Shown: piece by piece, positions 1 to 40,000 of the stretch | How positions within the stretch are numbered: the stretch's first letter is position 1 | How the letters are laid out: each line of letters opens with the position of its first letter | From: Anaerovorax sp. IOR16 | GTDB lineage: Bacteria; Bacillota; Clostridia; Peptostreptococcales; Anaerovoracaceae | Length of the DNA: 40,000 nucleotides | Assembly (NCBI RefSeq): GCF_017168145.1 | Contig: NZ_JADQTL010000009.1 | Coordinates: 1,080,799 to 1,120,798 of the forward strand | Direction of reading: 5' to 3' | Program-made: the position numbers and the translations under genes | Notes under the pieces: model-generated | The model's input: only the letters and a program-made list of their open reading frames with translations | Databases searched by the model: none | What the model was told of the DNA's origin: nothing

Positions 1-165
1 CTTGTAATCACGGTCGTTCCCATTGTTGAAGCATTCATGTTGTTTTTTTATATCGCTTGCAATTTTATCAACACTATCATAGTTAATTGGAATATTATTA
101 CCCTTAAATTTTCTGCTGTTTTCTCCTGCAACAATTATACCCTCATTCACATTTTTAGTAGACAT
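1..165 (-). CDS. hypothetical protein (3' end cut by window edge)
   Basis: Frame is open to the window start. ATG at 165-163 is preceded by AGGAGA (complement of 171-176). Translates MSTKNVNEGIIVAGENSRKF... Confidence 0.5.
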   Translation of the reverse strand, partial: MSTKNVNEGIIVAGENSRKFKGNNIPINYDSVDKIASDIKKQHECFNNGNDRDYK

Positions 166-193
166 CTTAATCTCCTTTCAATTCACCATGAAA

Positions 194-475
194 TCATGCA
201 TTGATTTTAAATGATTCATTTAAATACCCAACTAATCCATCAATTATCATACATTTTTGTTTATTTCGTTCTCTTTGAATTTGATGCAATCCTGCTAATT
301 TTAATGCGATAGGTTTATACTTCTTATCTGCTTGTTCAGTAGTTAATGTATAATTCTCTAATGCAACACATATTCTATTCGCTCTTTTTTGTAAAAGTTT
401 AATTTCTATTTCAATTTGTTCATCGCTTGACCAGTTTTTATGCTGTTCCAAATAAGTTTCGAGTTTGATATTCAT
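194..475 (-). CDS. hypothetical protein
   Basis: ORF track 194..490. Start moved to the internal ATG (MNIKLETY...), which sits directly behind AAAGGAG; the track start is a TTG inside that SD. Confidence 0.6.
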   Translation of the reverse strand: MNIKLETYLEQHKNWSSDEQIEIEIKLLQKRANRICVALENYTLTTEQADKKYKPIALKLAGLHQIQRERNKQKCMIIDGLVGYLNESFKINA

Positions 476-490
476 TTTTACTCCTTTCAA

Positions 491-709
491 TCATAATTCT
501 ATCAGCCTTTTCCAATTGTCTTGTATTCTTGTCCATACCCCAATTTCACAATCATACATGCCGTACAAATTATGCTCTTCATAATAATCCAACATCTCTT
601 GAATCTGGTCAACTCTATCCTGACACATTTCATTAATTGTTTTTGGTTTATAATTTAAACTATTATAAACCTCGTCTAAATCAGGTGTTATCCCACCAAT
701 GCTAATCAT
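491..709 (-). CDS. hypothetical protein
   Basis: ORF track; GGAGTG SD-like sequence upstream of the ATG; co-directional tight packing. Confidence 0.6.
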   Translation of the reverse strand: MISIGGITPDLDEVYNSLNYKPKTINEMCQDRVDQIQEMLDYYEEHNLYGMYDCEIGVWTRIQDNWKRLIEL

Positions 710-832
710 ATAAACACTCCATTTCCATTACATAATTATACCATTTTTTTTAGAATAATAAAAATTATATATTACATACAAACACATCGCAGCAAATACA
801 GATTTTATTCTAATTCCACTATTTTAAGTTGT

Positions 833-979
833 TTAATATTCATTATTATTATCCTCTCTTGTTTCATCTTTTATTTCACTATAAAAATCAAAATTATCAA
901 CACTTGGAAAATTATATTCACATCCACTACACCATTTAGTATTCTTATTTTTACACTTATTACAATCTACTTCTTTCAT
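833..979 (-). CDS. small Cys-rich (CxxC...CxxC) protein, 48 aa
   Basis: Below the ORF-track cutoff. ATG at 979 is preceded by GGGAGG. Translates MKEVDCNKCKNKNTKWCSGCEYNF... Confidence 0.45.
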   Translation of the reverse strand: MKEVDCNKCKNKNTKWCSGCEYNFPSVDNFDFYSEIKDETREDNNNEY

Positions 980-980
980 T

Positions 981-1316
981 TTATATCCTCCCAATAATAT
1001 TTTTAACTCCTACAAAATTACTCCGTAAAACAAAAATTGTTCCTTTAGGTAAATATTTTTCACACTTTTTTAAATGTCTAACAAATTGTTTAATATTTGT
1101 AATATTACAGTTATCACTCATAGCATCTACATTTTTAGGAATATCGCTTGACTTGCACCATTTTTTTAAATCTTCAACCCACCAATAACTTACACCCCTA
1201 CAAAATACTCCACAAAATATAGGAAGTCTATGGTATTTATGATTATAATTTTTATTAAGTTTTTCACTACTACATTTATATCTATTACCCTTTTGTGTAT
1301 TATAAGTAATTTTCAT
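981..1316 (-). CDS. hypothetical protein
   Basis: ORF track; GAAGGAGA upstream of the ATG. Confidence 0.6.
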   Translation of the reverse strand: MKITYNTQKGNRYKCSSEKLNKNYNHKYHRLPIFCGVFCRGVSYWWVEDLKKWCKSSDIPKNVDAMSDNCNITNIKQFVRHLKKCEKYLPKGTIFVLRSNFVGVKNIIGRI

Positions 1317-1344
1317 TTCATTTCTCCTTCATAAAGTTTTATAT

Positions 1345-1530
1345 CTATAATTCCTCTATAGAATCAGCTCGTGCTTCGTTACATATATTTCCTACTTTCT
1401 CTTGTTGCATCTCTATAAATTTATCAATAGCTTTTTCTTCTGCTTCAGCTTCGTTGTCTGCATACACTATTATATTTCTCTGTCTATAAGTAGAAACAAA
1501 ACCACCTATTTCAACTTTGTATTTTGACAT
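1345..1530 (-). CDS. hypothetical protein
   Basis: ORF track; GGAGG upstream of the ATG. Confidence 0.6.
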   Translation of the reverse strand: MSKYKVEIGGFVSTYRQRNIIVYADNEAEAEEKAIDKFIEMQQEKVGNICNEARADSIEEL

Positions 1531-1570
1531 ATATTATCCTCCTAATTTTATATCAAATAAACCTTTTATA

Positions 1571-1876
1571 TTAATTTTTACGAAATTCACCTGCACACCA
1601 CATTTTAAATAGATTATGCCCCATTCTAATTTCTCTATTTGTTCTTTCGTTATCCCCTAACTTAATTTCAAACATATCATTATTCATTTCTCTTACAAAT
1701 ACTCTATATCCTAATTCAAACAGCCTTGTATTCAATAAACCCATTTGTGTAGTATAAATTTGAGTCTCACTATCAATTATAGCTATTTCTGTTTCATAGA
1801 ATCCATGTTTGAACTCACAAGCTAAATCCTCAATATCTTCTTCATCAGAGAAAAACACTATAAATTTATCTTCCAT
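1571..1876 (-). CDS. hypothetical protein
   Basis: ORF track 1571..1906 starts at a TTG with no SD. The internal ATG (MEDKFIVFF...) has AAGGGA upstream. Start uncertain. Confidence 0.5.
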   Translation of the reverse strand: MEDKFIVFFSDEEDIEDLACEFKHGFYETEIAIIDSETQIYTTQMGLLNTRLFELGYRVFVREMNNDMFEIKLGDNERTNREIRMGHNLFKMWCAGEFRKN

Positions 1877-1924
1877 ATCTTTAATTTCCCTTTCTATGTA
1901 TACCAAATATCGTTTTGATATATT

Positions 1925-2272
1925 TTACATAAACTGTTTCACTGATAAATTCAATTCAAATGTCATGCCACATCCATGTATACACAGAACTTCACAACCT
2001 GAAGGAATGGCTTTATCGGATTTTTCTATAGTTATCCAATAATCTAATTCCCAACCATTATCATCAAAATCAGCATTATCATATCCAAACTCTTTCATCA
2101 ATTCAAGTAGTGTATATGGTCTTAACTCAGTATCACTTAGTTCTATTGTAAATTCATCATTTGACATATTTTCTACATCTTCTATAGTTAAAGCTGACAT
2201 TTTATCAATAAATTCTTTAATATATGGCTTCCATTTTCTCTTTATATCTTCTGTTAATATCCATCTATTCAT
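1925..2272 (-). CDS. hypothetical protein
   Basis: ORF track 1925..2314. The internal ATG (MNRWILTED...) is preceded by AAAGGAAAG. Confidence 0.55.
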   Translation of the reverse strand: MNRWILTEDIKRKWKPYIKEFIDKMSALTIEDVENMSNDEFTIELSDTELRPYTLLELMKEFGYDNADFDDNGWELDYWITIEKSDKAIPSGCEVLCIHGCGMTFELNLSVKQFM

Positions 2273-2318
2273 AACACTTTCCTTTCTATATCTATTTAAA
2301 AACATCCATTTCATTGGT

Positions 2319-2861
2319 TTATTTCATATATTCAACGAACTTATCGCCATCATCATAAAACTCTCTTACCATGCTAAATACTAGACTTGCAGACATTCCA
2401 GAGTGTCCTTGTTTGTCGAATTTTTCTTTTGCTTCCTTAAAGTTATTTTCTTTTAACGAACATATAATATCTAACGTATTATCTAATTCCATCCCATGAT
2501 ATAAGTCATTTGCTCTAATAGGTACAATTTTATCCCAATACTCCCATTTATCTTCTGATAATATTTTTCTACCTTTATCTTTCCAATTTTCAATATATTG
2601 TGGTAAGGCTTCTTTAAATTCTTGTTCAGCTTTTTCTTGTTTTTCTCTTCTTTCTTTTTGCTCCAATTCAAACTGATTTTTAGTTTTACCTATAATTTCT
2701 AAATACGCACTATCCATACTTACTGTGTCTGAATATAGTACATGACCATTAAAAGTTCCACATGCTAATATACCTTGTCTCTTATAATACAATAATTCAT
2801 TTACAGCTTGTTCGATAGTATTTCCAATTATAAAATCTATTTCTTTATATTTCTTATTCAT
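2319..2861 (-). CDS. hypothetical protein
   Basis: ORF track 2319..2990. The internal ATG (MNKKYKEIDF...) is preceded by AAAGGAGAA. The longer version would overlap the upstream gene 2899..3126. Confidence 0.6.
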   Translation of the reverse strand: MNKKYKEIDFIIGNTIEQAVNELLYYKRQGILACGTFNGHVLYSDTVSMDSAYLEIIGKTKNQFELEQKERREKQEKAEQEFKEALPQYIENWKDKGRKILSEDKWEYWDKIVPIRANDLYHGMELDNTLDIICSLKENNFKEAKEKFDKQGHSGMSASLVFSMVREFYDDGDKFVEYMK

Positions 2862-2898
2862 CTTTATTTCTCCTTTAATTCTCTTTAAATCATTGATT

Positions 2899-3126
2899 TC
2901 ATACTCTCCAAATCGGCATTCGTAATATACTATCAACTGCATTTCCTCTTGCTTCTTCTCTCCTGTTAATAGGTTCTGATAAAGTTGCATTAGATATTGT
3001 ATATTGAGTCTCTGTTTGAATTGTAAAATCTTCTAATGCATCTAGTGTAACAATTCCTGCAATAATTACAGCTTCTTTTCCATTTATCATTTGACCAGTT
3101 TTTCTAATAAATACTTGCCCTTTCAT
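2899..3126 (-). CDS. hypothetical protein
   Basis: ORF track; AAAGGAAGAAG upstream of the ATG. Confidence 0.55.
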   Translation of the reverse strand: MKGQVFIRKTGQMINGKEAVIIAGIVTLDALEDFTIQTETQYTISNATLSEPINRREEARGNAVDSILRMPIWRV

Positions 3127-3165
3127 TTAACTTCTTCCTTTCCAATAACCTTTAAAAGACTTAAT

Positions 3166-3354
3166 TTAAAGCCAATGCCTATCACTATTATTTCTCCATA
3201 TGCTATCTATAGCCATATCTAACCCCTTCATAATCATTTTCTTTTCTTCATTAGTATATTTTTTACTGTTATTTATCTTTTGTTTTTGATTAAACAATGG
3301 AGTTAAAATTTGATTAAGCTTTGACTCCTTGAAGTTTTTATTTGAATATCTCAT
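3166..3354 (-). CDS. hypothetical protein
   Basis: ORF track; GAGGTG upstream of the ATG. Confidence 0.5.
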   Translation of the reverse strand: MRYSNKNFKESKLNQILTPLFNQKQKINNSKKYTNEEKKMIMKGLDMAIDSIWRNNSDRHWL

Positions 3355-3359
3355 TGCTA

Positions 3360-3557
3360 TTACACCTCGCTAAAACTTACTTTTTCTCTCTCATCATATA
3401 TTAACGTATAGCCATTTATATATTTCATAAACTGTTCTCTTTGTTTTATATTAGTCCATTCAATATGTTCTACTACTCCATCATTCATTTTTATATCTGC
3501 CATTGAAGTTTTTGTACTATCGTGATAAATTCTAATTGCCAGTGCATATGGTTTCAT
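3360..3557 (-). CDS. hypothetical protein
   Basis: ORF track; AGGGAGGAA upstream of the ATG. Confidence 0.55.
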   Translation of the reverse strand: MKPYALAIRIYHDSTKTSMADIKMNDGVVEHIEWTNIKQREQFMKYINGYTLIYDEREKVSFSEV

Positions 3558-3608
3558 ATTACATTTCCTCCCTATTTAATATTGTTATTCCTCAAATACC
3601 CATTTGAG

Positions 3609-3920
3609 TTATATCAACCAAACTAACAACTCTTTACTCATTTTTCTCAAAGCACCATTTGAGTTATTTTTGGCTATATACTTTAACATTGCTCTAATAT
3701 GTGCTATTTGATTGTTATTACTTGTGTAATCTGTTATGTCTTTCGGACTTATTTGTGCTAAATCCATATCATTTAGATACTCTAAGAAGTTTCCAAGCGT
3801 TTTCTTATATGTATAAACGCTATTCTTATTAGTGGAATTAGCTTCAAAGTATTCCATAAAGGAAGCAAAGTATAATTGGTTATTAAAATTCATCAAATAC
3901 TCTTTTGAGTTACGCCCCAT
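3609..3920 (-). CDS. small protein resembling the N-terminal SAM-like/core-binding domain of tyrosine recombinases
   Basis: ORF track; AAAGGAAG SD. The segment ...TYKKTLGNFLEYLNDMDLAQISPKDITDY... resembles the integrase N-terminal domain. No catalytic domain is present. Functional call is weak. Confidence 0.4.
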   Translation of the reverse strand: MGRNSKEYLMNFNNQLYFASFMEYFEANSTNKNSVYTYKKTLGNFLEYLNDMDLAQISPKDITDYTSNNNQIAHIRAMLKYIAKNNSNGALRKMSKELLVWLI

Positions 3921-3941
3921 ATTATCACTTCCTTTCTCTGT

Positions 3942-4187
3942 TTATCTCAAATACAAATTTGAGAAATAATCAGAATCAATCGTTAATTTTAAGCTATTAT
4001 ATTCTTCTTCTAATCTGTTTTTTAAATCATTTCTAACTTCTGATAACGCTGTTAATCTTGCTATCATTGTAACTATTGTTTCTTGAATTTCATCTTGAAA
4101 ATTATCATCAATCCATTTTTGTAATCGTTTAATTTCTTCATCAAGCTCTGTAATATACTTTATTACTTTTTCTCTCATATTCGGCAT
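3942..4187 (-). CDS. hypothetical protein (helical/coiled-coil-like)
   Basis: ORF track; GAGAGGAAAG upstream. Confidence 0.55.
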   Translation of the reverse strand: MPNMREKVIKYITELDEEIKRLQKWIDDNFQDEIQETIVTMIARLTALSEVRNDLKNRLEEEYNSLKLTIDSDYFSNLYLR

Positions 4188-4222
4188 TTTTCTTTCCTCT
4201 CATTCAACGTCAAATCTCCATT

Positions 4223-4465
4223 TTATAGGCTTTGATTAAAGGCATAAATCTTTATACCACCAATTTCTAAATAATGTTCTAAATCTGTTAAAATACTTCC
4301 TTCAGCATCAATTGTATACAATCTACCTTCTTCATCTTTTTTAACAGTTTCAATTCCATCATGTATACATTCTCTTGTCTCTTCCATCCATACACAACCA
4401 TCTTTTTCATATTCAACAAATACTTTTTGTCCTTTTTGCAAGTCACTATATTTTAATTCGTTCAT
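4223..4465 (-). CDS. hypothetical protein
   Basis: ORF track; GGAGG upstream. Confidence 0.55.
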   Translation of the reverse strand: MNELKYSDLQKGQKVFVEYEKDGCVWMEETRECIHDGIETVKKDEEGRLYTIDAEGSILTDLEHYLEIGGIKIYAFNQSL

Positions 4466-4513
4466 ATTAATACCTCCAATTTTTAATGAAATAGTTCTTT
4501 CAAGTTAATATTA

Positions 4514-4765
4514 TTAATTTATAAATAATAGTTCAGACTTGTCGTTAATCAAATTACCACTCATAACATTATTATGATTATCATATCCAATCCTTGATAA
4601 ATAAACTTTCATGTTTTCTATATGATTTTCTGTTATATGTTTAATTATTTCTTGTGACCTTTTTATCGCACTATCCTTTTTTACATAAGTATCAGCAGTC
4701 ATGCCACCTCGACTATTTTTAGTTACGATTCCATATAAGACATCATTATATATAATTTTTCTCAT
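4514..4765 (-). CDS. hypothetical protein
   Basis: ORF track 4514..4780. The internal ATG (MRKIIYND...) follows GGAGGGTGAG. Confidence 0.55.
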   Translation of the reverse strand: MRKIIYNDVLYGIVTKNSRGGMTADTYVKKDSAIKRSQEIIKHITENHIENMKVYLSRIGYDNHNNVMSGNLINDKSELLFIN

Positions 4766-4851
4766 TTTCTCACCCTCCACAAACGTTGAATTTTAACGTT
4801 CTATTTCACTAAATTTACCATAAAATTATACTTTTATGTTGTTATTTATTG

Positions 4852-5121
4852 TTATGCAGGAATACCACAACCGTCTTCAAATTCTTCTGCTGTTATTTCA
4901 AACCATTTTGACATATATTTATAATGTTCTTCATAAATACAGTTCATTTTGTCCCAATAATATTCATCCGTCATTGGAAACTTACTTTTTAAATGAGCAA
5001 TCATTTCATTATCTGTTGTGATAGGTTTTTCAGTCTTACAATAAAAAGTAAACTCATTAAAATAATCAGTTCTATTATCATCGTCACCGTAATAATAAAA
5101 CCATATTTCATAATATTTCAT
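4852..5121 (-). CDS. hypothetical protein
   Basis: ORF track 4852..5127 starts at a GTG inside the SD. The ATG at 5121 lies 7 nt after GGAGG. Confidence 0.55.
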   Translation of the reverse strand: MKYYEIWFYYYGDDDNRTDYFNEFTFYCKTEKPITTDNEMIAHLKSKFPMTDEYYWDKMNCIYEEHYKYMSKWFEITAEEFEDGCGIPA

Positions 5122-5149
5122 TTTCACACCTCCACATGAAAGTTACATT

Positions 5150-5455
5150 TCATATTCTTTTATATTCATTCATTAACCAACCAACACCTTTACTGTGGTT
5201 TTCATCAAACCAATACCAAATTTCTTCTCTATGTGTATTAATTGGAAAATATAAAAAATCATCTTCAATTTCTTCTGTCTCAGGATTCATAGGAATATCA
5301 CCAAAAATTTCCCAAAGTAATTCTAATTGTTTATCTGTATATTTTTCAGTTCCATCTAAATCTACAATACAATCGTTTCGTTCGCATACTGGGCAATGAG
5401 CAGATTCAGAATCAATATAAATATGTTCACACCAGTTACAACGTACTATATCCAT
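5150..5455 (-). CDS. zinc-ribbon-containing hypothetical protein
   Basis: ORF track; AAAGGAG SD; CNWCEH...CPVCERNDC cysteine pairs. Confidence 0.55.
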   Translation of the reverse strand: MDIVRCNWCEHIYIDSESAHCPVCERNDCIVDLDGTEKYTDKQLELLWEIFGDIPMNPETEEIEDDFLYFPINTHREEIWYWFDENHSKGVGWLMNEYKRI

Positions 5456-5486
5456 ATTTATAAACTCCTTTCAATATTATTATCTA

Positions 5487-5615
5487 TTAAACCAACCTTT
5501 CATAGCACATCAGTAAGTCTTCAAGTTCTCCATCGAAATTCTGTTTGCTTAAATCATTACCAATTGCTCGTATACGTTTTATAATTCCTCTTTTAATTGC
5601 TTCATAACTACTCAT
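5487..5615 (-). CDS. small hypothetical protein, 42 aa
   Basis: Below the track cutoff. ATG at 5615 is preceded by GAGGTGGG. Translates MSSYEAIKRGIIKRIRAIGNDL... Confidence 0.35.
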   Translation of the reverse strand: MSSYEAIKRGIIKRIRAIGNDLSKQNFDGELEDLLMCYERLV

Positions 5616-5695
5616 TTCGCCCACCTCATTCAATATATTATTTTTATTTTATTTATTATTATGTAATTAAAGCAAATCAAATGTTCATTTGCTTT

Positions 5696-5971
5696 TTATT
5701 TTTCTGCTAGAAGATTTTTCACTTGTTGCAATAGCTGAACAGCTTCTCCTTTTGATTCCAAATCACCGTCTTCAATTGATTCAATGATTCTGTCAATGCT
5801 ATTTTGATATTGTTTTGGGTAATATTTTTTAAATGTCACGCTTTCATTTTTAGCATCTAAAATAATTTCCAATGAATCATTGGTTTTAATTTGTAGAACC
5901 TTTCGAATTTCCGTTGGAATAACTATACGACCTACGTTATCTATCTTTCTCACAATTCCTGTTGTTTTCAT
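5696..5971 (-). CDS. AbrB/SpoVT-family DNA-binding protein (transition-state-regulator or antitoxin-like)
   Basis: N-terminus MKTTGIVRKIDNVGRIVIPTEIRKVL matches the swapped-hairpin AbrB motif (GRIVIPxEIR). AAAGGAGAA SD. Confidence 0.75.
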   Translation of the reverse strand: MKTTGIVRKIDNVGRIVIPTEIRKVLQIKTNDSLEIILDAKNESVTFKKYYPKQYQNSIDRIIESIEDGDLESKGEAVQLLQQVKNLLAEK

Positions 5972-6006
5972 ATGCTTTTCTCCTTTATCTTCATCAAATA
6001 ATCGTT

Positions 6007-6375
6007 TTATCGACTCTTAATATTTATTTCTAAATTCTTATTCATTAATCCATCAAATAAAATACTATACCCTTGCCCTTCATAAATTCCTGTTATATTA
6101 ATCATATATATTTCTTTTTCTGTAATATTGTTTTCGCTATCTTTTTCATAATTTATATTAGTATCTATCTTTATTCCTTTAAAAGTAAATCCATTCGGTA
6201 ATTCAATTTTTTCTCTATAATATCTGTTAGAAAATAATTTTATATCATTATTATACCCATCAAGAATATATTCTGCTGTTTCAAACTGTTTAATAAAATC
6301 ATTATCAAATTTATTTATAGCTTCTTCAATTTTAGCAAAATTTTTTGAACTTGAAGCACTAATTTTTATTCCCAT
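6007..6375 (-). CDS. hypothetical protein
   Basis: ORF track; GAAAGGA upstream. Confidence 0.55.
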   Translation of the reverse strand: MGIKISASSSKNFAKIEEAINKFDNDFIKQFETAEYILDGYNNDIKLFSNRYYREKIELPNGFTFKGIKIDTNINYEKDSENNITEKEIYMINITGIYEGQGYSILFDGLMNKNLEINIKSR

Positions 6376-6431
6376 TTTATTTACTCTATCCTTTCACAAT
6401 TTAGCATCAATTCAATATTTTATCTACTCTG

Positions 6432-6647
6432 TTATTTAATTGGATTCCCCATCATATCAAATTGTTTTTTACATATGTCACATTCTAAAAAATGTACTTT
6501 TGATATAGTTCCAACTCTTTCAGTTTTATTTACATGAGGACAACCATTTTTAATAATTTCTTGTTTTTCAATTTCTTTTTGATTTTCCTCTTGTATTATT
6601 TCAGCAAGTATTTCATCTGTAAGGTTTTCAAATTCTTGATTGCTCAT
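6432..6647 (-). CDS. small Cys-containing (CPH...CDIC) hypothetical protein
   Basis: ORF track; AGAAGG upstream. Confidence 0.55.
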   Translation of the reverse strand: MSNQEFENLTDEILAEIIQEENQKEIEKQEIIKNGCPHVNKTERVGTISKVHFLECDICKKQFDMMGNPIK

Positions 6648-6695
6648 TGCTGTTACCTTCTTTCTATCCCTATAAATCTACAATTTTATTCGTTG

Positions 6696-6860
6696 TTATT
6701 CTCCTAATCCTTCTTCCCAACCCCAGTCTGGGTCTATGGAAGCAATTCTGGCTTCTTCATAATCCATACCACAAATTTCAACTTTCCAATCTATCCATGA
6801 TTCTCTACTATCTTTCTTTCCTGTTTTCTGTAGATATTCTTTATAACTGTAATCCAACAT
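6696..6860 (-). CDS. small hypothetical protein, 54 aa
   Basis: Below the track cutoff. ATG at 6860 is preceded by GGAGGCG. Translates MLDYSYKEYLQKTGKKDSRESWIDW... It replaces the implausible plus-strand ORF 6647..6898. Confidence 0.45.
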   Translation of the reverse strand: MLDYSYKEYLQKTGKKDSRESWIDWKVEICGMDYEEARIASIDPDWGWEEGLGE

Positions 6861-6880
6861 CGTTTCGCCTCCTTTGGCTG

Positions 6881-7087
6881 TTATACCTCAATATTTAACA
6901 CATTATCTTGACAGTACACGTATTTGATTTCTGCATTCAAATATTCTTTTGAAATACCTTTGGATTTATCCTCAAACATACTACCTTCTGCTAATATATC
7001 GTAAGTTTCTGTATCGTCATCCCAATGTTTAATAGTAAAAGCACCTTGGATGATGATACTCTGTTCTAACAAGTCATTTATTGTCAT
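6881..7087 (-). CDS. hypothetical protein
   Basis: ORF track 6881..7141 starts at a TTG. The internal ATG (MTINDLLEQ...) follows AAAGGAG. Start uncertain. Confidence 0.5.
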   Translation of the reverse strand: MTINDLLEQSIIIQGAFTIKHWDDDTETYDILAEGSMFEDKSKGISKEYLNAEIKYVYCQDNVLNIEV

Positions 7088-7137
7088 AATGTTATACTCC
7101 TTTATATCTTCACATTTAAGTACAATATATTTTCTTA

Positions 7138-7800
7138 TCAACTCTTTTTTTCTTCTTCTGCTATATCTATTGGACAGATTTCTTGAACAGTACCACCTAC
7201 AGCCAATTTAAACCCTTCAAACTTTATTCTACCACTAAACAAGCCTCCGACTGTATTTTTCATTTCTTCTGTTACCAACACTTCGTTTTTTTTACTTATT
7301 GTATGCAAATACGAGTTCCAGTTACTGATATTTATCCAATCCCACCCTCTGTGCAATATATCACCATTGGGACATATACAAATAGATAACTGTAATGGGA
7401 TATCGAAAAATGGACATACATGGCATATCATACCACCATCTATATAGACTACATCGTCTTTGTTTTTTAAGTTGATAGGTATATCATCAATTATAATTAG
7501 TCTTTCATAATTCAATTCTTTCCCATCCTTGTCTAAATTGATGATACGTTTTAATATGCCACTTGCTGTATACATTTTCTTTGTTACTGTTATACTACTT
7601 ATTGCGTTTGAACGTATTTCTTCTTTTGTTATTTCCATATCGGGATTTAAAAAAGAATTTAAAAAATCAAATGGTGTCTCTTCATTGTCATAAACTCCGT
7701 TGTTAATATCATCTATGATTTTATCTTTTTCAAGTTTCGCAGTTTCATAATTATCGCAAGTTTTCACTGATTCTAAAAACTCAACACAATACTTTTCCAT
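7138..7800 (-). CDS. hypothetical protein
   Basis: ORF track; AAAGGAGAT SD. Confidence 0.6.
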   Translation of the reverse strand: MEKYCVEFLESVKTCDNYETAKLEKDKIIDDINNGVYDNEETPFDFLNSFLNPDMEITKEEIRSNAISSITVTKKMYTASGILKRIINLDKDGKELNYERLIIIDDIPINLKNKDDVVYIDGGMICHVCPFFDIPLQLSICICPNGDILHRGWDWINISNWNSYLHTISKKNEVLVTEEMKNTVGGLFSGRIKFEGFKLAVGGTVQEICPIDIAEEEKKS

Positions 7801-7811
7801 AATTATCTCCT

Positions 7812-8036
7812 TTAAAACATATATCCTTCTTCAAAAGTTGTATTATATCCTTTTTGGGATAACTCTCTTAAAACTGTGTCCATATCCTTTCGCTTGACTT
7901 CATTAACACAAACATTGTCATTATAGATTTTAACTTGAATCATGTTATTAATCGGTACAATCGTAGCATAAGAATGTTTGTTTGTGTTATGCTCTGCTTG
8001 ATAAGTGTTGGTTGCTAATTTGTTAACTTGTTTCAT
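7812..8036 (-). CDS. hypothetical protein
   Basis: ORF track; AAAGGAGAT SD. A sigma-70-like promoter lies just upstream on the minus strand (TTGATA ... TGTGATAAAAT, about 8085-8115). Confidence 0.55.
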   Translation of the reverse strand: MKQVNKLATNTYQAEHNTNKHSYATIVPINNMIQVKIYNDNVCVNEVKRKDMDTVLRELSQKGYNTTFEEGYMF

Positions 8037-8173
8037 TTTTTTAATCTCCTTTATACAAACAACGGATTTAAATTATCTCCAAAATAATTCTTTCCAACTC
8101 ATTTTATCACACCCTTTATCAATTTCCAATCTACATTATTTAATTGTAGCTTCGAAAATTTTTTGGCAAATCT

Positions 8174-8218
8174 TCTCACGCTTTTTGGCAAACTTTTCAT
8201 ATCTGCCATAGCGTGAGA
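8174..8218 (-). other. 8-bp inverted repeat (TCTCACGC / GCGTGAGA) flanked by GGCAAA/TTTGCC repeats, immediately 3' of the RT gene
   Basis: Read directly. Arms are at 8174-8181 and 8211-8218. TTTTGGCAAA occurs at 8161-8170 and 8184-8193, and an inverted TTTGCC at 8228-8233. Confidence 0.4.
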
Positions 8219-8257
8219 TTTTTAGTTTTTTGCCACTTAGTTTGAGATTATTGGTTC

Positions 8258-9343
8258 CTAGTTGTCCCTCCTGAATATAGTATCATTCAACAGCTTAGCC
8301 TTGAAGTTATAACTGTCAAAATGCTGCATGATACCAAGATATGACTGTACGGACTGGTTTATCTCTTCAAAGTCCTTAGAACCTTCCGAATAAGCTTTCT
8401 GAAGCATTTTAAACTTCCTCTTAATCTTCTTTAAGGTCTTTTTCTTTAGTTTTCTATGTGTAGCCCATACTCTAAAGCCTACAAACTCAATACCGCACGA
8501 TATGGGTCTTATAGCGGTCTTATTATTCAAGTCTAGGTCGAGAACTTCTTTTAAGAATACTTCAATATCGGTTTTAATCTCATGTAAGTATTTTTTATCA
8601 TCTGCCAGTATTATTATATCATCCATGTATCTTACATAGTAGTGTATTCCAAGCTTATGCTTAACATACTGGTCAAGCTCATTGAGATATATGTTAGCGA
8701 ATAGCTGAGAGGTTAAATTTCCTATCGGTATCCCTACATCAAAAAGCCTATCTTCTTCACTGCATTGGTCAGGCTCCATTCCAGCAGGAAGTCCAAAAGG
8801 AACATCTTCACTGTTTATAATCGTATCTAAAAGCCAAATAAGGTCTTCATCCTCAATCTTATTTTTCAGGATATCCAATAGTATTTTATGATTAATCCTG
8901 TAGAAATATTTTGATATATCCAGTTTTAAATAATAGTATTTCTGTGGCTTCCTGTTTACTTGCCTTAACCAATATTGAAGCCTATCAGCAGCCTTATGAG
9001 TACCTTTTCCAACTCTGCACCCATAACTATCATAAATGAATTGCTTGTCATATATCGGATATAAGACCCTGTATATAGCCCATTGGACAACTCTGTCCTT
9101 AAAGGGTAATGCCATTATTAACCGCTTTTTAGGGTCATAGACAAAGAATTCTCTATACCTACCAACCTCATAAGTCTTATATATTAATTCATTTTGAATC
9201 GTGATTAAATTCTCTTCAAGGTTTGTATTGAACTCCAGTACATCACGTCTGTATCGTTTGCCTTTCTTTGCTTCATTTGTTGCTATATAAAGATTTTCAA
9301 AGTCTATTATTTCAGAAAATATATTTCTTAGTTTTTTAGCCAT
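8258..9343 (-). CDS. DGR-type reverse transcriptase
   Basis: RT motifs are present: LDISKYF, GIPIGNLTSQLFANIYLNELD (the [I/L]GxxxSQ signature typical of DGR RTs) and YVRYMDDIIILADD. Start placed at the ATG (MAKKLRNIF...) behind GAGGAAG; the track start at 9397 has no SD. Confidence 0.9.
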   Translation of the reverse strand: MAKKLRNIFSEIIDFENLYIATNEAKKGKRYRRDVLEFNTNLEENLITIQNELIYKTYEVGRYREFFVYDPKKRLIMALPFKDRVVQWAIYRVLYPIYDKQFIYDSYGCRVGKGTHKAADRLQYWLRQVNRKPQKYYYLKLDISKYFYRINHKILLDILKNKIEDEDLIWLLDTIINSEDVPFGLPAGMEPDQCSEEDRLFDVGIPIGNLTSQLFANIYLNELDQYVKHKLGIHYYVRYMDDIIILADDKKYLHEIKTDIEVFLKEVLDLDLNNKTAIRPISCGIEFVGFRVWATHRKLKKKTLKKIKRKFKMLQKAYSEGSKDFEEINQSVQSYLGIMQHFDSYNFKAKLLNDTIFRRDN

Positions 9344-9423
9344 AAAGCACACTTCCTCATAATAATTAGTCATATGGCTATGTGTAGCACTTTTCATTTC
9401 TTACTTGGTGCTTCCATAGCAAT

Positions 9424-10740
9424 TTAATATTTTGCTTTGTCAGCAGGGAAATGAGCCCCTTTGTCCTCTCTGTACTGGATGCAAGCCCTTGAGCTTGCAA
9501 CATCTGACAATGAGAGCAGAGCGGAGCGGAAACCAATGTTGTTGCTCGAGTTCGAACGAAGGTTGTTCAAGTTCAAGGCGAAAACCCCAGCAACAGAACC
9601 GTCGTTCCAGTAGCCACCACGAATCGGAAGCCTTTCTCCGTAGTTACGAACCCAGAAGCCATCTCCTCCACACGAAGCATCTACTGGAGCAATCCCTAAA
9701 GCTTTTAACAACGTCGGTACTGTTACACCGCTCTTAGCAGCTAAAGTCTCAAAATTACAATGGCTGTATCTATAGTATTCGTTAACATCTCCACCAGTGT
9801 AGTTAGGATTATCCCTTACAGTATTTATGATTGGGTCTCCTCCTACATTGTTTCCATCTTTGTCCGCAGTACCAGGAGTTGTATTGTCAATTTTAAGAGT
9901 TGAAGCTGTGCCTGGTGCTGCCAAATTACCATCCTGTAAGACAGCTTTCCACCAAGAGCTTGTATCTCCAAAGTCAGCGTTTGCCATTGCAGCATCATTG
10001 TCCTTTACAATCTGTATTTCACCATTCTTAAGTCTTAGTCCAGCAGTCCACTCCCAGACATTACCGTTCAAGTCGAATATACCTTCATTTGTTCCATCAT
10101 GAGCCCATGCTGCTGAACCTGAACCAGTTGCAACTCTACCAGTATGATGATATTTAGTGCCATCAAATTCATTGGCTCTGTTGTTCCAGTTATAGTCTAG
10201 TAACCAATCGTAAGTTTGAACTCCGACCTCATGTAGTGCACTGTGTTCACCTCCACAATAATTGTTACCCCTTGGCATGTATCCGTTTTTCTTGCACCAT
10301 AAGGCTATTGCAGTCCATTCAGCATTCGTCATAAGATGCCAGCCTGCCCCTTTGTTTTTGCAGTATTGCACCGCTTGGTCAAAGTTCACATAGACTCTAG
10401 GGTCTTTCATTGGAAGTGAGTAAGCTCTATCATTTACAACTATGTTTTGATACTTAGATATCAGGATTTCATCCTTAACAACACCATCCACGATAAAGGC
10501 TGGATGCGTTGTATTAGGAGCACCGTCAATCACATCAGATAAGTTGAATTTTGGTATCCTAACCATTACTGAAGGCATCCCAAGTTCATCAAATAAATAA
10601 CTCTCTAATTCTTGCCCGTTTACATCGTCAATTTCTACTGGTATTAATGAACAATCTTTCATTATATATTTAGTATCATTAATAATTGATTTATAATCTT
10701 TGCTTGTTTTATTCCATTGTTTACTCGTAATTTTAAACAT
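9424..10740 (-). CDS. DGR target protein with C-terminal C-type-lectin/FGE-like fold
   Basis: Contains GWHLMTNAEW, GIFDLNGNVWEWTAG and a C-terminal RGGYWNDGSVAGVFALNLNNLRSNSSNNIGFRSA. It lies directly upstream of the RT on the same strand. AAAGGAGAT SD. Visibly G+C-richer than all neighbours. Confidence 0.85.
   Translation of the reverse strand: MFKITSKQWNKTSKDYKSIINDTKYIMKDCSLIPVEIDDVNGQELESYLFDELGMPSVMVRIPKFNLSDVIDGAPNTTHPAFIVDGVVKDEILISKYQNIVVNDRAYSLPMKDPRVYVNFDQAVQYCKNKGAGWHLMTNAEWTAIALWCKKNGYMPRGNNYCGGEHSALHEVGVQTYDWLLDYNWNNRANEFDGTKYHHTGRVATGSGSAAWAHDGTNEGIFDLNGNVWEWTAGLRLKNGEIQIVKDNDAAMANADFGDTSSWWKAVLQDGNLAAPGTASTLKIDNTTPGTADKDGNNVGGDPIINTVRDNPNYTGGDVNEYYRYSHCNFETLAAKSGVTVPTLLKALGIAPVDASCGGDGFWVRNYGERLPIRGGYWNDGSVAGVFALNLNNLRSNSSNNIGFRSALLSLSDVASSRACIQYREDKGAHFPADKAKY
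9480..9499 (-). promoter_or_regulatory. hairpin about 20 nt 3' of the VR (candidate DGR target-recognition hairpin)
   Basis: On the minus strand TGCAAGC-TCAAGG-GCTTGCA forms a 7-bp perfect stem. It follows a GC-rich run (TCCGCTCCGCTCTGCTCTC) at the VR 3' end. Confidence 0.45.
9520..9621 (-). other. candidate DGR variable region (VR)
   Basis: These 34 codons encode RGGYWNDGSVAGVFALNLNNLRSNSSNNIGFRSA and are rich in AAC codons. They sit at the position where VRs lie in CLec-fold targets. Exact ends cannot be set without the TR. Confidence 0.6.
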
Positions 10741-10753
10741 ATTATTATCTCCT

Positions 10754-11113
10754 TTACACTTTTGTGATGCTTATTCGTTCAAGCTTGCCCTCTTCGATTT
10801 CTGGATTATACGTCAAATGCCAATATTGAATATAACCCCCCCCACTCTGTAGTAAAATTGCCGCATTTTCATCCGTATATTCTTTAGAACATACACCTGA
10901 TTCTCTGAAAGCAATAAATCCCGAATATTGGACACCTTCATCAACGCATTTTAAATATTCATCAATATCATAAATAATATCACCAGCATACGATTCAGTA
11001 ATTTTCGCAGCAAGCCTAATTAGTTTATCAACAATGTTTGAAACGTTTTTACTACAAGATTTAACTGTATAATTGTCATATGTGGAATAACTATAAATTT
11101 TAACTTTTAACAT
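10754..11113 (-). CDS. hypothetical protein
   Basis: ORF track; AAGGAGAT SD. It does not look like a helical, basic Avd. Confidence 0.6.
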   Translation of the reverse strand: MLKVKIYSYSTYDNYTVKSCSKNVSNIVDKLIRLAAKITESYAGDIIYDIDEYLKCVDEGVQYSGFIAFRESGVCSKEYTDENAAILLQSGGGYIQYWHLTYNPEIEEGKLERISITKV

Positions 11114-11125
11114 AATTTCATCTCC

Positions 11126-11575
11126 TTAAATTATATCTGTAATCATTTTTCTTTCATATTCTAAAATCTGTTCATAAGTCAACCATTCAGGCTTTTCATT
11201 ATCAGGAAAACCATTCCATAACTCTTTCATTTTTTGGATTTGTTCTATTTCATTCTTAGCCCACAAGTGATTTGCATATCTGTTTCCGTTGCCTAAATAA
11301 TAATCACAATCCATCTGCAAACGACCTAATAACATATACTCAAACTGATAAGGACTATCAATTACACGCCCATTTATAAACTCAATTTCAATATCTTTGT
11401 CTTTATATATTTGACTTATTGGATATGCAAGTTCGCCATCATATGTGTTTGGAATTACACTATACAAAGATAAACAAGCTTCTTGATGTGGAGTTTCATC
11501 CTTCCAATATCGTCCATTTTCATCTTTATAAGTATGTTTACCCCAGTCATCTTTACCTATATATTCTAATTTCAT
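11126..11575 (-). CDS. hypothetical protein
   Basis: ORF track 11126..11650. The internal ATG (MKLEYIGKDDWG...) follows AAGGAG. The longer form would overlap 11608..11913. Confidence 0.6.
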   Translation of the reverse strand: MKLEYIGKDDWGKHTYKDENGRYWKDETPHQEACLSLYSVIPNTYDGELAYPISQIYKDKDIEIEFINGRVIDSPYQFEYMLLGRLQMDCDYYLGNGNRYANHLWAKNEIEQIQKMKELWNGFPDNEKPEWLTYEQILEYERKMITDII

Positions 11576-11607
11576 ATTATTACTCCTTATGAATTGTTTG
11601 TTTGATG

Positions 11608-11913
11608 TTAATTTAGTATCTCTTCTAATTGCTTGATTAGCTGTTTGCAATTACTAAATCTACAATCTTTACCCATAACATAATTGTCATGCCTATCATC
11701 TTCTCTTTCATAAATTTCGCAAATTACTTCTATATTATCTACTGCAAAAACTTGATATTTGCCCTTATAACCTTTTTTAATAGCTTCTTGCATAATTAGA
11801 TTTAATAATTTTTCCATATCAACTAAATTCTCTCGATTTTCATCCCATAGGTTATCTTGTTTTTGCATTTCTTCAGTATAGGTTAGTTTAATCACAGAAA
11901 CATCCCTCCTCAT
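11608..11913 (-). CDS. hypothetical protein
   Basis: ORF track. Start uncertain: a GTG at 11898 lies behind AGGAGGG. Confidence 0.5.
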   Translation of the reverse strand: MRRDVSVIKLTYTEEMQKQDNLWDENRENLVDMEKLLNLIMQEAIKKGYKGKYQVFAVDNIEVICEIYEREDDRHDNYVMGKDCRFSNCKQLIKQLEEILN

Positions 11914-11930
11914 AAAACTGTTCTTTCATT

Positions 11931-12545
11931 TTAATTGTCATAACAACTCAAATTCCAAGCGTTCCCAAGCTCGTAATATAAACCGTACTTAGATAATAAG
12001 CTGCGGAATTCTCCTTCTATTCTACATCCATATTCACCCAAATAACCGTTTAAAACTTCATAAAAATCACCTTCAAATGACATCGACAAGCAGCCGCCAG
12101 CATAATCAAAATAATCACTTGCTTCTTTATTCTCTTCAATGATAATTTTGTCCTTATCATTGTAGTAATACTTATTTGTTTCTGCATCGTGTGTTGTCAT
12201 TCGTTTGCCATTGAAATAAATACAGACATCTGTCCACATTTCTTTTTCAAGAAGAAGCTGACGAATTTCATAAACAAGTTTCTCGATTTCTTCTTCAGAT
12301 AATCTAAATGATTTTTGTTCCTCTTCTGGAAATGCTGCTGACATAATTTCTTCATAATTACTTTCAAACATTTCACGGGCTTCGCTTATTTTTTCTTGAA
12401 GTAATTCCTCAAATTCACTTTGTAATGTTCTGCCACTTGATGGATTAATATTTTGTGCCATTAAAATCAAGTCACCAAAAGTGATATTATCAAGAACATT
12501 ATCACATACATTAAGGTCGTCACCAAGTTTCCAATTTCTGTCCAT
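11931..12545 (-). CDS. hypothetical acidic protein
   Basis: ORF track; TAGGAGTG SD. Confidence 0.6.
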   Translation of the reverse strand: MDRNWKLGDDLNVCDNVLDNITFGDLILMAQNINPSSGRTLQSEFEELLQEKISEAREMFESNYEEIMSAAFPEEEQKSFRLSEEEIEKLVYEIRQLLLEKEMWTDVCIYFNGKRMTTHDAETNKYYYNDKDKIIIEENKEASDYFDYAGGCLSMSFEGDFYEVLNGYLGEYGCRIEGEFRSLLSKYGLYYELGNAWNLSCYDN

Positions 12546-12557
12546 TATTATACACTC

Positions 12558-13436
12558 CTATTTACACATTTGTTTTCTTATTAATTCATAAGGTTTATGA
12601 GTTTTCCAATTTTCAGAACCGTCATTTGTATATCTATAAGTGTCAATACAATGATTTTCATCATCATATTTTACCTTTACAAATATAATTCCATTGCACA
12701 TTCTTGTGTCTACTGGCAAATCCAATCCATCCCACTCTTCACGAGTAATAAGATACTCTCTTTCTTTATAAAGAAATGCAACTGTTTGATTTTCCCAATT
12801 GCCTTTAAATATTTTTGCTCTATAGGTTTCTAAATAAGCATTTAATTCTTCTTTGCTTACCCATGCATGTCCATCTGCAAAATAAATATAAGGTTCACAC
12901 ATAGATTTTTGTTTTGGAGCATCTGGATTATATGAAATATATTGTTTAACATAATCCTTTGTACTATATTCACCGTAAAGAGAATTAGGTTCTTTATATT
13001 CCCAAACATTAACTAATGCATGGAAATTAAATGCACCATTAGCACAACCGCCGCAATGTCCCCAATCTTTAAATGTCTTTAATCTTTTACCAAACAATTT
13101 TAGATTATTAGGGATATTGCACCACGCCCCACCAGATGTACTACAATAAATATTTCTTTTATCATCTTTCAAACCAATAAATGGAATATAAGGCTGTTCA
13201 CAAATATAGCAACTATCTTCCTCGAATCTATCCAAAGATTCAACATGTGCATTACGGTAATAATCTCCATGCTTATTTGTAAATTCAATAATATCTCCAA
13301 CTTGAATCTGATTATCAGTACGACTTTCCTCGATGATTTTTACATACATATTAGCTTTTTCAATGTCGGATTGAGTAACTCTATGTTGGTAATCATATGA
13401 TAGATTTATTTCTTTTAATGTTTCAATTGTATACAT
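12558..13436 (-). CDS. hypothetical protein
   Basis: ORF track; AAGGAGTG SD; 292 aa. Confidence 0.65.
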   Translation of the reverse strand: MYTIETLKEINLSYDYQHRVTQSDIEKANMYVKIIEESRTDNQIQVGDIIEFTNKHGDYYRNAHVESLDRFEEDSCYICEQPYIPFIGLKDDKRNIYCSTSGGAWCNIPNNLKLFGKRLKTFKDWGHCGGCANGAFNFHALVNVWEYKEPNSLYGEYSTKDYVKQYISYNPDAPKQKSMCEPYIYFADGHAWVSKEELNAYLETYRAKIFKGNWENQTVAFLYKEREYLITREEWDGLDLPVDTRMCNGIIFVKVKYDDENHCIDTYRYTNDGSENWKTHKPYELIRKQMCK

Positions 13437-13576
13437 TTCATCACACTCCTTAATTACTTCTTTGTAAATTCAAAGCATAATTGCTAACTTCCAGCATATT
13501 AACTTCAGAAGCCTTATGCCTTCTCAAATAGGAATACATATTATAATCTAGCTGTCTAAAAATCTTCAAACAACTA

Positions 13577-13849
13577 CTAAGAGACAAATTTCCCATCAAT
13601 TATATTCCTTTCATATTTATTATTATTATGTCTTGTATGTAATCTTTTTCTTTTAGGCTGTTCATCTTCTTCATACACTTCTTCAAGATTTCTCTTTGTA
13701 AATAAAGAATATAGTCCTAATGGAAGAGTGAATAATGCAGCATTTACATTATGTGATTCGGGATTAGTATCTGTTGAAGTTACTGCTAGTATGATAATGA
13801 CTATAGAAATAAATATCAGCCCTAACCCTGCTATCTTTTGTTTAATCAT
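13577..13849 (-). CDS. small membrane protein (two hydrophobic segments, basic tail)
   Basis: ORF track; AAGGAGAA SD; hydrophobic stretches GLGLIFISIVIIILAV and ALFTLPLGLYSLF. Confidence 0.55.
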   Translation of the reverse strand: MIKQKIAGLGLIFISIVIIILAVTSTDTNPESHNVNAALFTLPLGLYSLFTKRNLEEVYEEDEQPKRKRLHTRHNNNKYERNIIDGKFVS

Positions 13850-13946
13850 CTCATTTTCTCCTTATTAAATTTTAAATATTATTTATTATTATGTATTGTG
13901 CTACTAATATAACACAATAATTCGGTGAATGCAAGGTATATTTTCC

Positions 13947-14297
13947 CTATTCTTCCCAAATTCCATTTACATAGAAAGAGATTTGAAGGTTGTCCTCACC
14001 GCCACCTCTTACAATTACTTCGTCTGCAAGATTTACAAGTTCTATAAATTTAGGTTTTGTAATTTCATTTAATTCAAATTCTTCCATGAATGCCTGAACA
14101 AAATGAGATTTTTGAGTGTTATCAGTTGGAATATCTGATACAATATCTGCATCTTCGAATAATTCAAGAGCTAAATCACGCACTTTTGCAAATTGTTCAG
14201 CCTTGTCAGCAATCATATTTTTCCCATTGATTTTAGACTTTTCTAGGCAATCGTCTATCACGGCAATAACTTTTTCAGCAGTTTCTTTTTTAGTCAT
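13947..14297 (-). CDS. hypothetical protein
   Basis: ORF track 13947..14318. The internal ATG (MTKKETAEK...) follows AAAGGAGAG. Confidence 0.55.
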   Translation of the reverse strand: MTKKETAEKVIAVIDDCLEKSKINGKNMIADKAEQFAKVRDLALELFEDADIVSDIPTDNTQKSHFVQAFMEEFELNEITKPKFIELVNLADEVIVRGGGEDNLQISFYVNGIWEE

Positions 14298-14314
14298 AAT
14301 TTCTCTCCTTTTAA

Positions 14315-14752
14315 TCAACCATAAATAACTTCACCAAATAAAGCAAATTGAATAATACAGTCTGCTGTTGTAGCATCCATGTTATCTAAATCACAATCAT
14401 CTGGTCTTTCTTGAATATTTAACGCTATTCCTTTTAATAACTTTTCGAGATTTAACTTTTCATCTTTAAAATTATCCCATTCAGCATCATCAAATGTAAT
14501 TGATTTTCCAGTTAGCAGCAATTCTGTTGCCCATTGTGAAATTGGCATATTTTCAGGCTTTTCATTCCATTCGGTAGTCGTATTATTAAGGCAAGCCCAA
14601 TAACCAATCCCATCTTCTAATGCCGTTATGACAATATTTTCAATATCTGAATAAGTAATTATTTTTTCAATCTGAATAACAAGTGACTTTTTAGATGTAT
14701 CTTTTTTCATATCATAGCCATATTCAGTTTTGTCAAACAAAGTTGTATTCAT
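14315..14752 (-). CDS. hypothetical protein
   Basis: ORF track 14315..14812. The internal ATG (MNTTLFDKTE...) follows AAAGGAA. Confidence 0.55.
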   Translation of the reverse strand: MNTTLFDKTEYGYDMKKDTSKKSLVIQIEKIITYSDIENIVITALEDGIGYWACLNNTTTEWNEKPENMPISQWATELLLTGKSITFDDAEWDNFKDEKLNLEKLLKGIALNIQERPDDCDLDNMDATTADCIIQFALFGEVIYG

Positions 14753-14820
14753 GATTAAAATTCCTTTCTTTAATATCAAATGCTGATTTGATAAGGTGTT
14801 AATCAACAACAATCGTTAAT

Positions 14821-15033
14821 TTATTCTTCGTCATTAGCAAGTATTAAATGTTTATATTGATGATATTTAGAAATCTCTTCTTTGTAGTAGTCTTTGGTAT
14901 ATGCTTCACCTCTTAAAAATCCATCACGAAAACATTCTTCCATTGCTTTTCCAATGTCATTTGGATAATCTTCTAATATAGTTTTGATAGCTTCAGGTTT
15001 TGTCATTTCCCCATATTTTGTTGTTACACTCAT
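14821..15033 (-). CDS. hypothetical protein
   Basis: ORF track; AAAGGAGGAT SD. Confidence 0.55.
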   Translation of the reverse strand: MSVTTKYGEMTKPEAIKTILEDYPNDIGKAMEECFRDGFLRGEAYTKDYYKEEISKYHQYKHLILANDEE

Positions 15034-15045
15034 TTTAATCCTCCT

Positions 15046-15204
15046 TTAAACTCTTTCAAATTGTCCGTCTTTTACCCATCGTGTAAATCCATATTTTGTG
15101 ACTCCATAAAACGGAACTTCATCCTCAATAGCGATTTCTTCAACTGTTACAATTTCGTTATTAACTTTAATTTTATCTCCTACTTTGATATTATTGTCTT
15201 CCAC
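15046..15204 (-). CDS. small hypothetical protein, 52 aa (GTG start)
   Basis: Below the track cutoff. GTG at 15204 lies 7 nt after GGAGG (complement of 15212-15216). Translates (M)EDNNIKVGDKIKVNNEIVTVEEIAIEDEVPFYGVTKYGFTRWVKDGQFERV. Confidence 0.4.
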   Translation of the reverse strand: MEDNNIKVGDKIKVNNEIVTVEEIAIEDEVPFYGVTKYGFTRWVKDGQFERV

Positions 15205-15276
15205 TACAATTCCTCCACTTTATCATATTTTGAGATAATTTCGTCAATATCAGTTTTGTAATTTTTTATTATCTTA

Positions 15277-15384
15277 TCAATTGGTAGATGATTTGTTGTT
15301 TTTTTTCACAACTTTCGAATCTGATTCAAGCATTTCAGAAAATTGTTTCAATTCTTCAATTAAACTTAATAATTCATCATTCAT
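15277..15384 (-). CDS. small hypothetical protein, 35 aa
   Basis: ATG at 15384 is preceded by AAGGTG. Translates MNDELLSLIEELKQFSEMLESDSKVVKKNNKSSTN. Confidence 0.3.
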   Translation of the reverse strand: MNDELLSLIEELKQFSEMLESDSKVVKKNNKSSTN

Positions 15385-15431
15385 TTTTATTCACCTTTAA
15401 CCTTCCACATAAAATAACTCTTTGATTTTAA

Positions 15432-15644
15432 TTATAACCACCCATAGCCATTCCATTTTCTGTATTTTCTATATTGACTATCCCACATTGCCCTTTGTCC
15501 ATCCTCAAGCTCTATTACTTCACCTGATTCTGCACGACCAAATTCATATGCAATGTCAATTACATCTGTAGAGTCGGTTTCGACTGTATAATTATCTCCT
15601 CTTGTGTTGTCGCTTGACATCCAAAATTTAATTTCCTTTTTCAT
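15432..15644 (-). CDS. hypothetical protein
   Basis: ORF track 15432..15668. The internal ATG (MKKEIKFWMSS...) follows AAAGGAGAA. Confidence 0.5.
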   Translation of the reverse strand: MKKEIKFWMSSDNTRGDNYTVETDSTDVIDIAYEFGRAESGEVIELEDGQRAMWDSQYRKYRKWNGYGWL

Positions 15645-15936
15645 TCCAATTCTCCTTTCGATAATCACTTTTAAACCATTATATCATGATTAAAGGACAG
15701 CCACACGCTATTGACTAAATTTTAAAACTTTGTTATTATGTACTCAACCTATAGGATTAAACATCTTATTATCCGCTTAAATGCAGAGAAAATTTGTTTA
15801 ATCTTTTTTATTGTACTTTTACGAATTCTAAACTTAATTGTAATAGTAATTTCAAACATACTATTCACCTCGCTGTTTTAAAGACTGAAGGCGTGTGTAT
15901 GTTGAATGTAGCTGCCCTTGAATAATGACATAAAAA

Positions 15937-16122
15937 TTAGGCTTTTATTTGATTAGATAACAATGTTCTTTCACATTGAAATTTGACATTGTTGGATTTG
16001 CAATAACTAATAGCATCACCAATATTGTTGAATGGATTTACAATATCCATCACAAACTTATTTCGTTCATATAAACAAATGTGAAATAGATTTGTATACA
16101 TAGAATTTTTAATAATAATCAT
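15937..16122 (-). CDS. hypothetical protein, 61 aa
   Basis: The track ORF 15937..16251 appears to be an over-extension. The ATG at 16122 (MIIIKNSMYTN...) lies 8 nt after GGGAGG. Confidence 0.5.
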   Translation of the reverse strand: MIIIKNSMYTNLFHICLYERNKFVMDIVNPFNNIGDAISYCKSNNVKFQCERTLLSNQIKA

Positions 16123-16150
16123 GAATAAAACCTCCCAAATTGACTTCTTA

Positions 16151-16297
16151 TTATGATATAGAAATAACTGTTGTGCCTTTGTTTTTAGCATAACTTTCTG
16201 CAACTGCATAAACATTAACACTTCCAGTAAGCTTTGGAAATAAAACTTCACCGTTAGCTAAAACAACTTTATACTGAACAACTGCTGGACAATTCAT
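16151..16297 (-). CDS. small hypothetical protein, 48 aa
   Basis: ATG at 16297 is preceded by GGAGG. Translates MNCPAVVQYKVVLANGEVLFPKLTGSVNVYAVAESYAKNKGTTVISIS. It occupies the space wrongly covered by the 104-aa track ORF. Confidence 0.45.
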   Translation of the reverse strand: MNCPAVVQYKVVLANGEVLFPKLTGSVNVYAVAESYAKNKGTTVISIS

Positions 16298-16357
16298 AAC
16301 ATAAACCTCCTATAAAATTAACTTTTAAAATCTCTATAGAATGCATATTTCATGCGG

Positions 16358-16699
16358 TCATTTTACAAAGTGATTAATAGATAATTTGATAGGTTCATCA
16401 TAGAAATCAAAATGATTACCTTCTTTAAGTATTCCATCAATGTTTAATTCAAAATAAAACCTTTTATCATTTCCAATACCTGCAAATAAATTATAATAAT
16501 TTGTATCGTTTGGAATTAGAAAATTAATCACAACGGCATTACCCCAGTCAACAGGAATTTCTTGAATAGTTGCTTCTTGTGGAATACTAGCAAGGTTCAT
16601 TAACTTTCTTGCAACGTCAGCTTTGTTCAAACTCCTGCAATCAGTCGATTCCATGTTACAGATTTGTTCAACATACTGCATTATCAATTGTTTATCCAT
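16358..16699 (-). CDS. hypothetical protein
   Basis: ORF track; TGGAGGAT SD. Confidence 0.6.
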   Translation of the reverse strand: MDKQLIMQYVEQICNMESTDCRSLNKADVARKLMNLASIPQEATIQEIPVDWGNAVVINFLIPNDTNYYNLFAGIGNDKRFYFELNIDGILKEGNHFDFYDEPIKLSINHFVK

Positions 16700-16729
16700 A
16701 GTAATCCTCCATATGCACTCAAACAGACT

Positions 16730-16945
16730 TTAAAAATCATCCTCTAAAGTAGTTCCAAAGATACCATCAACGGCATTAACAATTGTGTCAGCAAACCCAA
16801 TTACCCCAAGCCAATTAAAATACCTTTCCAAGACTTCACGCTTGTCCATCTCCATAATTTCTGAATCCATACTTTCATCGTCTGGTTCGATTCCTAAATT
16901 TTGTCTGACATTTTCCATAATGTCTTCGTTATATGTTTCGTCCAT
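16730..16945 (-). CDS. hypothetical acidic protein
   Basis: ORF track 16730..16990. The internal ATG (MDETYNEDIM...) follows AGGAGG. Confidence 0.5.
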   Translation of the reverse strand: MDETYNEDIMENVRQNLGIEPDDESMDSEIMEMDKREVLERYFNWLGVIGFADTIVNAVDGIFGTTLEDDF

Positions 16946-16955
16946 AATAAACCTC

Positions 16956-17402
16956 CTATAAATCATAATGACTAGAAACTGTATAAACATTTCCTTTCAT
17001 TTTTACATATCTAGCAAAACATTGACCAGTACAATCGTACATTGAATTAGTAGGATAATGTTCTGAATAAAGTGGCAAATCATTATTTAATAGCCAATTG
17101 TATTTGAACTTCTTAGTCGTTCCTTTTGGAAACACAATACGCATAATAGTTTCATCATAATCACCATCATAGTCAATACAAATATTCTTGTATCCATTAG
17201 CTTTTCGAATCATTTTTTCAACACAAACGATATCAGACTTTAACAAATCAAATCTTTCCTGCATTCTAGGAGAAAAATCGTCCTTCATATCATCATAAAG
17301 TTCGATATCTTCTAATATTTTTTTACGAATTTTCCCTAAAATAAATATATTTTTCTTGTTTGAACTCGACACTTCACATAAAACACTACGAAGAACTTTC
17401 AT
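16956..17402 (-). CDS. hypothetical protein
   Basis: ORF track; TGGAGGT SD. Confidence 0.6.
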   Translation of the reverse strand: MKVLRSVLCEVSSSNKKNIFILGKIRKKILEDIELYDDMKDDFSPRMQERFDLLKSDIVCVEKMIRKANGYKNICIDYDGDYDETIMRIVFPKGTTKKFKYNWLLNNDLPLYSEHYPTNSMYDCTGQCFARYVKMKGNVYTVSSHYDL

Positions 17403-17612
17403 GATAGACCTCCATTAATGACGATTATTTAATTCAGAAATAGCTTCACTTAATGCCAATTTTCTTTGAGTTTCCAATTCTGACTCTGAACATTCAATTT
17501 TTAAATTCTCAATCCAAGCATCAAGTTCTTCAATACTCATTTCTTTTAAATCCATAACAATCCTCCCAAATATTAGGTTAAAATCAACTCAATTATAACC
17601 TAAAAAGGTGAC

Positions 17613-18392
17613 TTATGCCACCTTTTGTTCCTGTTTGGTATTTTGTTCAGTCAAAGCCTTTTCATGCTTCTCAATCAACTCTTTAAGTGATTGGTTAGAA
17701 AGTTTAATCGTCTCATTACAAGATTCAATAATCTTTTCAAACTCTGCAATTTTCGCTAAGACATCATCTGATTGATTCAAGGTTTTTAACGTAGCAATTT
17801 GCACCTTAACGGACTCAATCTTAGACTCTGCCTTTTTTCTGCCACTAATAATTTTTCTCTGAGAAGTCAAGAAATCCCTTTGGGAATCGTCCATAACTTC
17901 CGCATTACAAATTTTGATACCAAGCAAAGTCTCAATATCTTTACGGAATCGGCTCAATTTCGTGTGAGCAATTTCCTTGAATGCCACGAAATCTTTATCA
18001 TCATCAATATTTACAGAATCATCCATGAACATTTCAGAATAACCGACAATACTGTCAATATCAGTCTCGCTGCAACGCATATCTTTTGAAGTCTTATCCT
18101 TCTCACCACTGGAAAGCAATTCCTTCCACAATGGGTAGAGCGGTTCACGGGCAACAAGCTTCTCATTTTCCAAAGTTAATGGATTATGCTTAACGGTGAT
18201 GTAATTACAAGTAGCCTTGTAAAGCTTTTCAATGTTGGAAAGATACACTTTGAACCAAACCTCGTCAATTTCAAGTTCAGAAATCATCTTCTTTGAAATC
18301 AGACCTTTGTTTCCCTTTTCACGAGCCAAGACAAATGCCTTTCTCATGTAATTAATGTTGTAAGAATCATTTCTCTTTGCTTTAGCAGTCAT
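17613..18392 (-). CDS. hypothetical protein with C-terminal coiled-coil-like region
   Basis: ORF track; AAAGAGG SD; 259 aa. Confidence 0.65.
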   Translation of the reverse strand: MTAKAKRNDSYNINYMRKAFVLAREKGNKGLISKKMISELEIDEVWFKVYLSNIEKLYKATCNYITVKHNPLTLENEKLVAREPLYPLWKELLSSGEKDKTSKDMRCSETDIDSIVGYSEMFMDDSVNIDDDKDFVAFKEIAHTKLSRFRKDIETLLGIKICNAEVMDDSQRDFLTSQRKIISGRKKAESKIESVKVQIATLKTLNQSDDVLAKIAEFEKIIESCNETIKLSNQSLKELIEKHEKALTEQNTKQEQKVA

Positions 18393-18420
18393 AATAAACC
18401 TCTTTCCGTCCTTTTGGGAC

Positions 18421-18459
18421 TAATTAAAATAATAAAAGACACATGGAATTATGTGCCTT
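18421..18459 (-). terminator. candidate intrinsic terminator/attenuator (minus strand)
   Basis: On the minus strand AAGGCACAT-AATTCC-ATGTGTCTT forms a 9-bp stem with one G-U pair, followed by TTATTATTTTAATTA. It sits only about 30 nt upstream of the RBS of 17613..18392. Confidence 0.4.
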
Positions 18460-19130
18460 AAAATAACTATTTGCTCACTCTGCATTTTACGGACTTGTGA
18501 CCGTTTACAAATTGTAAGTTGCATTAAGCAACCGCCAGTATAAAACTAGCGGTTTATATTAAAAACCTTTTCTTTACAAACCTACCGCCCTTTACAGTTC
18601 AAAAGTTGTATAGTGTTAGTGTCGCAATGACTAAACCTGCATCGTTTCACGGAATACAGGACTAACTAATATACGGTTATTGAATGCTTGTAACAGCCTT
18701 ATAAATTTGTATTGAACCGACTTTACTGTTCACAGCTTACAGATTCCTCAAGCCGAGTTTGGGATTTCCTGCTTCCCTCTGACATTCACTACCTGTCAGA
18801 CAGCGTTCAATTATTATAACTATCATACTTTGCTCGTAGAGCCTTGCTTCATTTGTTTTCTTACCAAGCAAGTGGCAATAGACTTAGTGGTTCGTCACTT
18901 GTCCGTTTGGACTGGCTTTCATACCATGCTTACCATCATACCTCATCAACCACTTGGAATGTATAAACTGCTATTGTGATTGACTTCATGTCTTTCCTAT
19001 CCGTCCTGTATGGTTACTACCCACTGTATCAGTTATGAGTTATAGCATGTTCTCTTATATATACTGTATTTGACCAGTATATTATTGAGGTGTGTATGTG
19101 AGATTTTTTTACACGTTATTTGTGCGTGTC
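18460..19130 (-). ncRNA. candidate large non-coding RNA or long structured leader (class unknown)
   Basis: About 0.7 kb with no ORF of 60 aa or more on either strand. It is visibly G+C-richer than the flanking coding DNA and has many short hairpins. It is bracketed by two promoter-like repeats (19056-19179) and a terminator-like hairpin (18421-18459). Strand is inferred only from that bracketing. Confidence 0.3.
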
Positions 19131-19179
19131 TCTCTCGCTTACATATACACTGTAATTTAAAGTGCATTTATTGAGGTGT
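19056..19179 (-). promoter_or_regulatory. two tandem copies of a promoter-like repeat (minus strand ACACCTCAATAA-N11/12-AAATWACAGTRTATAT)
   Basis: Copies at 19056-19093 and 19141-19179. Two further copies occur at 20031-20070 and 20141-20171. Confidence 0.35.
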
Positions 19180-19198
19180 CATTTTAAAAATATTTTTA

Positions 19199-19240
19199 GA
19201 AAATAAAAAACCGTCAGAATTGTTTAAATTCCAACGGTTT
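19199..19240 (-). terminator. rho-independent terminator downstream of the sigma-like gene
   Basis: On the minus strand AACCGT...ACGGTT forms a stem with an inner GAATT/AATTC stem, followed by TTTTTTATTTT. Confidence 0.6.
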
Positions 19241-19262
19241 GAGGTGTTTTCATGTTTTGTTA

Positions 19263-19874
19263 TTACATGATTTTAGATAACTTTTTACGAATATATAAAA
19301 CTCTATCCTTTGCAGTATTATGAGAGATGCATAAAATACGTGCTATTTCTGCAATGGTGCAACCTTGCAATAGTAACTGGAGTGTTTCGGCTTGTTTATC
19401 GGTAAGGATTTCTAATAGTTCGCTTATTAATTCTTGGATTTCCACGTCCTCTAGGCTCTTATGGTACTCTCTGACAGCTTTGGTGTACATGACGTTCTCG
19501 GTTGCTTCTTCTTCACTCATTTCTTCACCTTTACTATTTAAGGCATTGCGGTTTGTTACCCATAAATGCTTATAGTGTTTTTGCTCCATTTGATACATTG
19601 TATTTTGTACTGTCTGAAATACTGTTTTCTTCACATCGTCGGTAAGAAAAACAAGGTTGTTTGCTCTGCTGTCTATTTTGATTTCTTTCAAGTTTTCCAA
19701 TATTGTGAGTGTTACTTCTTGTTTCAAGTCGTCAAGCAATGTATGTCGGAACGTGTTTAATATCTCACTTGCTTTAGAGTTTCCTCTGCTTTCCATCGTT
19801 TTGAGTGCCTTATATGTGATTTTAGCACTTGCTTGGGCGATAATGGTAACTTGCTTTTCATTCAATTTTTTCAT
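19263..19874 (-). CDS. sigma-70/ECF-family-like transcription factor (region-4/LuxR-type HTH at C-terminus)
   Basis: The C-terminus LTDKQAETLQLLLQGCTIAEIARILCISHNTAKDRVLYIRKKL is a typical sigma region 4 / LuxR HTH. GAGGGAAG SD. The N-terminal region-2 assignment is weaker. Confidence 0.55.
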   Translation of the reverse strand: MKKLNEKQVTIIAQASAKITYKALKTMESRGNSKASEILNTFRHTLLDDLKQEVTLTILENLKEIKIDSRANNLVFLTDDVKKTVFQTVQNTMYQMEQKHYKHLWVTNRNALNSKGEEMSEEEATENVMYTKAVREYHKSLEDVEIQELISELLEILTDKQAETLQLLLQGCTIAEIARILCISHNTAKDRVLYIRKKLSKIM

Positions 19875-20030
19875 GGTTCTTCCCTCTCTGCTTTTTTACG
19901 TGGGTTGCGTCCACTGATTAAATAATGGTTTAGTTAGTGGGTAGTAGGTAAATACTACCTATATAATAGTATATATCATTGGTGAGATATTACAAGTGTT
20001 ATTTTAATTATTATTATCTATTGTTTAGAT

Positions 20031-20171
20031 GTATTTATACTGTAATTTGTTGGGTAGAAATCGAGGTGTATTGGGTGAGATTTATTATTTATTGTTATGC
20101 ACTGTTATTCATTGTGTACTATTTATACATATTATTGTATGTTTATACTGTATATTATTTATAAGTGTTGG
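20031..20171 (-). promoter_or_regulatory. two further copies of the ACACCTC...ACAGTATAAA promoter-like repeat, upstream of the sigma-like gene
   Basis: Copies at 20031-20070 and 20141-20171, in the same orientation as those at 19056-19179. Confidence 0.35.
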
Positions 20172-20444
20172 AATATCAATGTTTTATTTATGAATAAATG
20201 TATAATAATTCATGGTTTTAAGGTATTATATATCGTTACTATGGTAAAAAGTCGCTTAAATCAAAGAATAGAGCTTCTATTTTATGGAAGGCTTAGAAAC
20301 GTTGGAAATTGTGGGTTTGTGAGTGTATGTAGTTTGTATTGTTATACGTTTTTATGTGTAATTATGCGTTATAGTGTAAAATTACATTGTTTGTGTGATT
20401 GGTGAGTGTTGGGTTTGGATTGTATTTGTAATGGTTTGGTTTAT

Positions 20445-20460
20445 AGTGTAAATTTACACT
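20445..20460. repeat. perfect 16-bp palindrome AGTGTAAATTTACACT; part of a roughly 35-nt direct repeat (20368-20402 and 20439-20473)
   Basis: Read directly. The first copy, ATAGTGTAAAATTACATTG, is imperfect. Confidence 0.7.
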
Positions 20461-20521
20461 TTTTATGTAATTGGTTGGTATTGGTGTGGTTAGTTACTAT
20501 TATGGAAGAATTGAAAAAATT

Positions 20522-20599
20522 ATTGTATACAATTTTAACTTTTTCACCGATGAAATTATAAGGCATAAATTGTATACAGTTTTTATTATTGTATACAAT
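20522..20599. repeat. three copies of the TTGTATACA palindrome core (perfect 12-mer ATTGTATACAAT twice)
   Basis: ATTGTATACAAT at 20522-20533 and 20588-20599. TTGTATACA at 20570-20578. All lie at the point where strand composition flips. Confidence 0.7.
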
Positions 20600-20608
20600 T
20601 AAGTAATC

Positions 20609-20639
20609 CAACTTCCAGTTCTCCCAAAAGTGGAAGTTG
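20609..20639. other. 9-bp perfect hairpin (CAACTTCCA ... TGGAAGTTG)
   Basis: Arms at 20609-20617 and 20631-20639. No U-tract on either strand, so it is not an obvious terminator. Confidence 0.55.
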
Positions 20640-20746
20640 AAAAACGGGGGCATATTTACATTTTTTACAACTTTTCACGCATCGGGAAAGCCATGAGTAG
20701 TTCCACACCACTCACACAATTAAATTTCAATTCCGAAAAAAGCCCG

Positions 20747-20947
20747 TAAAATCCACCACACCACTTCGGTACTGCTTTCGGCAAAACCCATCAATTCCAA
20801 CGATTACACCCATTTCACCACAAAATTACATAATCCACCTATCCATAACCCAAATCCACAATACACCCCAGAATATCCAACTATAATCCATATATCCCAC
20901 AAAATCCCAATTACACCAGCACACCCAATAAACCAAGTAAAATCCAC
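20747..20947 (+). promoter_or_regulatory. cluster of co-oriented DnaA-box-like 9-mers (candidate origin element)
   Basis: AAATCCACC 20747-20755, TAATCCACC 20831-20839, TATCCATAA 20840-20848, AAATCCACA 20852-20860, TAATCCATA 20884-20892, AAATCCACA 20939-20947. Each has 6-7 of 9 matches to TTATCCACA. Confidence 0.35.
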
Positions 20948-21140
20948 ATTTCTCCCGAACGTACTATATTTCAATCAAAATCAACTCATTTTTAATGAAA
21001 ATCAATCAAAATTTACCCAAAAACATCTAAATCAAAAATACCATTATATATTCCATATTTTTCACTTACATTAAACTTACTCCACCGAAGCACCATCAAA
21101 ACACAACAAAAAATAACAATAATTAATTTCATTATATTTA

Positions 21141-21168
21141 TTGACTTATTGCGTCAATATGATATAAT
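21141..21168 (+). promoter_or_regulatory. sigma-70-type promoter (TTGACT - 16 nt - TATAAT)
   Basis: -35 at 21141-21146 and -10 at 21163-21168. An inverted repeat TTGAC-N7-GTCAA overlaps the -35 and spacer. Confidence 0.65.
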
Positions 21169-21185
21169 ATAAGTATAGTTAAACA

Positions 21186-21197
21186 TTGAAATTTCAA
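21186..21197. promoter_or_regulatory. 12-bp perfect palindrome TTGAAATTTCAA between the promoter and RBS (operator-like)
   Basis: Read directly. The AAATTTCAAC half-site recurs at 22613-22621 and 22680-22688. Confidence 0.5.
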
Positions 21198-21220
21198 CGA
21201 TTCAAAGGAGGTTAATGAAT

Positions 21221-22069
21221 ATGAATACAGTATTACAAACAGAGCTGCACCCCACTGATAACAAACAACAATCTAATATTATTGATATAAATCACTTATT
21301 AAATCCCACACAAGAGCCGTTACCTATTATGGATTCTATTAATCCAATAGAAGAAAAGACAACTAAAAAAGAACAAGATGCTCACCCTATTAAATCATTA
21401 GAGGACATTAATGCAATCATTAAATATTTCTTGTCAAACAATCAATACCGCAATGCTATGTTATTTGTTGTAGGTATTAATTTTGGTTTAAGATATTCAG
21501 ATTTAAGTGAAATTAGATTCAAGGATTTAATAGATAATAACAAAGGATTCAGAAAAGAATTCCAACCAAATGAAAAGAAAACAAATAATTTACGTCATAT
21601 ATATATCAATGATGCTGTCAAAGAAATAGTAACAATCTATCTAACACAAATGGCTGAGAATGGCGTATATAAGTCATTAGATGATTATTTATTCGTTGCT
21701 GAAGGAACAAACAATATTAAAACAAGACAAATTGAATATGTAGATAATGAAGAAATAAAATATAAAACAGTGCAAGCACCAATTACGATAAGAGCAATGA
21801 ATCCTATACTAAAACAGGCAACGGAATATCTTAGAATTAAAGGTAGATTTTCAACACACAGCTACAGAAAGACATTTGCATATCATATATTATTACAAGA
21901 AAACAATACAAATCATAATGAACGTCAAATAGAGTTCTTGCAAAAAATATTCGGTCACAGTAATCAAACAACAACGTTGCACTATGCAGGATTTACAGAA
22001 GATGAAATTAAGGCAGCATATCTAAATCTAAATCTTGGACTAGATGCAATAAGACAATATAAACATTGA
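21221..22069 (+). CDS. tyrosine recombinase/integrase-family protein (no SAM-like N-domain)
   Basis: Catalytic-core pattern present: GLRYSDL (Arg), HSYRKTFAYH (H-x-x-R), GHSNQTTTLHYAG (His ... Tyr). The ATG at 21221 lies 9 nt after GGAGG; the track start at 21215 lies 3 nt after it. Confidence 0.75.
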   Translation: MNTVLQTELHPTDNKQQSNIIDINHLLNPTQEPLPIMDSINPIEEKTTKKEQDAHPIKSLEDINAIIKYFLSNNQYRNAMLFVVGINFGLRYSDLSEIRFKDLIDNNKGFRKEFQPNEKKTNNLRHIYINDAVKEIVTIYLTQMAENGVYKSLDDYLFVAEGTNNIKTRQIEYVDNEEIKYKTVQAPITIRAMNPILKQATEYLRIKGRFSTHSYRKTFAYHILLQENNTNHNERQIEFLQKIFGHSNQTTTLHYAGFTEDEIKAAYLNLNLGLDAIRQYKH

Positions 22070-22544
22070 AATATCAACAACTTTATGAAAGTATAGTAAA
22101 AAACACATCTACAGAGAGCTAAAATGAACGAAAATATAATAATGGATACATTACACCTAAAAGCTATTATTGCATGAAATAAGTATCAAAACATGTCAAA
22201 TAATAAGTAAATCTATATAAAGAAATGTATGTACTCTACCATACCAAAACACACAACATAAAACACCACAAAAGATAATAATAAATATTTTTTTAAAATT
22301 AATACTAGACAAACAAAAATAATAGTGTATAATAATAAACAAAACAACACAAATATTACAAGAAAAATATCAACAACAACAAGAACTAATAATATGACAA
22401 GAAACATATTACAAAATGAAACAAAACAGGAAGGGAAAACTAATATGTACAAGACCCCATATAAAACAAAACACAGACACGAAACAAGACAACAACACCC
22501 AAGTGGCAACGCCACGCCAGCGAGTGCCGTTAGGTGCTCGTATA

Positions 22545-22578
22545 ATTATTCTATTGTTATATAGATTATTCTATTGTT
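22545..22578 (+). repeat. direct repeat ATTATTCTATTGTT x2, 20-bp register (iteron-like)
   Basis: Copies at 22545-22558 and 22565-22578. Confidence 0.7.
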
Positions 22579-22602
22579 CTTGATGAGACTTCGCCTTTTT
22601 TA

Positions 22603-22688
22603 AAAATGGCTAAATTTCAACAATCAATATAGAGGTGATGTCTCGCAAAAATGGACTTCACTAAAATACAAAATGGCTAAATTTCAAC
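22603..22688 (+). repeat. direct repeat AAAATGGCTAAATTTCAAC x2, 67 bp apart
   Basis: Copies at 22603-22621 and 22670-22688. A partial AAAATGGAC lies at 22647-22655. Confidence 0.7.
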
Positions 22689-22723
22689 GTTTTAAAAATA
22701 CCCAATGTCTCTTAGTATAGGAG

Positions 22724-23497
22724 GTGAATAGAAAAGAAGTGAAATTTGAAGGTAATTATATACAAATACCAAGATTTATTTTAGAAAGGCTTGAGACTGA
22801 TTTGTTGAGAATACCGATATTTATATATTTATATAGAAAAGTAAGTTTAGATGATACTATTGGTTGTTGTTTAGATGATATTATTTATAATGTTGGCTAT
22901 TCTAATATAAAAATTAAAACAAATATTATTAATAGAATAAACACTACCCTCTCTTACTTTCAAGATAATGGTTTGATTGAAATAGACAATAATTATAACA
23001 AACTATCACAAAATTATTATGTACGATTATATCCAAATAAAGATTATTTTGATGCTCCAGATTCGTTTTGCCAAATTCTATTATCTGAAGTAGACAAAAT
23101 TTTAAACTATAAAGATTATATTACTCTTGATAAAAATGAACGTAATGTAATGCCAGATAAATTATTATATATTCTTACATATATTAGAATGAATAAATTA
23201 CGAAGAGCGGATAACCAAGAAGCATATCCAAATAGAAAACCAGAATTCTTTTTCAAACAAATCAAAGATATTGCTGAAGATTTAGAGATAAATAAAAAAA
23301 CTGTTTCTAGTGGAATCGTTATTTTAGAAAAATTAAATATTATAGTTTCAAAGAAAATGAAAAGATATAAAGATGTTAAAGGTAATTGGCACACTGGCAT
23401 TACTCTATTTGTTGATAAGTATGACGGATGGGAGCAAGAACTTGAATGGGGTGTTAGTTTACTAAATAGTGGAAAGAAGATAATATACAAACAATAA
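22724..23497 (+). CDS. hypothetical DNA-binding protein, possible replication initiator/organizer
   Basis: ORF track; 257 aa. It lies directly behind the repeat-rich region 22545-22688. Function is inferred from context only. Start uncertain: the GTG at 22724 overlaps the GGAGG, and the next GTG is at 22739. Confidence 0.5.
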   Translation: MNRKEVKFEGNYIQIPRFILERLETDLLRIPIFIYLYRKVSLDDTIGCCLDDIIYNVGYSNIKIKTNIINRINTTLSYFQDNGLIEIDNNYNKLSQNYYVRLYPNKDYFDAPDSFCQILLSEVDKILNYKDYITLDKNERNVMPDKLLYILTYIRMNKLRRADNQEAYPNRKPEFFFKQIKDIAEDLEINKKTVSSGIVILEKLNIIVSKKMKRYKDVKGNWHTGITLFVDKYDGWEQELEWGVSLLNSGKKIIYKQ

Positions 23498-23544
23498 AAA
23501 GGAGTGAAAGAAAATGATAAATAGCAGAAAGGAATTAAATAAAG

Positions 23545-23976
23545 ATGGTGGAGAAAATTAAAAACAAAACAAAAGATAATAATAAAAATAAATTATCATA
23601 TAAAAACTGTAAGCATTGTCAGTATAATGACACTTGCCCTAAGTTTAAATGCGAATACATATCTCCTGTTCCAGATGATAAGGATAAATCTAATATATTA
23701 TTGCAATATTTATTACGATGCAATAAACCTACAGAAGAGAAGTTTTTAAAAATAGGATATTCTCATCATTCTACCCATATTACAAATGACGGCGTAACAG
23801 AGCTGTATAGATATTACGTTTCTATTATTAATGATTCTTTGAAAATCATTCGTTCTGGTGGAACTGCATACTTATATAAAATATCTCAGGTCACTGAAAT
23901 ACTTAAATTTGAGCAAGATGTCTCACTATCTGTTTGTGATGGTGTTTATTACATAACAATGAATAATAATAAATAA
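23545..23976 (+). CDS. hypothetical protein with N-terminal Cys cluster (CKHCQYNDTCPKFKC)
   Basis: ORF track. Confidence 0.55.
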   Translation: MVEKIKNKTKDNNKNKLSYKNCKHCQYNDTCPKFKCEYISPVPDDKDKSNILLQYLLRCNKPTEEKFLKIGYSHHSTHITNDGVTELYRYYVSIINDSLKIIRSGGTAYLYKISQVTEILKFEQDVSLSVCDGVYYITMNNNK

Positions 23977-24013
23977 TATTATTAAATTAAAATCATTATT
24001 GTGGAGGAATAAA

Positions 24014-24442
24014 ATGAATTTACAATTTACTGAAGAAAATTATGAGTTATTGAAAAAGATTTTTAGGGAGTCGGATGTATTGATGCAAGAAGAATTATTG
24101 AAATTCTCGATATGGCAAGAGATGGATTTAAAACAATCAGAGGTTAATATAGGAAATGTCATTATTGATAAAGATAATCGTCTGATTTGTATTATAAATA
24201 AAAAAATGAAAGTTTTCAATATTGCAAATCGAGAAGCCAAAGAAGGCGAGTTAATTTTTATAACACTCCCCTCACCTATTCTTGGAGATTGGGCAGTTGG
24301 GAAGTGTTATAAATCTGGTGGAATAGACGCAATTGACTACGGGGTTTTTATTAATGCAATTGATACATATAGAGAAACAGGAGAATATTCTGTTGGAGTA
24401 CAAGAAAATCAATACATTGTTTTAGAAGAAATTGGATATTAG
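24014..24442 (+). CDS. hypothetical protein
   Basis: ORF track 23999..24442. The ATG at 24014 follows GGAGG (24003-24007). Confidence 0.55.
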   Translation: MNLQFTEENYELLKKIFRESDVLMQEELLKFSIWQEMDLKQSEVNIGNVIIDKDNRLICIINKKMKVFNIANREAKEGELIFITLPSPILGDWAVGKCYKSGGIDAIDYGVFINAIDTYRETGEYSVGVQENQYIVLEEIGY

Positions 24443-24530
24443 TTATATCGCCCTACCCTACTTTGTTACGGATGGGCGTATGTTTACATGAAATAGGAAT
24501 TTGATATACAAAAGAAAGGATACTGAAATT

Positions 24531-24650
24531 ATGGAATATAGATTGAATAACTGTGAAGATGATGAAATTGATAGTGATTTCGAGAATGACGAACTTCCAA
24601 ATTGTATTTGGGAAGATATGTGCAAGTGCAATCCAGATTTATTAGATTAA
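24531..24650 (+). CDS. small acidic Cys-containing protein, 39 aa
   Basis: Below the track cutoff. AAAGGA upstream. Translates MEYRLNNCEDDEIDSDFENDELPNCIWEDMCKCNPDLLD. The stop is 12 nt before the start of the next gene. Confidence 0.35.
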   Translation: MEYRLNNCEDDEIDSDFENDELPNCIWEDMCKCNPDLLD

Positions 24651-24662
24651 CGGAGGTAGTAA

Positions 24663-27407
24663 TTGAAATTAGAAAATACTTATATAATGAATTTAGAAGC
24701 TTGTTATATTTATAAAGACATTATTGAAGAAAAGAAATTAACATATAAAAAACGAGATTTAGCAAAATTGTTCTCAGCTACGATACCCTACAGTTTAGAA
24801 ACTATAAGAATGGACAATTATTTCTCTGACACGTTTTATGCGATAAATGGAAAACAGTATACAAGAAAGGTAATCAATCTGACTTTTGATAAACACTATA
24901 CTGTATGGGATGAAAATTGTGAATATAAAAATAGACAGGGAGAATTAAAAAAAGGAAAAAGAAAAATTGTTGCTACTAAAAAGAAAATTAGGAAATATTT
25001 ATATGAAAATGGATTTATGATGGATGGTATCAAATACGTTTTTTATAAACGTGGAGCTGGAAAAGCTAAAAATGGATACGCACTATATATCCAAGAAGAA
25101 TTAAAATATAAATTATTATTAAGAAGTAGATTAGGATTAAAATTTAATAAAAATGAATTGTTAGACCTAACTTCTTTATTGGCATATGAATCTTTAGTAT
25201 CTTCTGGAATTGAATTTACTATTAAACTAGACCCCAAAACTGAAATATTATTGATTGATGATATTTACGGTAAAGAATTTGAAAATTTAGCAAGCGTAAC
25301 AAGAGAAATAGATGGTAAAATAGTAACTCAAAATGAGAGAATTAAATTAATAAATTGTTTAACAGACGGTCAAGGGCTATTGGATGAATCTGTATTTATA
25401 GAATACAAAAAACAAGACAAAGGATTTATGTTGCTCAGAAGCGATATGTTTAAAGATTGTGCTTTTAATACTAAACTTCAAAAATGGTTTAGAGAAAATA
25501 ATATAGATAAACTAACAGATATGTTTGGGAATATATATGATTCCTCTAAAATTAAACTAATAATCACTCCAAATTCTTTGAAATTCTTAAAATTTGCATA
25601 TAAATTTACTGAATCGCAAGATAAAGAAAAATATAATAAATTGAATTCAGAAGAAAAGAAACATTACGAAAAAATATGTTATGAATATTGGCTGAACAAT
25701 ATAGACGATATATTTGGAGTAGTTAAGTGTGACAAAGAAGGTAATTATGGAACATATAATAGGACTACTTATCAATTACTAAACAGCATACCAACTTTAA
25801 CATACGATGACTTAATGGAAATTACAAAAGAAGAACGTGAATATGTGATGTTATTAAAAAATGACAATGCTGTTTTTAGAAATTATTTATGTTCTGATGT
25901 TGAATATGCTTTGAAAATAGAACAAGCATTAGAAGATGAGAATATTGAATTATATGAAAATGTTGATTTGCTGAATGCATTATTACTTGTTAATTCTGAT
26001 ATTCAATATACCAAAAAATTCAAAAAGATGAAAAGTAATTTAATATCTAATTATATTAAATATTTAAAAAAGGGTAAGATACGTTTAAAAGATACTAAAT
26101 ATGTTACTATAATTTCAAACCCGTATGAAATGTTATTAGCCACAATTGGAGATTATAATGGTCGGTCTATAATGAAAGACAGAGAGGTCTATTGTCCGTA
26201 TTACAACGACAATCAAGAATTTTGTGTATCACGAAACCCCCATATTAATGCCGGAAATGTTATGTTTGCTCAGAATATAAATCATGAAGAATATAGTTGG
26301 TTTAATTTTACCGATAATATAATGGCAGTTAATTTTCATGATAATGATATGCCCGATAGATTACAAGGCGAAGATACAGATAGTGATACAAATTTAGTAA
26401 TGCCACATCCTATATTATGTAGAGCAGCCAAATATTGTGAAGCTCACTTCCCTACTCCTATCAATGATGTTTGTGGGAGTTCTAAATTGAGAAAGTATAA
26501 TATGGCAGAACTTCAAAAGTTAGATGTAATTTTAAGCGATAATTATATTGGTAAGATTATTAATCTTTCACAGATTATTAATTCTTATTTAAATGATGCG
26601 ATTTATAATAATACTTCAAAAGATATTATTGAAACTTTATATGCCGCAAGTAGTAAATTATCAAGTTTGAGTCAGATTGAGATTGATAAAAGTAAAAAAG
26701 TATTTGATAATGTAAATATGGGGAAAGAATTAAGTAATATTAGAAAAATTCCATATTTAAAATACATAGAAGAAAAAGATAAATATGGTCAAATGGCAAG
26801 GAAAATGATTGTTCCAAAATTTTTTAGTATGATTTCAGATTTTAATGAATATAGAGTATTTGAAGAATTTAATACTCCATTAGATATATTACAAAAGGCT
26901 TTAGTGTTTGAGGGTGGGAAAAGATTAAAGGGTGAAAAGAATAAGAATTTTGGAGAATTGCTAGTTAAAAGTAAAGAATTAGAAGGAATTTATCAGATTA
27001 ATAGTGCTGTGGCGATTTTTAAAATTATTGAACAGTGTGGAAAAAAAATAAACGGATTAAAATTAAAAGATTGTATTTTAAATGATAAGGCAAAAATAAC
27101 GGTTGAAAAAAAGACTAAACAAGAAGCTATTGCCAAATTAAATAAGCTTAATCCTAGTGAAGCTACAATTTTGTCTATTTTAAACCAAGCTTTAAATAAA
27201 AAAGAAAATGATATTTTGGGATTTAAACCTTATGGAATGTTAACATTGAATTTATTATTTAGTTCAAAAAAAATAAAAGTGTTAAAATGCTTTAAAAACA
27301 ATAATATACAATTAGATGAAATTTTAATGAAGATTAAAGATAATTATGATTATAATATCTTTGGAAATAAGTATCAGAAAATTACGTTAAATGAGTTAAA
27401 ATTATAG
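24663..27407 (+). CDS. putative single-subunit two-barrel RNA polymerase (YonO / RdRP-like family)
   Basis: 914-aa ORF; TTG start 6 nt after GGAGG. VSRNPHINAGNV (26229-26261) followed about 45 aa later by RLQGEDTDSDT (DxDxD at 26373-26387) mirrors the beta-prime NRAPTLHR...NADFDGD arrangement. KRGAGKAKNG (25047-25076) resembles the beta-like AGRHGNKG lysine motif. The CDS is certain; the function is motif-level inference. Confidence 0.6.
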   Translation: MKLENTYIMNLEACYIYKDIIEEKKLTYKKRDLAKLFSATIPYSLETIRMDNYFSDTFYAINGKQYTRKVINLTFDKHYTVWDENCEYKNRQGELKKGKRKIVATKKKIRKYLYENGFMMDGIKYVFYKRGAGKAKNGYALYIQEELKYKLLLRSRLGLKFNKNELLDLTSLLAYESLVSSGIEFTIKLDPKTEILLIDDIYGKEFENLASVTREIDGKIVTQNERIKLINCLTDGQGLLDESVFIEYKKQDKGFMLLRSDMFKDCAFNTKLQKWFRENNIDKLTDMFGNIYDSSKIKLIITPNSLKFLKFAYKFTESQDKEKYNKLNSEEKKHYEKICYEYWLNNIDDIFGVVKCDKEGNYGTYNRTTYQLLNSIPTLTYDDLMEITKEEREYVMLLKNDNAVFRNYLCSDVEYALKIEQALEDENIELYENVDLLNALLLVNSDIQYTKKFKKMKSNLISNYIKYLKKGKIRLKDTKYVTIISNPYEMLLATIGDYNGRSIMKDREVYCPYYNDNQEFCVSRNPHINAGNVMFAQNINHEEYSWFNFTDNIMAVNFHDNDMPDRLQGEDTDSDTNLVMPHPILCRAAKYCEAHFPTPINDVCGSSKLRKYNMAELQKLDVILSDNYIGKIINLSQIINSYLNDAIYNNTSKDIIETLYAASSKLSSLSQIEIDKSKKVFDNVNMGKELSNIRKIPYLKYIEEKDKYGQMARKMIVPKFFSMISDFNEYRVFEEFNTPLDILQKALVFEGGKRLKGEKNKNFGELLVKSKELEGIYQINSAVAIFKIIEQCGKKINGLKLKDCILNDKAKITVEKKTKQEAIAKLNKLNPSEATILSILNQALNKKENDILGFKPYGMLTLNLLFSSKKIKVLKCFKNNNIQLDEILMKIKDNYDYNIFGNKYQKITLNELKL

Positions 27408-27521
27408 TAATTGCAAGGCAAAAATTTTTTAACACCTCTCAAACCAAGTAATTGCAATGTGTTTAGGCTTCTGCTAATTCCTTGTATATGGAGATATATA
27501 CATTATTTTATAAACCTAAAA

Positions 27522-27557
27522 ATACCTATGAAATTAATCATGGGTATTTTATTATTT
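27522..27557 (+). terminator. rho-independent terminator after the RNAP-like gene
   Basis: ATACCTATG-AAATTAAT-CATGGGTAT forms a 9 bp stem with one G-U pair, followed by TTTATTATTT. Confidence 0.55.
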
Positions 27558-27694
27558 AAAAATATTAAATATTAGTATAATTTCCCAATTATACCATACC
27601 ACACTAAAATTAAATTGCAATACCCTATTTTTAAATAAAAGATTGGATTGATGTAAATTAAAACAAAAGTCACAGATTGGATTTAGGTAATTAT

Positions 27695-29116
27695 ATGAGC
27701 AAACGAAAAAATAAAACCAAAATAACCTTTTTAGGGAATAACAGTGAAGCAGTTACAGGTAGTATGATTTTGATTGAAACTATTGATAAAAATATATTAT
27801 TAGAATGTGGAATGATTCAAACAAATAGTCAAATAGAAGATTACAAATCAAACGCAAAATCCTTCCCTTTCAAACCAAAAAATATTGACTATGTATTTAT
27901 TAATCATGTTCATATTGACCATTTTGGTAGAGTTCCTAAATTAATACATGATGGATTTAATGGGAAGATAATTTGTACACCAATTACAAAAGCTTTAATG
28001 AAACCTATGGGTTTAGATTCAGCTAACATTGTAAGGCGTGATGCAGAGTATTTATCAAGAAAACGTGGTAAAGAAATCTATCCTTATTATACCGAGAATG
28101 ATATTTACAGAATGTTAGAGTTAACTGAAAGCTATGTGTGTGACGATATACATCAGTTGGATGATAATATTAGTTTTAAGTTTCTACATAATTCCCATAT
28201 CATCGGTGCTTGTCAGCTTGAATTATTTATAAAGAACGAATCAGGACATATTGATAAAATTTTATATACAAGTGATTTAGGTAGAATAAATTTAAAAAAT
28301 CACTATGTAGATAATTTAGAAAAATGTAAAAATGCAAGCGTTGTGATTAGCGAATGCACATATGGAAGTATTGATAAGAATATAAAAACTGATAGAAATA
28401 AAGATTTAGAGAAGATTAAAACTACAGTAGAACAAGTTTGTAATGTTCGAGAAGGAAGAATTCTGATTCCAGTGTTTAGTTTATCTAGGTCACAACAAAT
28501 TTTGACTGATTTGTATTTATTATATGGTGATAACCCAAATTTTAAAATACCTGTAATTTTAGATAGCCCTTTAATTTGGGGAATTACAAAAATTTACAAA
28601 GAAGTTTTAGATAAAGATAATTTAGATTTATTTGAAAAGGCGTGTAATTGGAAGAATGTAAAATTTATCAAAGATTATAGAGAAAGTCAATTATGTGTGA
28701 GTGACCCTACTCCAAAAATTATTTTAAGTAGTTCAGGGTTTCTTACAAAAGGTCGGTCTATTAATTATTTGTCTGAGTATATAAAACACACTAAAGATGC
28801 AGTAATTATATGCGGCTATGCCCCACCTAATAGCATTGCTGGAAAAATTAAAAGTGGACAAAAGAATATTTCAATTGATGGAAAATCCTATAAAAATAAA
28901 TGTGGAATAACTATCTTAAATAGTTACTCTTCACATATTCAGCATAAAGAATTGTTAGATTATCTAAAAGACATTAAAACTAATAAGGTGTATTTAGTAC
29001 ATGGAGAAGAAAAAGGGAAACTTCAATTTAAAGAAATTCTTGAAGAAGAATATACAAAATTAAATAAAACTACAAGAGTTATTTCTACTGTAAAAGGCAC
29101 AGTGTGTCATTTGTGA
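27695..29116 (+). CDS. MBL-fold beta-CASP family nuclease (RNase J / CPSF73-like)
   Basis: HVHIDHFGR (HxHxDH), NSHIIGAC, TSDLG, ISECTYG, SSHIQHKELLDY and YLVHGEE follow the metallo-beta-lactamase plus beta-CASP motif order. Start set at the first ATG; the track TTG at 27677 is unsupported. Confidence 0.8.
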   Translation: MSKRKNKTKITFLGNNSEAVTGSMILIETIDKNILLECGMIQTNSQIEDYKSNAKSFPFKPKNIDYVFINHVHIDHFGRVPKLIHDGFNGKIICTPITKALMKPMGLDSANIVRRDAEYLSRKRGKEIYPYYTENDIYRMLELTESYVCDDIHQLDDNISFKFLHNSHIIGACQLELFIKNESGHIDKILYTSDLGRINLKNHYVDNLEKCKNASVVISECTYGSIDKNIKTDRNKDLEKIKTTVEQVCNVREGRILIPVFSLSRSQQILTDLYLLYGDNPNFKIPVILDSPLIWGITKIYKEVLDKDNLDLFEKACNWKNVKFIKDYRESQLCVSDPTPKIILSSSGFLTKGRSINYLSEYIKHTKDAVIICGYAPPNSIAGKIKSGQKNISIDGKSYKNKCGITILNSYSSHIQHKELLDYLKDIKTNKVYLVHGEEKGKLQFKEILEEEYTKLNKTTRVISTVKGTVCHL

Positions 29117-29175
29117 TTATAGAATAACAATAATAAATTATTTTAAAGAATTAAAGATTTTAAGGAGAGAAAATT

Positions 29176-29361
29176 ATGGCTGCAAAAATTAAAAAGAAAA
29201 TGGGAATTGATATTTTAGGGACTATTGATATTAAAGAGAATAATGGAATCTTCATTGAAGTACAGGATATTGATAAGCCTATGAATTTAGCTGATTTAAT
29301 TAAGGATTTTAACGGATTGGAAGTAAAGATTAGTTTGGCTCAGTCTGAAGAAATTGCGTAA
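29176..29361 (+). CDS. small hypothetical protein
   Basis: ORF track; AAGGAGAG SD. Confidence 0.55.
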   Translation: MAAKIKKKMGIDILGTIDIKENNGIFIEVQDIDKPMNLADLIKDFNGLEVKISLAQSEEIA

Positions 29362-29373
29362 GGCGGTGTAATT

Positions 29374-30591
29374 ATAAATATTCCAAACGAATTAAAAAGA
29401 TTAGATGGTGAAAATGAAGAACGATACCTGTGGCGTGTTCAAGGGTACATAGACAGTGGAAAATATCAGAATTGGAAAGAAATTGTAAATTTTGTAAATC
29501 AGCAATGGCGTGAAGAAGATAAATATTATGATGAATCTTCCTATCGCAAACCAGTGGCATATGCAAAAAGATTTTATGATAATGTCTTTGCTTCTATGAT
29601 GCAAGGCGACGAATATTTAAAACAAGTACGAATACAAAAAGATGAATTAACTAAAGTTAAACGTCAATTCTTTGACCAAAGGCGTGAATATAATAAACTA
29701 CTTACATCTGATGCAAGAGCGGATTATCTTACAAAACACCTAATAAATTGTGCGAAAGAATTAAATGATTTTATCCCGTTGAAATTCAATAAGAGCAACA
29801 CAGAATATGAGGATAAAGAGGCTGTTTTAGTATTTTCAGATTGGCATTATGGTATGGTTACAAATAATATATGGAATGAATATGATACTGCTATCTGTAG
29901 AAAACGAGTTGAGGAATTAGTAGTTAAAACAAAAAAGTATATAGATTTTCACAAACCAAAGAATTTACATATTATTCTTTTAGGAGACGCTGCTCACGGG
30001 TCTATTCATACTGGTTGTCGTGTTGCTTCTGAAGAAGATACTTGCGACCAAATAATGAATGTAGCTGAAATTATTGCGGAAAGTGTCAATGAATTAGCTG
30101 ATGATGTAAATAAAACATTTGTATATTCTACATATGGAAATCATCTTAGAACAATACAAAATAAAAAAGACAGTATCCATTCTGATAATATGGAAAAACT
30201 CATATCTTGGTGGCTGAAACCTAGATTAAACCATAGAAATGATGTTGAAATTATTGATTCGGAATTCAAAGAATTCATTAAGCTTAATGTTTGTGGATAT
30301 AATGTTGTTTGTTGTCACGGTGATTTGGATAAAATAAAAGATTTAGGAATCACAGTTAATACAATTTTTACTAAGTTATACGGTGAAACCATTGACTATA
30401 CGATTTCAGGTGATAAGCATCATTTAGAAGAATTTGAATCATTTGATATTGAAAATATTTTAGTACGAAGTTTGTGTGGAACTGATGAGTATGCTAATAA
30501 TCATAGATTATATTCAAATGCTGGACAAACATTAATGTTTTTTACAAAAAACGAAGGTAGAGAATGTACATATAATATTAAATTAAACTGA
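29374..30591 (+). CDS. calcineurin-like metallophosphoesterase with extra N-terminal domain; non-ATG start
   Basis: Motifs in order: SDWHYG, LGDAAHG, GNH, CCHGD, GDKHH. The frame is open and protein-like from 29362, 64 codons upstream of the first ATG at 29554. Only ATT or ATA codons (29371, 29374, 29380) lie behind the AAGGCGG SD. The exact start is uncertain. Confidence 0.65.
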   Translation: MNIPNELKRLDGENEERYLWRVQGYIDSGKYQNWKEIVNFVNQQWREEDKYYDESSYRKPVAYAKRFYDNVFASMMQGDEYLKQVRIQKDELTKVKRQFFDQRREYNKLLTSDARADYLTKHLINCAKELNDFIPLKFNKSNTEYEDKEAVLVFSDWHYGMVTNNIWNEYDTAICRKRVEELVVKTKKYIDFHKPKNLHIILLGDAAHGSIHTGCRVASEEDTCDQIMNVAEIIAESVNELADDVNKTFVYSTYGNHLRTIQNKKDSIHSDNMEKLISWWLKPRLNHRNDVEIIDSEFKEFIKLNVCGYNVVCCHGDLDKIKDLGITVNTIFTKLYGETIDYTISGDKHHLEEFESFDIENILVRSLCGTDEYANNHRLYSNAGQTLMFFTKNEGRECTYNIKLN

Positions 30592-30624
30592 CCTCTTCCC
30601 TACCCTATTTATAAAAGTTTTAAA

Positions 30625-30657
30625 AGATACAATGTTAATTGTGTCTTTTGTTATTTT
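30625..30657 (+). terminator. rho-independent terminator
   Basis: AGATACAA-TGTTAA-TTGTGTCT forms an 8 bp stem with one G-U pair, followed by TTTGTTATTTT. Confidence 0.55.
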
Positions 30658-30691
30658 AAAATTATTTTAAGGAAAACAAGGAGAAATTATT

Positions 30692-30955
30692 ATGAATAAA
30701 GTTGAATTAACGAGTGCAGTTGCAGAAAAAATGAATATTGCAAAGAAGGATGCTGCTACATATGTAGATACAGTTTTAGACACTATTATGGAAACAGTTG
30801 AGGCACATGAAAAAGTATCATTGTCTGGATTTGGTGTCTTTGAAGCAAGAGAAACTAAGGCTAGAACTGGTGAAACAAATGGGGTTAAGTGGTCAAAAGA
30901 AGATGGTTTTGCTCCAAAGTTTAGAGCATCGAAAGCTTTTAAAGAAAGAGTATAA
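30692..30955 (+). CDS. hup: HU/IHF-family histone-like DNA-binding protein
   Basis: MNKVELTSAVAEKMNIAKKDAATYVDTVLDTIMETV...VSLSGFGVFEARETKARTG...PKFRASKAFKERV is the canonical HU layout. AAGGAGAA SD. Confidence 0.85.
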   Translation: MNKVELTSAVAEKMNIAKKDAATYVDTVLDTIMETVEAHEKVSLSGFGVFEARETKARTGETNGVKWSKEDGFAPKFRASKAFKERV

Positions 30956-30976
30956 GTAAAATTCTTCCTTTTGTTT

Positions 30977-31006
30977 GAGGGGTGGCTATATGCCTCCCCT
31001 CTTTTG
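30977..31006 (+). terminator. rho-independent terminator after hup
   Basis: GAGGGGTGG-CTATATG-CCTCCCCTC followed by TTTT. Confidence 0.65.
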
Positions 31007-31010
31007 ATAT

Positions 31011-31085
31011 GGATATATAGCTCAGGGGTAGAGCATACGACTTTTAATCGTAGGGTCGAGATTTCGAAATTCTCTATATCCACCA
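31011..31085 (+). tRNA. tRNA-Lys (anticodon UUU), with encoded CCA
   Basis: Folded by hand. Acceptor stem GGATATA/TATATCC, D arm GCTC-AGGGGTA-GAGC, anticodon stem TACGA/TCGTA with loop CTTTTAA. The T arm GAGAT-TTCGAAA-TTCTC has 4 bp plus one mismatch. Discriminator A followed by CCA. Confidence 0.8.
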
Positions 31086-31114
31086 GTAATAAATATAGAA
31101 AGGATGGTGCTTTA

Positions 31115-32098
31115 ATGGCTGAAATAAGTCCTAAAATTAGATTTTATAATAAGGAAAAATTAGAAAAAATTAATTCAGAAACATTAAAATTATGGAATAA
31201 GTATAAAATTGACATGTCAATTCGTGAGTTAAGTCAAAGAACAGTTGATGGATATGAAAACGATTTGCAGCATTGGTGGATATATATTTATGATAAACAA
31301 GGAAATCAATGTATTACAGATTTAGACGAAGATGATATTACTGAATTTTTATATTTTTGTAAAACCCAAGGTAATAATTCAAGAAGAATGAAACGTAGAA
31401 TGTCATCTATTGCAGCATTTTATAAATTTTTACGAAGAAAGAAAATTATTAAAGAAAATCCGATGGAATTTATAGAAAGACCAAAGAAAGATACCGATAT
31501 TATTACACAGACATTTTTAACCCCCGAACAAGTTGAATTAATGAAAGAAAAATTAATAGAGCATATTAAAAATTGTACTGATGGAAGGTTTCACCATGCT
31601 TTACAACTTCAATGTTACGCCCTATTCTCTTTGTCAACAATGGCAAGGGTTACTGCTGTAAGTAATACAAGATGGGAACAAATAGATTTTGAAAATCGTG
31701 TTGTTAAAGATGTTTTGGAAAAAGAAGGATATATTGTAGATTTATTTTTCTCAAAAGAAGTGAAAGATATATTGTTAAAACTACAAAAATATCGTAAAGA
31801 AAACGATATTGATGATAATGGATATGTATTTGTAACTACATATGATAAAAAAACTGATGTTACCACTACAGGAACATTAAACCAATGGTGTAAGGTAATT
31901 GGAAATATGATTGATGTCCCTACCCTTCATTGTCATGATTGGAGACACAGTGGTGCTACTTTGCTTAAAAATAAAGGTATGGAATTAGAAGAAGTGTCAA
32001 AATTGCTGAATCATAAGAGTACAGATGTTACTACTAAGTTTTACATTAAGACTGATACTACTCAATTACAAGCAAATAAAGATAAGTTTGAGATATAA
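31115..32098 (+). CDS. int: tyrosine recombinase / phage integrase (XerC/D-like, with SAM-like N-domain)
   Basis: The N-domain ...TVDGYENDLQHWW...SSIAAFYKFLRRKKIIKENP is present. The catalytic region has ARVTAV (Arg), HDWRHSGATLL (H-x-x-R) and LNHKSTDVTTKFY (His ... Tyr). Start set at the ATG at 31115 behind AAAGGATGG, because the track start at 30971 runs through the terminator and the tRNA. Confidence 0.85.
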   Translation: MAEISPKIRFYNKEKLEKINSETLKLWNKYKIDMSIRELSQRTVDGYENDLQHWWIYIYDKQGNQCITDLDEDDITEFLYFCKTQGNNSRRMKRRMSSIAAFYKFLRRKKIIKENPMEFIERPKKDTDIITQTFLTPEQVELMKEKLIEHIKNCTDGRFHHALQLQCYALFSLSTMARVTAVSNTRWEQIDFENRVVKDVLEKEGYIVDLFFSKEVKDILLKLQKYRKENDIDDNGYVFVTTYDKKTDVTTTGTLNQWCKVIGNMIDVPTLHCHDWRHSGATLLKNKGMELEEVSKLLNHKSTDVTTKFYIKTDTTQLQANKDKFEI

Positions 32099-32660
32099 TA
32101 ATAAAATTATAATTAAATTATGCGAAATAGAGTAGCATTGAAAAACTATACATTGCATAGTAGAGAACTAACCATTAATTGCTCGAATTGATGTGTCGTG
32201 AGGTCATACGACTTTAAATAATAACGGAGACAACCTTACTCGTACAATGTGCTATCAATCGGGGCGAGAGAATTGATATTCTATAGCGGTGGGTTGGTTA
32301 TGTTAGCCAATGATAGAAATTAACAATTAACGTATATGGTCGGGATGAAGACCTAAAACTCATTCCCATTACAGAGTAAACTGCGAAAAATCATTTTTTA
32401 ATTAGATGTATTACTATTGGGTTACTGATAGTATATTGAATACGGTGAGAATCCAAAACAAAGAAGTCTTAGATAGAATATCTGAGAATGTATTAAAACA
32501 CCACTAGGTCGCCAAGCAAAAGTGGTACACAAATTAGGAGTGTTCGGTAAAACACAGATTAAACTAATGTTTAATAAAACTATCATAAGGCACACCTATC
32601 TGTTTTTCCTTTGGATGGGATAATTATAATAAATAAAATAAAACAATAATTTGATATTGA
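32099..32660 (+). ncRNA. candidate large structured RNA or structured leader (class unknown)
   Basis: About 560 nt with no ORF of 60 aa or more. It is visibly G+C-richer than its surroundings. Hairpins include ATCAAT-N12-ATTGAT (about 32254-32277), TCTTAGAT-AGAAT-ATCTGAGA (about 32467-32487), CCACT-N15-AGTGG and GTGTT-CGGTAA-AACAC. Strand is assumed from gene orientation. Confidence 0.3.
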
Positions 32661-32669
32661 AAGGATGTG

Positions 32670-33758
32670 ATGGCTATAGCCAGAAAACCAAGAATTGCAG
32701 AAGCTACAGATACATTTGACGATAGCCATACATATAAATGTTTACGTTGTGGTGCTGAACATCAAAATCCAGTAAAAAAATTTTATAGGTCTGAATGGTC
32801 TGAATTGTTTTTAAAAAATGATAGATATGTTCCTTTATGTATTAAATGTGTTAATGAAATTTTTAGTAATATATCAAATAAATACGGAACCGAAACTGCT
32901 TGTATTATTTTATGTTATATGATGGACATCCCGTTTTATCATAGTTTATATGATAGTATTGTTAAAAATAATAATATATTTTCTATAGGTGTATATAAGA
33001 GACAATTAAACAATAAGCAATATCAATTTCAATCATTTCAACAAACAATTCTTAATGAAGAGTTATATAAAACAGATGACGATATACGAGAAGAAAAAGA
33101 AGTAAAATGGACTGCTGATAAAATAAAAAATAAGAATGATGCAATTAACATAATCGGCTATGACCCTTTCGATGGTTATTCAAGTAATGACCGTCGTTTT
33201 TTATTTGGTGAACTTGTTAAATATTTTGATGATGATATTTCGGAGGATACATTTAAACTTTCTCAAATTATTCAAATTGTAAATAATAACAATCAAATTC
33301 GTCAATACGATTTATTAATATCTTCATTAAATCCAATTAGAGATGCAAATGATATAAAAATGCTTGGTATTTTAAAGAAAAATTGTGTTGATAGTAATGA
33401 TAAAATTGCAAAAGAAAATGAAATATCTGTGAAAAATCGTTCAAATAAAGACATTGGCAAGTCTACACTTACCTATCTTATGAGAGATTTGAGAGAGAAA
33501 GATTTTAAAAAAGCTGAAGCAAATTATTACGACCAATTAAAATCTGAAGGTACTTTATGGGCTATATCAATGTCAAATAAAGCTATAAAACAAAATGGAA
33601 TGTTTGACGAAAATGATAAACAAGAGATTTTTGATATACAAAGAGAAACAATTCAAAAATTACAATCTGAATTAGATGAAGTGTTGGAAAAGAATAGATT
33701 ATTATTAATAGAAAACGCAGATTTGAAATCAAATAAAGACGGTGATAAAAATGAATAA
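32670..33758 (+). CDS. putative terminase small subunit / DNA-packaging accessory protein (Zn-ribbon N-terminus)
   Basis: It sits immediately upstream of terL and overlaps it. CLRCGAEH...CIKC zinc-ribbon; C-terminal coiled-coil-like region. Function is inferred from position only. Confidence 0.4.
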   Translation: MAIARKPRIAEATDTFDDSHTYKCLRCGAEHQNPVKKFYRSEWSELFLKNDRYVPLCIKCVNEIFSNISNKYGTETACIILCYMMDIPFYHSLYDSIVKNNNIFSIGVYKRQLNNKQYQFQSFQQTILNEELYKTDDDIREEKEVKWTADKIKNKNDAINIIGYDPFDGYSSNDRRFLFGELVKYFDDDISEDTFKLSQIIQIVNNNNQIRQYDLLISSLNPIRDANDIKMLGILKKNCVDSNDKIAKENEISVKNRSNKDIGKSTLTYLMRDLREKDFKKAEANYYDQLKSEGTLWAISMSNKAIKQNGMFDENDKQEIFDIQRETIQKLQSELDEVLEKNRLLLIENADLKSNKDGDKNE

Positions 33759-35604
33759 AATTAGAAAAAAAGTTCTTATGACTGAATTTAAAAGAAGAAT
33801 TTGCGAATTAGATGCAGAATCAATAGCTTATTATAGAAGGAATCCTTGTATTGCTTCTGAAGATTTGCTTGGAATTAAGTTAATCGACGCACAACGTTAT
33901 ATATTACAATCATCTTGGAATACTCCTCATTGTGTTTGGTGTTGCTCACGTAACTTTGGAAAATCATTTATTGGTGCAATATTTATGATATTGAAAGCAA
34001 TTCTTTATGAGAATCAGGCTATTTATATTGTATCTAGTGTAGGTTCTCAATCAAAAGAAACATTTGGTAAAATTGAAGAAATTGTTTTAAATATCGGGAA
34101 AACCGCTGCATCCATTAAATCTTTAAAAGATATTGTAAGAAAAGAAACTAAAAAGTCCCCAAATAATAAAACTGGATTTAGCCATGCTCCTGAAAGTTAT
34201 ACTGTTGAATTTTACAATGGAAGTGAAATTTTTACATTAAATGGAAAGCCTGATAATAATAGAAGTAAACGTTCAACTTTAGTTTTTTTTGATGAAGCAG
34301 CATTTAGTTCAGATGAATTAATTTCTGCTTGCGAAGCATTTGCAACACAAAATACTGATTTTACAACATCTACTGATGAAAGTTATAATCCAGAGACAGA
34401 AACAAGAAAAGTTCCAACTCAATTAATATATGCTTCATCTCAAGACGAGATGGATAAAATGTTTTATAAACACTATAAGAATTATGCAAAAAGAATGTTG
34501 GCTGGAGATAGAAACTATTTTGTATGTGATATGATTTGCGATACAGCAATAAAAACATTTATGGATGGGAAGCCTTATGTTCCACTTCTTACTCAGTCAA
34601 AAGTCGACTCAGCTATGAAAGCAAATAAAGAAAAAGCTTTAAGGGAATATTATAATCAACCTACAAGAGATGGTGGAGTTTCACAAATTATTAAATGGCA
34701 TGTTATTCGCAGAAACGAATCGTTTTATTTACCGCAATTATATTGGAAACCAAATAATAAAATTGCATTAGCATTTGACCCTGCTAGAACAATGGATAAT
34801 TCTATTTTAGGAGCGATGAATTTATATCAAGATGATGAATTAGGTTGGTGTGGAGATATTGTTAATTATGTTAACTTTATAGATATTGCAAGTAAAAAGA
34901 AATATAAATTAGACTCTAATAGACAATTGGATGAAATTAGACAAATTATATTGAATTATAATGGCAACCACCCTGATTATGAATATCTTGATTCCTTAAT
35001 GATTGACCAAGGGGCAGGTGGTGGTGGAACAAGTACATATGCAGATGGATTACTAAATGATTGGAATGATAAAACAGGTCGCACCCATAGAGGTTTGATT
35101 GATGCTAATCATGATATATATGCTGGTTACTCTGATATATATCCTAATGCAATAGATAAACTTCGTTTAATAAGTCCTAGAAAATATAGAACTCAAATGG
35201 TAGAAGAGTTTATTGAATTAATGAACTTAGGAGTTATTAAACTCCCATATGAATTTAAAGGGCAAGATTTTATTAAGATAATAAAAAAAGAAGATAATAA
35301 TATTGATGAAGAAGAATTTGAAACGTATGATTTGAGTGATGATGAGATGTTAAGCTTAACTCAAATTGATTTAATGAAAAATGAAATCACATCAATTCAT
35401 CGATTTAAAAACCCCGAAGGCACATCGGTATCTTACGCTTTATCTAAAGAGAAAGAAAATAAAATGCACGATGATAGATTTTATGTGGCTATTATGTTAG
35501 CTCATAGGTTACATGAAATTAGACGTGGGCAAATAATTAATAAAACAAATAACGAAGCAGACCTCTCTTCCCTGCCCTCTTGTGTTTCATCTGTAGATTT
35601 TTAA
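33751..35604 (+). CDS. terL: terminase large subunit
   Basis: Walker-A-like CSRNFGKSF and Walker-B-like TLVFFDEAAFS, a nuclease-half-like C-terminal region, and about 620 aa. It sits at the head of the structural module. The ATG at 33751 overlaps the upstream stop. Confidence 0.8.
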   Translation: MNKIRKKVLMTEFKRRICELDAESIAYYRRNPCIASEDLLGIKLIDAQRYILQSSWNTPHCVWCCSRNFGKSFIGAIFMILKAILYENQAIYIVSSVGSQSKETFGKIEEIVLNIGKTAASIKSLKDIVRKETKKSPNNKTGFSHAPESYTVEFYNGSEIFTLNGKPDNNRSKRSTLVFFDEAAFSSDELISACEAFATQNTDFTTSTDESYNPETETRKVPTQLIYASSQDEMDKMFYKHYKNYAKRMLAGDRNYFVCDMICDTAIKTFMDGKPYVPLLTQSKVDSAMKANKEKALREYYNQPTRDGGVSQIIKWHVIRRNESFYLPQLYWKPNNKIALAFDPARTMDNSILGAMNLYQDDELGWCGDIVNYVNFIDIASKKKYKLDSNRQLDEIRQIILNYNGNHPDYEYLDSLMIDQGAGGGGTSTYADGLLNDWNDKTGRTHRGLIDANHDIYAGYSDIYPNAIDKLRLISPRKYRTQMVEEFIELMNLGVIKLPYEFKGQDFIKIIKKEDNNIDEEEFETYDLSDDEMLSLTQIDLMKNEITSIHRFKNPEGTSVSYALSKEKENKMHDDRFYVAIMLAHRLHEIRRGQIINKTNNEADLSSLPSCVSSVDF

Positions 35605-35622
35605 AAGAAAGGTGGTGAATAG

Positions 35623-36114
35623 ATGACAGAGAATAAAGAAGATTTTATTATTACAGTTATAAATGACGAAGATAACGCTACTGTTATTGAAACATCATAT
35701 GAAGATGAAATATCTAAATACGAAAATGATATTTTATTATCTGCATTAAAAGATTATGATTCTACAAAACGTCAATATTCAGCATATCTTAAAGATAAAG
35801 CATCAAATGATACGTTAACTATTGAATTTATTGATGAATTAGCAAATGGAATCCATTCGGATGTATCTAAAGTGCAGACGGCAAATAATCTTATCAGAAG
35901 ATATATTATAACAGATGATATTATAGGAAAAACATATGAGAGTATCGAAAGTAATGTAAATACAAATTATAGACTTTCATATGGCGATTATAGCACACAA
36001 AGAAATAAATCAAAAAAACTTGATGATGTTAAAAATACAGTAAATATTTTTAATAAACAAATTAATTTAAAACAATTAATACGTGAAAGTATTCCTCTTA
36101 CATATGCTGAAGGT
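35623..36114 (+). CDS. putative portal protein, exon 1 (interrupted by IStron-like element)
   Basis: GGTGGTGAAT SD. The ORF ends in a stop just inside the insertion. Joining 36114 to 38008 keeps the frame (...PLTYAEG|YYGTYIVCLR...). The portal call rests on position after terL and a combined size of about 539 aa. Confidence 0.55.
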
Positions 36115-36700
36115 AACTAAACTGTTAAAAATAACTTATAAATAGTTATAAAACTTAACAATATTTATAAGTTTTAGATAGAACCGAATTAACAGAGAGC
36201 CTTGCATACCAAGTAATTGGTGTGTACTTCGGGTTAATTGCAGGTAATGGGTAAAGCCTTACACCAAAACGGATAACGAAAGTTAAAACGGGAATGGTAC
36301 GAAAGTAGAAAAAACGTAAGGATGGACTATGGTGAAATAAAAGCTGTATTTAGGTGATACAGTCCTAAGGTCTATAAATAATCCCTGTTCATGCAGGCAC
36401 TTCCCTTAACGTAAAGTCGATGGGAAAGCTTCAACGACTATCTCCTTGTGGGAGAGTAAAACCGCAAGCTAATGGCGGAAGAAAAATCCGACTCCTTATA
36501 GAAAATAAGGATGAACAAATAGTCTACGCACGTCTTGAAAAAGAGTGATTATTAGCGTGAGCGAAATAATGCTTATAAGTTGCGATTATAAGTAAATATA
36601 TAAGAGTTATATGCTCTATAAATTTTATAAGATTTTATTTGAGCAGTAGCGTGATGAACTACTGTTTTATTATATTTAATTTTAAGAGAAAGGAGGTAAA
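36115..36700 (+). ncRNA. group-I-intron-like structured RNA (5' part of the IStron)
   Basis: Exon AAGGU (36110-36114) can pair with GCCUU (36199-36203), giving a U-G wobble at the junction, extended by CUGUUAA (36122-36128)/UUAACAG (36189-36195). Also present: CCAA-GUAA-UUGG (36209-36220), UAAC-GAAA-GUUA (36274-36285), UAC-GAAA-GUA (36298-36307), and a candidate P7 pair GACUA (36325-36329)/UAGUC (36520-36524). Confidence 0.5.
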
Positions 36701-36703
36701 TTT

Positions 36704-37843
36704 ATGATAAAAGGGTTTAAAACACAAATTTATCCAAATAAAGAACAACAGGAGAAGATAATTAGGTTTTGTAACGCTAGTCGATTTGCGTATAATTGGG
36801 CTATTGCAATAGAACAAGATAATTATAAAAATGGAGGAAAATTTATATCTGGATATAATTTAACTAAAATGTTTACTCAATTTAAAAAACAAGAAGGTAA
36901 TGAATGGTTAAAGGAAATATCTGGACGTGCTTTAAAAGTTGCTATTTTAAATGCTGGACAATCTTATGAAAATTTCTTTAAAGGCAGAGCTAAGTATCCT
37001 AACTTTAAATCTAAAAAAAGAAGTAAAAAGTCATGTGCAACACATGAAGGAACTACTATAATCGAAAAGAAAAGAATTAGATGTGAAAAATTAGGTTGGA
37101 TTCCAAGTCATAAACATAATATTCCTATTGGTGAAAATATAAAATATTATAACCACAAATTATCTTTTGACGGTATAAATTTTTGGTTTAGTGTATCAGT
37201 AGAATTAGAAGATTATAAAAATACTAAACCAAAAACAGAATCTGTTGGCATTGATTTAGGAATTAAAACTTTAGCGACATGTTCTAATGGAATAATATGC
37301 AAAAAACCTAATATAAAGAAAGAACAAAAGAAATTAAAAAGATTGAAGAAAAGAGCATCAAAACGATATCAAAAAATGATTGATTATTCTAAGCAAACGA
37401 AAATCAAGTTTGTAAAATTAGAGAAATCAAAGAATTTGCTTAAACTTGAAAAACAAATTTTGAAACAATATCAAAAAATTAACAATAAGTTAACGACAAA
37501 TATACATACTTTCACAAAATCATTAATTAATTTAAATCCACAAGCTATTGTAATTGAAGACTTAGATGTTAATGGTATGAGAAAAAATAGACATTTATCT
37601 AAATCTATAAATGAAGCTAAATTTTATGAAACACGTAGGCAATTAGTATATAAATGTAATTGGTATGGAATTAATTTAGTTATTGCTGATAGATGGTATC
37701 CTAGTAGTAAAACTTGTTCAAATTGTGGTTGTATCAAAGAAAAATTAAGTTTAAGTGAACGTATATATGTTTGTGAAGATTGCGGTCTAATTATAGATAG
37801 AGATTTGAACGCAAGCATAAATTTAAGAAATTTAGCAATGTAA
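36704..37843 (+). CDS. tnpB: TnpB (IS200/IS605-family RNA-guided RuvC nuclease)
   Basis: Typical N-terminus MIKGFKTQIYPNKEQQEKIIRFCNASRFAYNWAI. RuvC-I in VGIDLGIKTLAT, RuvC-II in AIVIEDLDVNGM. Zinc finger CSNCG...CEDCG followed by DRDLNASINL (RuvC-III). Strong AAAGGAGG SD. Confidence 0.9.
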   Translation: MIKGFKTQIYPNKEQQEKIIRFCNASRFAYNWAIAIEQDNYKNGGKFISGYNLTKMFTQFKKQEGNEWLKEISGRALKVAILNAGQSYENFFKGRAKYPNFKSKKRSKKSCATHEGTTIIEKKRIRCEKLGWIPSHKHNIPIGENIKYYNHKLSFDGINFWFSVSVELEDYKNTKPKTESVGIDLGIKTLATCSNGIICKKPNIKKEQKKLKRLKKRASKRYQKMIDYSKQTKIKFVKLEKSKNLLKLEKQILKQYQKINNKLTTNIHTFTKSLINLNPQAIVIEDLDVNGMRKNRHLSKSINEAKFYETRRQLVYKCNWYGINLVIADRWYPSSKTCSNCGCIKEKLSLSERIYVCEDCGLIIDRDLNASINLRNLAM

Positions 37844-38007
37844 TTTAACTACATGTTAAATATGTACTCAGACCGTACTGAGGATTTTAAGTCTGTGGAG
37901 TTCTACATCAAACTAGAGTAGATTTATCGAAATAGAGAACAATGAAACAGAAAGTATAAAGTTAAGAAATGAAATTTTATAAAATTTATAGAGTTTTATA
38001 ACTTTTG
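37844..38007 (+). ncRNA. 3' part of the TnpB omega-RNA (reRNA) scaffold / intron 3' segment
   Basis: In TnpB elements the guide RNA scaffold spans the 3' end of tnpB to the right end. This ORF-free 164 nt contains the CTCAG-ACCGTA-CTGAG hairpin and ends at the proposed 3' splice site. The 5' limit probably lies inside tnpB and is not determined. Confidence 0.45.
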
Positions 38008-39135
38008 TATTACGGTACTTATATTGTTTGTTTAAGAAATAACGGAAATAGTTATATTGTAGACCATTATCCTATCGGTGTTGCATATATGAGTGAATAT
38101 ACATACGGTGGGAAACCAGTTGTTGAAATTAATATCAAAGAACTTGAAACAAGATTGAAAAAGACATATGAAAAAGATAAAAAGAAAAAACCAATTTTCT
38201 TTGAAAATATCGAAAAGGATATCCAAGCAAATTATCCACCAGAAGTTTATAAAGCTTATAAAAATAAAGAAACTGTTGTTAGATTGGATACAAAATATAC
38301 TGGAGTAATAAGAATTGGAAATATGGGTAGAAGGTATGGGGTATCCCCTATTCTTCGAGCGTTAAAATCAGCCCTTATGCTTGAAAATTTTGAGAAAAGT
38401 GATAATACTAATGCTAAAGCTAAAGCTAAGAAAATTATACATCAAATTATGCGTAAAGAATGTCTGGGCTCTGATTTAAACAAAAAGGGTTTCGAATATG
38501 CTATTCACGCACATAACGAATTATGCAGTGCGTGGAAAAATAAAACTGTCGTATATACTTCTATTCCGCAAGTTGAAAAAGTTGTTTATGTAGAACCTAA
38601 AGTAGATGATACTAATGCTGATAAAATTAATATTTATCGAAGTAAGATTATGACAACACTTGGTATAGGGTTTATAGACACTAATGTAGCTAATTTTTCT
38701 GTAGCGAATATATCATTAGACCAGCTAATGAAGACTATTAATTCTATATCTCAACAACTTGAAAGAATTGTTCAAGATTGGTATGAAGTATTGTTTGAAA
38801 ATGAAGGAATCGATTTAGAATACCTTCCTACTATACAAATTATAGACAGTGAAGCAATGGATATGGAAATGAAAAAAGATTTAGTTGAATTACTTTATAG
38901 TAAATTAAATTGTTCAATGAGTACGGCTCTTGATATTTTAGGATATTCTCTTGAAGACGAAAAACAAAAACGTATTTCCGAAAATGAACAAAATTTAGAT
39001 TCAGAAGTATTTTTACCTCATAATTCACAATATACAAACAGTGGTTTAAATAAAAATGTAGGTGCTCCTTCAGATAGTAAAAATTTAGACAAACAATCTG
39101 ATGATAAAAACTACAATAAAAAAGTGAGAAAATAA
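38008..39135 (+). CDS. putative portal protein, exon 2
   Basis: The frame opens only 2 codons upstream (stop at 37999-38001), and there is no SD or ATG for the track's TTG start. It continues the exon 1 frame after removal of 36115-38007. Confidence 0.55.
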   Translation, partial: YYGTYIVCLRNNGNSYIVDHYPIGVAYMSEYTYGGKPVVEINIKELETRLKKTYEKDKKKKPIFFENIEKDIQANYPPEVYKAYKNKETVVRLDTKYTGVIRIGNMGRRYGVSPILRALKSALMLENFEKSDNTNAKAKAKKIIHQIMRKECLGSDLNKKGFEYAIHAHNELCSAWKNKTVVYTSIPQVEKVVYVEPKVDDTNADKINIYRSKIMTTLGIGFIDTNVANFSVANISLDQLMKTINSISQQLERIVQDWYEVLFENEGIDLEYLPTIQIIDSEAMDMEMKKDLVELLYSKLNCSMSTALDILGYSLEDEKQKRISENEQNLDSEVFLPHNSQYTNSGLNKNVGAPSDSKNLDKQSDDKNYNKKVRK

Positions 39136-39138
39136 TAA

Positions 39139-39315
39139 ATGAATAGAGTTCAAATTAGATGCCCTTGTTGTGGCAATATCATTGAAATTGATTTGGTCAG
39201 TGGAAAAATATCTACTGATTTTTTTAATGGAGAAAATGAAGAAATTGACAGAGATGAATTATCTAAGCTTGGTTATGAATTTGGGATAACTAAGGAGGTG
39301 AATAGCGATGGATAA
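39139..39315 (+). CDS. small zinc-ribbon-like protein, 58 aa
   Basis: Below the track cutoff. Translates MNRVQIRCPCCGNIIEIDLVSGK... It overlaps the next gene's start by 8 nt. Confidence 0.45.
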   Translation: MNRVQIRCPCCGNIIEIDLVSGKISTDFFNGENEEIDRDELSKLGYEFGITKEVNSDG

Positions 39316-40000
39316 AATTACTTTATTCTCAAATTATGTTGAATTGAGTGAAGCATCTGAAGATGAAAATATCATAGCAAAATTTGTGTTGTGTGATTTT
39401 GATGTTAATAAAAATAAAGTGAAATTAAACCGTGAAACGATTGAAAATTGGTTTGCGACGATTATAAATCAACCTTTAGTTGGCAAAATAGTTACTTCAT
39501 ATGATGGCACTTCTGATTTTTCAGGGCATAATATGAAAATTATTTCTAAAATTGATAAAAATGGAAATTTAATAAAGTTTGTTGAATTTGATACTAATGC
39601 ATTTGGTACATTTATAAGCTGTGCAATTGAAGAGATAAATGGTATTGAATGTATTACTGCAACAGCAGAAATCTGGAGAAGATATCCAAAAGCTTGCCAA
39701 TTAATTATAGATAGAATTAATAGCGGAACTTTATATAGTAGTTGGGAAATTTTAGTAAGTGAAGCACATTTGGATTCTGATGTAAAAGTTATTGATAATG
39801 GCAAATTTACAGCACATTGCATTTTAGGTAAAAATGTTTCTCCTGCTTATGACAGTTCAAGATTGTTAGAAGTGGCAGAAGAAAATAGTAGTTTTGAATT
39901 GTTTAATGCTTTATCTCAAGATATTGCATTAAGTTCAAATAACACATCTAAAGAACAGGAGGAAAATATTTTGGATGGAAAGAAAGAAAGAGTAGAAACC
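39308..40000 (+). CDS. head-module protein (possible prohead protease or scaffold), 3' end cut by window edge
   Basis: ATG at 39308 follows AAGGAGGTG. The frame is open to the end of the window (MDKITLFSNYVELSEASEDENIIAKFVLCDF...). It replaces the antisense track ORF 39469..39822. Function is guessed from position only. Confidence 0.55.
   Translation, partial: MDKITLFSNYVELSEASEDENIIAKFVLCDFDVNKNKVKLNRETIENWFATIINQPLVGKIVTSYDGTSDFSGHNMKIISKIDKNGNLIKFVEFDTNAFGTFISCAIEEINGIECITATAEIWRRYPKACQLIIDRINSGTLYSSWEILVSEAHLDSDVKVIDNGKFTAHCILGKNVSPAYDSSRLLEVAEENSSFELFNALSQDIALSSNNTSKEQEENILDGKKERVET

Follow-up and report, generated by a model that had tools for sequence, protein, structure and literature searches.

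The experimental prototype of the diversity-generating retroelements (DGRs) is that of Bordetella phage BPP-1 (mtd-avd-TR-brt), which is characterized by adenine-specific transfer from the template repeat (TR) to the variable repeat (VR), a GC-rich VR 3' end, and a downstream GRNA-loop hairpin (PMC3240598). Integration of the cDNA begins at the 3' end of VR and requires IMH and the hairpin (PMC3240598). The difference between IMH and IMH* guards TR against overwriting; ordinary recombination of the direct repeats meets no such safeguard. In the reconstituted BPP-1 system, homologous recombination between VR and TR is mentioned only as negligible background (bioRxiv 10.1101/2025.08.18.670894). 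Bacillus phage BalMu-1 (NC_030945) is Mu-like and carries its DGR, with the order target-Avd-TR-RT, near its right end.

The window analyzed here is a 40,000-nucleotide stretch of the Anaerovorax sp. IOR16 genome. Its cassette, which has 67% DNA identity to that of BalMu-1, is very probably a collapsed copy of an ordinary phage DGR from which VR-TR recombination deleted one repeat period. The window RT has the IGxxxSQ and YMDD motifs in common with canonical phage DGRs carrying TaqVP-type variable proteins, and the best PDB match of the modeled target is TaqVP of Thermus aquaticus (5VF4; TM 0.85, 41% identity). Unlike those DGRs, the window copy lacks a separate TR, avd, and a VR hairpin; its target ORF begins with ~50 foreign codons and ends with 31 codons read from the TR flank. 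All parts of the canonical systems are present in parent copies elsewhere in the same genome.

Organization of the window cassette

The following features were located, all on the minus strand:
8145..8257 (-), right end of a Mu-like prophage, 113 nt, ending ...CTACA, with two TTTGCCAAAAA repeats and an 8-bp inverted repeat
8258..9397 (-), intact DGR RT, 379 aa from the longest ORF; likely start ATG 9343
9344..9519 (-), TR 3' flank (spacer region of the DGR RNA), identical to the TR-RT interval in the canonical copies and translated here as the target gene's tail
~9479-9498 (-), hairpin TGCAAGCT-CAAG-GGCTTGCA in the TR 3' flank
9520..9631 (-), VR/TR hybrid repeat, without a second copy in the window (three-way alignment and counts)
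9520-9573 (-), 3' part of the hybrid repeat, identical to TR (three-way alignment)
9574-9591 (-), adenine-free core of the hybrid repeat, 18 nt (three-way alignment)
9592-9631 (-), VR-like 5' part of the hybrid repeat, with three A-to-N changes versus TR at 9612, 9603, and 9593
9424..10740 (-), chimeric target gene, 438 aa (ORF; Pfam FGE-sulfatase; PHROG 2889)
10585..10600 (-), 5' junction between local and imported DNA, falling within the target gene at a conserved D-(D/E)-L-G-M-P-S motif

The target's residues 1 to ~50 come from local DNA. Between residues ~52 and 407 it is identical to the variable protein of the DGR in the Mu-like prophage, a protein of TaqVP-type C-type-lectin/FGE fold, and the DNA is 100% identical to C9:580381-581373. 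The repeat encodes residues ~371-407, which places it at the C-terminal end of the C-type-lectin-fold protein, and is followed by a 31-residue read-through tail (residues 408-438) encoded by the TR 3' flank. The AF2 model was confident for residues 45-412, with pLDDT <50 for residues 1-43 and 413-438. The local N-terminal ~50 codons were considered as a divergent native DGR target and set aside, because most near-invariant family residues are missing and pLDDT is <50. A search with residues 398-438 gave no candidate proteins carrying the read-through tail.

The RT ORF reads IGNLTSQ and YMDD where DGR-clade enzymes have [I/V/L]GxxxSQ (motif 4) and YxDD, matches Pfam RVT_1 (E=3.8e-24), and shows 100% identity to its counterpart in the canonical copy on contig C9. 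The 80-nt gap between target and RT (9344-9423) described in the original prediction presupposes a start at ATG 9343. The longest ORF begins at 9397; ATG 9343 is probably the true start, since the alignments of most homologues begin at residue 19-21 of that ORF.

When both strands of the window were scanned with A-to-N mismatches tolerated, the only match to the VR region was its self-match. A repeat finder detected no VR-like repeats in the window, tblastn with the cognate Avd as query gave no match there, and the ORF list contained no small Avd-like ORF between target and RT. The original prediction of a window with no second VR copy, no separate TR, and no avd is thus borne out. The adenine-free core GCTGGGGTTTTCGCCTTG likewise has a single occurrence in the window (minus strand, 9574-9591), 6 nt away from the position first given (about 9568-9585). 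With a single repeat, the window holds no TR/VR pair with mismatches at TR adenines and no Avd (or HRDC) adjoining TR and RT, both of which the parent loci have; in place of the recognition signals expected 3' of VR (GC-rich end and GRNA-loop hairpin), it has the TR-side flank.

Canonical parent copies in the same genome

Two canonical cassettes with the order target-avd-TR-RT are present in the genome, at C9:580.3-583.4 kb and at the end of contig C8. A genome-wide search placed their VR and TR pairs at C9:581265-582110 and C8:323458-324303. In L001 coordinates, the parts of the C9 copy are:
8301-9461, target
9533-9874, Avd (PF22296, E=3.9e-36; NF033474, 129.9 bits versus a cutoff of 80)
~9904-10015, TR (C9:581903-582014)
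10138-11277, RT

The parent VR and TR are direct repeats of ~112 bp, 89% identical and 569 bp apart from start to start, and all of the mismatches within the repeat (12/12) fall at TR adenines. Both canonical VRs are accompanied by the hairpin GGAGAGC-GATA-GCTCTCC, whose loop agrees with the 5'-GRNA consensus (Guo et al. 2011, PMC3240598) and which is absent from the window. The parent copies share with BPP-1 both the adenine-specific TR-to-VR transfer and the GC-rich VR 3' end with its downstream hairpin.

Window positions 9520-9631 were matched in the genome-wide search by C9:581903-582014 and C8:323554-323665, with only three substitutions, all at adenines of the remote copies; one copy lies ~507 kb away on the window's own contig and the other on another contig. 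A repeat differing from that of the window at adenines only, of the kind that the original prediction missed in the window, is thus present in the genome, although not nearby.

Evidence for a probable collapse between VR and TR

Alignment of the window with C9:580381 to 583389 (~2.4 kb identical) revealed one 569-nt gap and three substitutions, with no other difference. The missing 569 nt correspond to exactly one VR-to-TR period. All three differences between the window repeat and TR are at TR adenines (A>T, A>G, A>T) and fall among the eight adenines 5' of the core, whereas the 14 adenines 3' of the core are all intact, an outcome with a chance of 0.0014 at the 5' mutation rate. Past the end of the VR/TR homology, the window continues with the TR flank, not the VR flank; this sequence is conserved as the TR flank in relatives. 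Since this genome also contains an undeleted parent, identical base for base, no distant relatives are needed to read the event.

We infer that the repeats recombined or slipped, and the order of events would be as follows. The parent form, target(VR)-hairpin-avd-TR-spacer-RT, lies at the right-hand end of a transposable prophage of the Mu type. A third copy of that end would have landed in the different, AT-rich prophage of the window. A VR x TR crossover in, or after, the 18-nt adenine-free core would then have deleted one repeat period, and with it the 3' end of VR and its stop codon, avd, the 5' end of TR, and the GRNA-loop hairpin by which a VR is marked for retrohoming. In the resulting hybrid repeat, the 5' third retains three substitutions at adenine sites, attributed to a previous round of mutagenic retrohoming, and the 3' two-thirds are pure template, followed by the TR flank and the intact RT. 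The target gene now ends in near-template sequence plus the 31-residue tail.

Judged from its sequence, the cassette is only a right-end fragment of the Mu-like transposable prophage, inside a different AT-rich prophage; the last 2.45 kb are all that remains in the window. The genome contains two further copies of the Mu-like prophage, which encodes a Mu-type DDE transposase (domains Mu-transpos_C, DDE_2, and HTH_Tnp_Mu_2) and has fixed TG...CA ends (TGTAG...CTACA), the left end having been located by comparing the two prophage copies. Three right-end and two left-end flanks are all different. The C9 copy is bordered at either end by a 6-bp GATATA, a candidate target-site duplication; the C12/C8 copy has ATAT only, and the window copy has no left end. 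Identity of the window to the other two copies breaks off sharply at 8144/8145, and upstream of the 5' junction the GC profile indicates local AT-rich DNA. A search for the 26-nt right end in inverted orientation gave no perfect match. Searches for relatives of the window's own prophage, in which an empty site might have been seen, found none: IMG/VR had nothing of use for the flanking proteins of 220 aa and 119 aa, a 12-kb DNA query gave nothing against 40 related genomes, and the phage collection gave distant DGR matches only.

Occurrence in other genomes

Two other assemblies encode the same fusion of the target to the TR flank with the RT directly after it; both are short-read Logan contigs (SRR29063593 and SRR28985894), in which a VR/TR collapse could be an assembler artefact. 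Among 128 informative loci from IMG/VR and GTDB genomes, none was collapsed, which indicates that the collapse is rare, and 91 had the canonical layout. The exact junction pattern had no match in the viral contig and genome contig collections, and no description of VR x TR recombination or collapse was found in the literature searched.

Alternative explanations

The structure of the window rests on one assembly, and we considered whether the third copy could be canonical, the assembler having jumped from VR to TR via the shared core and dropped avd. VR and TR do have long exact stretches in common, and the assembly is imperfect for the same prophage: contig C8 stops within the target gene, and ~16 kb are missing from the second copy. 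Nevertheless, ~45 copies of a 1.6-kb repeat (99-100% identity) were resolved inside contigs, as were both other cassette copies, so the assembly can span a 2.4-kb repeat, indicating spanning reads. The three substitutions in the 5' part of the hybrid are found in no other copy, and this part therefore derives from its own locus. The outer junctions (8144/8145 and ~10590) are both unique and lie deep inside a 1.36-Mb contig. We regard an artefact of this kind as quite unlikely.

Of the three options left by the original prediction, a decayed or frozen DGR proved the right one, with the merger of VR and TR by recombination as its probable cause. Taken literally, the option of a TR outside the 40 kb also holds, as the genome has cognate copies of TR and avd at other sites. 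The window gene could then be a working VR on which the Mu-like prophages 507 kb away act in trans through their TR, Avd, and RT, with the three adenine changes as the trace. DGRs with remote targets have been described (Wu et al. 2018, PMC5758913), the cognate TR differs from the window repeat at those three adenines only, and an identical RT and the cognate Avd are encoded in the same cell. However, the window repeat is followed by the 3' flank of TR itself and then directly by the RT gene, where a VR flank would be expected, which argues that it is not a VR awaiting a remote template. It also lacks the hairpin present at both true VRs, and its 3' part, where integration begins in BPP-1, shows no adenine change. 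Diversification from a distance is accordingly very unlikely to account for the locus.

The remaining option, an unconventional element in which one repeat serves as both template and target of an RT working without Avd, is scarcely credible: the RT is intact and, from the layout, predicted to be co-transcribed with the repeat and spacer, and the layout recurs in the two Logan assemblies, but the locus equals a canonical cassette minus one repeat period and is thus a very recent derivative, not a separate lineage, the relatives are mostly canonical, the reconstituted BPP-1 system cannot do without Avd (bioRxiv 10.1101/2025.08.18.670894), and the element's own adenines would erode, yet 19 of 22 are intact.

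Implications

If VR and TR collapsed as proposed, the window locus is most likely frozen and no longer diversifiable, because features that retrohoming is known to need are lost; this reading is by analogy with what has been measured for the DGR of phage BPP-1. The locus nevertheless keeps the 3' part of TR, the spacer, and an intact RT, and two prophages in the cell supply the cognate Avd, so its RNA could still prime cDNA. The collapsed locus could then act as a second template for the two canonical VRs, a possibility we consider unlikely. Three of its template adenines are replaced by VR-derived T, G, and T, and, if true, this would be a natural route for VR-selected information back into a template. 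To our knowledge, the design of DGRs does not allow such a flow.

The collapse adds no new mechanism. It explains a class of cases with an RT and a target and neither TR nor avd, which otherwise go unclassified in DGR surveys. In annotation, its signature would be an AAC/Asn-rich C-terminal repeat, an ORF extending 25-45 codons beyond the usual stop, and an RT start within ~100 nt. A single crossover would leave the target near the unmutated template state and remove avd; the two direct repeats of a DGR are thus also a built-in deletion hazard.

The window cassette and its relatives in the genome

The cassette, in the window at C9:1080799-1120798 of a source assembly of 3.38 Mb and 12 contigs, comprises the following features:
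9424-10740, minus strand: target gene, a 438-aa ORF with an FGE-sulfatase / C-type-lectin domain
8258-9397, minus strand: reverse transcriptase (RT), 379 aa, 3' of the target ORF, with a probable ATG start at 9343
9574-9591: adenine-free core GCTGGGGTTTTCGCCTTG, one occurrence in the window

The RT contains the diversity-generating retroelement (DGR) motifs IGNLTSQ and YMDD, and the 3' end of the target gene codes for ...GGYWNDGSVAGVFALNLNNLRSNSSNNIGFRSA, with a richness in AAC codons that is unusual for a variable repeat (VR). The original prediction that the window holds neither a template repeat (TR) nor an avd gene was borne out. An ungapped scan of both strands, with mismatches opposite A scored as matches, returned only the self-match; a repeat finder likewise showed no VR-like repeats in the window, and tblastn with the cognate Avd gave no match there. 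The core was correctly predicted to be single-copy in the window, although the coordinates first assigned to it were offset by 6 nt.

A sensitive blastn search of the assembly with the window VR region revealed two more repeat pairs, on C9 and at the end of contig C8. The C9 pair (C9:581265-581445 and 581903-582110) lies about 507 kb from the window on the same contig, within a cassette of textbook order, target-Avd-TR-RT (coordinates in its locus, L001):
8301-9461: target gene, with the VR at its end
9533-9874: Avd (PF22296, E=3.9e-36; NCBIfam DivGenRetAVD, 129.9 bits against a cutoff of 80)
~9904-10015: TR, inside an ORF at 9884-10111
10138-11277: RT, last gene in the canonical order

Within the repeat of this canonical copy, all 12 VR/TR mismatches (12/12) were located at TR adenines. 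A hairpin, GGAGAGC-GATA-GCTCTCC, follows 3' of the VR stop, and its loop, GATA, agrees with the 5'-GRNA consensus of hairpins downstream of phage VRs, which are required for retrohoming in BPP-1 (Guo et al. 2011, PMC3240598). The C8 copy (locus L002) is either a pseudogene or affected by a sequencing error: its target gene is out of frame owing to a 1-nt deletion at C8:~324440 (GGAGGAGACCC to GGAGGAACCC), and its RT has one changed residue, A to V, beside YMDD...IIIL, at the position matching C9:582930. Another DGR-like pair, at C9:331859-333381, comprises an Avd-like ORF with 31% identity and an RT with 35%; it is a fourth, unrelated system with repeats unlike those of the window.

The single repeat of the window as a VR/TR hybrid

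Alignment of the window cassette with C9:580381-583389 revealed one 569-nt gap and three substitutions, with otherwise complete identity over ~2.4 kb; the VR-to-TR start-to-start distance is exactly 569 nt. On the 5' side of the repeat the window sequence is that of the target gene, and past the end of the VR/TR homology it matches the TR flank (CTGCTCTCATTGTCAGATG...) instead of the VR flank (TTTGTCAATCTGTAA...), unbroken into the RT. Relative to the TR, the window has A>T at 9612, A>G at 9603, and A>T at 9593; all three changes are at TR adenines and are confined to the 8 adenines 5' of the core, whereas 0 of the 14 adenines 3' of it are changed (probability 0.0014 at the 5' rate). Taken together, the two flanks and the restriction of changes to the 5' side indicate that the repeat is a hybrid: a diversified VR supplied its 5' third, and the TR its 3' two-thirds and flank.

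Such a hybrid is expected when a pair of direct repeats undergoes crossover or slippage, here with an exchange point within or past the 18-nt identical core. The missing segment held the 3' end of the VR, its stop codon and hairpin, avd, and the 5' end of the TR. The VR hairpin was looked for in the window and is absent; the hairpin at 9480-9499 was rejected as a candidate for it, since it adjoins the TR in both canonical copies and is the TR-side spacer hairpin.

That the 569-nt collapse is an assembly artefact is very improbable. The same assembly did fail over 16 kb of the second copy of a Mu-like prophage, but it resolved ~45 copies of a 1.6-kb repeat, 99-100% identical, inside contigs, as well as the other two cassette copies; moreover, the hybrid repeat has three bases found in no other copy, and both outer junctions are unique. 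The copies of the 1.6-kb repeat (e.g. C8:284123-285712), at 98.6-100% identity overall, are spread across contigs, and several contig ends lie inside it.

A Mu-like prophage end within another prophage

Identity among the three cassette copies breaks off sharply at a single shared nucleotide, 113 nt past the RT stop (...TTTTCGAAGCTACA), and the flank beyond differs in each. The C9 cassette terminates a prophage that carries tape-measure and baseplate genes. This Mu-like prophage is present twice, at C9:~550490-583389 (loci L180 and L001) and split between the start of C12 (C12:1-15813, L181) and the end of C8 (C8:322174-324691, L002), with ~16 kb left unassembled. Its transposase is of the Mu type (Mu-transpos_C, DDE_2, HTH_Tnp_Mu_2), and its left end, set by comparing the two copies, begins TGTAG..., inverse to the ...CTACA of the right end; the 6-bp GATATA is found on both sides of the C9 copy. 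The closest phage in the collection, Bacillus phage BalMu-1, is likewise Mu-like and carries target-Avd-TR-RT near its right end. The shared endpoint, differing flanks, Mu-type transposase, and TGTAG/CTACA ends identify window boundary 8144/8145 as a transposable-phage right end, and we read the structured repeats 3' of the RT as part of it. Between this end and the next local ORF lie 108 nt (8037-8144) beginning ATTAAATAATGTAG; combined with the phage end CTACA, this gives a short inverted repeat (CTACA...TGTAG). A similar one occurs at the C8 flank (CTACAA...TTGTAG), possibly by chance in such AT-rich sequence.

The surroundings are a different element from the Mu-like prophage. G+C is 27-30% in the window prophage vs 33-40% in the cassette; the window element carries integrases, terminase, portal, and exonuclease, and comparison of the window with Mu-like prophage DNA found nothing shared beyond the cassette. 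In the window's own prophage, a 379-aa transposase gene at 36704-37843 (PHROG 506, E=4e-102) separates the large terminase (33742-35604) and portal (38005-39135) genes; it probably marks insertion of an IS into this packaging module.

The 5' limit of identity falls inside the target gene (~10585-10600), and the first ~50 target codons are local and have a strong ribosome-binding site of their own. The Mu-like phage would have inserted here as a third copy and then lost everything left of target codon ~28. Neutral changes are absent from the imported 2.4 kb, so insertion, loss, and collapse would be very recent. Compared with the VRs of the other two copies, themselves identical, the VR-derived part of the hybrid differs at adenines only; therefore, at least one round of mutagenic retrohoming separates them.

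The target protein tail and its recurrence

The reading frame is kept because VR and TR are in register, and the ORF therefore runs through 31 codons of TR flank before a stop. In the AlphaFold2 model, residues 45-412 were confident, and the tail (413-438) and the N-terminal 43 residues had pLDDT < 50. The confident core matched the DGR variable protein TaqVP (5VF4) with a TM of 0.85 and 41% identity. Of the 118 close homologues compared, 110 stop 5-6 residues past the GFR motif, and only three, including the window protein, have tails of 28-45 residues.

The two other tailed homologues come from other samples. One is on a 33-kb contig, where a tail module precedes a 377-aa target that directly adjoins an intact RT, without avd; the second, on a 2.8-kb contig, has the same gene order. 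Both tails correspond to the TR-plus-spacer region in canonical relatives and do not match the VR flank. As both contigs are short-read Logan assemblies, assembler collapse is possible for both.

A survey by target homology gave 160 loci from IMG/VR and GTDB genomes, 128 of them with DNA sufficient to judge. The layout was canonical in 91 and collapsed in none (0/128); 27 were orphan targets, six had an RT and no avd (an RT fragment only in four), two had Avd and no RT, and two had Avd and RT with the TR not found. Collapse is thus rare in this sample; incomplete cassettes of other kinds, orphan targets among them, are much commoner. One locus, L036 (IMGVR_UViG_2588253772_000001), has three tandem TR+spacer copies between avd and RT (5858-6750); the first resembles a true template (AAT-rich), and the other two have VR-like substitutions. 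Our literature search for VR x TR collapse found no paper describing the event; a study of the reconstituted BPP-1 system mentions VR-TR homologous recombination only as negligible background (bioRxiv 10.1101/2025.08.18.670894).

Consequences for the locus

The intact window RT is now probably co-transcribed with the target, and the cell has two genes for the cognate Avd; the hybrid repeat could therefore conceivably, though improbably, still act as a donor template for the two canonical VRs. As a recipient, a BPP-1 VR requires its own 3' element and hairpin (PMC3240598), and the reconstituted system did not work without Avd, which was essential (bioRxiv 10.1101/2025.08.18.670894). The window locus has lost both the VR 3' element and the hairpin and has no Avd in cis. 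By BPP-1 rules it would no longer be able to receive cDNA, and we therefore interpret the target protein as frozen close to the template state and its tail as unstructured.

Follow-up and report, generated by a model that had tools for sequence, protein, structure and literature searches.

A reverse transcriptase and lectin-fold gene pair in Anaerovorax sp. IOR16 that probably is a collapsed diversity-generating retroelement

Does a reverse transcriptase (RT) gene beside a gene for a protein with a C-type-lectin (CLec) fold make up a working diversity-generating retroelement (DGR)? The question is raised by a locus in a 40-kb stretch of the genome of Anaerovorax sp. IOR16 (the window), which a preliminary description had taken for a DGR. 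The RT and the lectin-fold target gene are indeed parts of DGR origin. However, the reading as an intact DGR is not supported: there is one repeat and no TR/VR pair. What stands of the earlier claim is an RT of the DGR lineage, a CLec target and probable adenine-directed diversification in the past, but avd is missing and so are the VR-side recognition elements, a VR-specific 3′ flank and a GC hairpin. The locus probably is a copy of a phage-type DGR that has been displaced and has collapsed, and most likely a frozen remnant that no longer works as a hypermutation system. Its features are compiled in Table 1.

Table 1 Features of the locus, in window coordinates
Feature	Position	Strand	Basis or remark
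Whole cassette block	~8139-10737	minus	Replaced by unrelated small ORFs in the related element L090
Conserved segment 3′ of RT	8129-8257	minus	Nested inverted repeats TCTCACGCT...AGCGTGAGA
DGR-clade RT gene, 361 aa	8258-9343	minus	RVT_1, SQ motif, YMDD, relatives
RT-14 RNA (Rfam RF02921), structured TR-RT spacer RNA	9378-9521	minus	Full-length model match
Target ORF, 438 aa	9424-10740	minus	FGE-sulfatase, TaqVP-type CLec fold
Read-through tail, 31 codons and stop	9424-9519	minus	Alignment to the spacer downstream of TR in relatives
Sole DGR repeat copy, VR/TR hybrid, 112 nt	9520-9631	minus	Flanks differ by side
TR-derived 3′ part	9520-9573	minus	Template adenines all intact; six AAC, AGC, ATT
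Probable crossover interval	9574-9591	minus	Adenine-free stretch GCTGGGGTTTTCGCCTTG; inferred
VR-derived 5′ part	9592-9631	minus	TAC 9612-9610, GAC 9603-9601 and GTT 9594-9592 as mutated template adenines
TaqVP-type CLec body, residues 53 to ~370	9632-10584	minus	Identity to P0001, AF2 and Foldseek, Pfam
N-terminal leader, 52 codons, non-canonical	10585-10740	minus	Own Shine-Dalgarno AAAGGAGA

The RT ORF is open upstream to position 9397 (8258-9397, 379 aa, minus strand). Translation probably begins at M19 (9343), just behind GAGGAAG, which gives 361 aa and agrees with the NCBI protein WP_206458930.1 of Anaerovorax sp. IOR16, to which the RT is identical. NCBI names this protein group II intron reverse transcriptase/maturase. 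The RT matches Pfam RVT_1 (E = 3.8e-24), and both motifs that had been read from the letters, the SQ-containing DVGIPIGNLTSQLFANIYLNELD and YMDD (within YVRYMDDIIIL), were found in the minus-strand ORF. Judged by its nearest relatives and by the cut-offs of curated models, its proposed membership of the DGR lineage is supported: the nearest relatives (61-77% identity) all reside in loci with target-VR, avd, TR and RT, and the scores for group II, retron and DRT models stay below the cut-offs. Rejected on this basis were a group II intron RT/maturase (TIGR04416, 142.6 bits versus a cut-off of 300), a retron RT (retron_St85_RT, 49 versus 235 bits) and a defence-associated RT (Drt3a, 58 versus 200 bits); the best PADLOC match is a generic RT model. 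Group II intron RNA families gave no match in 8000-11000.

The 438-aa ORF upstream ends 80 nt before the RT start (target stop at 9424, RT start at 9343), as described before, and only 26 nt before the first ATG of the RT ORF. The FGE/CLec-like domain ascribed to it is there, with GWHLMTNAEW, GNVWEWTAG and a Pfam FGE-sulfatase match (E = 2.7e-9). Structure prediction bore out the fold: the AF2 model, with a pLDDT >90 across most of residues 50-411, has the DGR variable protein TaqVP (5VF4) as its top PDB match in Foldseek (E = 8e-43, 41% identity, TM 0.86 on the target) and also matches TvpA and Mtd. As modelled, the body of the ORF is a TaqVP-type C-type-lectin variable protein. A chance origin of the RT and target features is ruled out, because thousands of close RT and target homologues have E < 1e-100.

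The low-confidence parts of the model are only the N-terminal leader and the tail (pLDDT <50 for residues 1-43 and 413-438). The 52-codon leader stands in place of the canonical N terminus that is found in relatives and in a paralogue of the same genome, P0001, and DNA homology to the DGR relatives ends at ~10596. At the other end the ORF runs 31 codons beyond the usual ...GFRSA(FVNL)* end (P0001 has ...GFRSAFVNL). The tail is RT-14 RNA sequence and not native coding sequence; in the relative L001, the same frame meets a stop after 3 codons. In all 120 homologues listed the query coverage is at most 93%, and nearly all of them have 350-390 aa. With its frame kept, a good Shine-Dalgarno sequence and a new leader, the fusion ORF could be expressed and used.

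Which side of a DGR is it that follows the target gene here? The RT-14 RNA begins at 9521, at the end of the repeat (9520-9631), and scores 77.7 bits (gathering score 48.1) over model positions 1-144 of 144. In relatives it is located directly after TR and before RT (8 of 8 loci), with exactly one match per locus, and compensatory changes are seen at 23 of its 28 predicted pairs (26 loci). The sole hairpin after the window repeat is the RT-14 stem, a TR-side element. Thus RT-14, a motif known from Rfam, is now tied to the spacer between TR and RT in a large clade of Firmicutes-phage DGRs and provides a simple marker by which TR and VR sides can be distinguished. The segment 3′ of RT also travels with the cassette: homology to L009, L087 and L088 reaches 8129-8145.

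The comparison with complete loci gives the same picture. The loci of 27 relatives are arranged as target-VR, hairpin, avd, TR, RT-14 RNA and RT, whereas the target gene of the window leads directly into the hybrid repeat, after which come RT-14 RNA and RT. Positions 8264-9631 form one colinear match to TR, spacer and RT of L001, L002, L008, L009, L024 and L025, and the distance from the end of the repeat to the RT start (165 nt) is that from TR to RT in typical loci (126-232 nt). The alignments gave no counterpart in the window for what follows VR in the relatives (flank, hairpin and avd). A VR-specific, IMH-like 3′ flank and a GC hairpin follow VR in L001, L003, L089 and BalMu-1. Three Avd proteins of relatives found no avd in the window by tblastn (best E about 1). 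Where the RT of a relative is nearby, avd mostly lies between the target gene and it, with 659-1667 nt from target end to RT start in the loci that encode Avd there, and avd is absent only from two decayed loci.

The repeat itself has two faces. Upstream it is flanked by sequence that matches the target gene, downstream by sequence that matches the TR side. A second copy is absent from the 40-kb window, as judged from a repeat search and from a scan of both strands with ungapped 40-nt segments (≥65% identity). Of the 8 positions in the 5′ part that are A in 74-100% of the TRs of 27 relatives, 4 are non-A; one of the mutated codons, GAC, is AAC in the Logan contig L087 (96.6% identical). The 3′ part has A at 14 of 15 conserved TR-adenine positions. 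Since the lone exception, the G of the AGC codon, is common to the near-identical TR copies L087 and L088, 0 of 15 were counted as mutated. For the split in adenine state between the two halves, these counts give a Fisher p of ~0.008, and 9574-9591 is the stretch from the last VR-type substitution to the first intact AAC. The AAC-rich last segment of the ORF (RGGYWNDGSVAGVFALNLNNLRSNSSNNIGFRSA, ~9520-9621) had been described as what a mutagenic-retrohoming target should look like. Its seven AAC codons are there, but the AAC-rich segment is the TR half of a hybrid, directly followed by RT-14 RNA and RT. As the 3′ part keeps its adenines and continues into RT-14 RNA and RT, the AAC richness is the signature of a template and not of a target.

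Evidence of past diversification comes from the canonical paralogue P0001 (WP_206458929.1), which has a diversified VR and is encoded on the same contig. P0001 and the window target are 100% identical over 320 residues (0 differences) and then differ at 10 of 35 codons of the repeat segment, as expected after the adenine-directed diversification that had been postulated. In the 3′ part, all five codon differences to the VR of P0001 are explicable by adenine-only changes. At the three mutated codons of the 5′ part, the window has Y, D and V and P0001 has G, H and A; the changes T>G, G>C and T>C are non-adenine changes. In total, the IOR16 genome has at least three near-identical RT copies. The window cassette sits in the accessory region of a prophage: in blastn against L090, a 97% identity extends as far as 10738 and sets in again at 8138, and the GC content is 33-40% across 8001-11000 and 27-31% in the adjacent flanks.

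A single repeat with two different flanks, the lack of avd and hairpin, the split in adenine state and the intact RT and RT-14 RNA are what has to be explained, and the likeliest cause is recombination of VR with TR. The ancestral cassette would have had a TaqVP-type target ending in VR, the VR-specific flank with GC hairpin, avd, TR, RT-14 RNA and RT. Recombination between its two repeats of ~112 nt, which are about 86-91% identical in relatives, would have produced a repeat that begins as VR and ends as TR, with the crossover most likely within the adenine-free 9574-9591. A single cassette may have recombined with itself, or two of the several near-identical copies in the genome with each other. 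The event would have removed ~570 bp, comprising the VR end, the recognition hairpin, avd and the 5′ flank of TR, and left one hybrid repeat and a target ORF that reads TR-type codons into the RT-14 RNA, thereby gaining a fortuitous tail of 31 residues. A cDNA-mediated origin of the fusion was considered and rejected, since the TR-derived half is not adenine-mutagenised.

What would the consequences be? Because the VR-side recognition elements are absent, the locus should no longer be able to receive mutagenised cDNA. Without Avd it would probably make no cDNA on its own, and the 438-aa protein would then be a frozen variant. There is no damage to the RT ORF, the RT-14 RNA or the TR-type half, and another RT copy in the genome has the same sequence (100% identity); therefore, either the event is recent or these parts are under selection.

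A rival possibility is that the locus still works as a donor in trans, in which hybrid repeat, RT-14 RNA and RT supply mutagenised cDNA to VRs elsewhere, such as that of P0001, with Avd coming from another copy or not being required. The intact RT, RT-14 RNA and 3′ TR adenines would be in line with this, as would a canonical VR end on the same contig (P0001) that differs from the 3′ half of the window repeat by adenine-type changes only. Moreover, about a quarter of the curated DGRs are devoid of avd and may work without it (PMC5758913). However, Avd is encoded by every close relative, and in the system that has been studied, BPP-1, bRT, Avd, TR and the inverted repeat after the IMH are each needed for homing (PMC12875486). 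G, H and A of P0001 are not derivable from TAC, GAC and GTT by adenine changes, and the present VR of P0001 was therefore not templated by the window copy; the order of protein accessions points to a separate RT next to P0001. We thus regard a working donor as unlikely.

It also has to be considered that the genome has a complete DGR at this place, of which the assembler lost ~570 bp by passing from VR into TR at shared k-mers. VR/TR repeats are a classic collapse point, the junction is in a stretch common to both repeats, at least three near-identical RT copies complicate the assembly, and in L087 and L088, Logan contigs from short reads that carry near-identical cassettes, the break does fall inside TR. 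But the cassette is part of a 1.36-Mb contig in which a repeat of at least 2.3 kb is present a second time. Such a repeat is rarely resolved by short reads alone, which suggests long reads, and these seldom lose 570 bp. In addition, the copy is rearranged at its 5′ end, where the new leader is, and has a non-canonical genomic context, which speaks for a genuinely different, rearranged copy. A protein search with the Avd of a relative returned no Avd of IOR16, which is weak evidence in the same direction, since only proteins sharing exact words were scored. An assembly artefact is, in our view, quite improbable.

A more far-reaching possibility is that the hybrid is a compact arrangement with TR inside the 3′ end of an expressed target paralogue, acting in trans and independently of Avd as donor for P0001 or other prophage VRs; this is very improbable. 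If the locus were a donor in trans, a template could live inside a coding gene. As to an ordinary functional DGR with 9520-9621 as VR and its TR elsewhere, arrangements with remote TR and VR are known, a DGR-type RT adjoins a CLec target and the genome has other DGR copies, but this reading has next to no likelihood. The flanks of the repeat already contradict it: what comes behind is RT-14 RNA, an element of the TR side, in place of the flank and hairpin that go with a VR. Besides, none of the template adenines in the 3′ half is mutated, the 40 kb contain no further repeat, and recognition as recipient should fail without the VR-side elements.

Collapse by recombination between the element's own two repeats thus would be one route by which a DGR dies, here with an example at the sequence level, and it may account for some of the many RTs without a TR/VR pair. 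A shallow search of the literature found no description of VR-TR fusion as a route of DGR decay. Among 80 genome loci searched for further collapsed DGRs, L011 was a candidate by its match coordinates but classical on inspection, and L050, a locus of the family that has decayed by deletion, had decayed differently (an internal RT deletion leaving an RT remnant, no avd and no TR). An exact-pattern scan with the spacer sequence revealed no near-identical cassette with intact context in viral or metagenome contigs. The locus also calls for caution in automated DGR calling: RT, CLec target and AAC-rich codons mimic a textbook DGR, although the AAC richness marks the template and three parts for homing are absent.

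Compared to classical phage-type DGRs (Bacillus phage BalMu-1, NC_030945, and L001-L003 from IMG/VR), the RT is 61-77% identical and the target has the same fold, with 50-64% identity in the genome set and 81% in the Logan contig L092. The codon layout of the repeat, GGC AAC TGG AAC AAC ... AAC xTG AAC AAC, is common to both, as is the RT-14 RNA between repeat and RT. The window differs by having one repeat instead of two, by the lack of avd, VR-specific 3′ flank and GC hairpin, and by the foreign N-terminal leader and the 31-residue tail of its target. Its cassette is found among LPD11, DUF4121 and AbrB accessory genes and not behind the conserved upstream genes of the canonical locus, which in BalMu-1 adjoin a virion structural gene. 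TaqVP (PDB 5VF4), the best structural match, shares the C-terminal CLec variable region, whereas the window protein has non-native extensions at both ends and half of its variable region is template sequence.

The DGR of Bordetella phage BPP-1 (Mtd, bAvd, TR, bRT) is an element of the same kind: Mtd matches the window target at E ~1e-3, and a structured RNA is located between TR and RT in both, RT-10 in the case of BPP-1 (PMC5737381). RT and target lineages are distant, and BPP-1 has all the required parts, three of which the window is without. Similar in fate are the inactivated or partial DGRs of Wu et al. 2018, who discarded more than half of their candidate DGRs as inactivated (PMC5758913). 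Common to both are a DGR RT without a usable TR/VR pair and several near-identical copies per genome, probably in prophages. At the locus described here, the route of decay, a fusion of VR with TR, would be legible from the sequence.

The element in the window is a degenerate diversity-generating retroelement (DGR). The assignment to the DGR family made in the preliminary description was right, and the features described there were confirmed in the sequence, including the DGR motifs of the reverse transcriptase (RT). The likely RT start is the ATG at 9343, just preceded by GAGGAAG, which gives a protein of 361 aa. By exact look-up, the RT is WP_206458930.1 and the 438-aa target protein is WP_245157126.1, both encoded on a 1,357,774-bp contig of Anaerovorax sp. 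IOR16. All genes of the element are on the minus strand, and the GC content over 8001-11000 is 33-40%, compared to 27-31% in the adjoining flanks. The proposed C-type lectin fold of the target was also borne out: an AF2 model of the protein, with 42 homologues as input, was confident over residues ~50-411, and its top PDB match was the DGR variable protein TaqVP (5VF4; E=8e-43, 41% identity, TM 0.86), followed by TvpA and Mtd. The pLDDT is below 50 at residues 1-43 and 413-438, exactly the parts that are absent from relatives.

Features of the window and RT-14 RNA sites in related DGR loci
Feature	Sequence	Position	Strand	Remarks
Inverted-repeat segment	window	8180-8245	minus	just 3' of the RT stop
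RT ORF	window	8258-9397	minus	clear RVT_1 match
RT-14 RNA	window	9378-9521	minus	Rfam RF02921; 77.7 bits, gathering score 48.1
438-aa target ORF	window	9424-10740	minus	Pfam FGE-sulfatase match; strong Shine-Dalgarno
Hybrid repeat	window	9520-9631	minus	
Sigma-70 region-4/HTH protein	window	19263-19874	minus	
Integrase	window	21215-22069	plus	
ORF overlapping tRNA-Lys	window	30667-31083	minus	overlaps at its end
ORF overlapping tRNA-Lys	window	30971-32098	plus	overlaps at its start
tRNA-Lys (UUU)	window	31011-31085	plus	
Terminase large subunit ORF	window	33742-35604		
379-aa transposase	window	36704-37843	plus	PHROG 506, E=4e-102
Portal protein ORF	window	38005-39135		
RT-14 RNA	L001	5830-5968		
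RT-14 RNA	L003	5827-5982		
RT-14 RNA	L006	3538-3681		
RT-14 RNA	L008, L009, L024, L087, L089			

An intact DGR, in which the AAC-rich stretch would be the target of mutagenic retrohoming, is not supported: there is a single hybrid repeat with a downstream flank of the template repeat (TR) type, and no avd. Two imperfect repeats are a requirement of a DGR. Repeat search and ungapped scan of both strands showed no further copy of the AAC-rich segment in the 40-kb window, and tblastn with three Avd proteins of relatives showed no accessory gene avd there. The relatives compared were three IMG/VR contigs (L001-L003), whose RTs are 69-77% identical to that of the window, Bacillus phage BalMu-1 and dozens of genome loci. 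Common to them is the order target gene ending in the variable repeat (VR), short VR-specific flank with a GC hairpin, avd, TR, spacer and RT. In the four loci compared for this spacing, 565-568 nt lie between VR start and TR start, and the target end is separated from the RT start by 659-1667 nt in relatives with a nearby RT, Avd being encoded between. From TR end to RT start, typical loci have 126-232 nt; in the window, 165 nt separate the repeat region from the RT start, which is this TR-side value.

Between the repeat and the RT start, the window aligns colinearly with TR, spacer and RT of relatives, and 8264-9631, from RT end to TR start, gives a single unbroken blastn match. On the VR side, the match is limited to the repeat and the coding sequence upstream of it; the VR flank, hairpin and avd of relatives have no counterpart in this alignment. 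Therefore, the upstream flank, the target gene, is VR-type and the downstream flank TR-type. The states of the template adenines, defined as A in most TRs of 27 classical relatives, agree with a VR-type 5' half and a TR-type 3' half of the repeat. In the 5' half, four of eight such positions are non-A (codons TAC, GAC and GTT versus AAC, AAC and mostly AAC or AAT in relatives), whereas the 3' half keeps A at 14 of 15. The single non-A there, G in an AGC codon, recurs in near-identical TR copies on the Logan contigs L087 and L088; with this shared G not counted, the halves differ by 4/8 versus 0/15 (Fisher p ~0.008, our own arithmetic). The crossover was likely at the 18-nt adenine-free stretch 9574-9591. 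Codon 17 of the repeat segment is GTT in the window, GGG in the 96.6%-identical L087 (1-30 versus window 9574-9603) and Ala in P0001, a paralogue of the target protein. Three states at a single codon agree with an adenine codon of the template; the sequence at the 5' end of L087 may represent TR or a path of k-mers leading into a VR.

The RT-14 RNA gives independent confirmation of the TR-type downstream flank. Its match starts one base after the repeat, and eight relatives have one match per locus, always directly 3' of the TR and 5' of the RT. In an alignment of the TR-RT spacer from 26 loci, 23 of 28 predicted pairs show compensatory changes. Given the position of this RNA, the last 31 codons of the target ORF (9427-9519) fall within a non-coding RNA; the equivalent frame of L001 is closed by a stop after three codons. 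The first 52 codons have an origin other than the DNA of DGR relatives, to which the window is homologous over 8129-10596.

P0001 (WP_206458929.1, 384 aa) is encoded on the same 1,357,774-bp contig. Residues 53-372 of the window protein are 100% identical to it, and P0001 has a canonical N-terminus and the canonical C-terminal end GFRSAFVNL*. In the repeat segment, 10 of 35 codons differ. The 3'-half changes from window to P0001 (N>H, N>Y, N>Y, S>G, I>F) are all adenine-type, but three 5'-half differences require T>G, G>C and T>C, so the two 5' halves derive independently from a template that has been lost. The accessions of the window's neighbour proteins run from WP_206459404 to ...9413, and in this series the two genes flanking the cassette have no accession between them; the RT accession adjoins that of P0001. 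This order places a second locus, with P0001 and an identical RT, at another site of the contig. A 324,691-bp contig has a third copy of the RT with one differing residue.

The window is prophage-like and encodes terminase, portal, exonuclease, integrase and tRNA-Lys; neighbours of the cassette are LPD11, DUF4121 and AbrB-type small genes. It is without the conserved small genes that lie upstream of the target in the canonical locus and in BalMu-1 adjoin a virion structural gene. A 22,108-bp Logan contig (L090, SRR32069044) is 88-97% identical to window 5449-17625 on both sides of the cassette but without it: homology ends at the 438-aa ORF's start codon (10738) and restarts at 8138. L090 is a related mobile element that shares the DUF4121, LPD11, 118-aa and AbrB genes at this identity and has seven unrelated small ORFs in place of the cassette, with the exchange boundary exactly at the start codon. 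Behind the RT, nested inverted repeats (TCTCACGCT...AGCGTGAGA) surround TGGCA...TGCCA, and TTTGCCAAAAA is present twice; this conserved segment moves together with the cassette and may be a terminator or protein-binding site. Elsewhere, the direction of transcription changes at ~19000-21500, as does the GC skew, with leftward genes before ~19.9 kb and rightward genes after 21.2 kb, flanked by the sigma-70 region-4/HTH protein and the integrase. The tRNA-Lys lies inside the prophage-like region and overlaps two ORFs. The transposase gene, between terminase and portal in the head/packaging region, resembles an insertion sequence within the prophage.

The simplest account is recombination of VR with TR, either inside a single cassette or from one copy to another. 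The outcome would be a variable-protein gene that is fused and frozen, with intact RT-14 RNA and RT behind it, and the collapsed copy would also have been relocated out of its normal genomic context. A role of the locus as donor in trans is possible in principle, but the present VR of P0001 was not templated by the window hybrid. That assembly collapse produced the single repeat is less likely, since large contigs hold several copies and the window copy has other rearrangements too.

The BPP-1 system needs every one of RT, Avd, TR and the inverted repeat that follows IMH (PMC12875486; PMC3240598). By this analogy, the window locus should be neither a recipient nor, alone, a producer of mutagenised cDNA. 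DGR decay is common; a curated survey dropped more than half of the candidate DGRs as inactivated (PMC5758913). A further decayed relative of the same family is L050 10999-11400 (Clostridia bacterium MS499-75, BNUF01000029.1): an intact target with canonical VR end is followed by an 89-aa remnant in which the RT N-terminus is fused to the RT C-terminus, without avd and TR. Weinberg et al. described the motifs RT-1 to RT-19 near RT genes, placed RT-10 between TR and RT of BPP-1 as the only one assigned to a DGR, and conjectured that further RT motifs are also part of DGRs (PMC5737381). Since RT-14 is in the TR-to-RT spacer of every checked locus of the window's DGR clade, with strong covariation, it can also be placed in DGRs.

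Follow-up and report, generated by a model that had tools for sequence, protein, structure and literature searches.

A portal gene split by a TnpB-only group B IS607-type IStron in an SPbeta-like prophage of Anaerovorax sp. IOR16

Downstream of a phage terminase gene in the 40,000-nt stretch of DNA analysed here (the window; all features below lie on its forward strand), one open reading frame stops early and another opens much further on without a start codon. Are these two genes or one, and what lies between them? The terminase large subunit gene, terL (33742-35604; phrog_2, E 4.9e-20, with a weak match to Pfam Terminase_6N), lies directly upstream. The ORF that follows (35623-36120) encodes 165 aa, annotated by NCBI as hypothetical protein WP_206459437.1, and its stop at 36118-36120 would be reached in translating the unspliced RNA. 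The second ORF (38005-39135) starts without an ATG or a ribosome-binding site; NCBI annotates only a 348-aa fragment of it, from an internal ATG, and exact look-up of the 376-aa product of the whole frame returned no record. Both the early stop and the missing ATG had been seen in a first-pass annotation of the sequence, whose core idea was that a portal gene is split here by an IStron (a group I intron joined to a TnpB insertion sequence) whose removal restores the gene. That idea proved right. The two ORFs together make up a single portal gene, which a 1,902-nt element divides, and the host replicon is an SPbeta-like prophage, which may be defective. A reverse transcriptase gene with an RT-14 RNA resembled a diversity-generating retroelement; a template/variable repeat pair was looked for there and not found.

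The fused product had been expected to align colinearly with portal proteins and does so: it covers positions 13-494 of the 501 in the portal profile phrog_2739 (PHROG), compared with 144-494 for the second ORF alone, and 97-100% of its length is spanned by uninterrupted homologues, >1,000 in number and 520-560 aa long. Since a PDB sequence search with the portal gave 0 matches, a fold search was needed. Foldseek was run with the AlphaFold model of a 73%-identical uninterrupted homologue, and the top 50 PDB matches listed were all portals, among them T4 gp20, T7 gp8, G20c and SPbeta YonE (best E 8e-10). The NCBI annotation of two hypothetical proteins would fit two separate genes, the portal being naturally split and the insertion sequence between them unrelated, but this is extremely improbable: the second ORF has no start signals of its own, the break lies at a helix-to-strand boundary where the AlphaFold model is well predicted, and the homologues listed are all single genes, save this genome's own fragment (P0003).

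The boundaries of the insertion can be read from an intron-less relative (L088; Logan SRR32069044 contig 204). It aligns to window positions 32433-36115 and 38014-40000 with a 4-nt overlap (GGTA) and 94-96% identity in the flanks on both sides, and exactly 1,902 nt are absent from it. The whole element spans 36114-38015, starting UAACUAAACUGUU and ending UAUUACGG, a placement shared by 59 of 59 uninterrupted homologues; the exact cut point is ambiguous within the repeated GGTA. Exon 1 (35623-36113) comprises codons 1-163 and the first two bases of Gly164, ending in GCTGAAGG, and exon 2 (38016-39135) runs from the third base of Gly164 to Lys536 and the stop codon. With the element removed, a 536-aa ORF reads PLTYAEG/TYIVCLR across the junction, where it is identical to the 536-aa portal of the relative (P0123; 11 residue differences from the predicted spliced product overall). 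The first-pass annotation had instead deleted 36115-38007. This deletion is indeed in frame, but it leaves three residues, YYG, that none of the 59 homologues has; against the L088 alignment its 3′ junction lies 9 nt too far upstream and its 5′ boundary is 1 nt off. Canonical splicing after U36114 and G38007, yielding a portal with the extra YYG, would obey the usual rules (the 5′ exon ends in U and the intron in G), yet we regard it as very unlikely. The 9 nt in question are also missing from the 96%-identical intron-less allele, they form part of the conserved right end TATTACGG common to all relatives, and BcISt1, the experimentally studied group B element of Bacillus cereus ATCC 10987, is spliced in vivo after G and its intron starts with U (PMC4227781). 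Splicing at U36114/G38007 could still give a minor alternative product.

The ends of the element also indicate its type. The junctions read GAAGG/TAAC...TTACGG/TAC, with a target ending in GG, U as first base and CGG as terminus, the last being the published rule for group B IStrons (PMC4227781). There is no target duplication beyond the shared GG; the further TA common to the two junctions is a feature of this copy and of L005, not a general one. Both ends are conserved in seven relatives (L001, L002, L004, L005, L006, L009 and L010). Near the left end an AU-rich hairpin (36133-36173; inverted repeat I6, 19-nt arms, 84% complementary) lies in the long P1 loop of the intron and contains the subterminal motif AGTTATAAAA at 36144-36153. 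The motif has only two exact copies in the 40-kb window, the other being inverted at 37994-38003, within the right end (37994-38015); both the intron and the guide-RNA scaffold are predicted to end at G38015. The ORF region is enclosed by a long AU-rich inverted repeat, with a 5′ arm at 36614-36640 and a 3′ arm at 37967-37993 that can also form a local hairpin. Its 27 nt, 93% complementary, agree with the group B form of 15-34 bp and >80% AU, and an equivalent pair, differing in sequence, is the top inverted repeat in five of the relatives (L001, L002, L004, L005 and L010).

With a 5′ IA2 ribozyme, these target and terminal bases, TnpB with its scaffold and an exactly restored host ORF, the element is a group B IS607-type IStron inserted in sense orientation. 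The earlier assignment to the IS200/IS605 type does not survive the GG-ending target, first U, CGG end, long AU-rich repeat and RAGATH-18 motif. Group A (IS200/IS605-type) membership was rejected, the target being GAAGG and the end ACGG rather than TTGAT, ATTAT or TTTAT with TCAG. CdISt1, a group A element of Clostridioides difficile, shares the 5′ IA2 intron, the downstream TnpB and scarless restoration of the host gene, but its TTGAT-type target, TCAG end, 5′ exon ending in U, tyrosine-HUH TnpA and short GC-balanced repeat are all absent here. The first-pass annotation was correct that the IStron architecture is published, but not in confining it to Clostridioides and Clostridium: the host here is Anaerovorax, and the architecture also turns up in tail-lysin genes in public records of Staphylococcus phages. 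Phage-borne IStrons were already listed by Tourasse et al. (2014), namely CbISt3 and CbISt4 in the C. botulinum phages c-st and D-1873 (PMC4227781). The present element is thus an addition to a known kind, and its location in a phage is not new.

Can the RNA be expected to splice? The stretch of about 590 nt between the first ORF and tnpB is, as had been described, poor in ORFs and richer in G+C than its flanks (33.1% vs 25-29%). Its part from about 36199 to 36592 is an IA2-type group I ribozyme in predicted fold, supported by covariation. An internal guide sequence, GCCUU (36199-36203, read from the sequence), would pair with AAGGU at 36110-36114 to form P1, closing with the pair U36114-G36199, which the loop follows directly; across relatives the -3 target base and the guide sequence change together (AGG/CCU in four elements, GGG/CCC in nine). 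The core (36204-36592), recognised by BLAST homology to CbISt3 and to Staphylococcus phage introns and by covariation, comprises P2, P3, P4, P5/P5a-c, P6/P6a, P7, P7.1, P7.2, P8, P9, P9.1 and P9.2, with a pseudoknot formed by P3 and P7. We drew the secondary structure by hand from the window sequence and a few relatives (86 pairs in 16 helices) and scored it on 33 sequences. In these, 82.1% of cells were paired, against 36-44% in shifted controls, a value that owes part of its height, as does the invariance of P7 and the junctions, to the gathering of the sequences by an exact 20-nt core pattern. The covariation score was 0.483, compared with 0.06-0.141 for shifted and at most 0.192 for shuffled alignments (0 of 500 shuffles as high), and 69 pairs showed changes on both sides. 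In the window sequence no core helix is disrupted, and the 32 core positions that are invariant are all intact. A P10 pairing of exon 2 with bases that precede the guide sequence was looked for, and nothing convincing was found. Searching with the Rfam group I models, a check proposed at first pass, gave no match at the gathering threshold or at E<=10; this negative is judged uninformative because known introns, the published c-st IStron CbISt3 and the annotated phiIBB-SEP1 intron, give the same result. A group II intron was considered and rejected, there being no GUGYG 5′ end and no domain V.

The remainder of the element carries TnpB and, downstream of it, the core of a guide RNA. The tnpB gene (36704-37843, 379 aa; phrog_506, E 3.8e-102) is preceded by the ribosome-binding site AAGGAGG (36690-36696), matches Pfam HTH_OrfB_IS605, OrfB_IS605 and Cas12f1-like_TNB, and is named by NCBI as an RNA-guided endonuclease of the InsQ/TnpB family. 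The first-pass reading of an intact gene with D/E/D RuvC residues and a zinc finger is borne out (D184/E285/D365; C338/C341/C357/C360, in CxxC...CxxC arrangement), and the protein aligns end to end with the ISFba1 IS607 TnpB (PDB 8IAZ, E 2e-60). The tail after tnpB is ORF-free, as had been noted, although it measures 172 nt rather than 164. It contains a RAGATH-18 RNA (37892-37953; Rfam RF03064, 66.2 bits vs a gathering threshold of 44.9, E 3.6e-11), the core of the TnpB guide-RNA (omega RNA or reRNA) scaffold, which also follows tnpB in the seven relatives with conserved ends. From the published architecture of IS607 TnpBs the guide segment is predicted to be TACTTATATTGTTTGTTTAA (38016-38035, its length taken from relatives), which is the start of exon 2. 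No ORF A (the IS607 serine recombinase) or recognisable remnant was found in the 111 nt between P9.2 and tnpB, nor any resolvase-type domain in the 20 other window ORFs scanned. The element, having no TnpA, is a non-autonomous variant. Its group B membership stands, since published members without ORF A exist (CsISt1, CbISt4).

The reading that we consider very probable is that this TnpB-only group B IStron is spliced out of the portal transcript and carries a TnpB guide RNA at its 3′ end. The first ~480 intron nucleotides would fold into the IA2 ribozyme, with P1 formed by the exon end and the guide sequence, while the 27-bp AU-rich stem would shut off the 1.3-kb tnpB loop and carry the 3′ end to the core. 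Self-splicing would then cut after G36113 and after G38015, excising 36114-38015 and leaving the exact 536-aa portal ORF. The same RNA would serve as TnpB mRNA, and in unspliced molecules the RAGATH-18 scaffold, the right end and the opening ~16-20 nt of exon 2 would together make up, at the 3′ end, the TnpB guide RNA; splicing and guide-RNA formation would be mutually exclusive. The guide would direct cleavage of the intron-less portal allele (GAAGG followed by TACTTATATTG), so helping the element to be retained or to home; with no TnpA present, it could transpose to new sites only if a serine recombinase acted in trans. Splicing, TnpB activity and the required target-adjacent motif are here extrapolated from experiments on BcISt1, CboIStron and ISFba1.

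How far do these and other known systems resemble the element? BcISt1 is similar in length (~1.9 kb), in the U-G pair directly followed by a loop, in having U as first intron base and splicing after G (both predicted here), and in an intact ORF B with ORF A lost or truncated, but its site is in the chromosome, not in a phage virion gene, and it keeps a truncated ORF A. CboIStron, CseIStron and ISFba1 share the three-function design, with splicing, a TnpB with guide RNA, and a 3′ splice site that overlaps the scaffold-guide boundary; the window element differs from them in lacking TnpA. CboIStron is spliced scarlessly, its TnpB requires TGGG, and TnpB represses its splicing (Zedaveinyte et al., PMC10690162), and RAGATH-18-guided IS607 TnpBs cleave DNA (Ren et al. 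2024, PMC11061315; PDB 8IAZ). Here the target-adjacent motif reads GAAGG (A at -3), where the tested motifs of relatives are TGGG, AGGAG and GAGGG, and the scaffold ends in ACGG rather than the UCGG of CboIStron (PMC10690162). CbISt3 and CbISt4 are likewise phage-borne IS607-type IStrons: each has an IA2 intron and RAGATH-18 following ORF B, its ORFs are surrounded by an AU-rich repeat, its target ends in GG and its own terminus is CGG (PMC4227781). The CbISt3 ribozyme is 71-76% identical to that of the window over 155 and 185 nt, whereas its TnpB is only ~35% identical; CbISt3 also has ORF A as well as ORF B, is 2.5 kb long, begins with A and lies in a YomI-like gene instead of a portal gene. 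The phage group I introns of Twort, K-like Staphylococcus phages and T4 td are also IA2 with P7.1/P7.2 and sit in essential phage genes, the Staphylococcus ones with nucleotide homology to the window ribozyme, but they carry protein-only homing endonucleases in place of an RNA-guided TnpB and transposon ends.

It could be argued that the element is a dead insertion in a decaying prophage, spliced so inefficiently that the portal has become a pseudogene. The missing TnpA would suit this, as would the wide differences in splicing efficiency among published IStron copies (PMC10690162) and the rarity of the insertion: this is the sole interrupted copy among the best 120 of more than 1,000 portal homologues, and the exact junction of exon 1 and the left end has 0 matches in the metagenome contigs scanned, giving no sign of the same insertion elsewhere. 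We nevertheless think it unlikely. The core helices and invariant positions of the ribozyme are all intact, tnpB and both exons are uninterrupted, the element lies in sense orientation with ends fit for scarless removal, and the 66 nt at which the exons depart from the intron-less relative change only 11 residues. Close relatives, with TnpBs 76-84% identical, occupy at least six other sites, mostly in phage genes, and the element family is mobile on that account. Megablast of the whole region against phage records gave no match, a TnpB-based scan of species-representative genomes confirmed no relative, and a portal scan of viral contigs yielded three relatives, none split at this site (one ends at residue 315, at the contig end).

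For the element that we take to be spliced and guide-bearing, a further and more tentative idea is that it belongs to a phage-adapted, TnpB-only IStron lineage that is passed between phages that co-infect or recombine, through RNA-guided intron homing and not through transposition; we consider this possible but rather doubtful. A 2026 review holds that TnpB-only IStrons imply RNA-guided intron homing, with experimental validation still awaited (PMC13565253). On the homing idea, the prophage's TnpB would cut the intron-less portal alleles of related SPbeta-like phages, which would be targets because portal exon 2 supplies the guide with its first ~20 nt, and would convert or exclude those phages. 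The intron-less relative carries GAAGG/TACATATATTGTTTGTTTAA, with one mismatch, at guide position 4 (the TACATATATTG variant); this single synonymous T-to-A change could then be an escape mutation. Portal production could also be coupled to the element's own expression, because TnpB represses splicing.

The locus thus provides an IS607-type IStron whose limits are fully defined, in a host genus (Anaerovorax) new for such elements. It lies within an essential virion gene that can be compared with a natural, 96%-identical intron-less allele. Together with its empty-site relative it forms a concrete, naturally occurring pair on which RNA-guided intron homing between phages can be tested. Its intron lineage is one that the Rfam group I models miss, and genes split by IStrons end up in genome annotation as "hypothetical" fragments.

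The insertion in the prophage portal gene of Anaerovorax sp. IOR16 (Clostridia, Anaerovoracaceae) is a genuine IStron. Downstream of terL (33742-35604, + strand; phrog_2 match) lie a 165-aa ORF (ORF1, 35623-36120, +) and then, beyond the insertion, a second ORF without an ATG (ORF2, 38005-39135, +), which matches the portal family phrog_2739; the NCBI annotation of the locus has two hypothetical proteins and one TnpB. The first-pass annotation had proposed that the two ORFs are halves of one portal gene, and the fused product is indeed colinear with portals: ORF2 alone matches the phrog_2739 profile only from position 144, whereas the match of the fusion spans positions 13-494 of 501. More than 1,000 homologues of the fused protein came up among 5.8 billion proteins searched, and the best 120 of these are 494-576 aa long and cover 87-100% of it (identity up to 73%), with IOR16's own ORF2 as the sole fragment among them. 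For an uninterrupted homologue (P0001, 73% identical; AlphaFold model, pLDDT 75.6), the top 50 PDB matches listed are portal proteins only, SPbeta YonE included, and the interruption maps to a helix-to-strand boundary where the model is well predicted.

The boundaries come from L088, a contig of an intron-less relative whose uninterrupted 536-aa portal protein (P0123) belongs to the same 90% cluster. L088 aligns to 32433-36115 at 93.8% identity and to 38014-40000 at 96.4%; because the two alignments share a 4-base overlap, GGTA, the insertion is 1,902 nt long and is written 36114-38015. The empty site reads GCTGAAGG|TAC. Deleting 36115-38007, as first suggested, also restores the frame but leaves YYG, which is absent from 59 of 59 aligned homologues; that junction was misplaced by 9 nt. 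Between the predicted spliced product and P0123, 11 of 536 residues differ, set against 66 differences at the nucleotide level; this comparison fits purifying selection on the exons.

The Rfam check of the proposed group I intron found none in the element, but the same models also fail to match CbISt3 (a published IStron of phage c-st) and the annotated intron of phiIBB-SEP1, and since these known introns are missed the negative is without power. By BLAST, 36189-36597 shares homology with CbISt3 and with introns that interrupt tail-lysin genes of Staphylococcus phages. An IA2 structure (P2 to P9.2, P7.1/P7.2, P3/P7 pseudoknot) was drawn by hand, and its pairing was counted on 33 non-redundant relatives gathered with a core pattern that itself fixes J6/7, the P7 5′ strand and the bases just before P7.2. 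The structure itself derives in part from the window's own sequence. In the counts, 82.1% of cells were paired (36-44% in shifted and 63.2% in shuffled controls), 69 of 86 pairs had changed on both sides (45-61 and 59.9), and the covariation score was 0.483 (0.06-0.14 and 0.19). None of 500 shuffles attained these figures. In P1 (AAGGU paired with GCCUU), the guide side covaries with the target: CCU where it has AGG, CCC where it has GGG.

Group B IStrons are defined by a GG-ending target, an element-owned U, a CGG terminus, a U-G pair then loop, a long AU-rich repeat that encloses the ORFs, an intron of type IA2 and IS607 affiliation (Tourasse et al., 2014; PMC4227781), and the portal-gene element carries all of these. 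Its relatives keep the end consensus GG|TAAC(T/A)AAC.GTT ... TAT(T/A)ACGG|. The AU-rich inverted repeat pairs 36614-36640 with 37967-37993 (27 nt, 93% complementary); in five relatives its equivalent, different in sequence, likewise ranks first among the inverted repeats. No TnpA was found in the element or among the window ORFs scanned. The first-pass annotation was right to call an IStron, but its IS200/IS605 assignment gives way to an IS607-type group B element. As an exact match AGTTATAAAA occurs just twice in the window, at subterminal and inverted positions, one per element end (36144-36153, +; 37994-38003, -), and the two copies are possibly binding sites of an IS607 recombinase; with one mismatch permitted the motif occurs at chance level. 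A small hairpin at 36644-36664 (CAGUAG...CUACUG, loop CGUGAUGAA), located after the 5′ repeat arm and ahead of the ribosome-binding site of tnpB, looks like a k-turn or C-box; in two relatives (L004 and L010) it is kept, with compensatory changes.

The element's 379-aa ORF has all three TnpB Pfam domains and retains D184/E285/D365 and the zinc finger; its alignment with ISFba1, an IS607 TnpB (PDB 8IAZ; E 2e-60), runs from end to end. RAGATH-18, the scaffold that guides IS607 TnpBs (Ren et al., 2024; PMC11061315), is found at 37892-37953 (+, 66 bits). In CboIStron the scaffold stops at the right end and the flanking exon is the guide (PMC10690162); by analogy, the predicted scaffold here would end in ACGG, whereas that of CboIStron ends in UCGG, and the predicted guide would be TACTTATATTG....

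The proposed mechanism is modelled on experiments with relatives, from which we infer every step at the portal locus. BcISt1 splices in vivo after G (PMC4227781). CboIStron splices without a scar, and its TnpB cleaves the empty site adjoining TGGG and represses splicing on binding (PMC10690162), because the 3′ splice site divides scaffold from guide. The portal element would most likely splice and use its TnpB and guide RNA as these do. Its left end begins TAACTAA. Read in the portal frame, the intron thereby gains a stop five bases in (36118-36120), and in one of the two other frames translation would meet a stop at once.

IStrons within phage genomes have been published before; among the papers searched, none brings a portal gene together with TnpB and a group I intron in this way. 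The intron core occurs at 77 viral-contig loci, with a TnpB match downstream in 18 among the loci listed (some of them duplicates of earlier loci), and at 62 loci in genomes of Bacillota and others, 31 of which keep TnpB complete or as a remnant. The nearest relatives, whose TnpBs are 76-84% identical, occupy at least six different insertion sites, among them a Holliday-junction resolvase gene of a phage, a phage gene whose product has no assigned function, and the ribosome-binding site in front of a virion structural gene; one 991-nt copy is a deletion derivative (L010/L155). Three loci (L154, L157, L160) share one site in phage Holliday-junction resolvase genes, with 3′ flank TAAAGATAGTG and differing 5′ exons (GACGAAGG| vs TCAAAAGG|); the same site filled in diverged homologues is the pattern that homing would produce. 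On the 36-kb viral contig L004 (2419-6830) the elements are in tandem: the closest IStron relative (78% identical) sits within the ribosome-binding site AAAGG|AG of the virion structural gene, and about 640 nt downstream a further left-end-like sequence (4960-5011) is followed by another TnpB (5569-6723; 39% identical) and another RAGATH-18 (6767-6828). In Staphylococcus phage SapYZU04 an element of the same architecture interrupts the tail-lysin gene (1743-3626: intron core, TnpB labelled "transposase" and 38% identical, RAGATH-18, ends GGGG|TAAC...ACGG|); the deposited annotation shows just a transposase and two CDSs for the tail lysin.

Elsewhere in the window, a minus-strand locus (8258-10740) encodes a 379-aa reverse transcriptase (RVT_1, E 3.8e-24) with an RT-14 RNA at its start (Rfam; 9378-9521, 77.7 bits) and, upstream, a 438-aa ORF of FGE-sulfatase fold. 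The locus resembles a retroelement of the diversity-generating or defence type; PADLOC gave only generic RT and UG17/UG26-like matches, and a search for a template/variable repeat found none. A 914-aa ORF (24663-27407, +; Pfam RdRP PF05183, E 3.6e-6) resembles the YonO RNA polymerase of SPbeta, and the neighbouring genes in L088 belong to the YonG_N, YonD_N, YonB and YomW families; these matches mark the prophage as SPbeta-like. A tRNA gene (31011-31082, +; 63 bits) overlaps a tyrosine-integrase ORF (30971-32098, +) at its mechanically called start, and some 9 kb upstream of that ORF there is another Phage_integrase ORF (21215-22069, +).

Follow-up and report, generated by a model that had tools for sequence, protein, structure and literature searches.

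A probable TnpB-only group B IStron in a prophage portal gene, with splicing and guide-RNA formation predicted to share its 3' end

How can the gene of a virion structural protein be expressed when the gene of an RNA-guided nuclease lies inside it, and could a single transcript provide both the spliced message and the guide? This question is raised by a prophage in a 3.38-Mb bacterial genome, part of which is covered by the window (the whole stretch of DNA analysed here, 40,000 nt, AT-rich with 29.5% G+C). The large terminase gene is followed there by a 165-aa ORF whose stop lies at 36120, and a 376-aa ORF without a proper start opens at 38005 and matches the phrog_2739 portal profile from position 147; tnpB is located between the two. 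The original prediction proposed that the omega-RNA of TnpB and the 3' splice site of an intron use the same sequence. In this work, we conclude with considerable confidence that the stretch 36114-38015 is a TnpA-less IStron of group B (IS607 type), which follows GAAGG within the prophage's portal gene; its splicing and guide folds, as well as its homing, are proposed by homology. The features that make up this reading are collected in Table 1.

Table 1. Features of the portal locus and of the probable IStron, in positions of the window.
Feature	Position	Strand	Basis
Large terminase gene	33742-35604		phrog_2; directly upstream of portal exon 1
Portal exon 1	35623..36113	+	ORF immediately following the large terminase gene; alignment to the first ~164 aa of full-length portal homologues
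Putative TAM and 5' exon strand of predicted P1: GAAGG, with the GG core dinucleotide at its end	36109..36113	+	Related copies: AAAGG, AAAGG, TGGGG
Whole probable IStron, group B / IS607 type, TnpB only, 1902 nt	36114..38015	+	Ends common to related copies; excision restores the portal reading
Group I intron catalytic core (predicted IA2, Twort-like)	36165..36547	+	RF00028, blastn to phage introns, RNAalifold covariation
Long AU-rich IR stem that closes the tnpB-containing loop, 5' arm	36596..36642	+	Complementary to 37967-38011
tnpB, 379 aa, IS607-type RNA-guided nuclease	36704..37843	+	Pfam; 8IAZ; phrog_506 at 3.8e-102
First ("nexus") stem-loop of the omega-RNA; loop CCGUA 37873-37877 = PK-1	37867..37882	+	4/5 stem pairs covary
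RAGATH-18 motif	37892..37953	+	Rfam RF03064, 66.2 bits, E 2.8e-12; also in all related copies
3'-terminal AU-rich stem-loop (SL5 equivalent; "3' DR" + "3' IR")	37953..38011	+	Consensus fold, 26 pairs
UACGG: PK-2, conserved terminal CGG, predicted 3' splice site (after G38015), transposon right end	38011..38015	+	Conserved in all copies, divergence right after; pseudoknot covariation
Putative guide segment TACTTATATTGTTTGTTTAA, first 20 nt of portal exon 2	38016..38035	+	First non-conserved sequence past the right end
Portal exon 2	38016..39135	+	phrog_2739 portal protein, E 5.6e-14, profile positions 147-494

The group B IStrons described so far (BcISt1, CbISt1-4, and CsISt1) are inserted behind GG, have CGG as their terminus, and undergo splicing after a G (PMC4227781). 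Among IMG/VR viral contigs, TnpB relatives at 64-84% identity led to five related IStron copies, which are 64-78% identical in TnpB and whose flanks are unrelated to each other. The element of Clostridium phage c-st (L010), the CbISt3 of the PMC4227781 survey, presents the TAM TGGG, the left end AAACTAAACTG.., the right end ..GUAUCGG, IS607 OrfA and OrfB, and a RAGATH-18 motif. Of the related copies, L011 lies in a virion structural gene's Shine-Dalgarno region, and L017 near the 3' end of a phage gene without known function; upstream of the IS genes of L012 and phage c-st, consensus-like promoter hexamers can be read by eye. The IS607 serine-recombinase TnpA (ORF A) that belongs to the description of group B is missing from the window copy, which does not exclude its membership; ORF-A-less members were accepted in the 2014 survey, where some members reside in phage genes (PMC4227781).

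The TnpB of the window shows the Pfam domains HTH_OrfB_IS605, OrfB_IS605, and Cas12f1-like TNB, and its closest solved structure is 8IAZ (ISFba1 IS607 TnpB), which aligns over the full length (E 2e-60), catalytic residues included. The RuvC triad (D184/E285/D365) and the zinc-finger cysteines (338, 341, 357, and 360) are kept, and a TAM-dependent, RNA-guided cleavage of dsDNA is predicted for the protein. Directly after tnpB, the stretch 37844-38015 constitutes its omega/reRNA scaffold and the right end of the IStron, with the layout of the IS607 TnpB and RAGATH-18 nucleases: the motif downstream of tnpB, conserved flanks, a pseudoknot, and then a variable guide. The five right ends share a fold made of the first stem-loop, the RAGATH-18 helices, the terminal AU-rich stem-loop, and a single-stranded ..UACGG tail, which is complementary to the CCGUA loop of the first stem-loop. 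This pseudoknot is maintained by compensation in L012 (CCGUU with AACGG) and in phage c-st (CGAUAC with GUAUCG). When the scaffold fold, pseudoknot included, is imposed on the five copies, 97% of the cells pair and 12 pairs have changed on both sides, whereas none of 500 shuffles is as good and structures slid by 1-3 columns pair in only 38-47%. Another stretch of the window, 32123-32168, had been proposed earlier as an omega-RNA remnant; it was set aside, having no Rfam match at E-values up to 1.

This degree of conservation bears on a reading that we regard as unlikely, according to which the element still splices, and TnpB and its omega-RNA are a stranded relic, without nuclease activity or targets and hence without real competition or homing. 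Several negative results would agree with it. No ORF of at least 50 aa that could be TnpA exists in the left 590 nt (36114-36703); the own genome, 95.6% complete, contains neither a homologue of the c-st IS607 TnpA nor a second TnpB, and the element is present in a single copy; a promoter of the sigma-70 type was looked for in the window and not seen immediately upstream of tnpB; and no perfectly matching uninterrupted allele was found in viral or metagenome collections. The loss of tnpB is also documented in the family, since L017 has lost most of it, while its ribozyme and IR stem persist together with the full scaffold. However, the TnpB ORF of the window is full length, with the triad and the zinc finger intact, the helices and the pseudoknot of the scaffold are maintained by compensatory changes among copies that differ as much as stated above in TnpB, and IStrons without TnpA typically keep TnpB intact (PMC4227781, PMC13565253). 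As for the missing promoter, it makes phage late transcription the probable source of both TnpB and its guide, and this would place the ribonucleoprotein in cells with replicating and recombining phage genomes. A hairpin with a U-run at 36641-36667 was considered as a terminator and rejected, as the terminator scan did not list it and its counterpart in L011 is, by eye, almost devoid of G-C pairs.

Returning to the TnpA-less IStron as the preferred reading, its left part contains a group I intron. The core stretch is richer in G+C (39%) than the window, and by blastn it matches the IStron of Clostridium phage c-st as well as group I introns carried by Twort-like Staphylococcus phages; from these relatives, the Twort-like phage introns and CbISt3, we infer the subtype IA2. 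With 3.1 kb as the query, Rfam at default sensitivity did not report the intron, and the match to RF00028, which extends over the full model, appeared only with the 611-nt left part alone, at 39.1 bits (E 1.8e-8), below the gathering score of 50. RNAalifold predicts 102 pairs in the intron region of the five copies, 41 of them with changes on both sides. In the predicted P1, AAGG(U) at 36110-36114 faces GCCUU at 36199-36203, and UAACUAAA then lies opposite AGA; in L012, the GGGG of the TAM faces CCCC. This arrangement is that of the P1 of group B, in which the last G of the exon pairs with C, a U-G pair is displaced by one position into the intron, and an internal loop comes next. In group B IStrons, that U belongs to the intron and not to the exon, so that splicing follows the G (PMC4227781), and we infer that splicing in the window copy would take place after G36113 and after G38015.

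The portal gene itself is consistent with this prediction, as the in-silico excision of 36114-38015 restores the ..YAEG/TYIV.. frame (the slash marks a junction, here and below) common to about 40 homologues. Exon 2 has 147 homologues in the representative library, of which the full-length ones match from the G of ..EG/T.. on; the portal homologues have a size of approximately 540 aa. Searches with megablast and tblastn against GenBank phages gave no close relative of either the portal gene or the element, and exon 2 found just two weak matches in genomes of the same family; a scan of genome contigs with TnpB peptide patterns gave no match. It is quite improbable, in our opinion, that the prophage is defective and its portal gene simply disrupted by an insertion that splices inefficiently. 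Native IStrons do splice with efficiencies that range from about 2% to 80% (10.1101/2023.11.20.567912), and the context of the 3' exon can abolish splicing altogether (PMC13521648). Against such a fate, both exons are intact and in frame, without further lesions, the ribozyme core is conserved with covariation, and the complementarity of P1 to the TAM is kept. A virion requires only 12 copies of the portal protein. This low need may make the gene tolerant of incomplete splicing, and modest splicing could suffice.

Where exactly the IStron ends determines the guide, the TAM, and the product. DNA similarity between the related copies and the window starts at around 36110-36112 and stops exactly at 38015. 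The left ends read RRGG/TAAC.. throughout, with TAAC after the junction in four of four and T36114 as the first base of the element, and the right ends all read ..TATAACTTTT(A/G)TAT(T/A)ACGG/ before changing into unrelated sequence. In the window copy (GAAGG/TAAC...TTACGG/TACT), the insertion follows a GG-ending site, the 3' terminus is CGG, and there is no target duplication. The uninterrupted portal relatives read ..LTYAEG/TYIL.. (L029, 75% identity), ..YAEG/TYV.. (L009, 76% identity), and ..YIEG/NYA.. (L007, more distant). Since the portal homologues read ..AEG/TYIV.. and the copies all end in ACGG/, the right end and the 3' splice site are assigned to G38015, and not to G38007 as in the original prediction. 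The deletion of 36115-38007 that the latter implies is also in frame, but it predicts ..AEG-YYG-TYIV.., with three residues that occur in none of the 40 full-length portal representatives aligned after an exhaustive protein search. It looks plausible because the window copy has GGTA at both junctions, a repeat that is not conserved in the other copies and that, at the level of the product, makes the G36113/U36114 boundary indistinguishable from the next 1-2 positions. The distance from RAGATH-18 to the end is 62 nt with an end at 38015 and 54 nt with an end at 38007, the 3' flank reported for ISFba1 being 60-64 nt (PMC11061315).

An element ending at G38007, with U36114 joined to U38008 and TATTACGGTACTTATA as the guide, is thus very improbable: even though its junction respects the frame and the two canonical rules of group I introns (the G of GCCUU is available for pairing with U36114, and the intron would end in a G, G38007), and alternative 3' sites within 10 nt ending in G are usable in mutant libraries of a related IStron (PMC13521648), the YYG that it adds is absent from the closest uninterrupted relatives as well, the positions 38008-38015 are conserved in all copies despite their unrelated flanks and form the covarying pseudoknot, and group B IStrons splice after G and end in CGG by experiment (PMC4227781; 10.1101/2023.11.20.567912).

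With the end at G38015, the scheme of guide, TAM, and empty site put forward originally stands as a concept, which fits the published IS607-type IStrons (10.1101/2023.11.20.567912; PMC13521648), and its specific sequences have to be replaced, by 8 nt in the guide and 1 nt in the TAM. The stretch 38008-38015 (TATTACGG), formerly the first eight bases of the guide, is scaffold conserved in all copies, including the pseudoknot and the terminal CGG, and the guide starts at 38016 (TACTTATATTG...). Its length is predicted as 16-20 nt from published systems (PMC11061315; 10.1101/2023.11.20.567912), and the omega-RNA should end about 16-20 nt past 38015, rather than past 38007. The TAM was given as GAAGGT, one base too many, as GAAGG ends at 36113 and T36114 belongs to the conserved TAAC of the element. 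The targets of group B IStrons end in GG (PMC4227781) and the TAMs of IS607 TnpBs are G-rich (PMC11061315), with AGGAG, GAGGG, and TGGG among those published; GAAGG is the putative TAM here. Within the element, the guide is preceded by the self sequence TTACGG; position -3 distinguishes it from the TAM, with A in the TAM and C in self.

The empty site would accordingly be written as ...GCTGAAGG/TACTTATATTGTTTG..., while the junction GAAGGT/TATTACGG... matches no uninterrupted allele. This correction of the register is of practical relevance: the latter junction is a non-existent target, on which experiments would probably fail and a cleavage assay would probably give a false negative. Among the uninterrupted alleles, L029 keeps the TAM and has 3 mismatches in the 20 nt of the target (GCTGAAGG/TACATATATTCTATGTTTAA), and L009 keeps it with 6 mismatches in 20 (GCAGAAGG/AACATATGTTTTATGTTTGA); IS607 TnpBs have been reported to be sensitive to mismatches (PMC11061315). 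Degenerate codon patterns for the uninterrupted site gave no match in viral and metagenome contigs. The exact 20-mer of the empty site does occur in three viral contigs, at the start of an unrelated gene, and these occurrences were set aside as chance and not as portal alleles. When TAM plus guide was searched in the own genome, the top match other than self had 3 mismatches, no better than a control with the reversed pattern.

The IR stem was also met independently as an inverted repeat of the window, enclosing tnpB. The energy of its duplex is -43 to -56 kcal/mol, compared with about -23 +/- 3 in shuffles. In a 5x5 matrix of left and right segments, the cognate pair of each copy is the most stable one, and the sense duplex is more stable than the antisense duplex in four of the five copies (-43.1 vs -24.3 in the window). 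As the cognate pairs are the best and the sense strand prevails over the antisense strand, these comparisons argue for a co-evolving RNA helix. A long AU-rich IR stem around the ORF, together with a 3' direct repeat that is placed immediately before the 3' arm and able to pair locally with the 3' IR, is a feature of group B, and in the window the terminal stem-loop and the 3' arm of the IR stem use the same bases. The last five bases of the scaffold have a triple role, as the 3' half of the pseudoknot, as bearers of the conserved terminal CGG, and as the site of the predicted intron-terminal G. The overlap of omega-RNA and 3' splice site is therefore borne out, the predicted splice site lying within the last scaffold bases as in the published group B IStrons. 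In these relatives, PK-2 and SL5 overlap the determinants of the 3' splice site, splicing cuts guide and scaffold apart, and how stable SL5 is determines what becomes of the RNA; PK-2 and SL5 make splicing and omega-RNA function exclude each other (10.1101/2023.11.20.567912; PMC13521648). A pairing of the 3' exon with bases located 5' of the IR stem was discarded as chance, since the columns involved are not homologous from copy to copy.

By homology to BcISt1, CboIStron, and ISFba1, the portal transcripts would have two exclusive fates. In the intron fold, the IR stem (36596-36642 with 37967-38011) would bring the 3' end to the core, P1 would be formed by AAGG(U) and GCCUU, and splicing after G36113 and after G38015 would restore ..GCU GAA GGU ACU.. 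and the full portal protein of ~536 aa, with the predicted exon-exon junction ...GCUGAAGG/UACUUAUAUUG... (GAAGG/UACUUAU). In the guide fold, the same 3' bases would form the local terminal stem-loop, UACGG would pair with the CCGUA of the nexus loop, and TnpB would bind to the locally folded scaffold, with 38016 to approximately 38035 as the guide. The resulting ribonucleoprotein would cut the element-free portal allele (TAM GAAGG plus TACTTATATTG...), and repair from an IStron-bearing copy would copy the element in, that is, intron homing or retention. Given that neither a TnpA nor a second copy is detectable in the genome, the only evident route of spread is homing, from one phage or prophage to a related one.

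The competition between splicing and guide-RNA maturation on one transcript matches, in this way, what is published for the relatives, and all the parts that it requires are present in the window; what does not hold is its novelty. Such a competition has already been described for the family (Tourasse 2014, Zedaveinyte 2023/24, NAR 2026) and put to experimental test in relatives, phage-borne members are known, as in C. botulinum phage c-st, and the present element belongs to a described family and adds no new principle. This locus is set apart by the portal gene as the host, by an element that is solitary and has TnpB only, by GAAGG as a variant of the TAM, and by an IR stem of very great length. 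A wider idea, which we put forward as tentative, is that TnpA-less IStrons of phages have turned into RNA-guided homing introns, where TnpB, programmed by the transcript of the intron-exon junction, would cut the intron-less portal allele of a competitor and the unusually long, co-evolving IR stem would set the ratio of portal mRNA to guide RNA. Upon mixed infection, or superinfection of the lysogen, the competitor allele would be converted to the IStron-bearing form or the competitor would be excluded. The spread of TnpA-less IStrons by intron homing has been considered in a 2026 review as an idea awaiting validation (PMC13565253), and, if true, the proposed behaviour would constitute the first example in nature of viruses engaged in OMEGA-type intron homing or interference. 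As a natural test case the locus is clean: a solitary element that lacks TnpA but keeps TnpB and scaffold intact lies in a prophage gene for an essential structural protein needed in few copies. Related copies are found in other phage structural regions, and the setting suits a test of whether RNA-guided intron homing spreads TnpB-only IStrons from phage to phage.

Regarding the known systems, the closest resemblance is to the group B IStrons (PMC4227781), with which the window copy shares the 5' IA2 intron, the GG-ending site, the CGG terminus, a U as the first base of the intron, the AU-rich IR stem, and the 3' direct repeat. It differs from them in the TAM (GAAGG vs TGGG, AGGG, or GAGG), in the length of the IR stem (approximately 45 bp vs the reported 15-34), and in its location in the prophage portal gene of another host. 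The DNA of CbISt3 is 70-76% identical to that of the window in the intron core; however, CbISt3 has a TnpA, and identity at the DNA level in TnpB is detectable only over the C-terminal ~290 nt. The CboIStron (10.1101/2023.11.20.567912) has, in turn, the same TAM and scaffold ending as CbISt3. With the CboIStron and the CseIStrons (Zedaveinyte et al., Science 2024; PMC13521648), the window element has in common the overlap at the right end of transposon end, 3' splice site, and scaffold end with PK-2, a scaffold ending in xCGG, and a weak terminal stem-loop that is AU-rich at its base, and in the CboIStron the TAM and the self sequence also differ at position -3 (TGGG vs TCGG there; A vs C here). 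Function has been shown experimentally for those elements, whereas here it is proposed by homology, and, contrary to the autonomous CboIStron with its TnpA_S, the only conceivable spread of the window element is homing. The ISFba1 IS607 TnpB (Ren et al. 2024, PMC11061315; 8IAZ) offers the same order of 5' flank, RAGATH-18, ~60-nt 3' flank, and guide, together with a G-rich TAM, but it belongs to an ordinary IS607 element without an intron and with the TAM AGGAG. Finally, in the phage introns that carry homing endonucleases (Twort, T4 td/nrdB, PhiPA3 gp210; 10.1101/2023.09.30.560319), the nuclease is a protein-only enzyme, whereas that of the window would be RNA-guided, with its guide within the intron-exon transcript; splicing would thus destroy the guide, a conflict that the protein-only homing endonucleases do not face.

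The mini-IStron of the viral contig L017, whose insertion site is close to the 3' end of a phage gene assigned to phrog_25520, has its tnpB shrunk to an ORF of 96 aa that matches TnpB residues 1-87, while the ribozyme, the IR stem, the RAGATH-18 scaffold and its ACGG end are all intact. The stem of the hairpin preceding tnpB covaries in this element and in the full copy of L011, and its GCGUGA loop motif occurs a second time in the window, at ~36556-36566. The related copy in L012 carries additional sequence between the IR arm and tnpB, at the end of which a near-consensus promoter is predicted by eye (TTGACA and TATACT, separated by 17 nt); no promoter comparable to this one was found in the window copy.

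Features of the window IStron, related viral contigs and a further non-coding RNA
Feature	Location	Strand	Remarks
RT-14 RNA (Rfam RF02921)	window 9378-9521	-	77.7 bits, above gathering score
Conserved hairpin, CAGUAG..GUGAUGAA..CUACUG	window 36641-36667		between 5' IR arm and tnpB ribosome-binding site
Mini-IStron, same family as window IStron	L017:951-1941		viral contig
Closest full IStron copy to the window's	L011:920-2833		TnpB 78% identical
Additional ~230 nt	L012:~1270-1500		between IR arm and tnpB
RAGATH-18	L014:327-389		upstream of tnpB match
RAGATH-18	L015:738-798		upstream of tnpB match

In L014 and L015, both viral contigs whose TnpB is more distant (43% identity), RAGATH-18 lies upstream rather than downstream of the tnpB match, which points to a neighbouring or tandem element.

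The exact 20-mer GAAGGTACTTATATTGTTTG, corresponding to the TAM plus 15 nt of the guide, is present in three unrelated, G+C-richer viral contigs (L019, L020 and L021), in each case where an unrelated gene begins (ATGAAGGTACTT...). The matches are due to chance.

Elsewhere in the window, an RT-14 RNA, a reverse-transcriptase-associated non-coding RNA, is encoded away from the IStron. The likeness of the ORF-free region 32050-32720 to the omega-RNA region, noted separately in the original prediction, found no support in Rfam, no family matching the region at E-values up to 1.

The full copy in L011 is inserted at AAAGG/AGAT, a site that looks to fall within a Shine-Dalgarno sequence; the ATG of the gene 3' of the insertion, coding for a virion structural protein (phrog_2729), lies 9 nt downstream of this apparent Shine-Dalgarno. 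The G-rich TAM of the window IStron's family resembles ribosome-binding sites.
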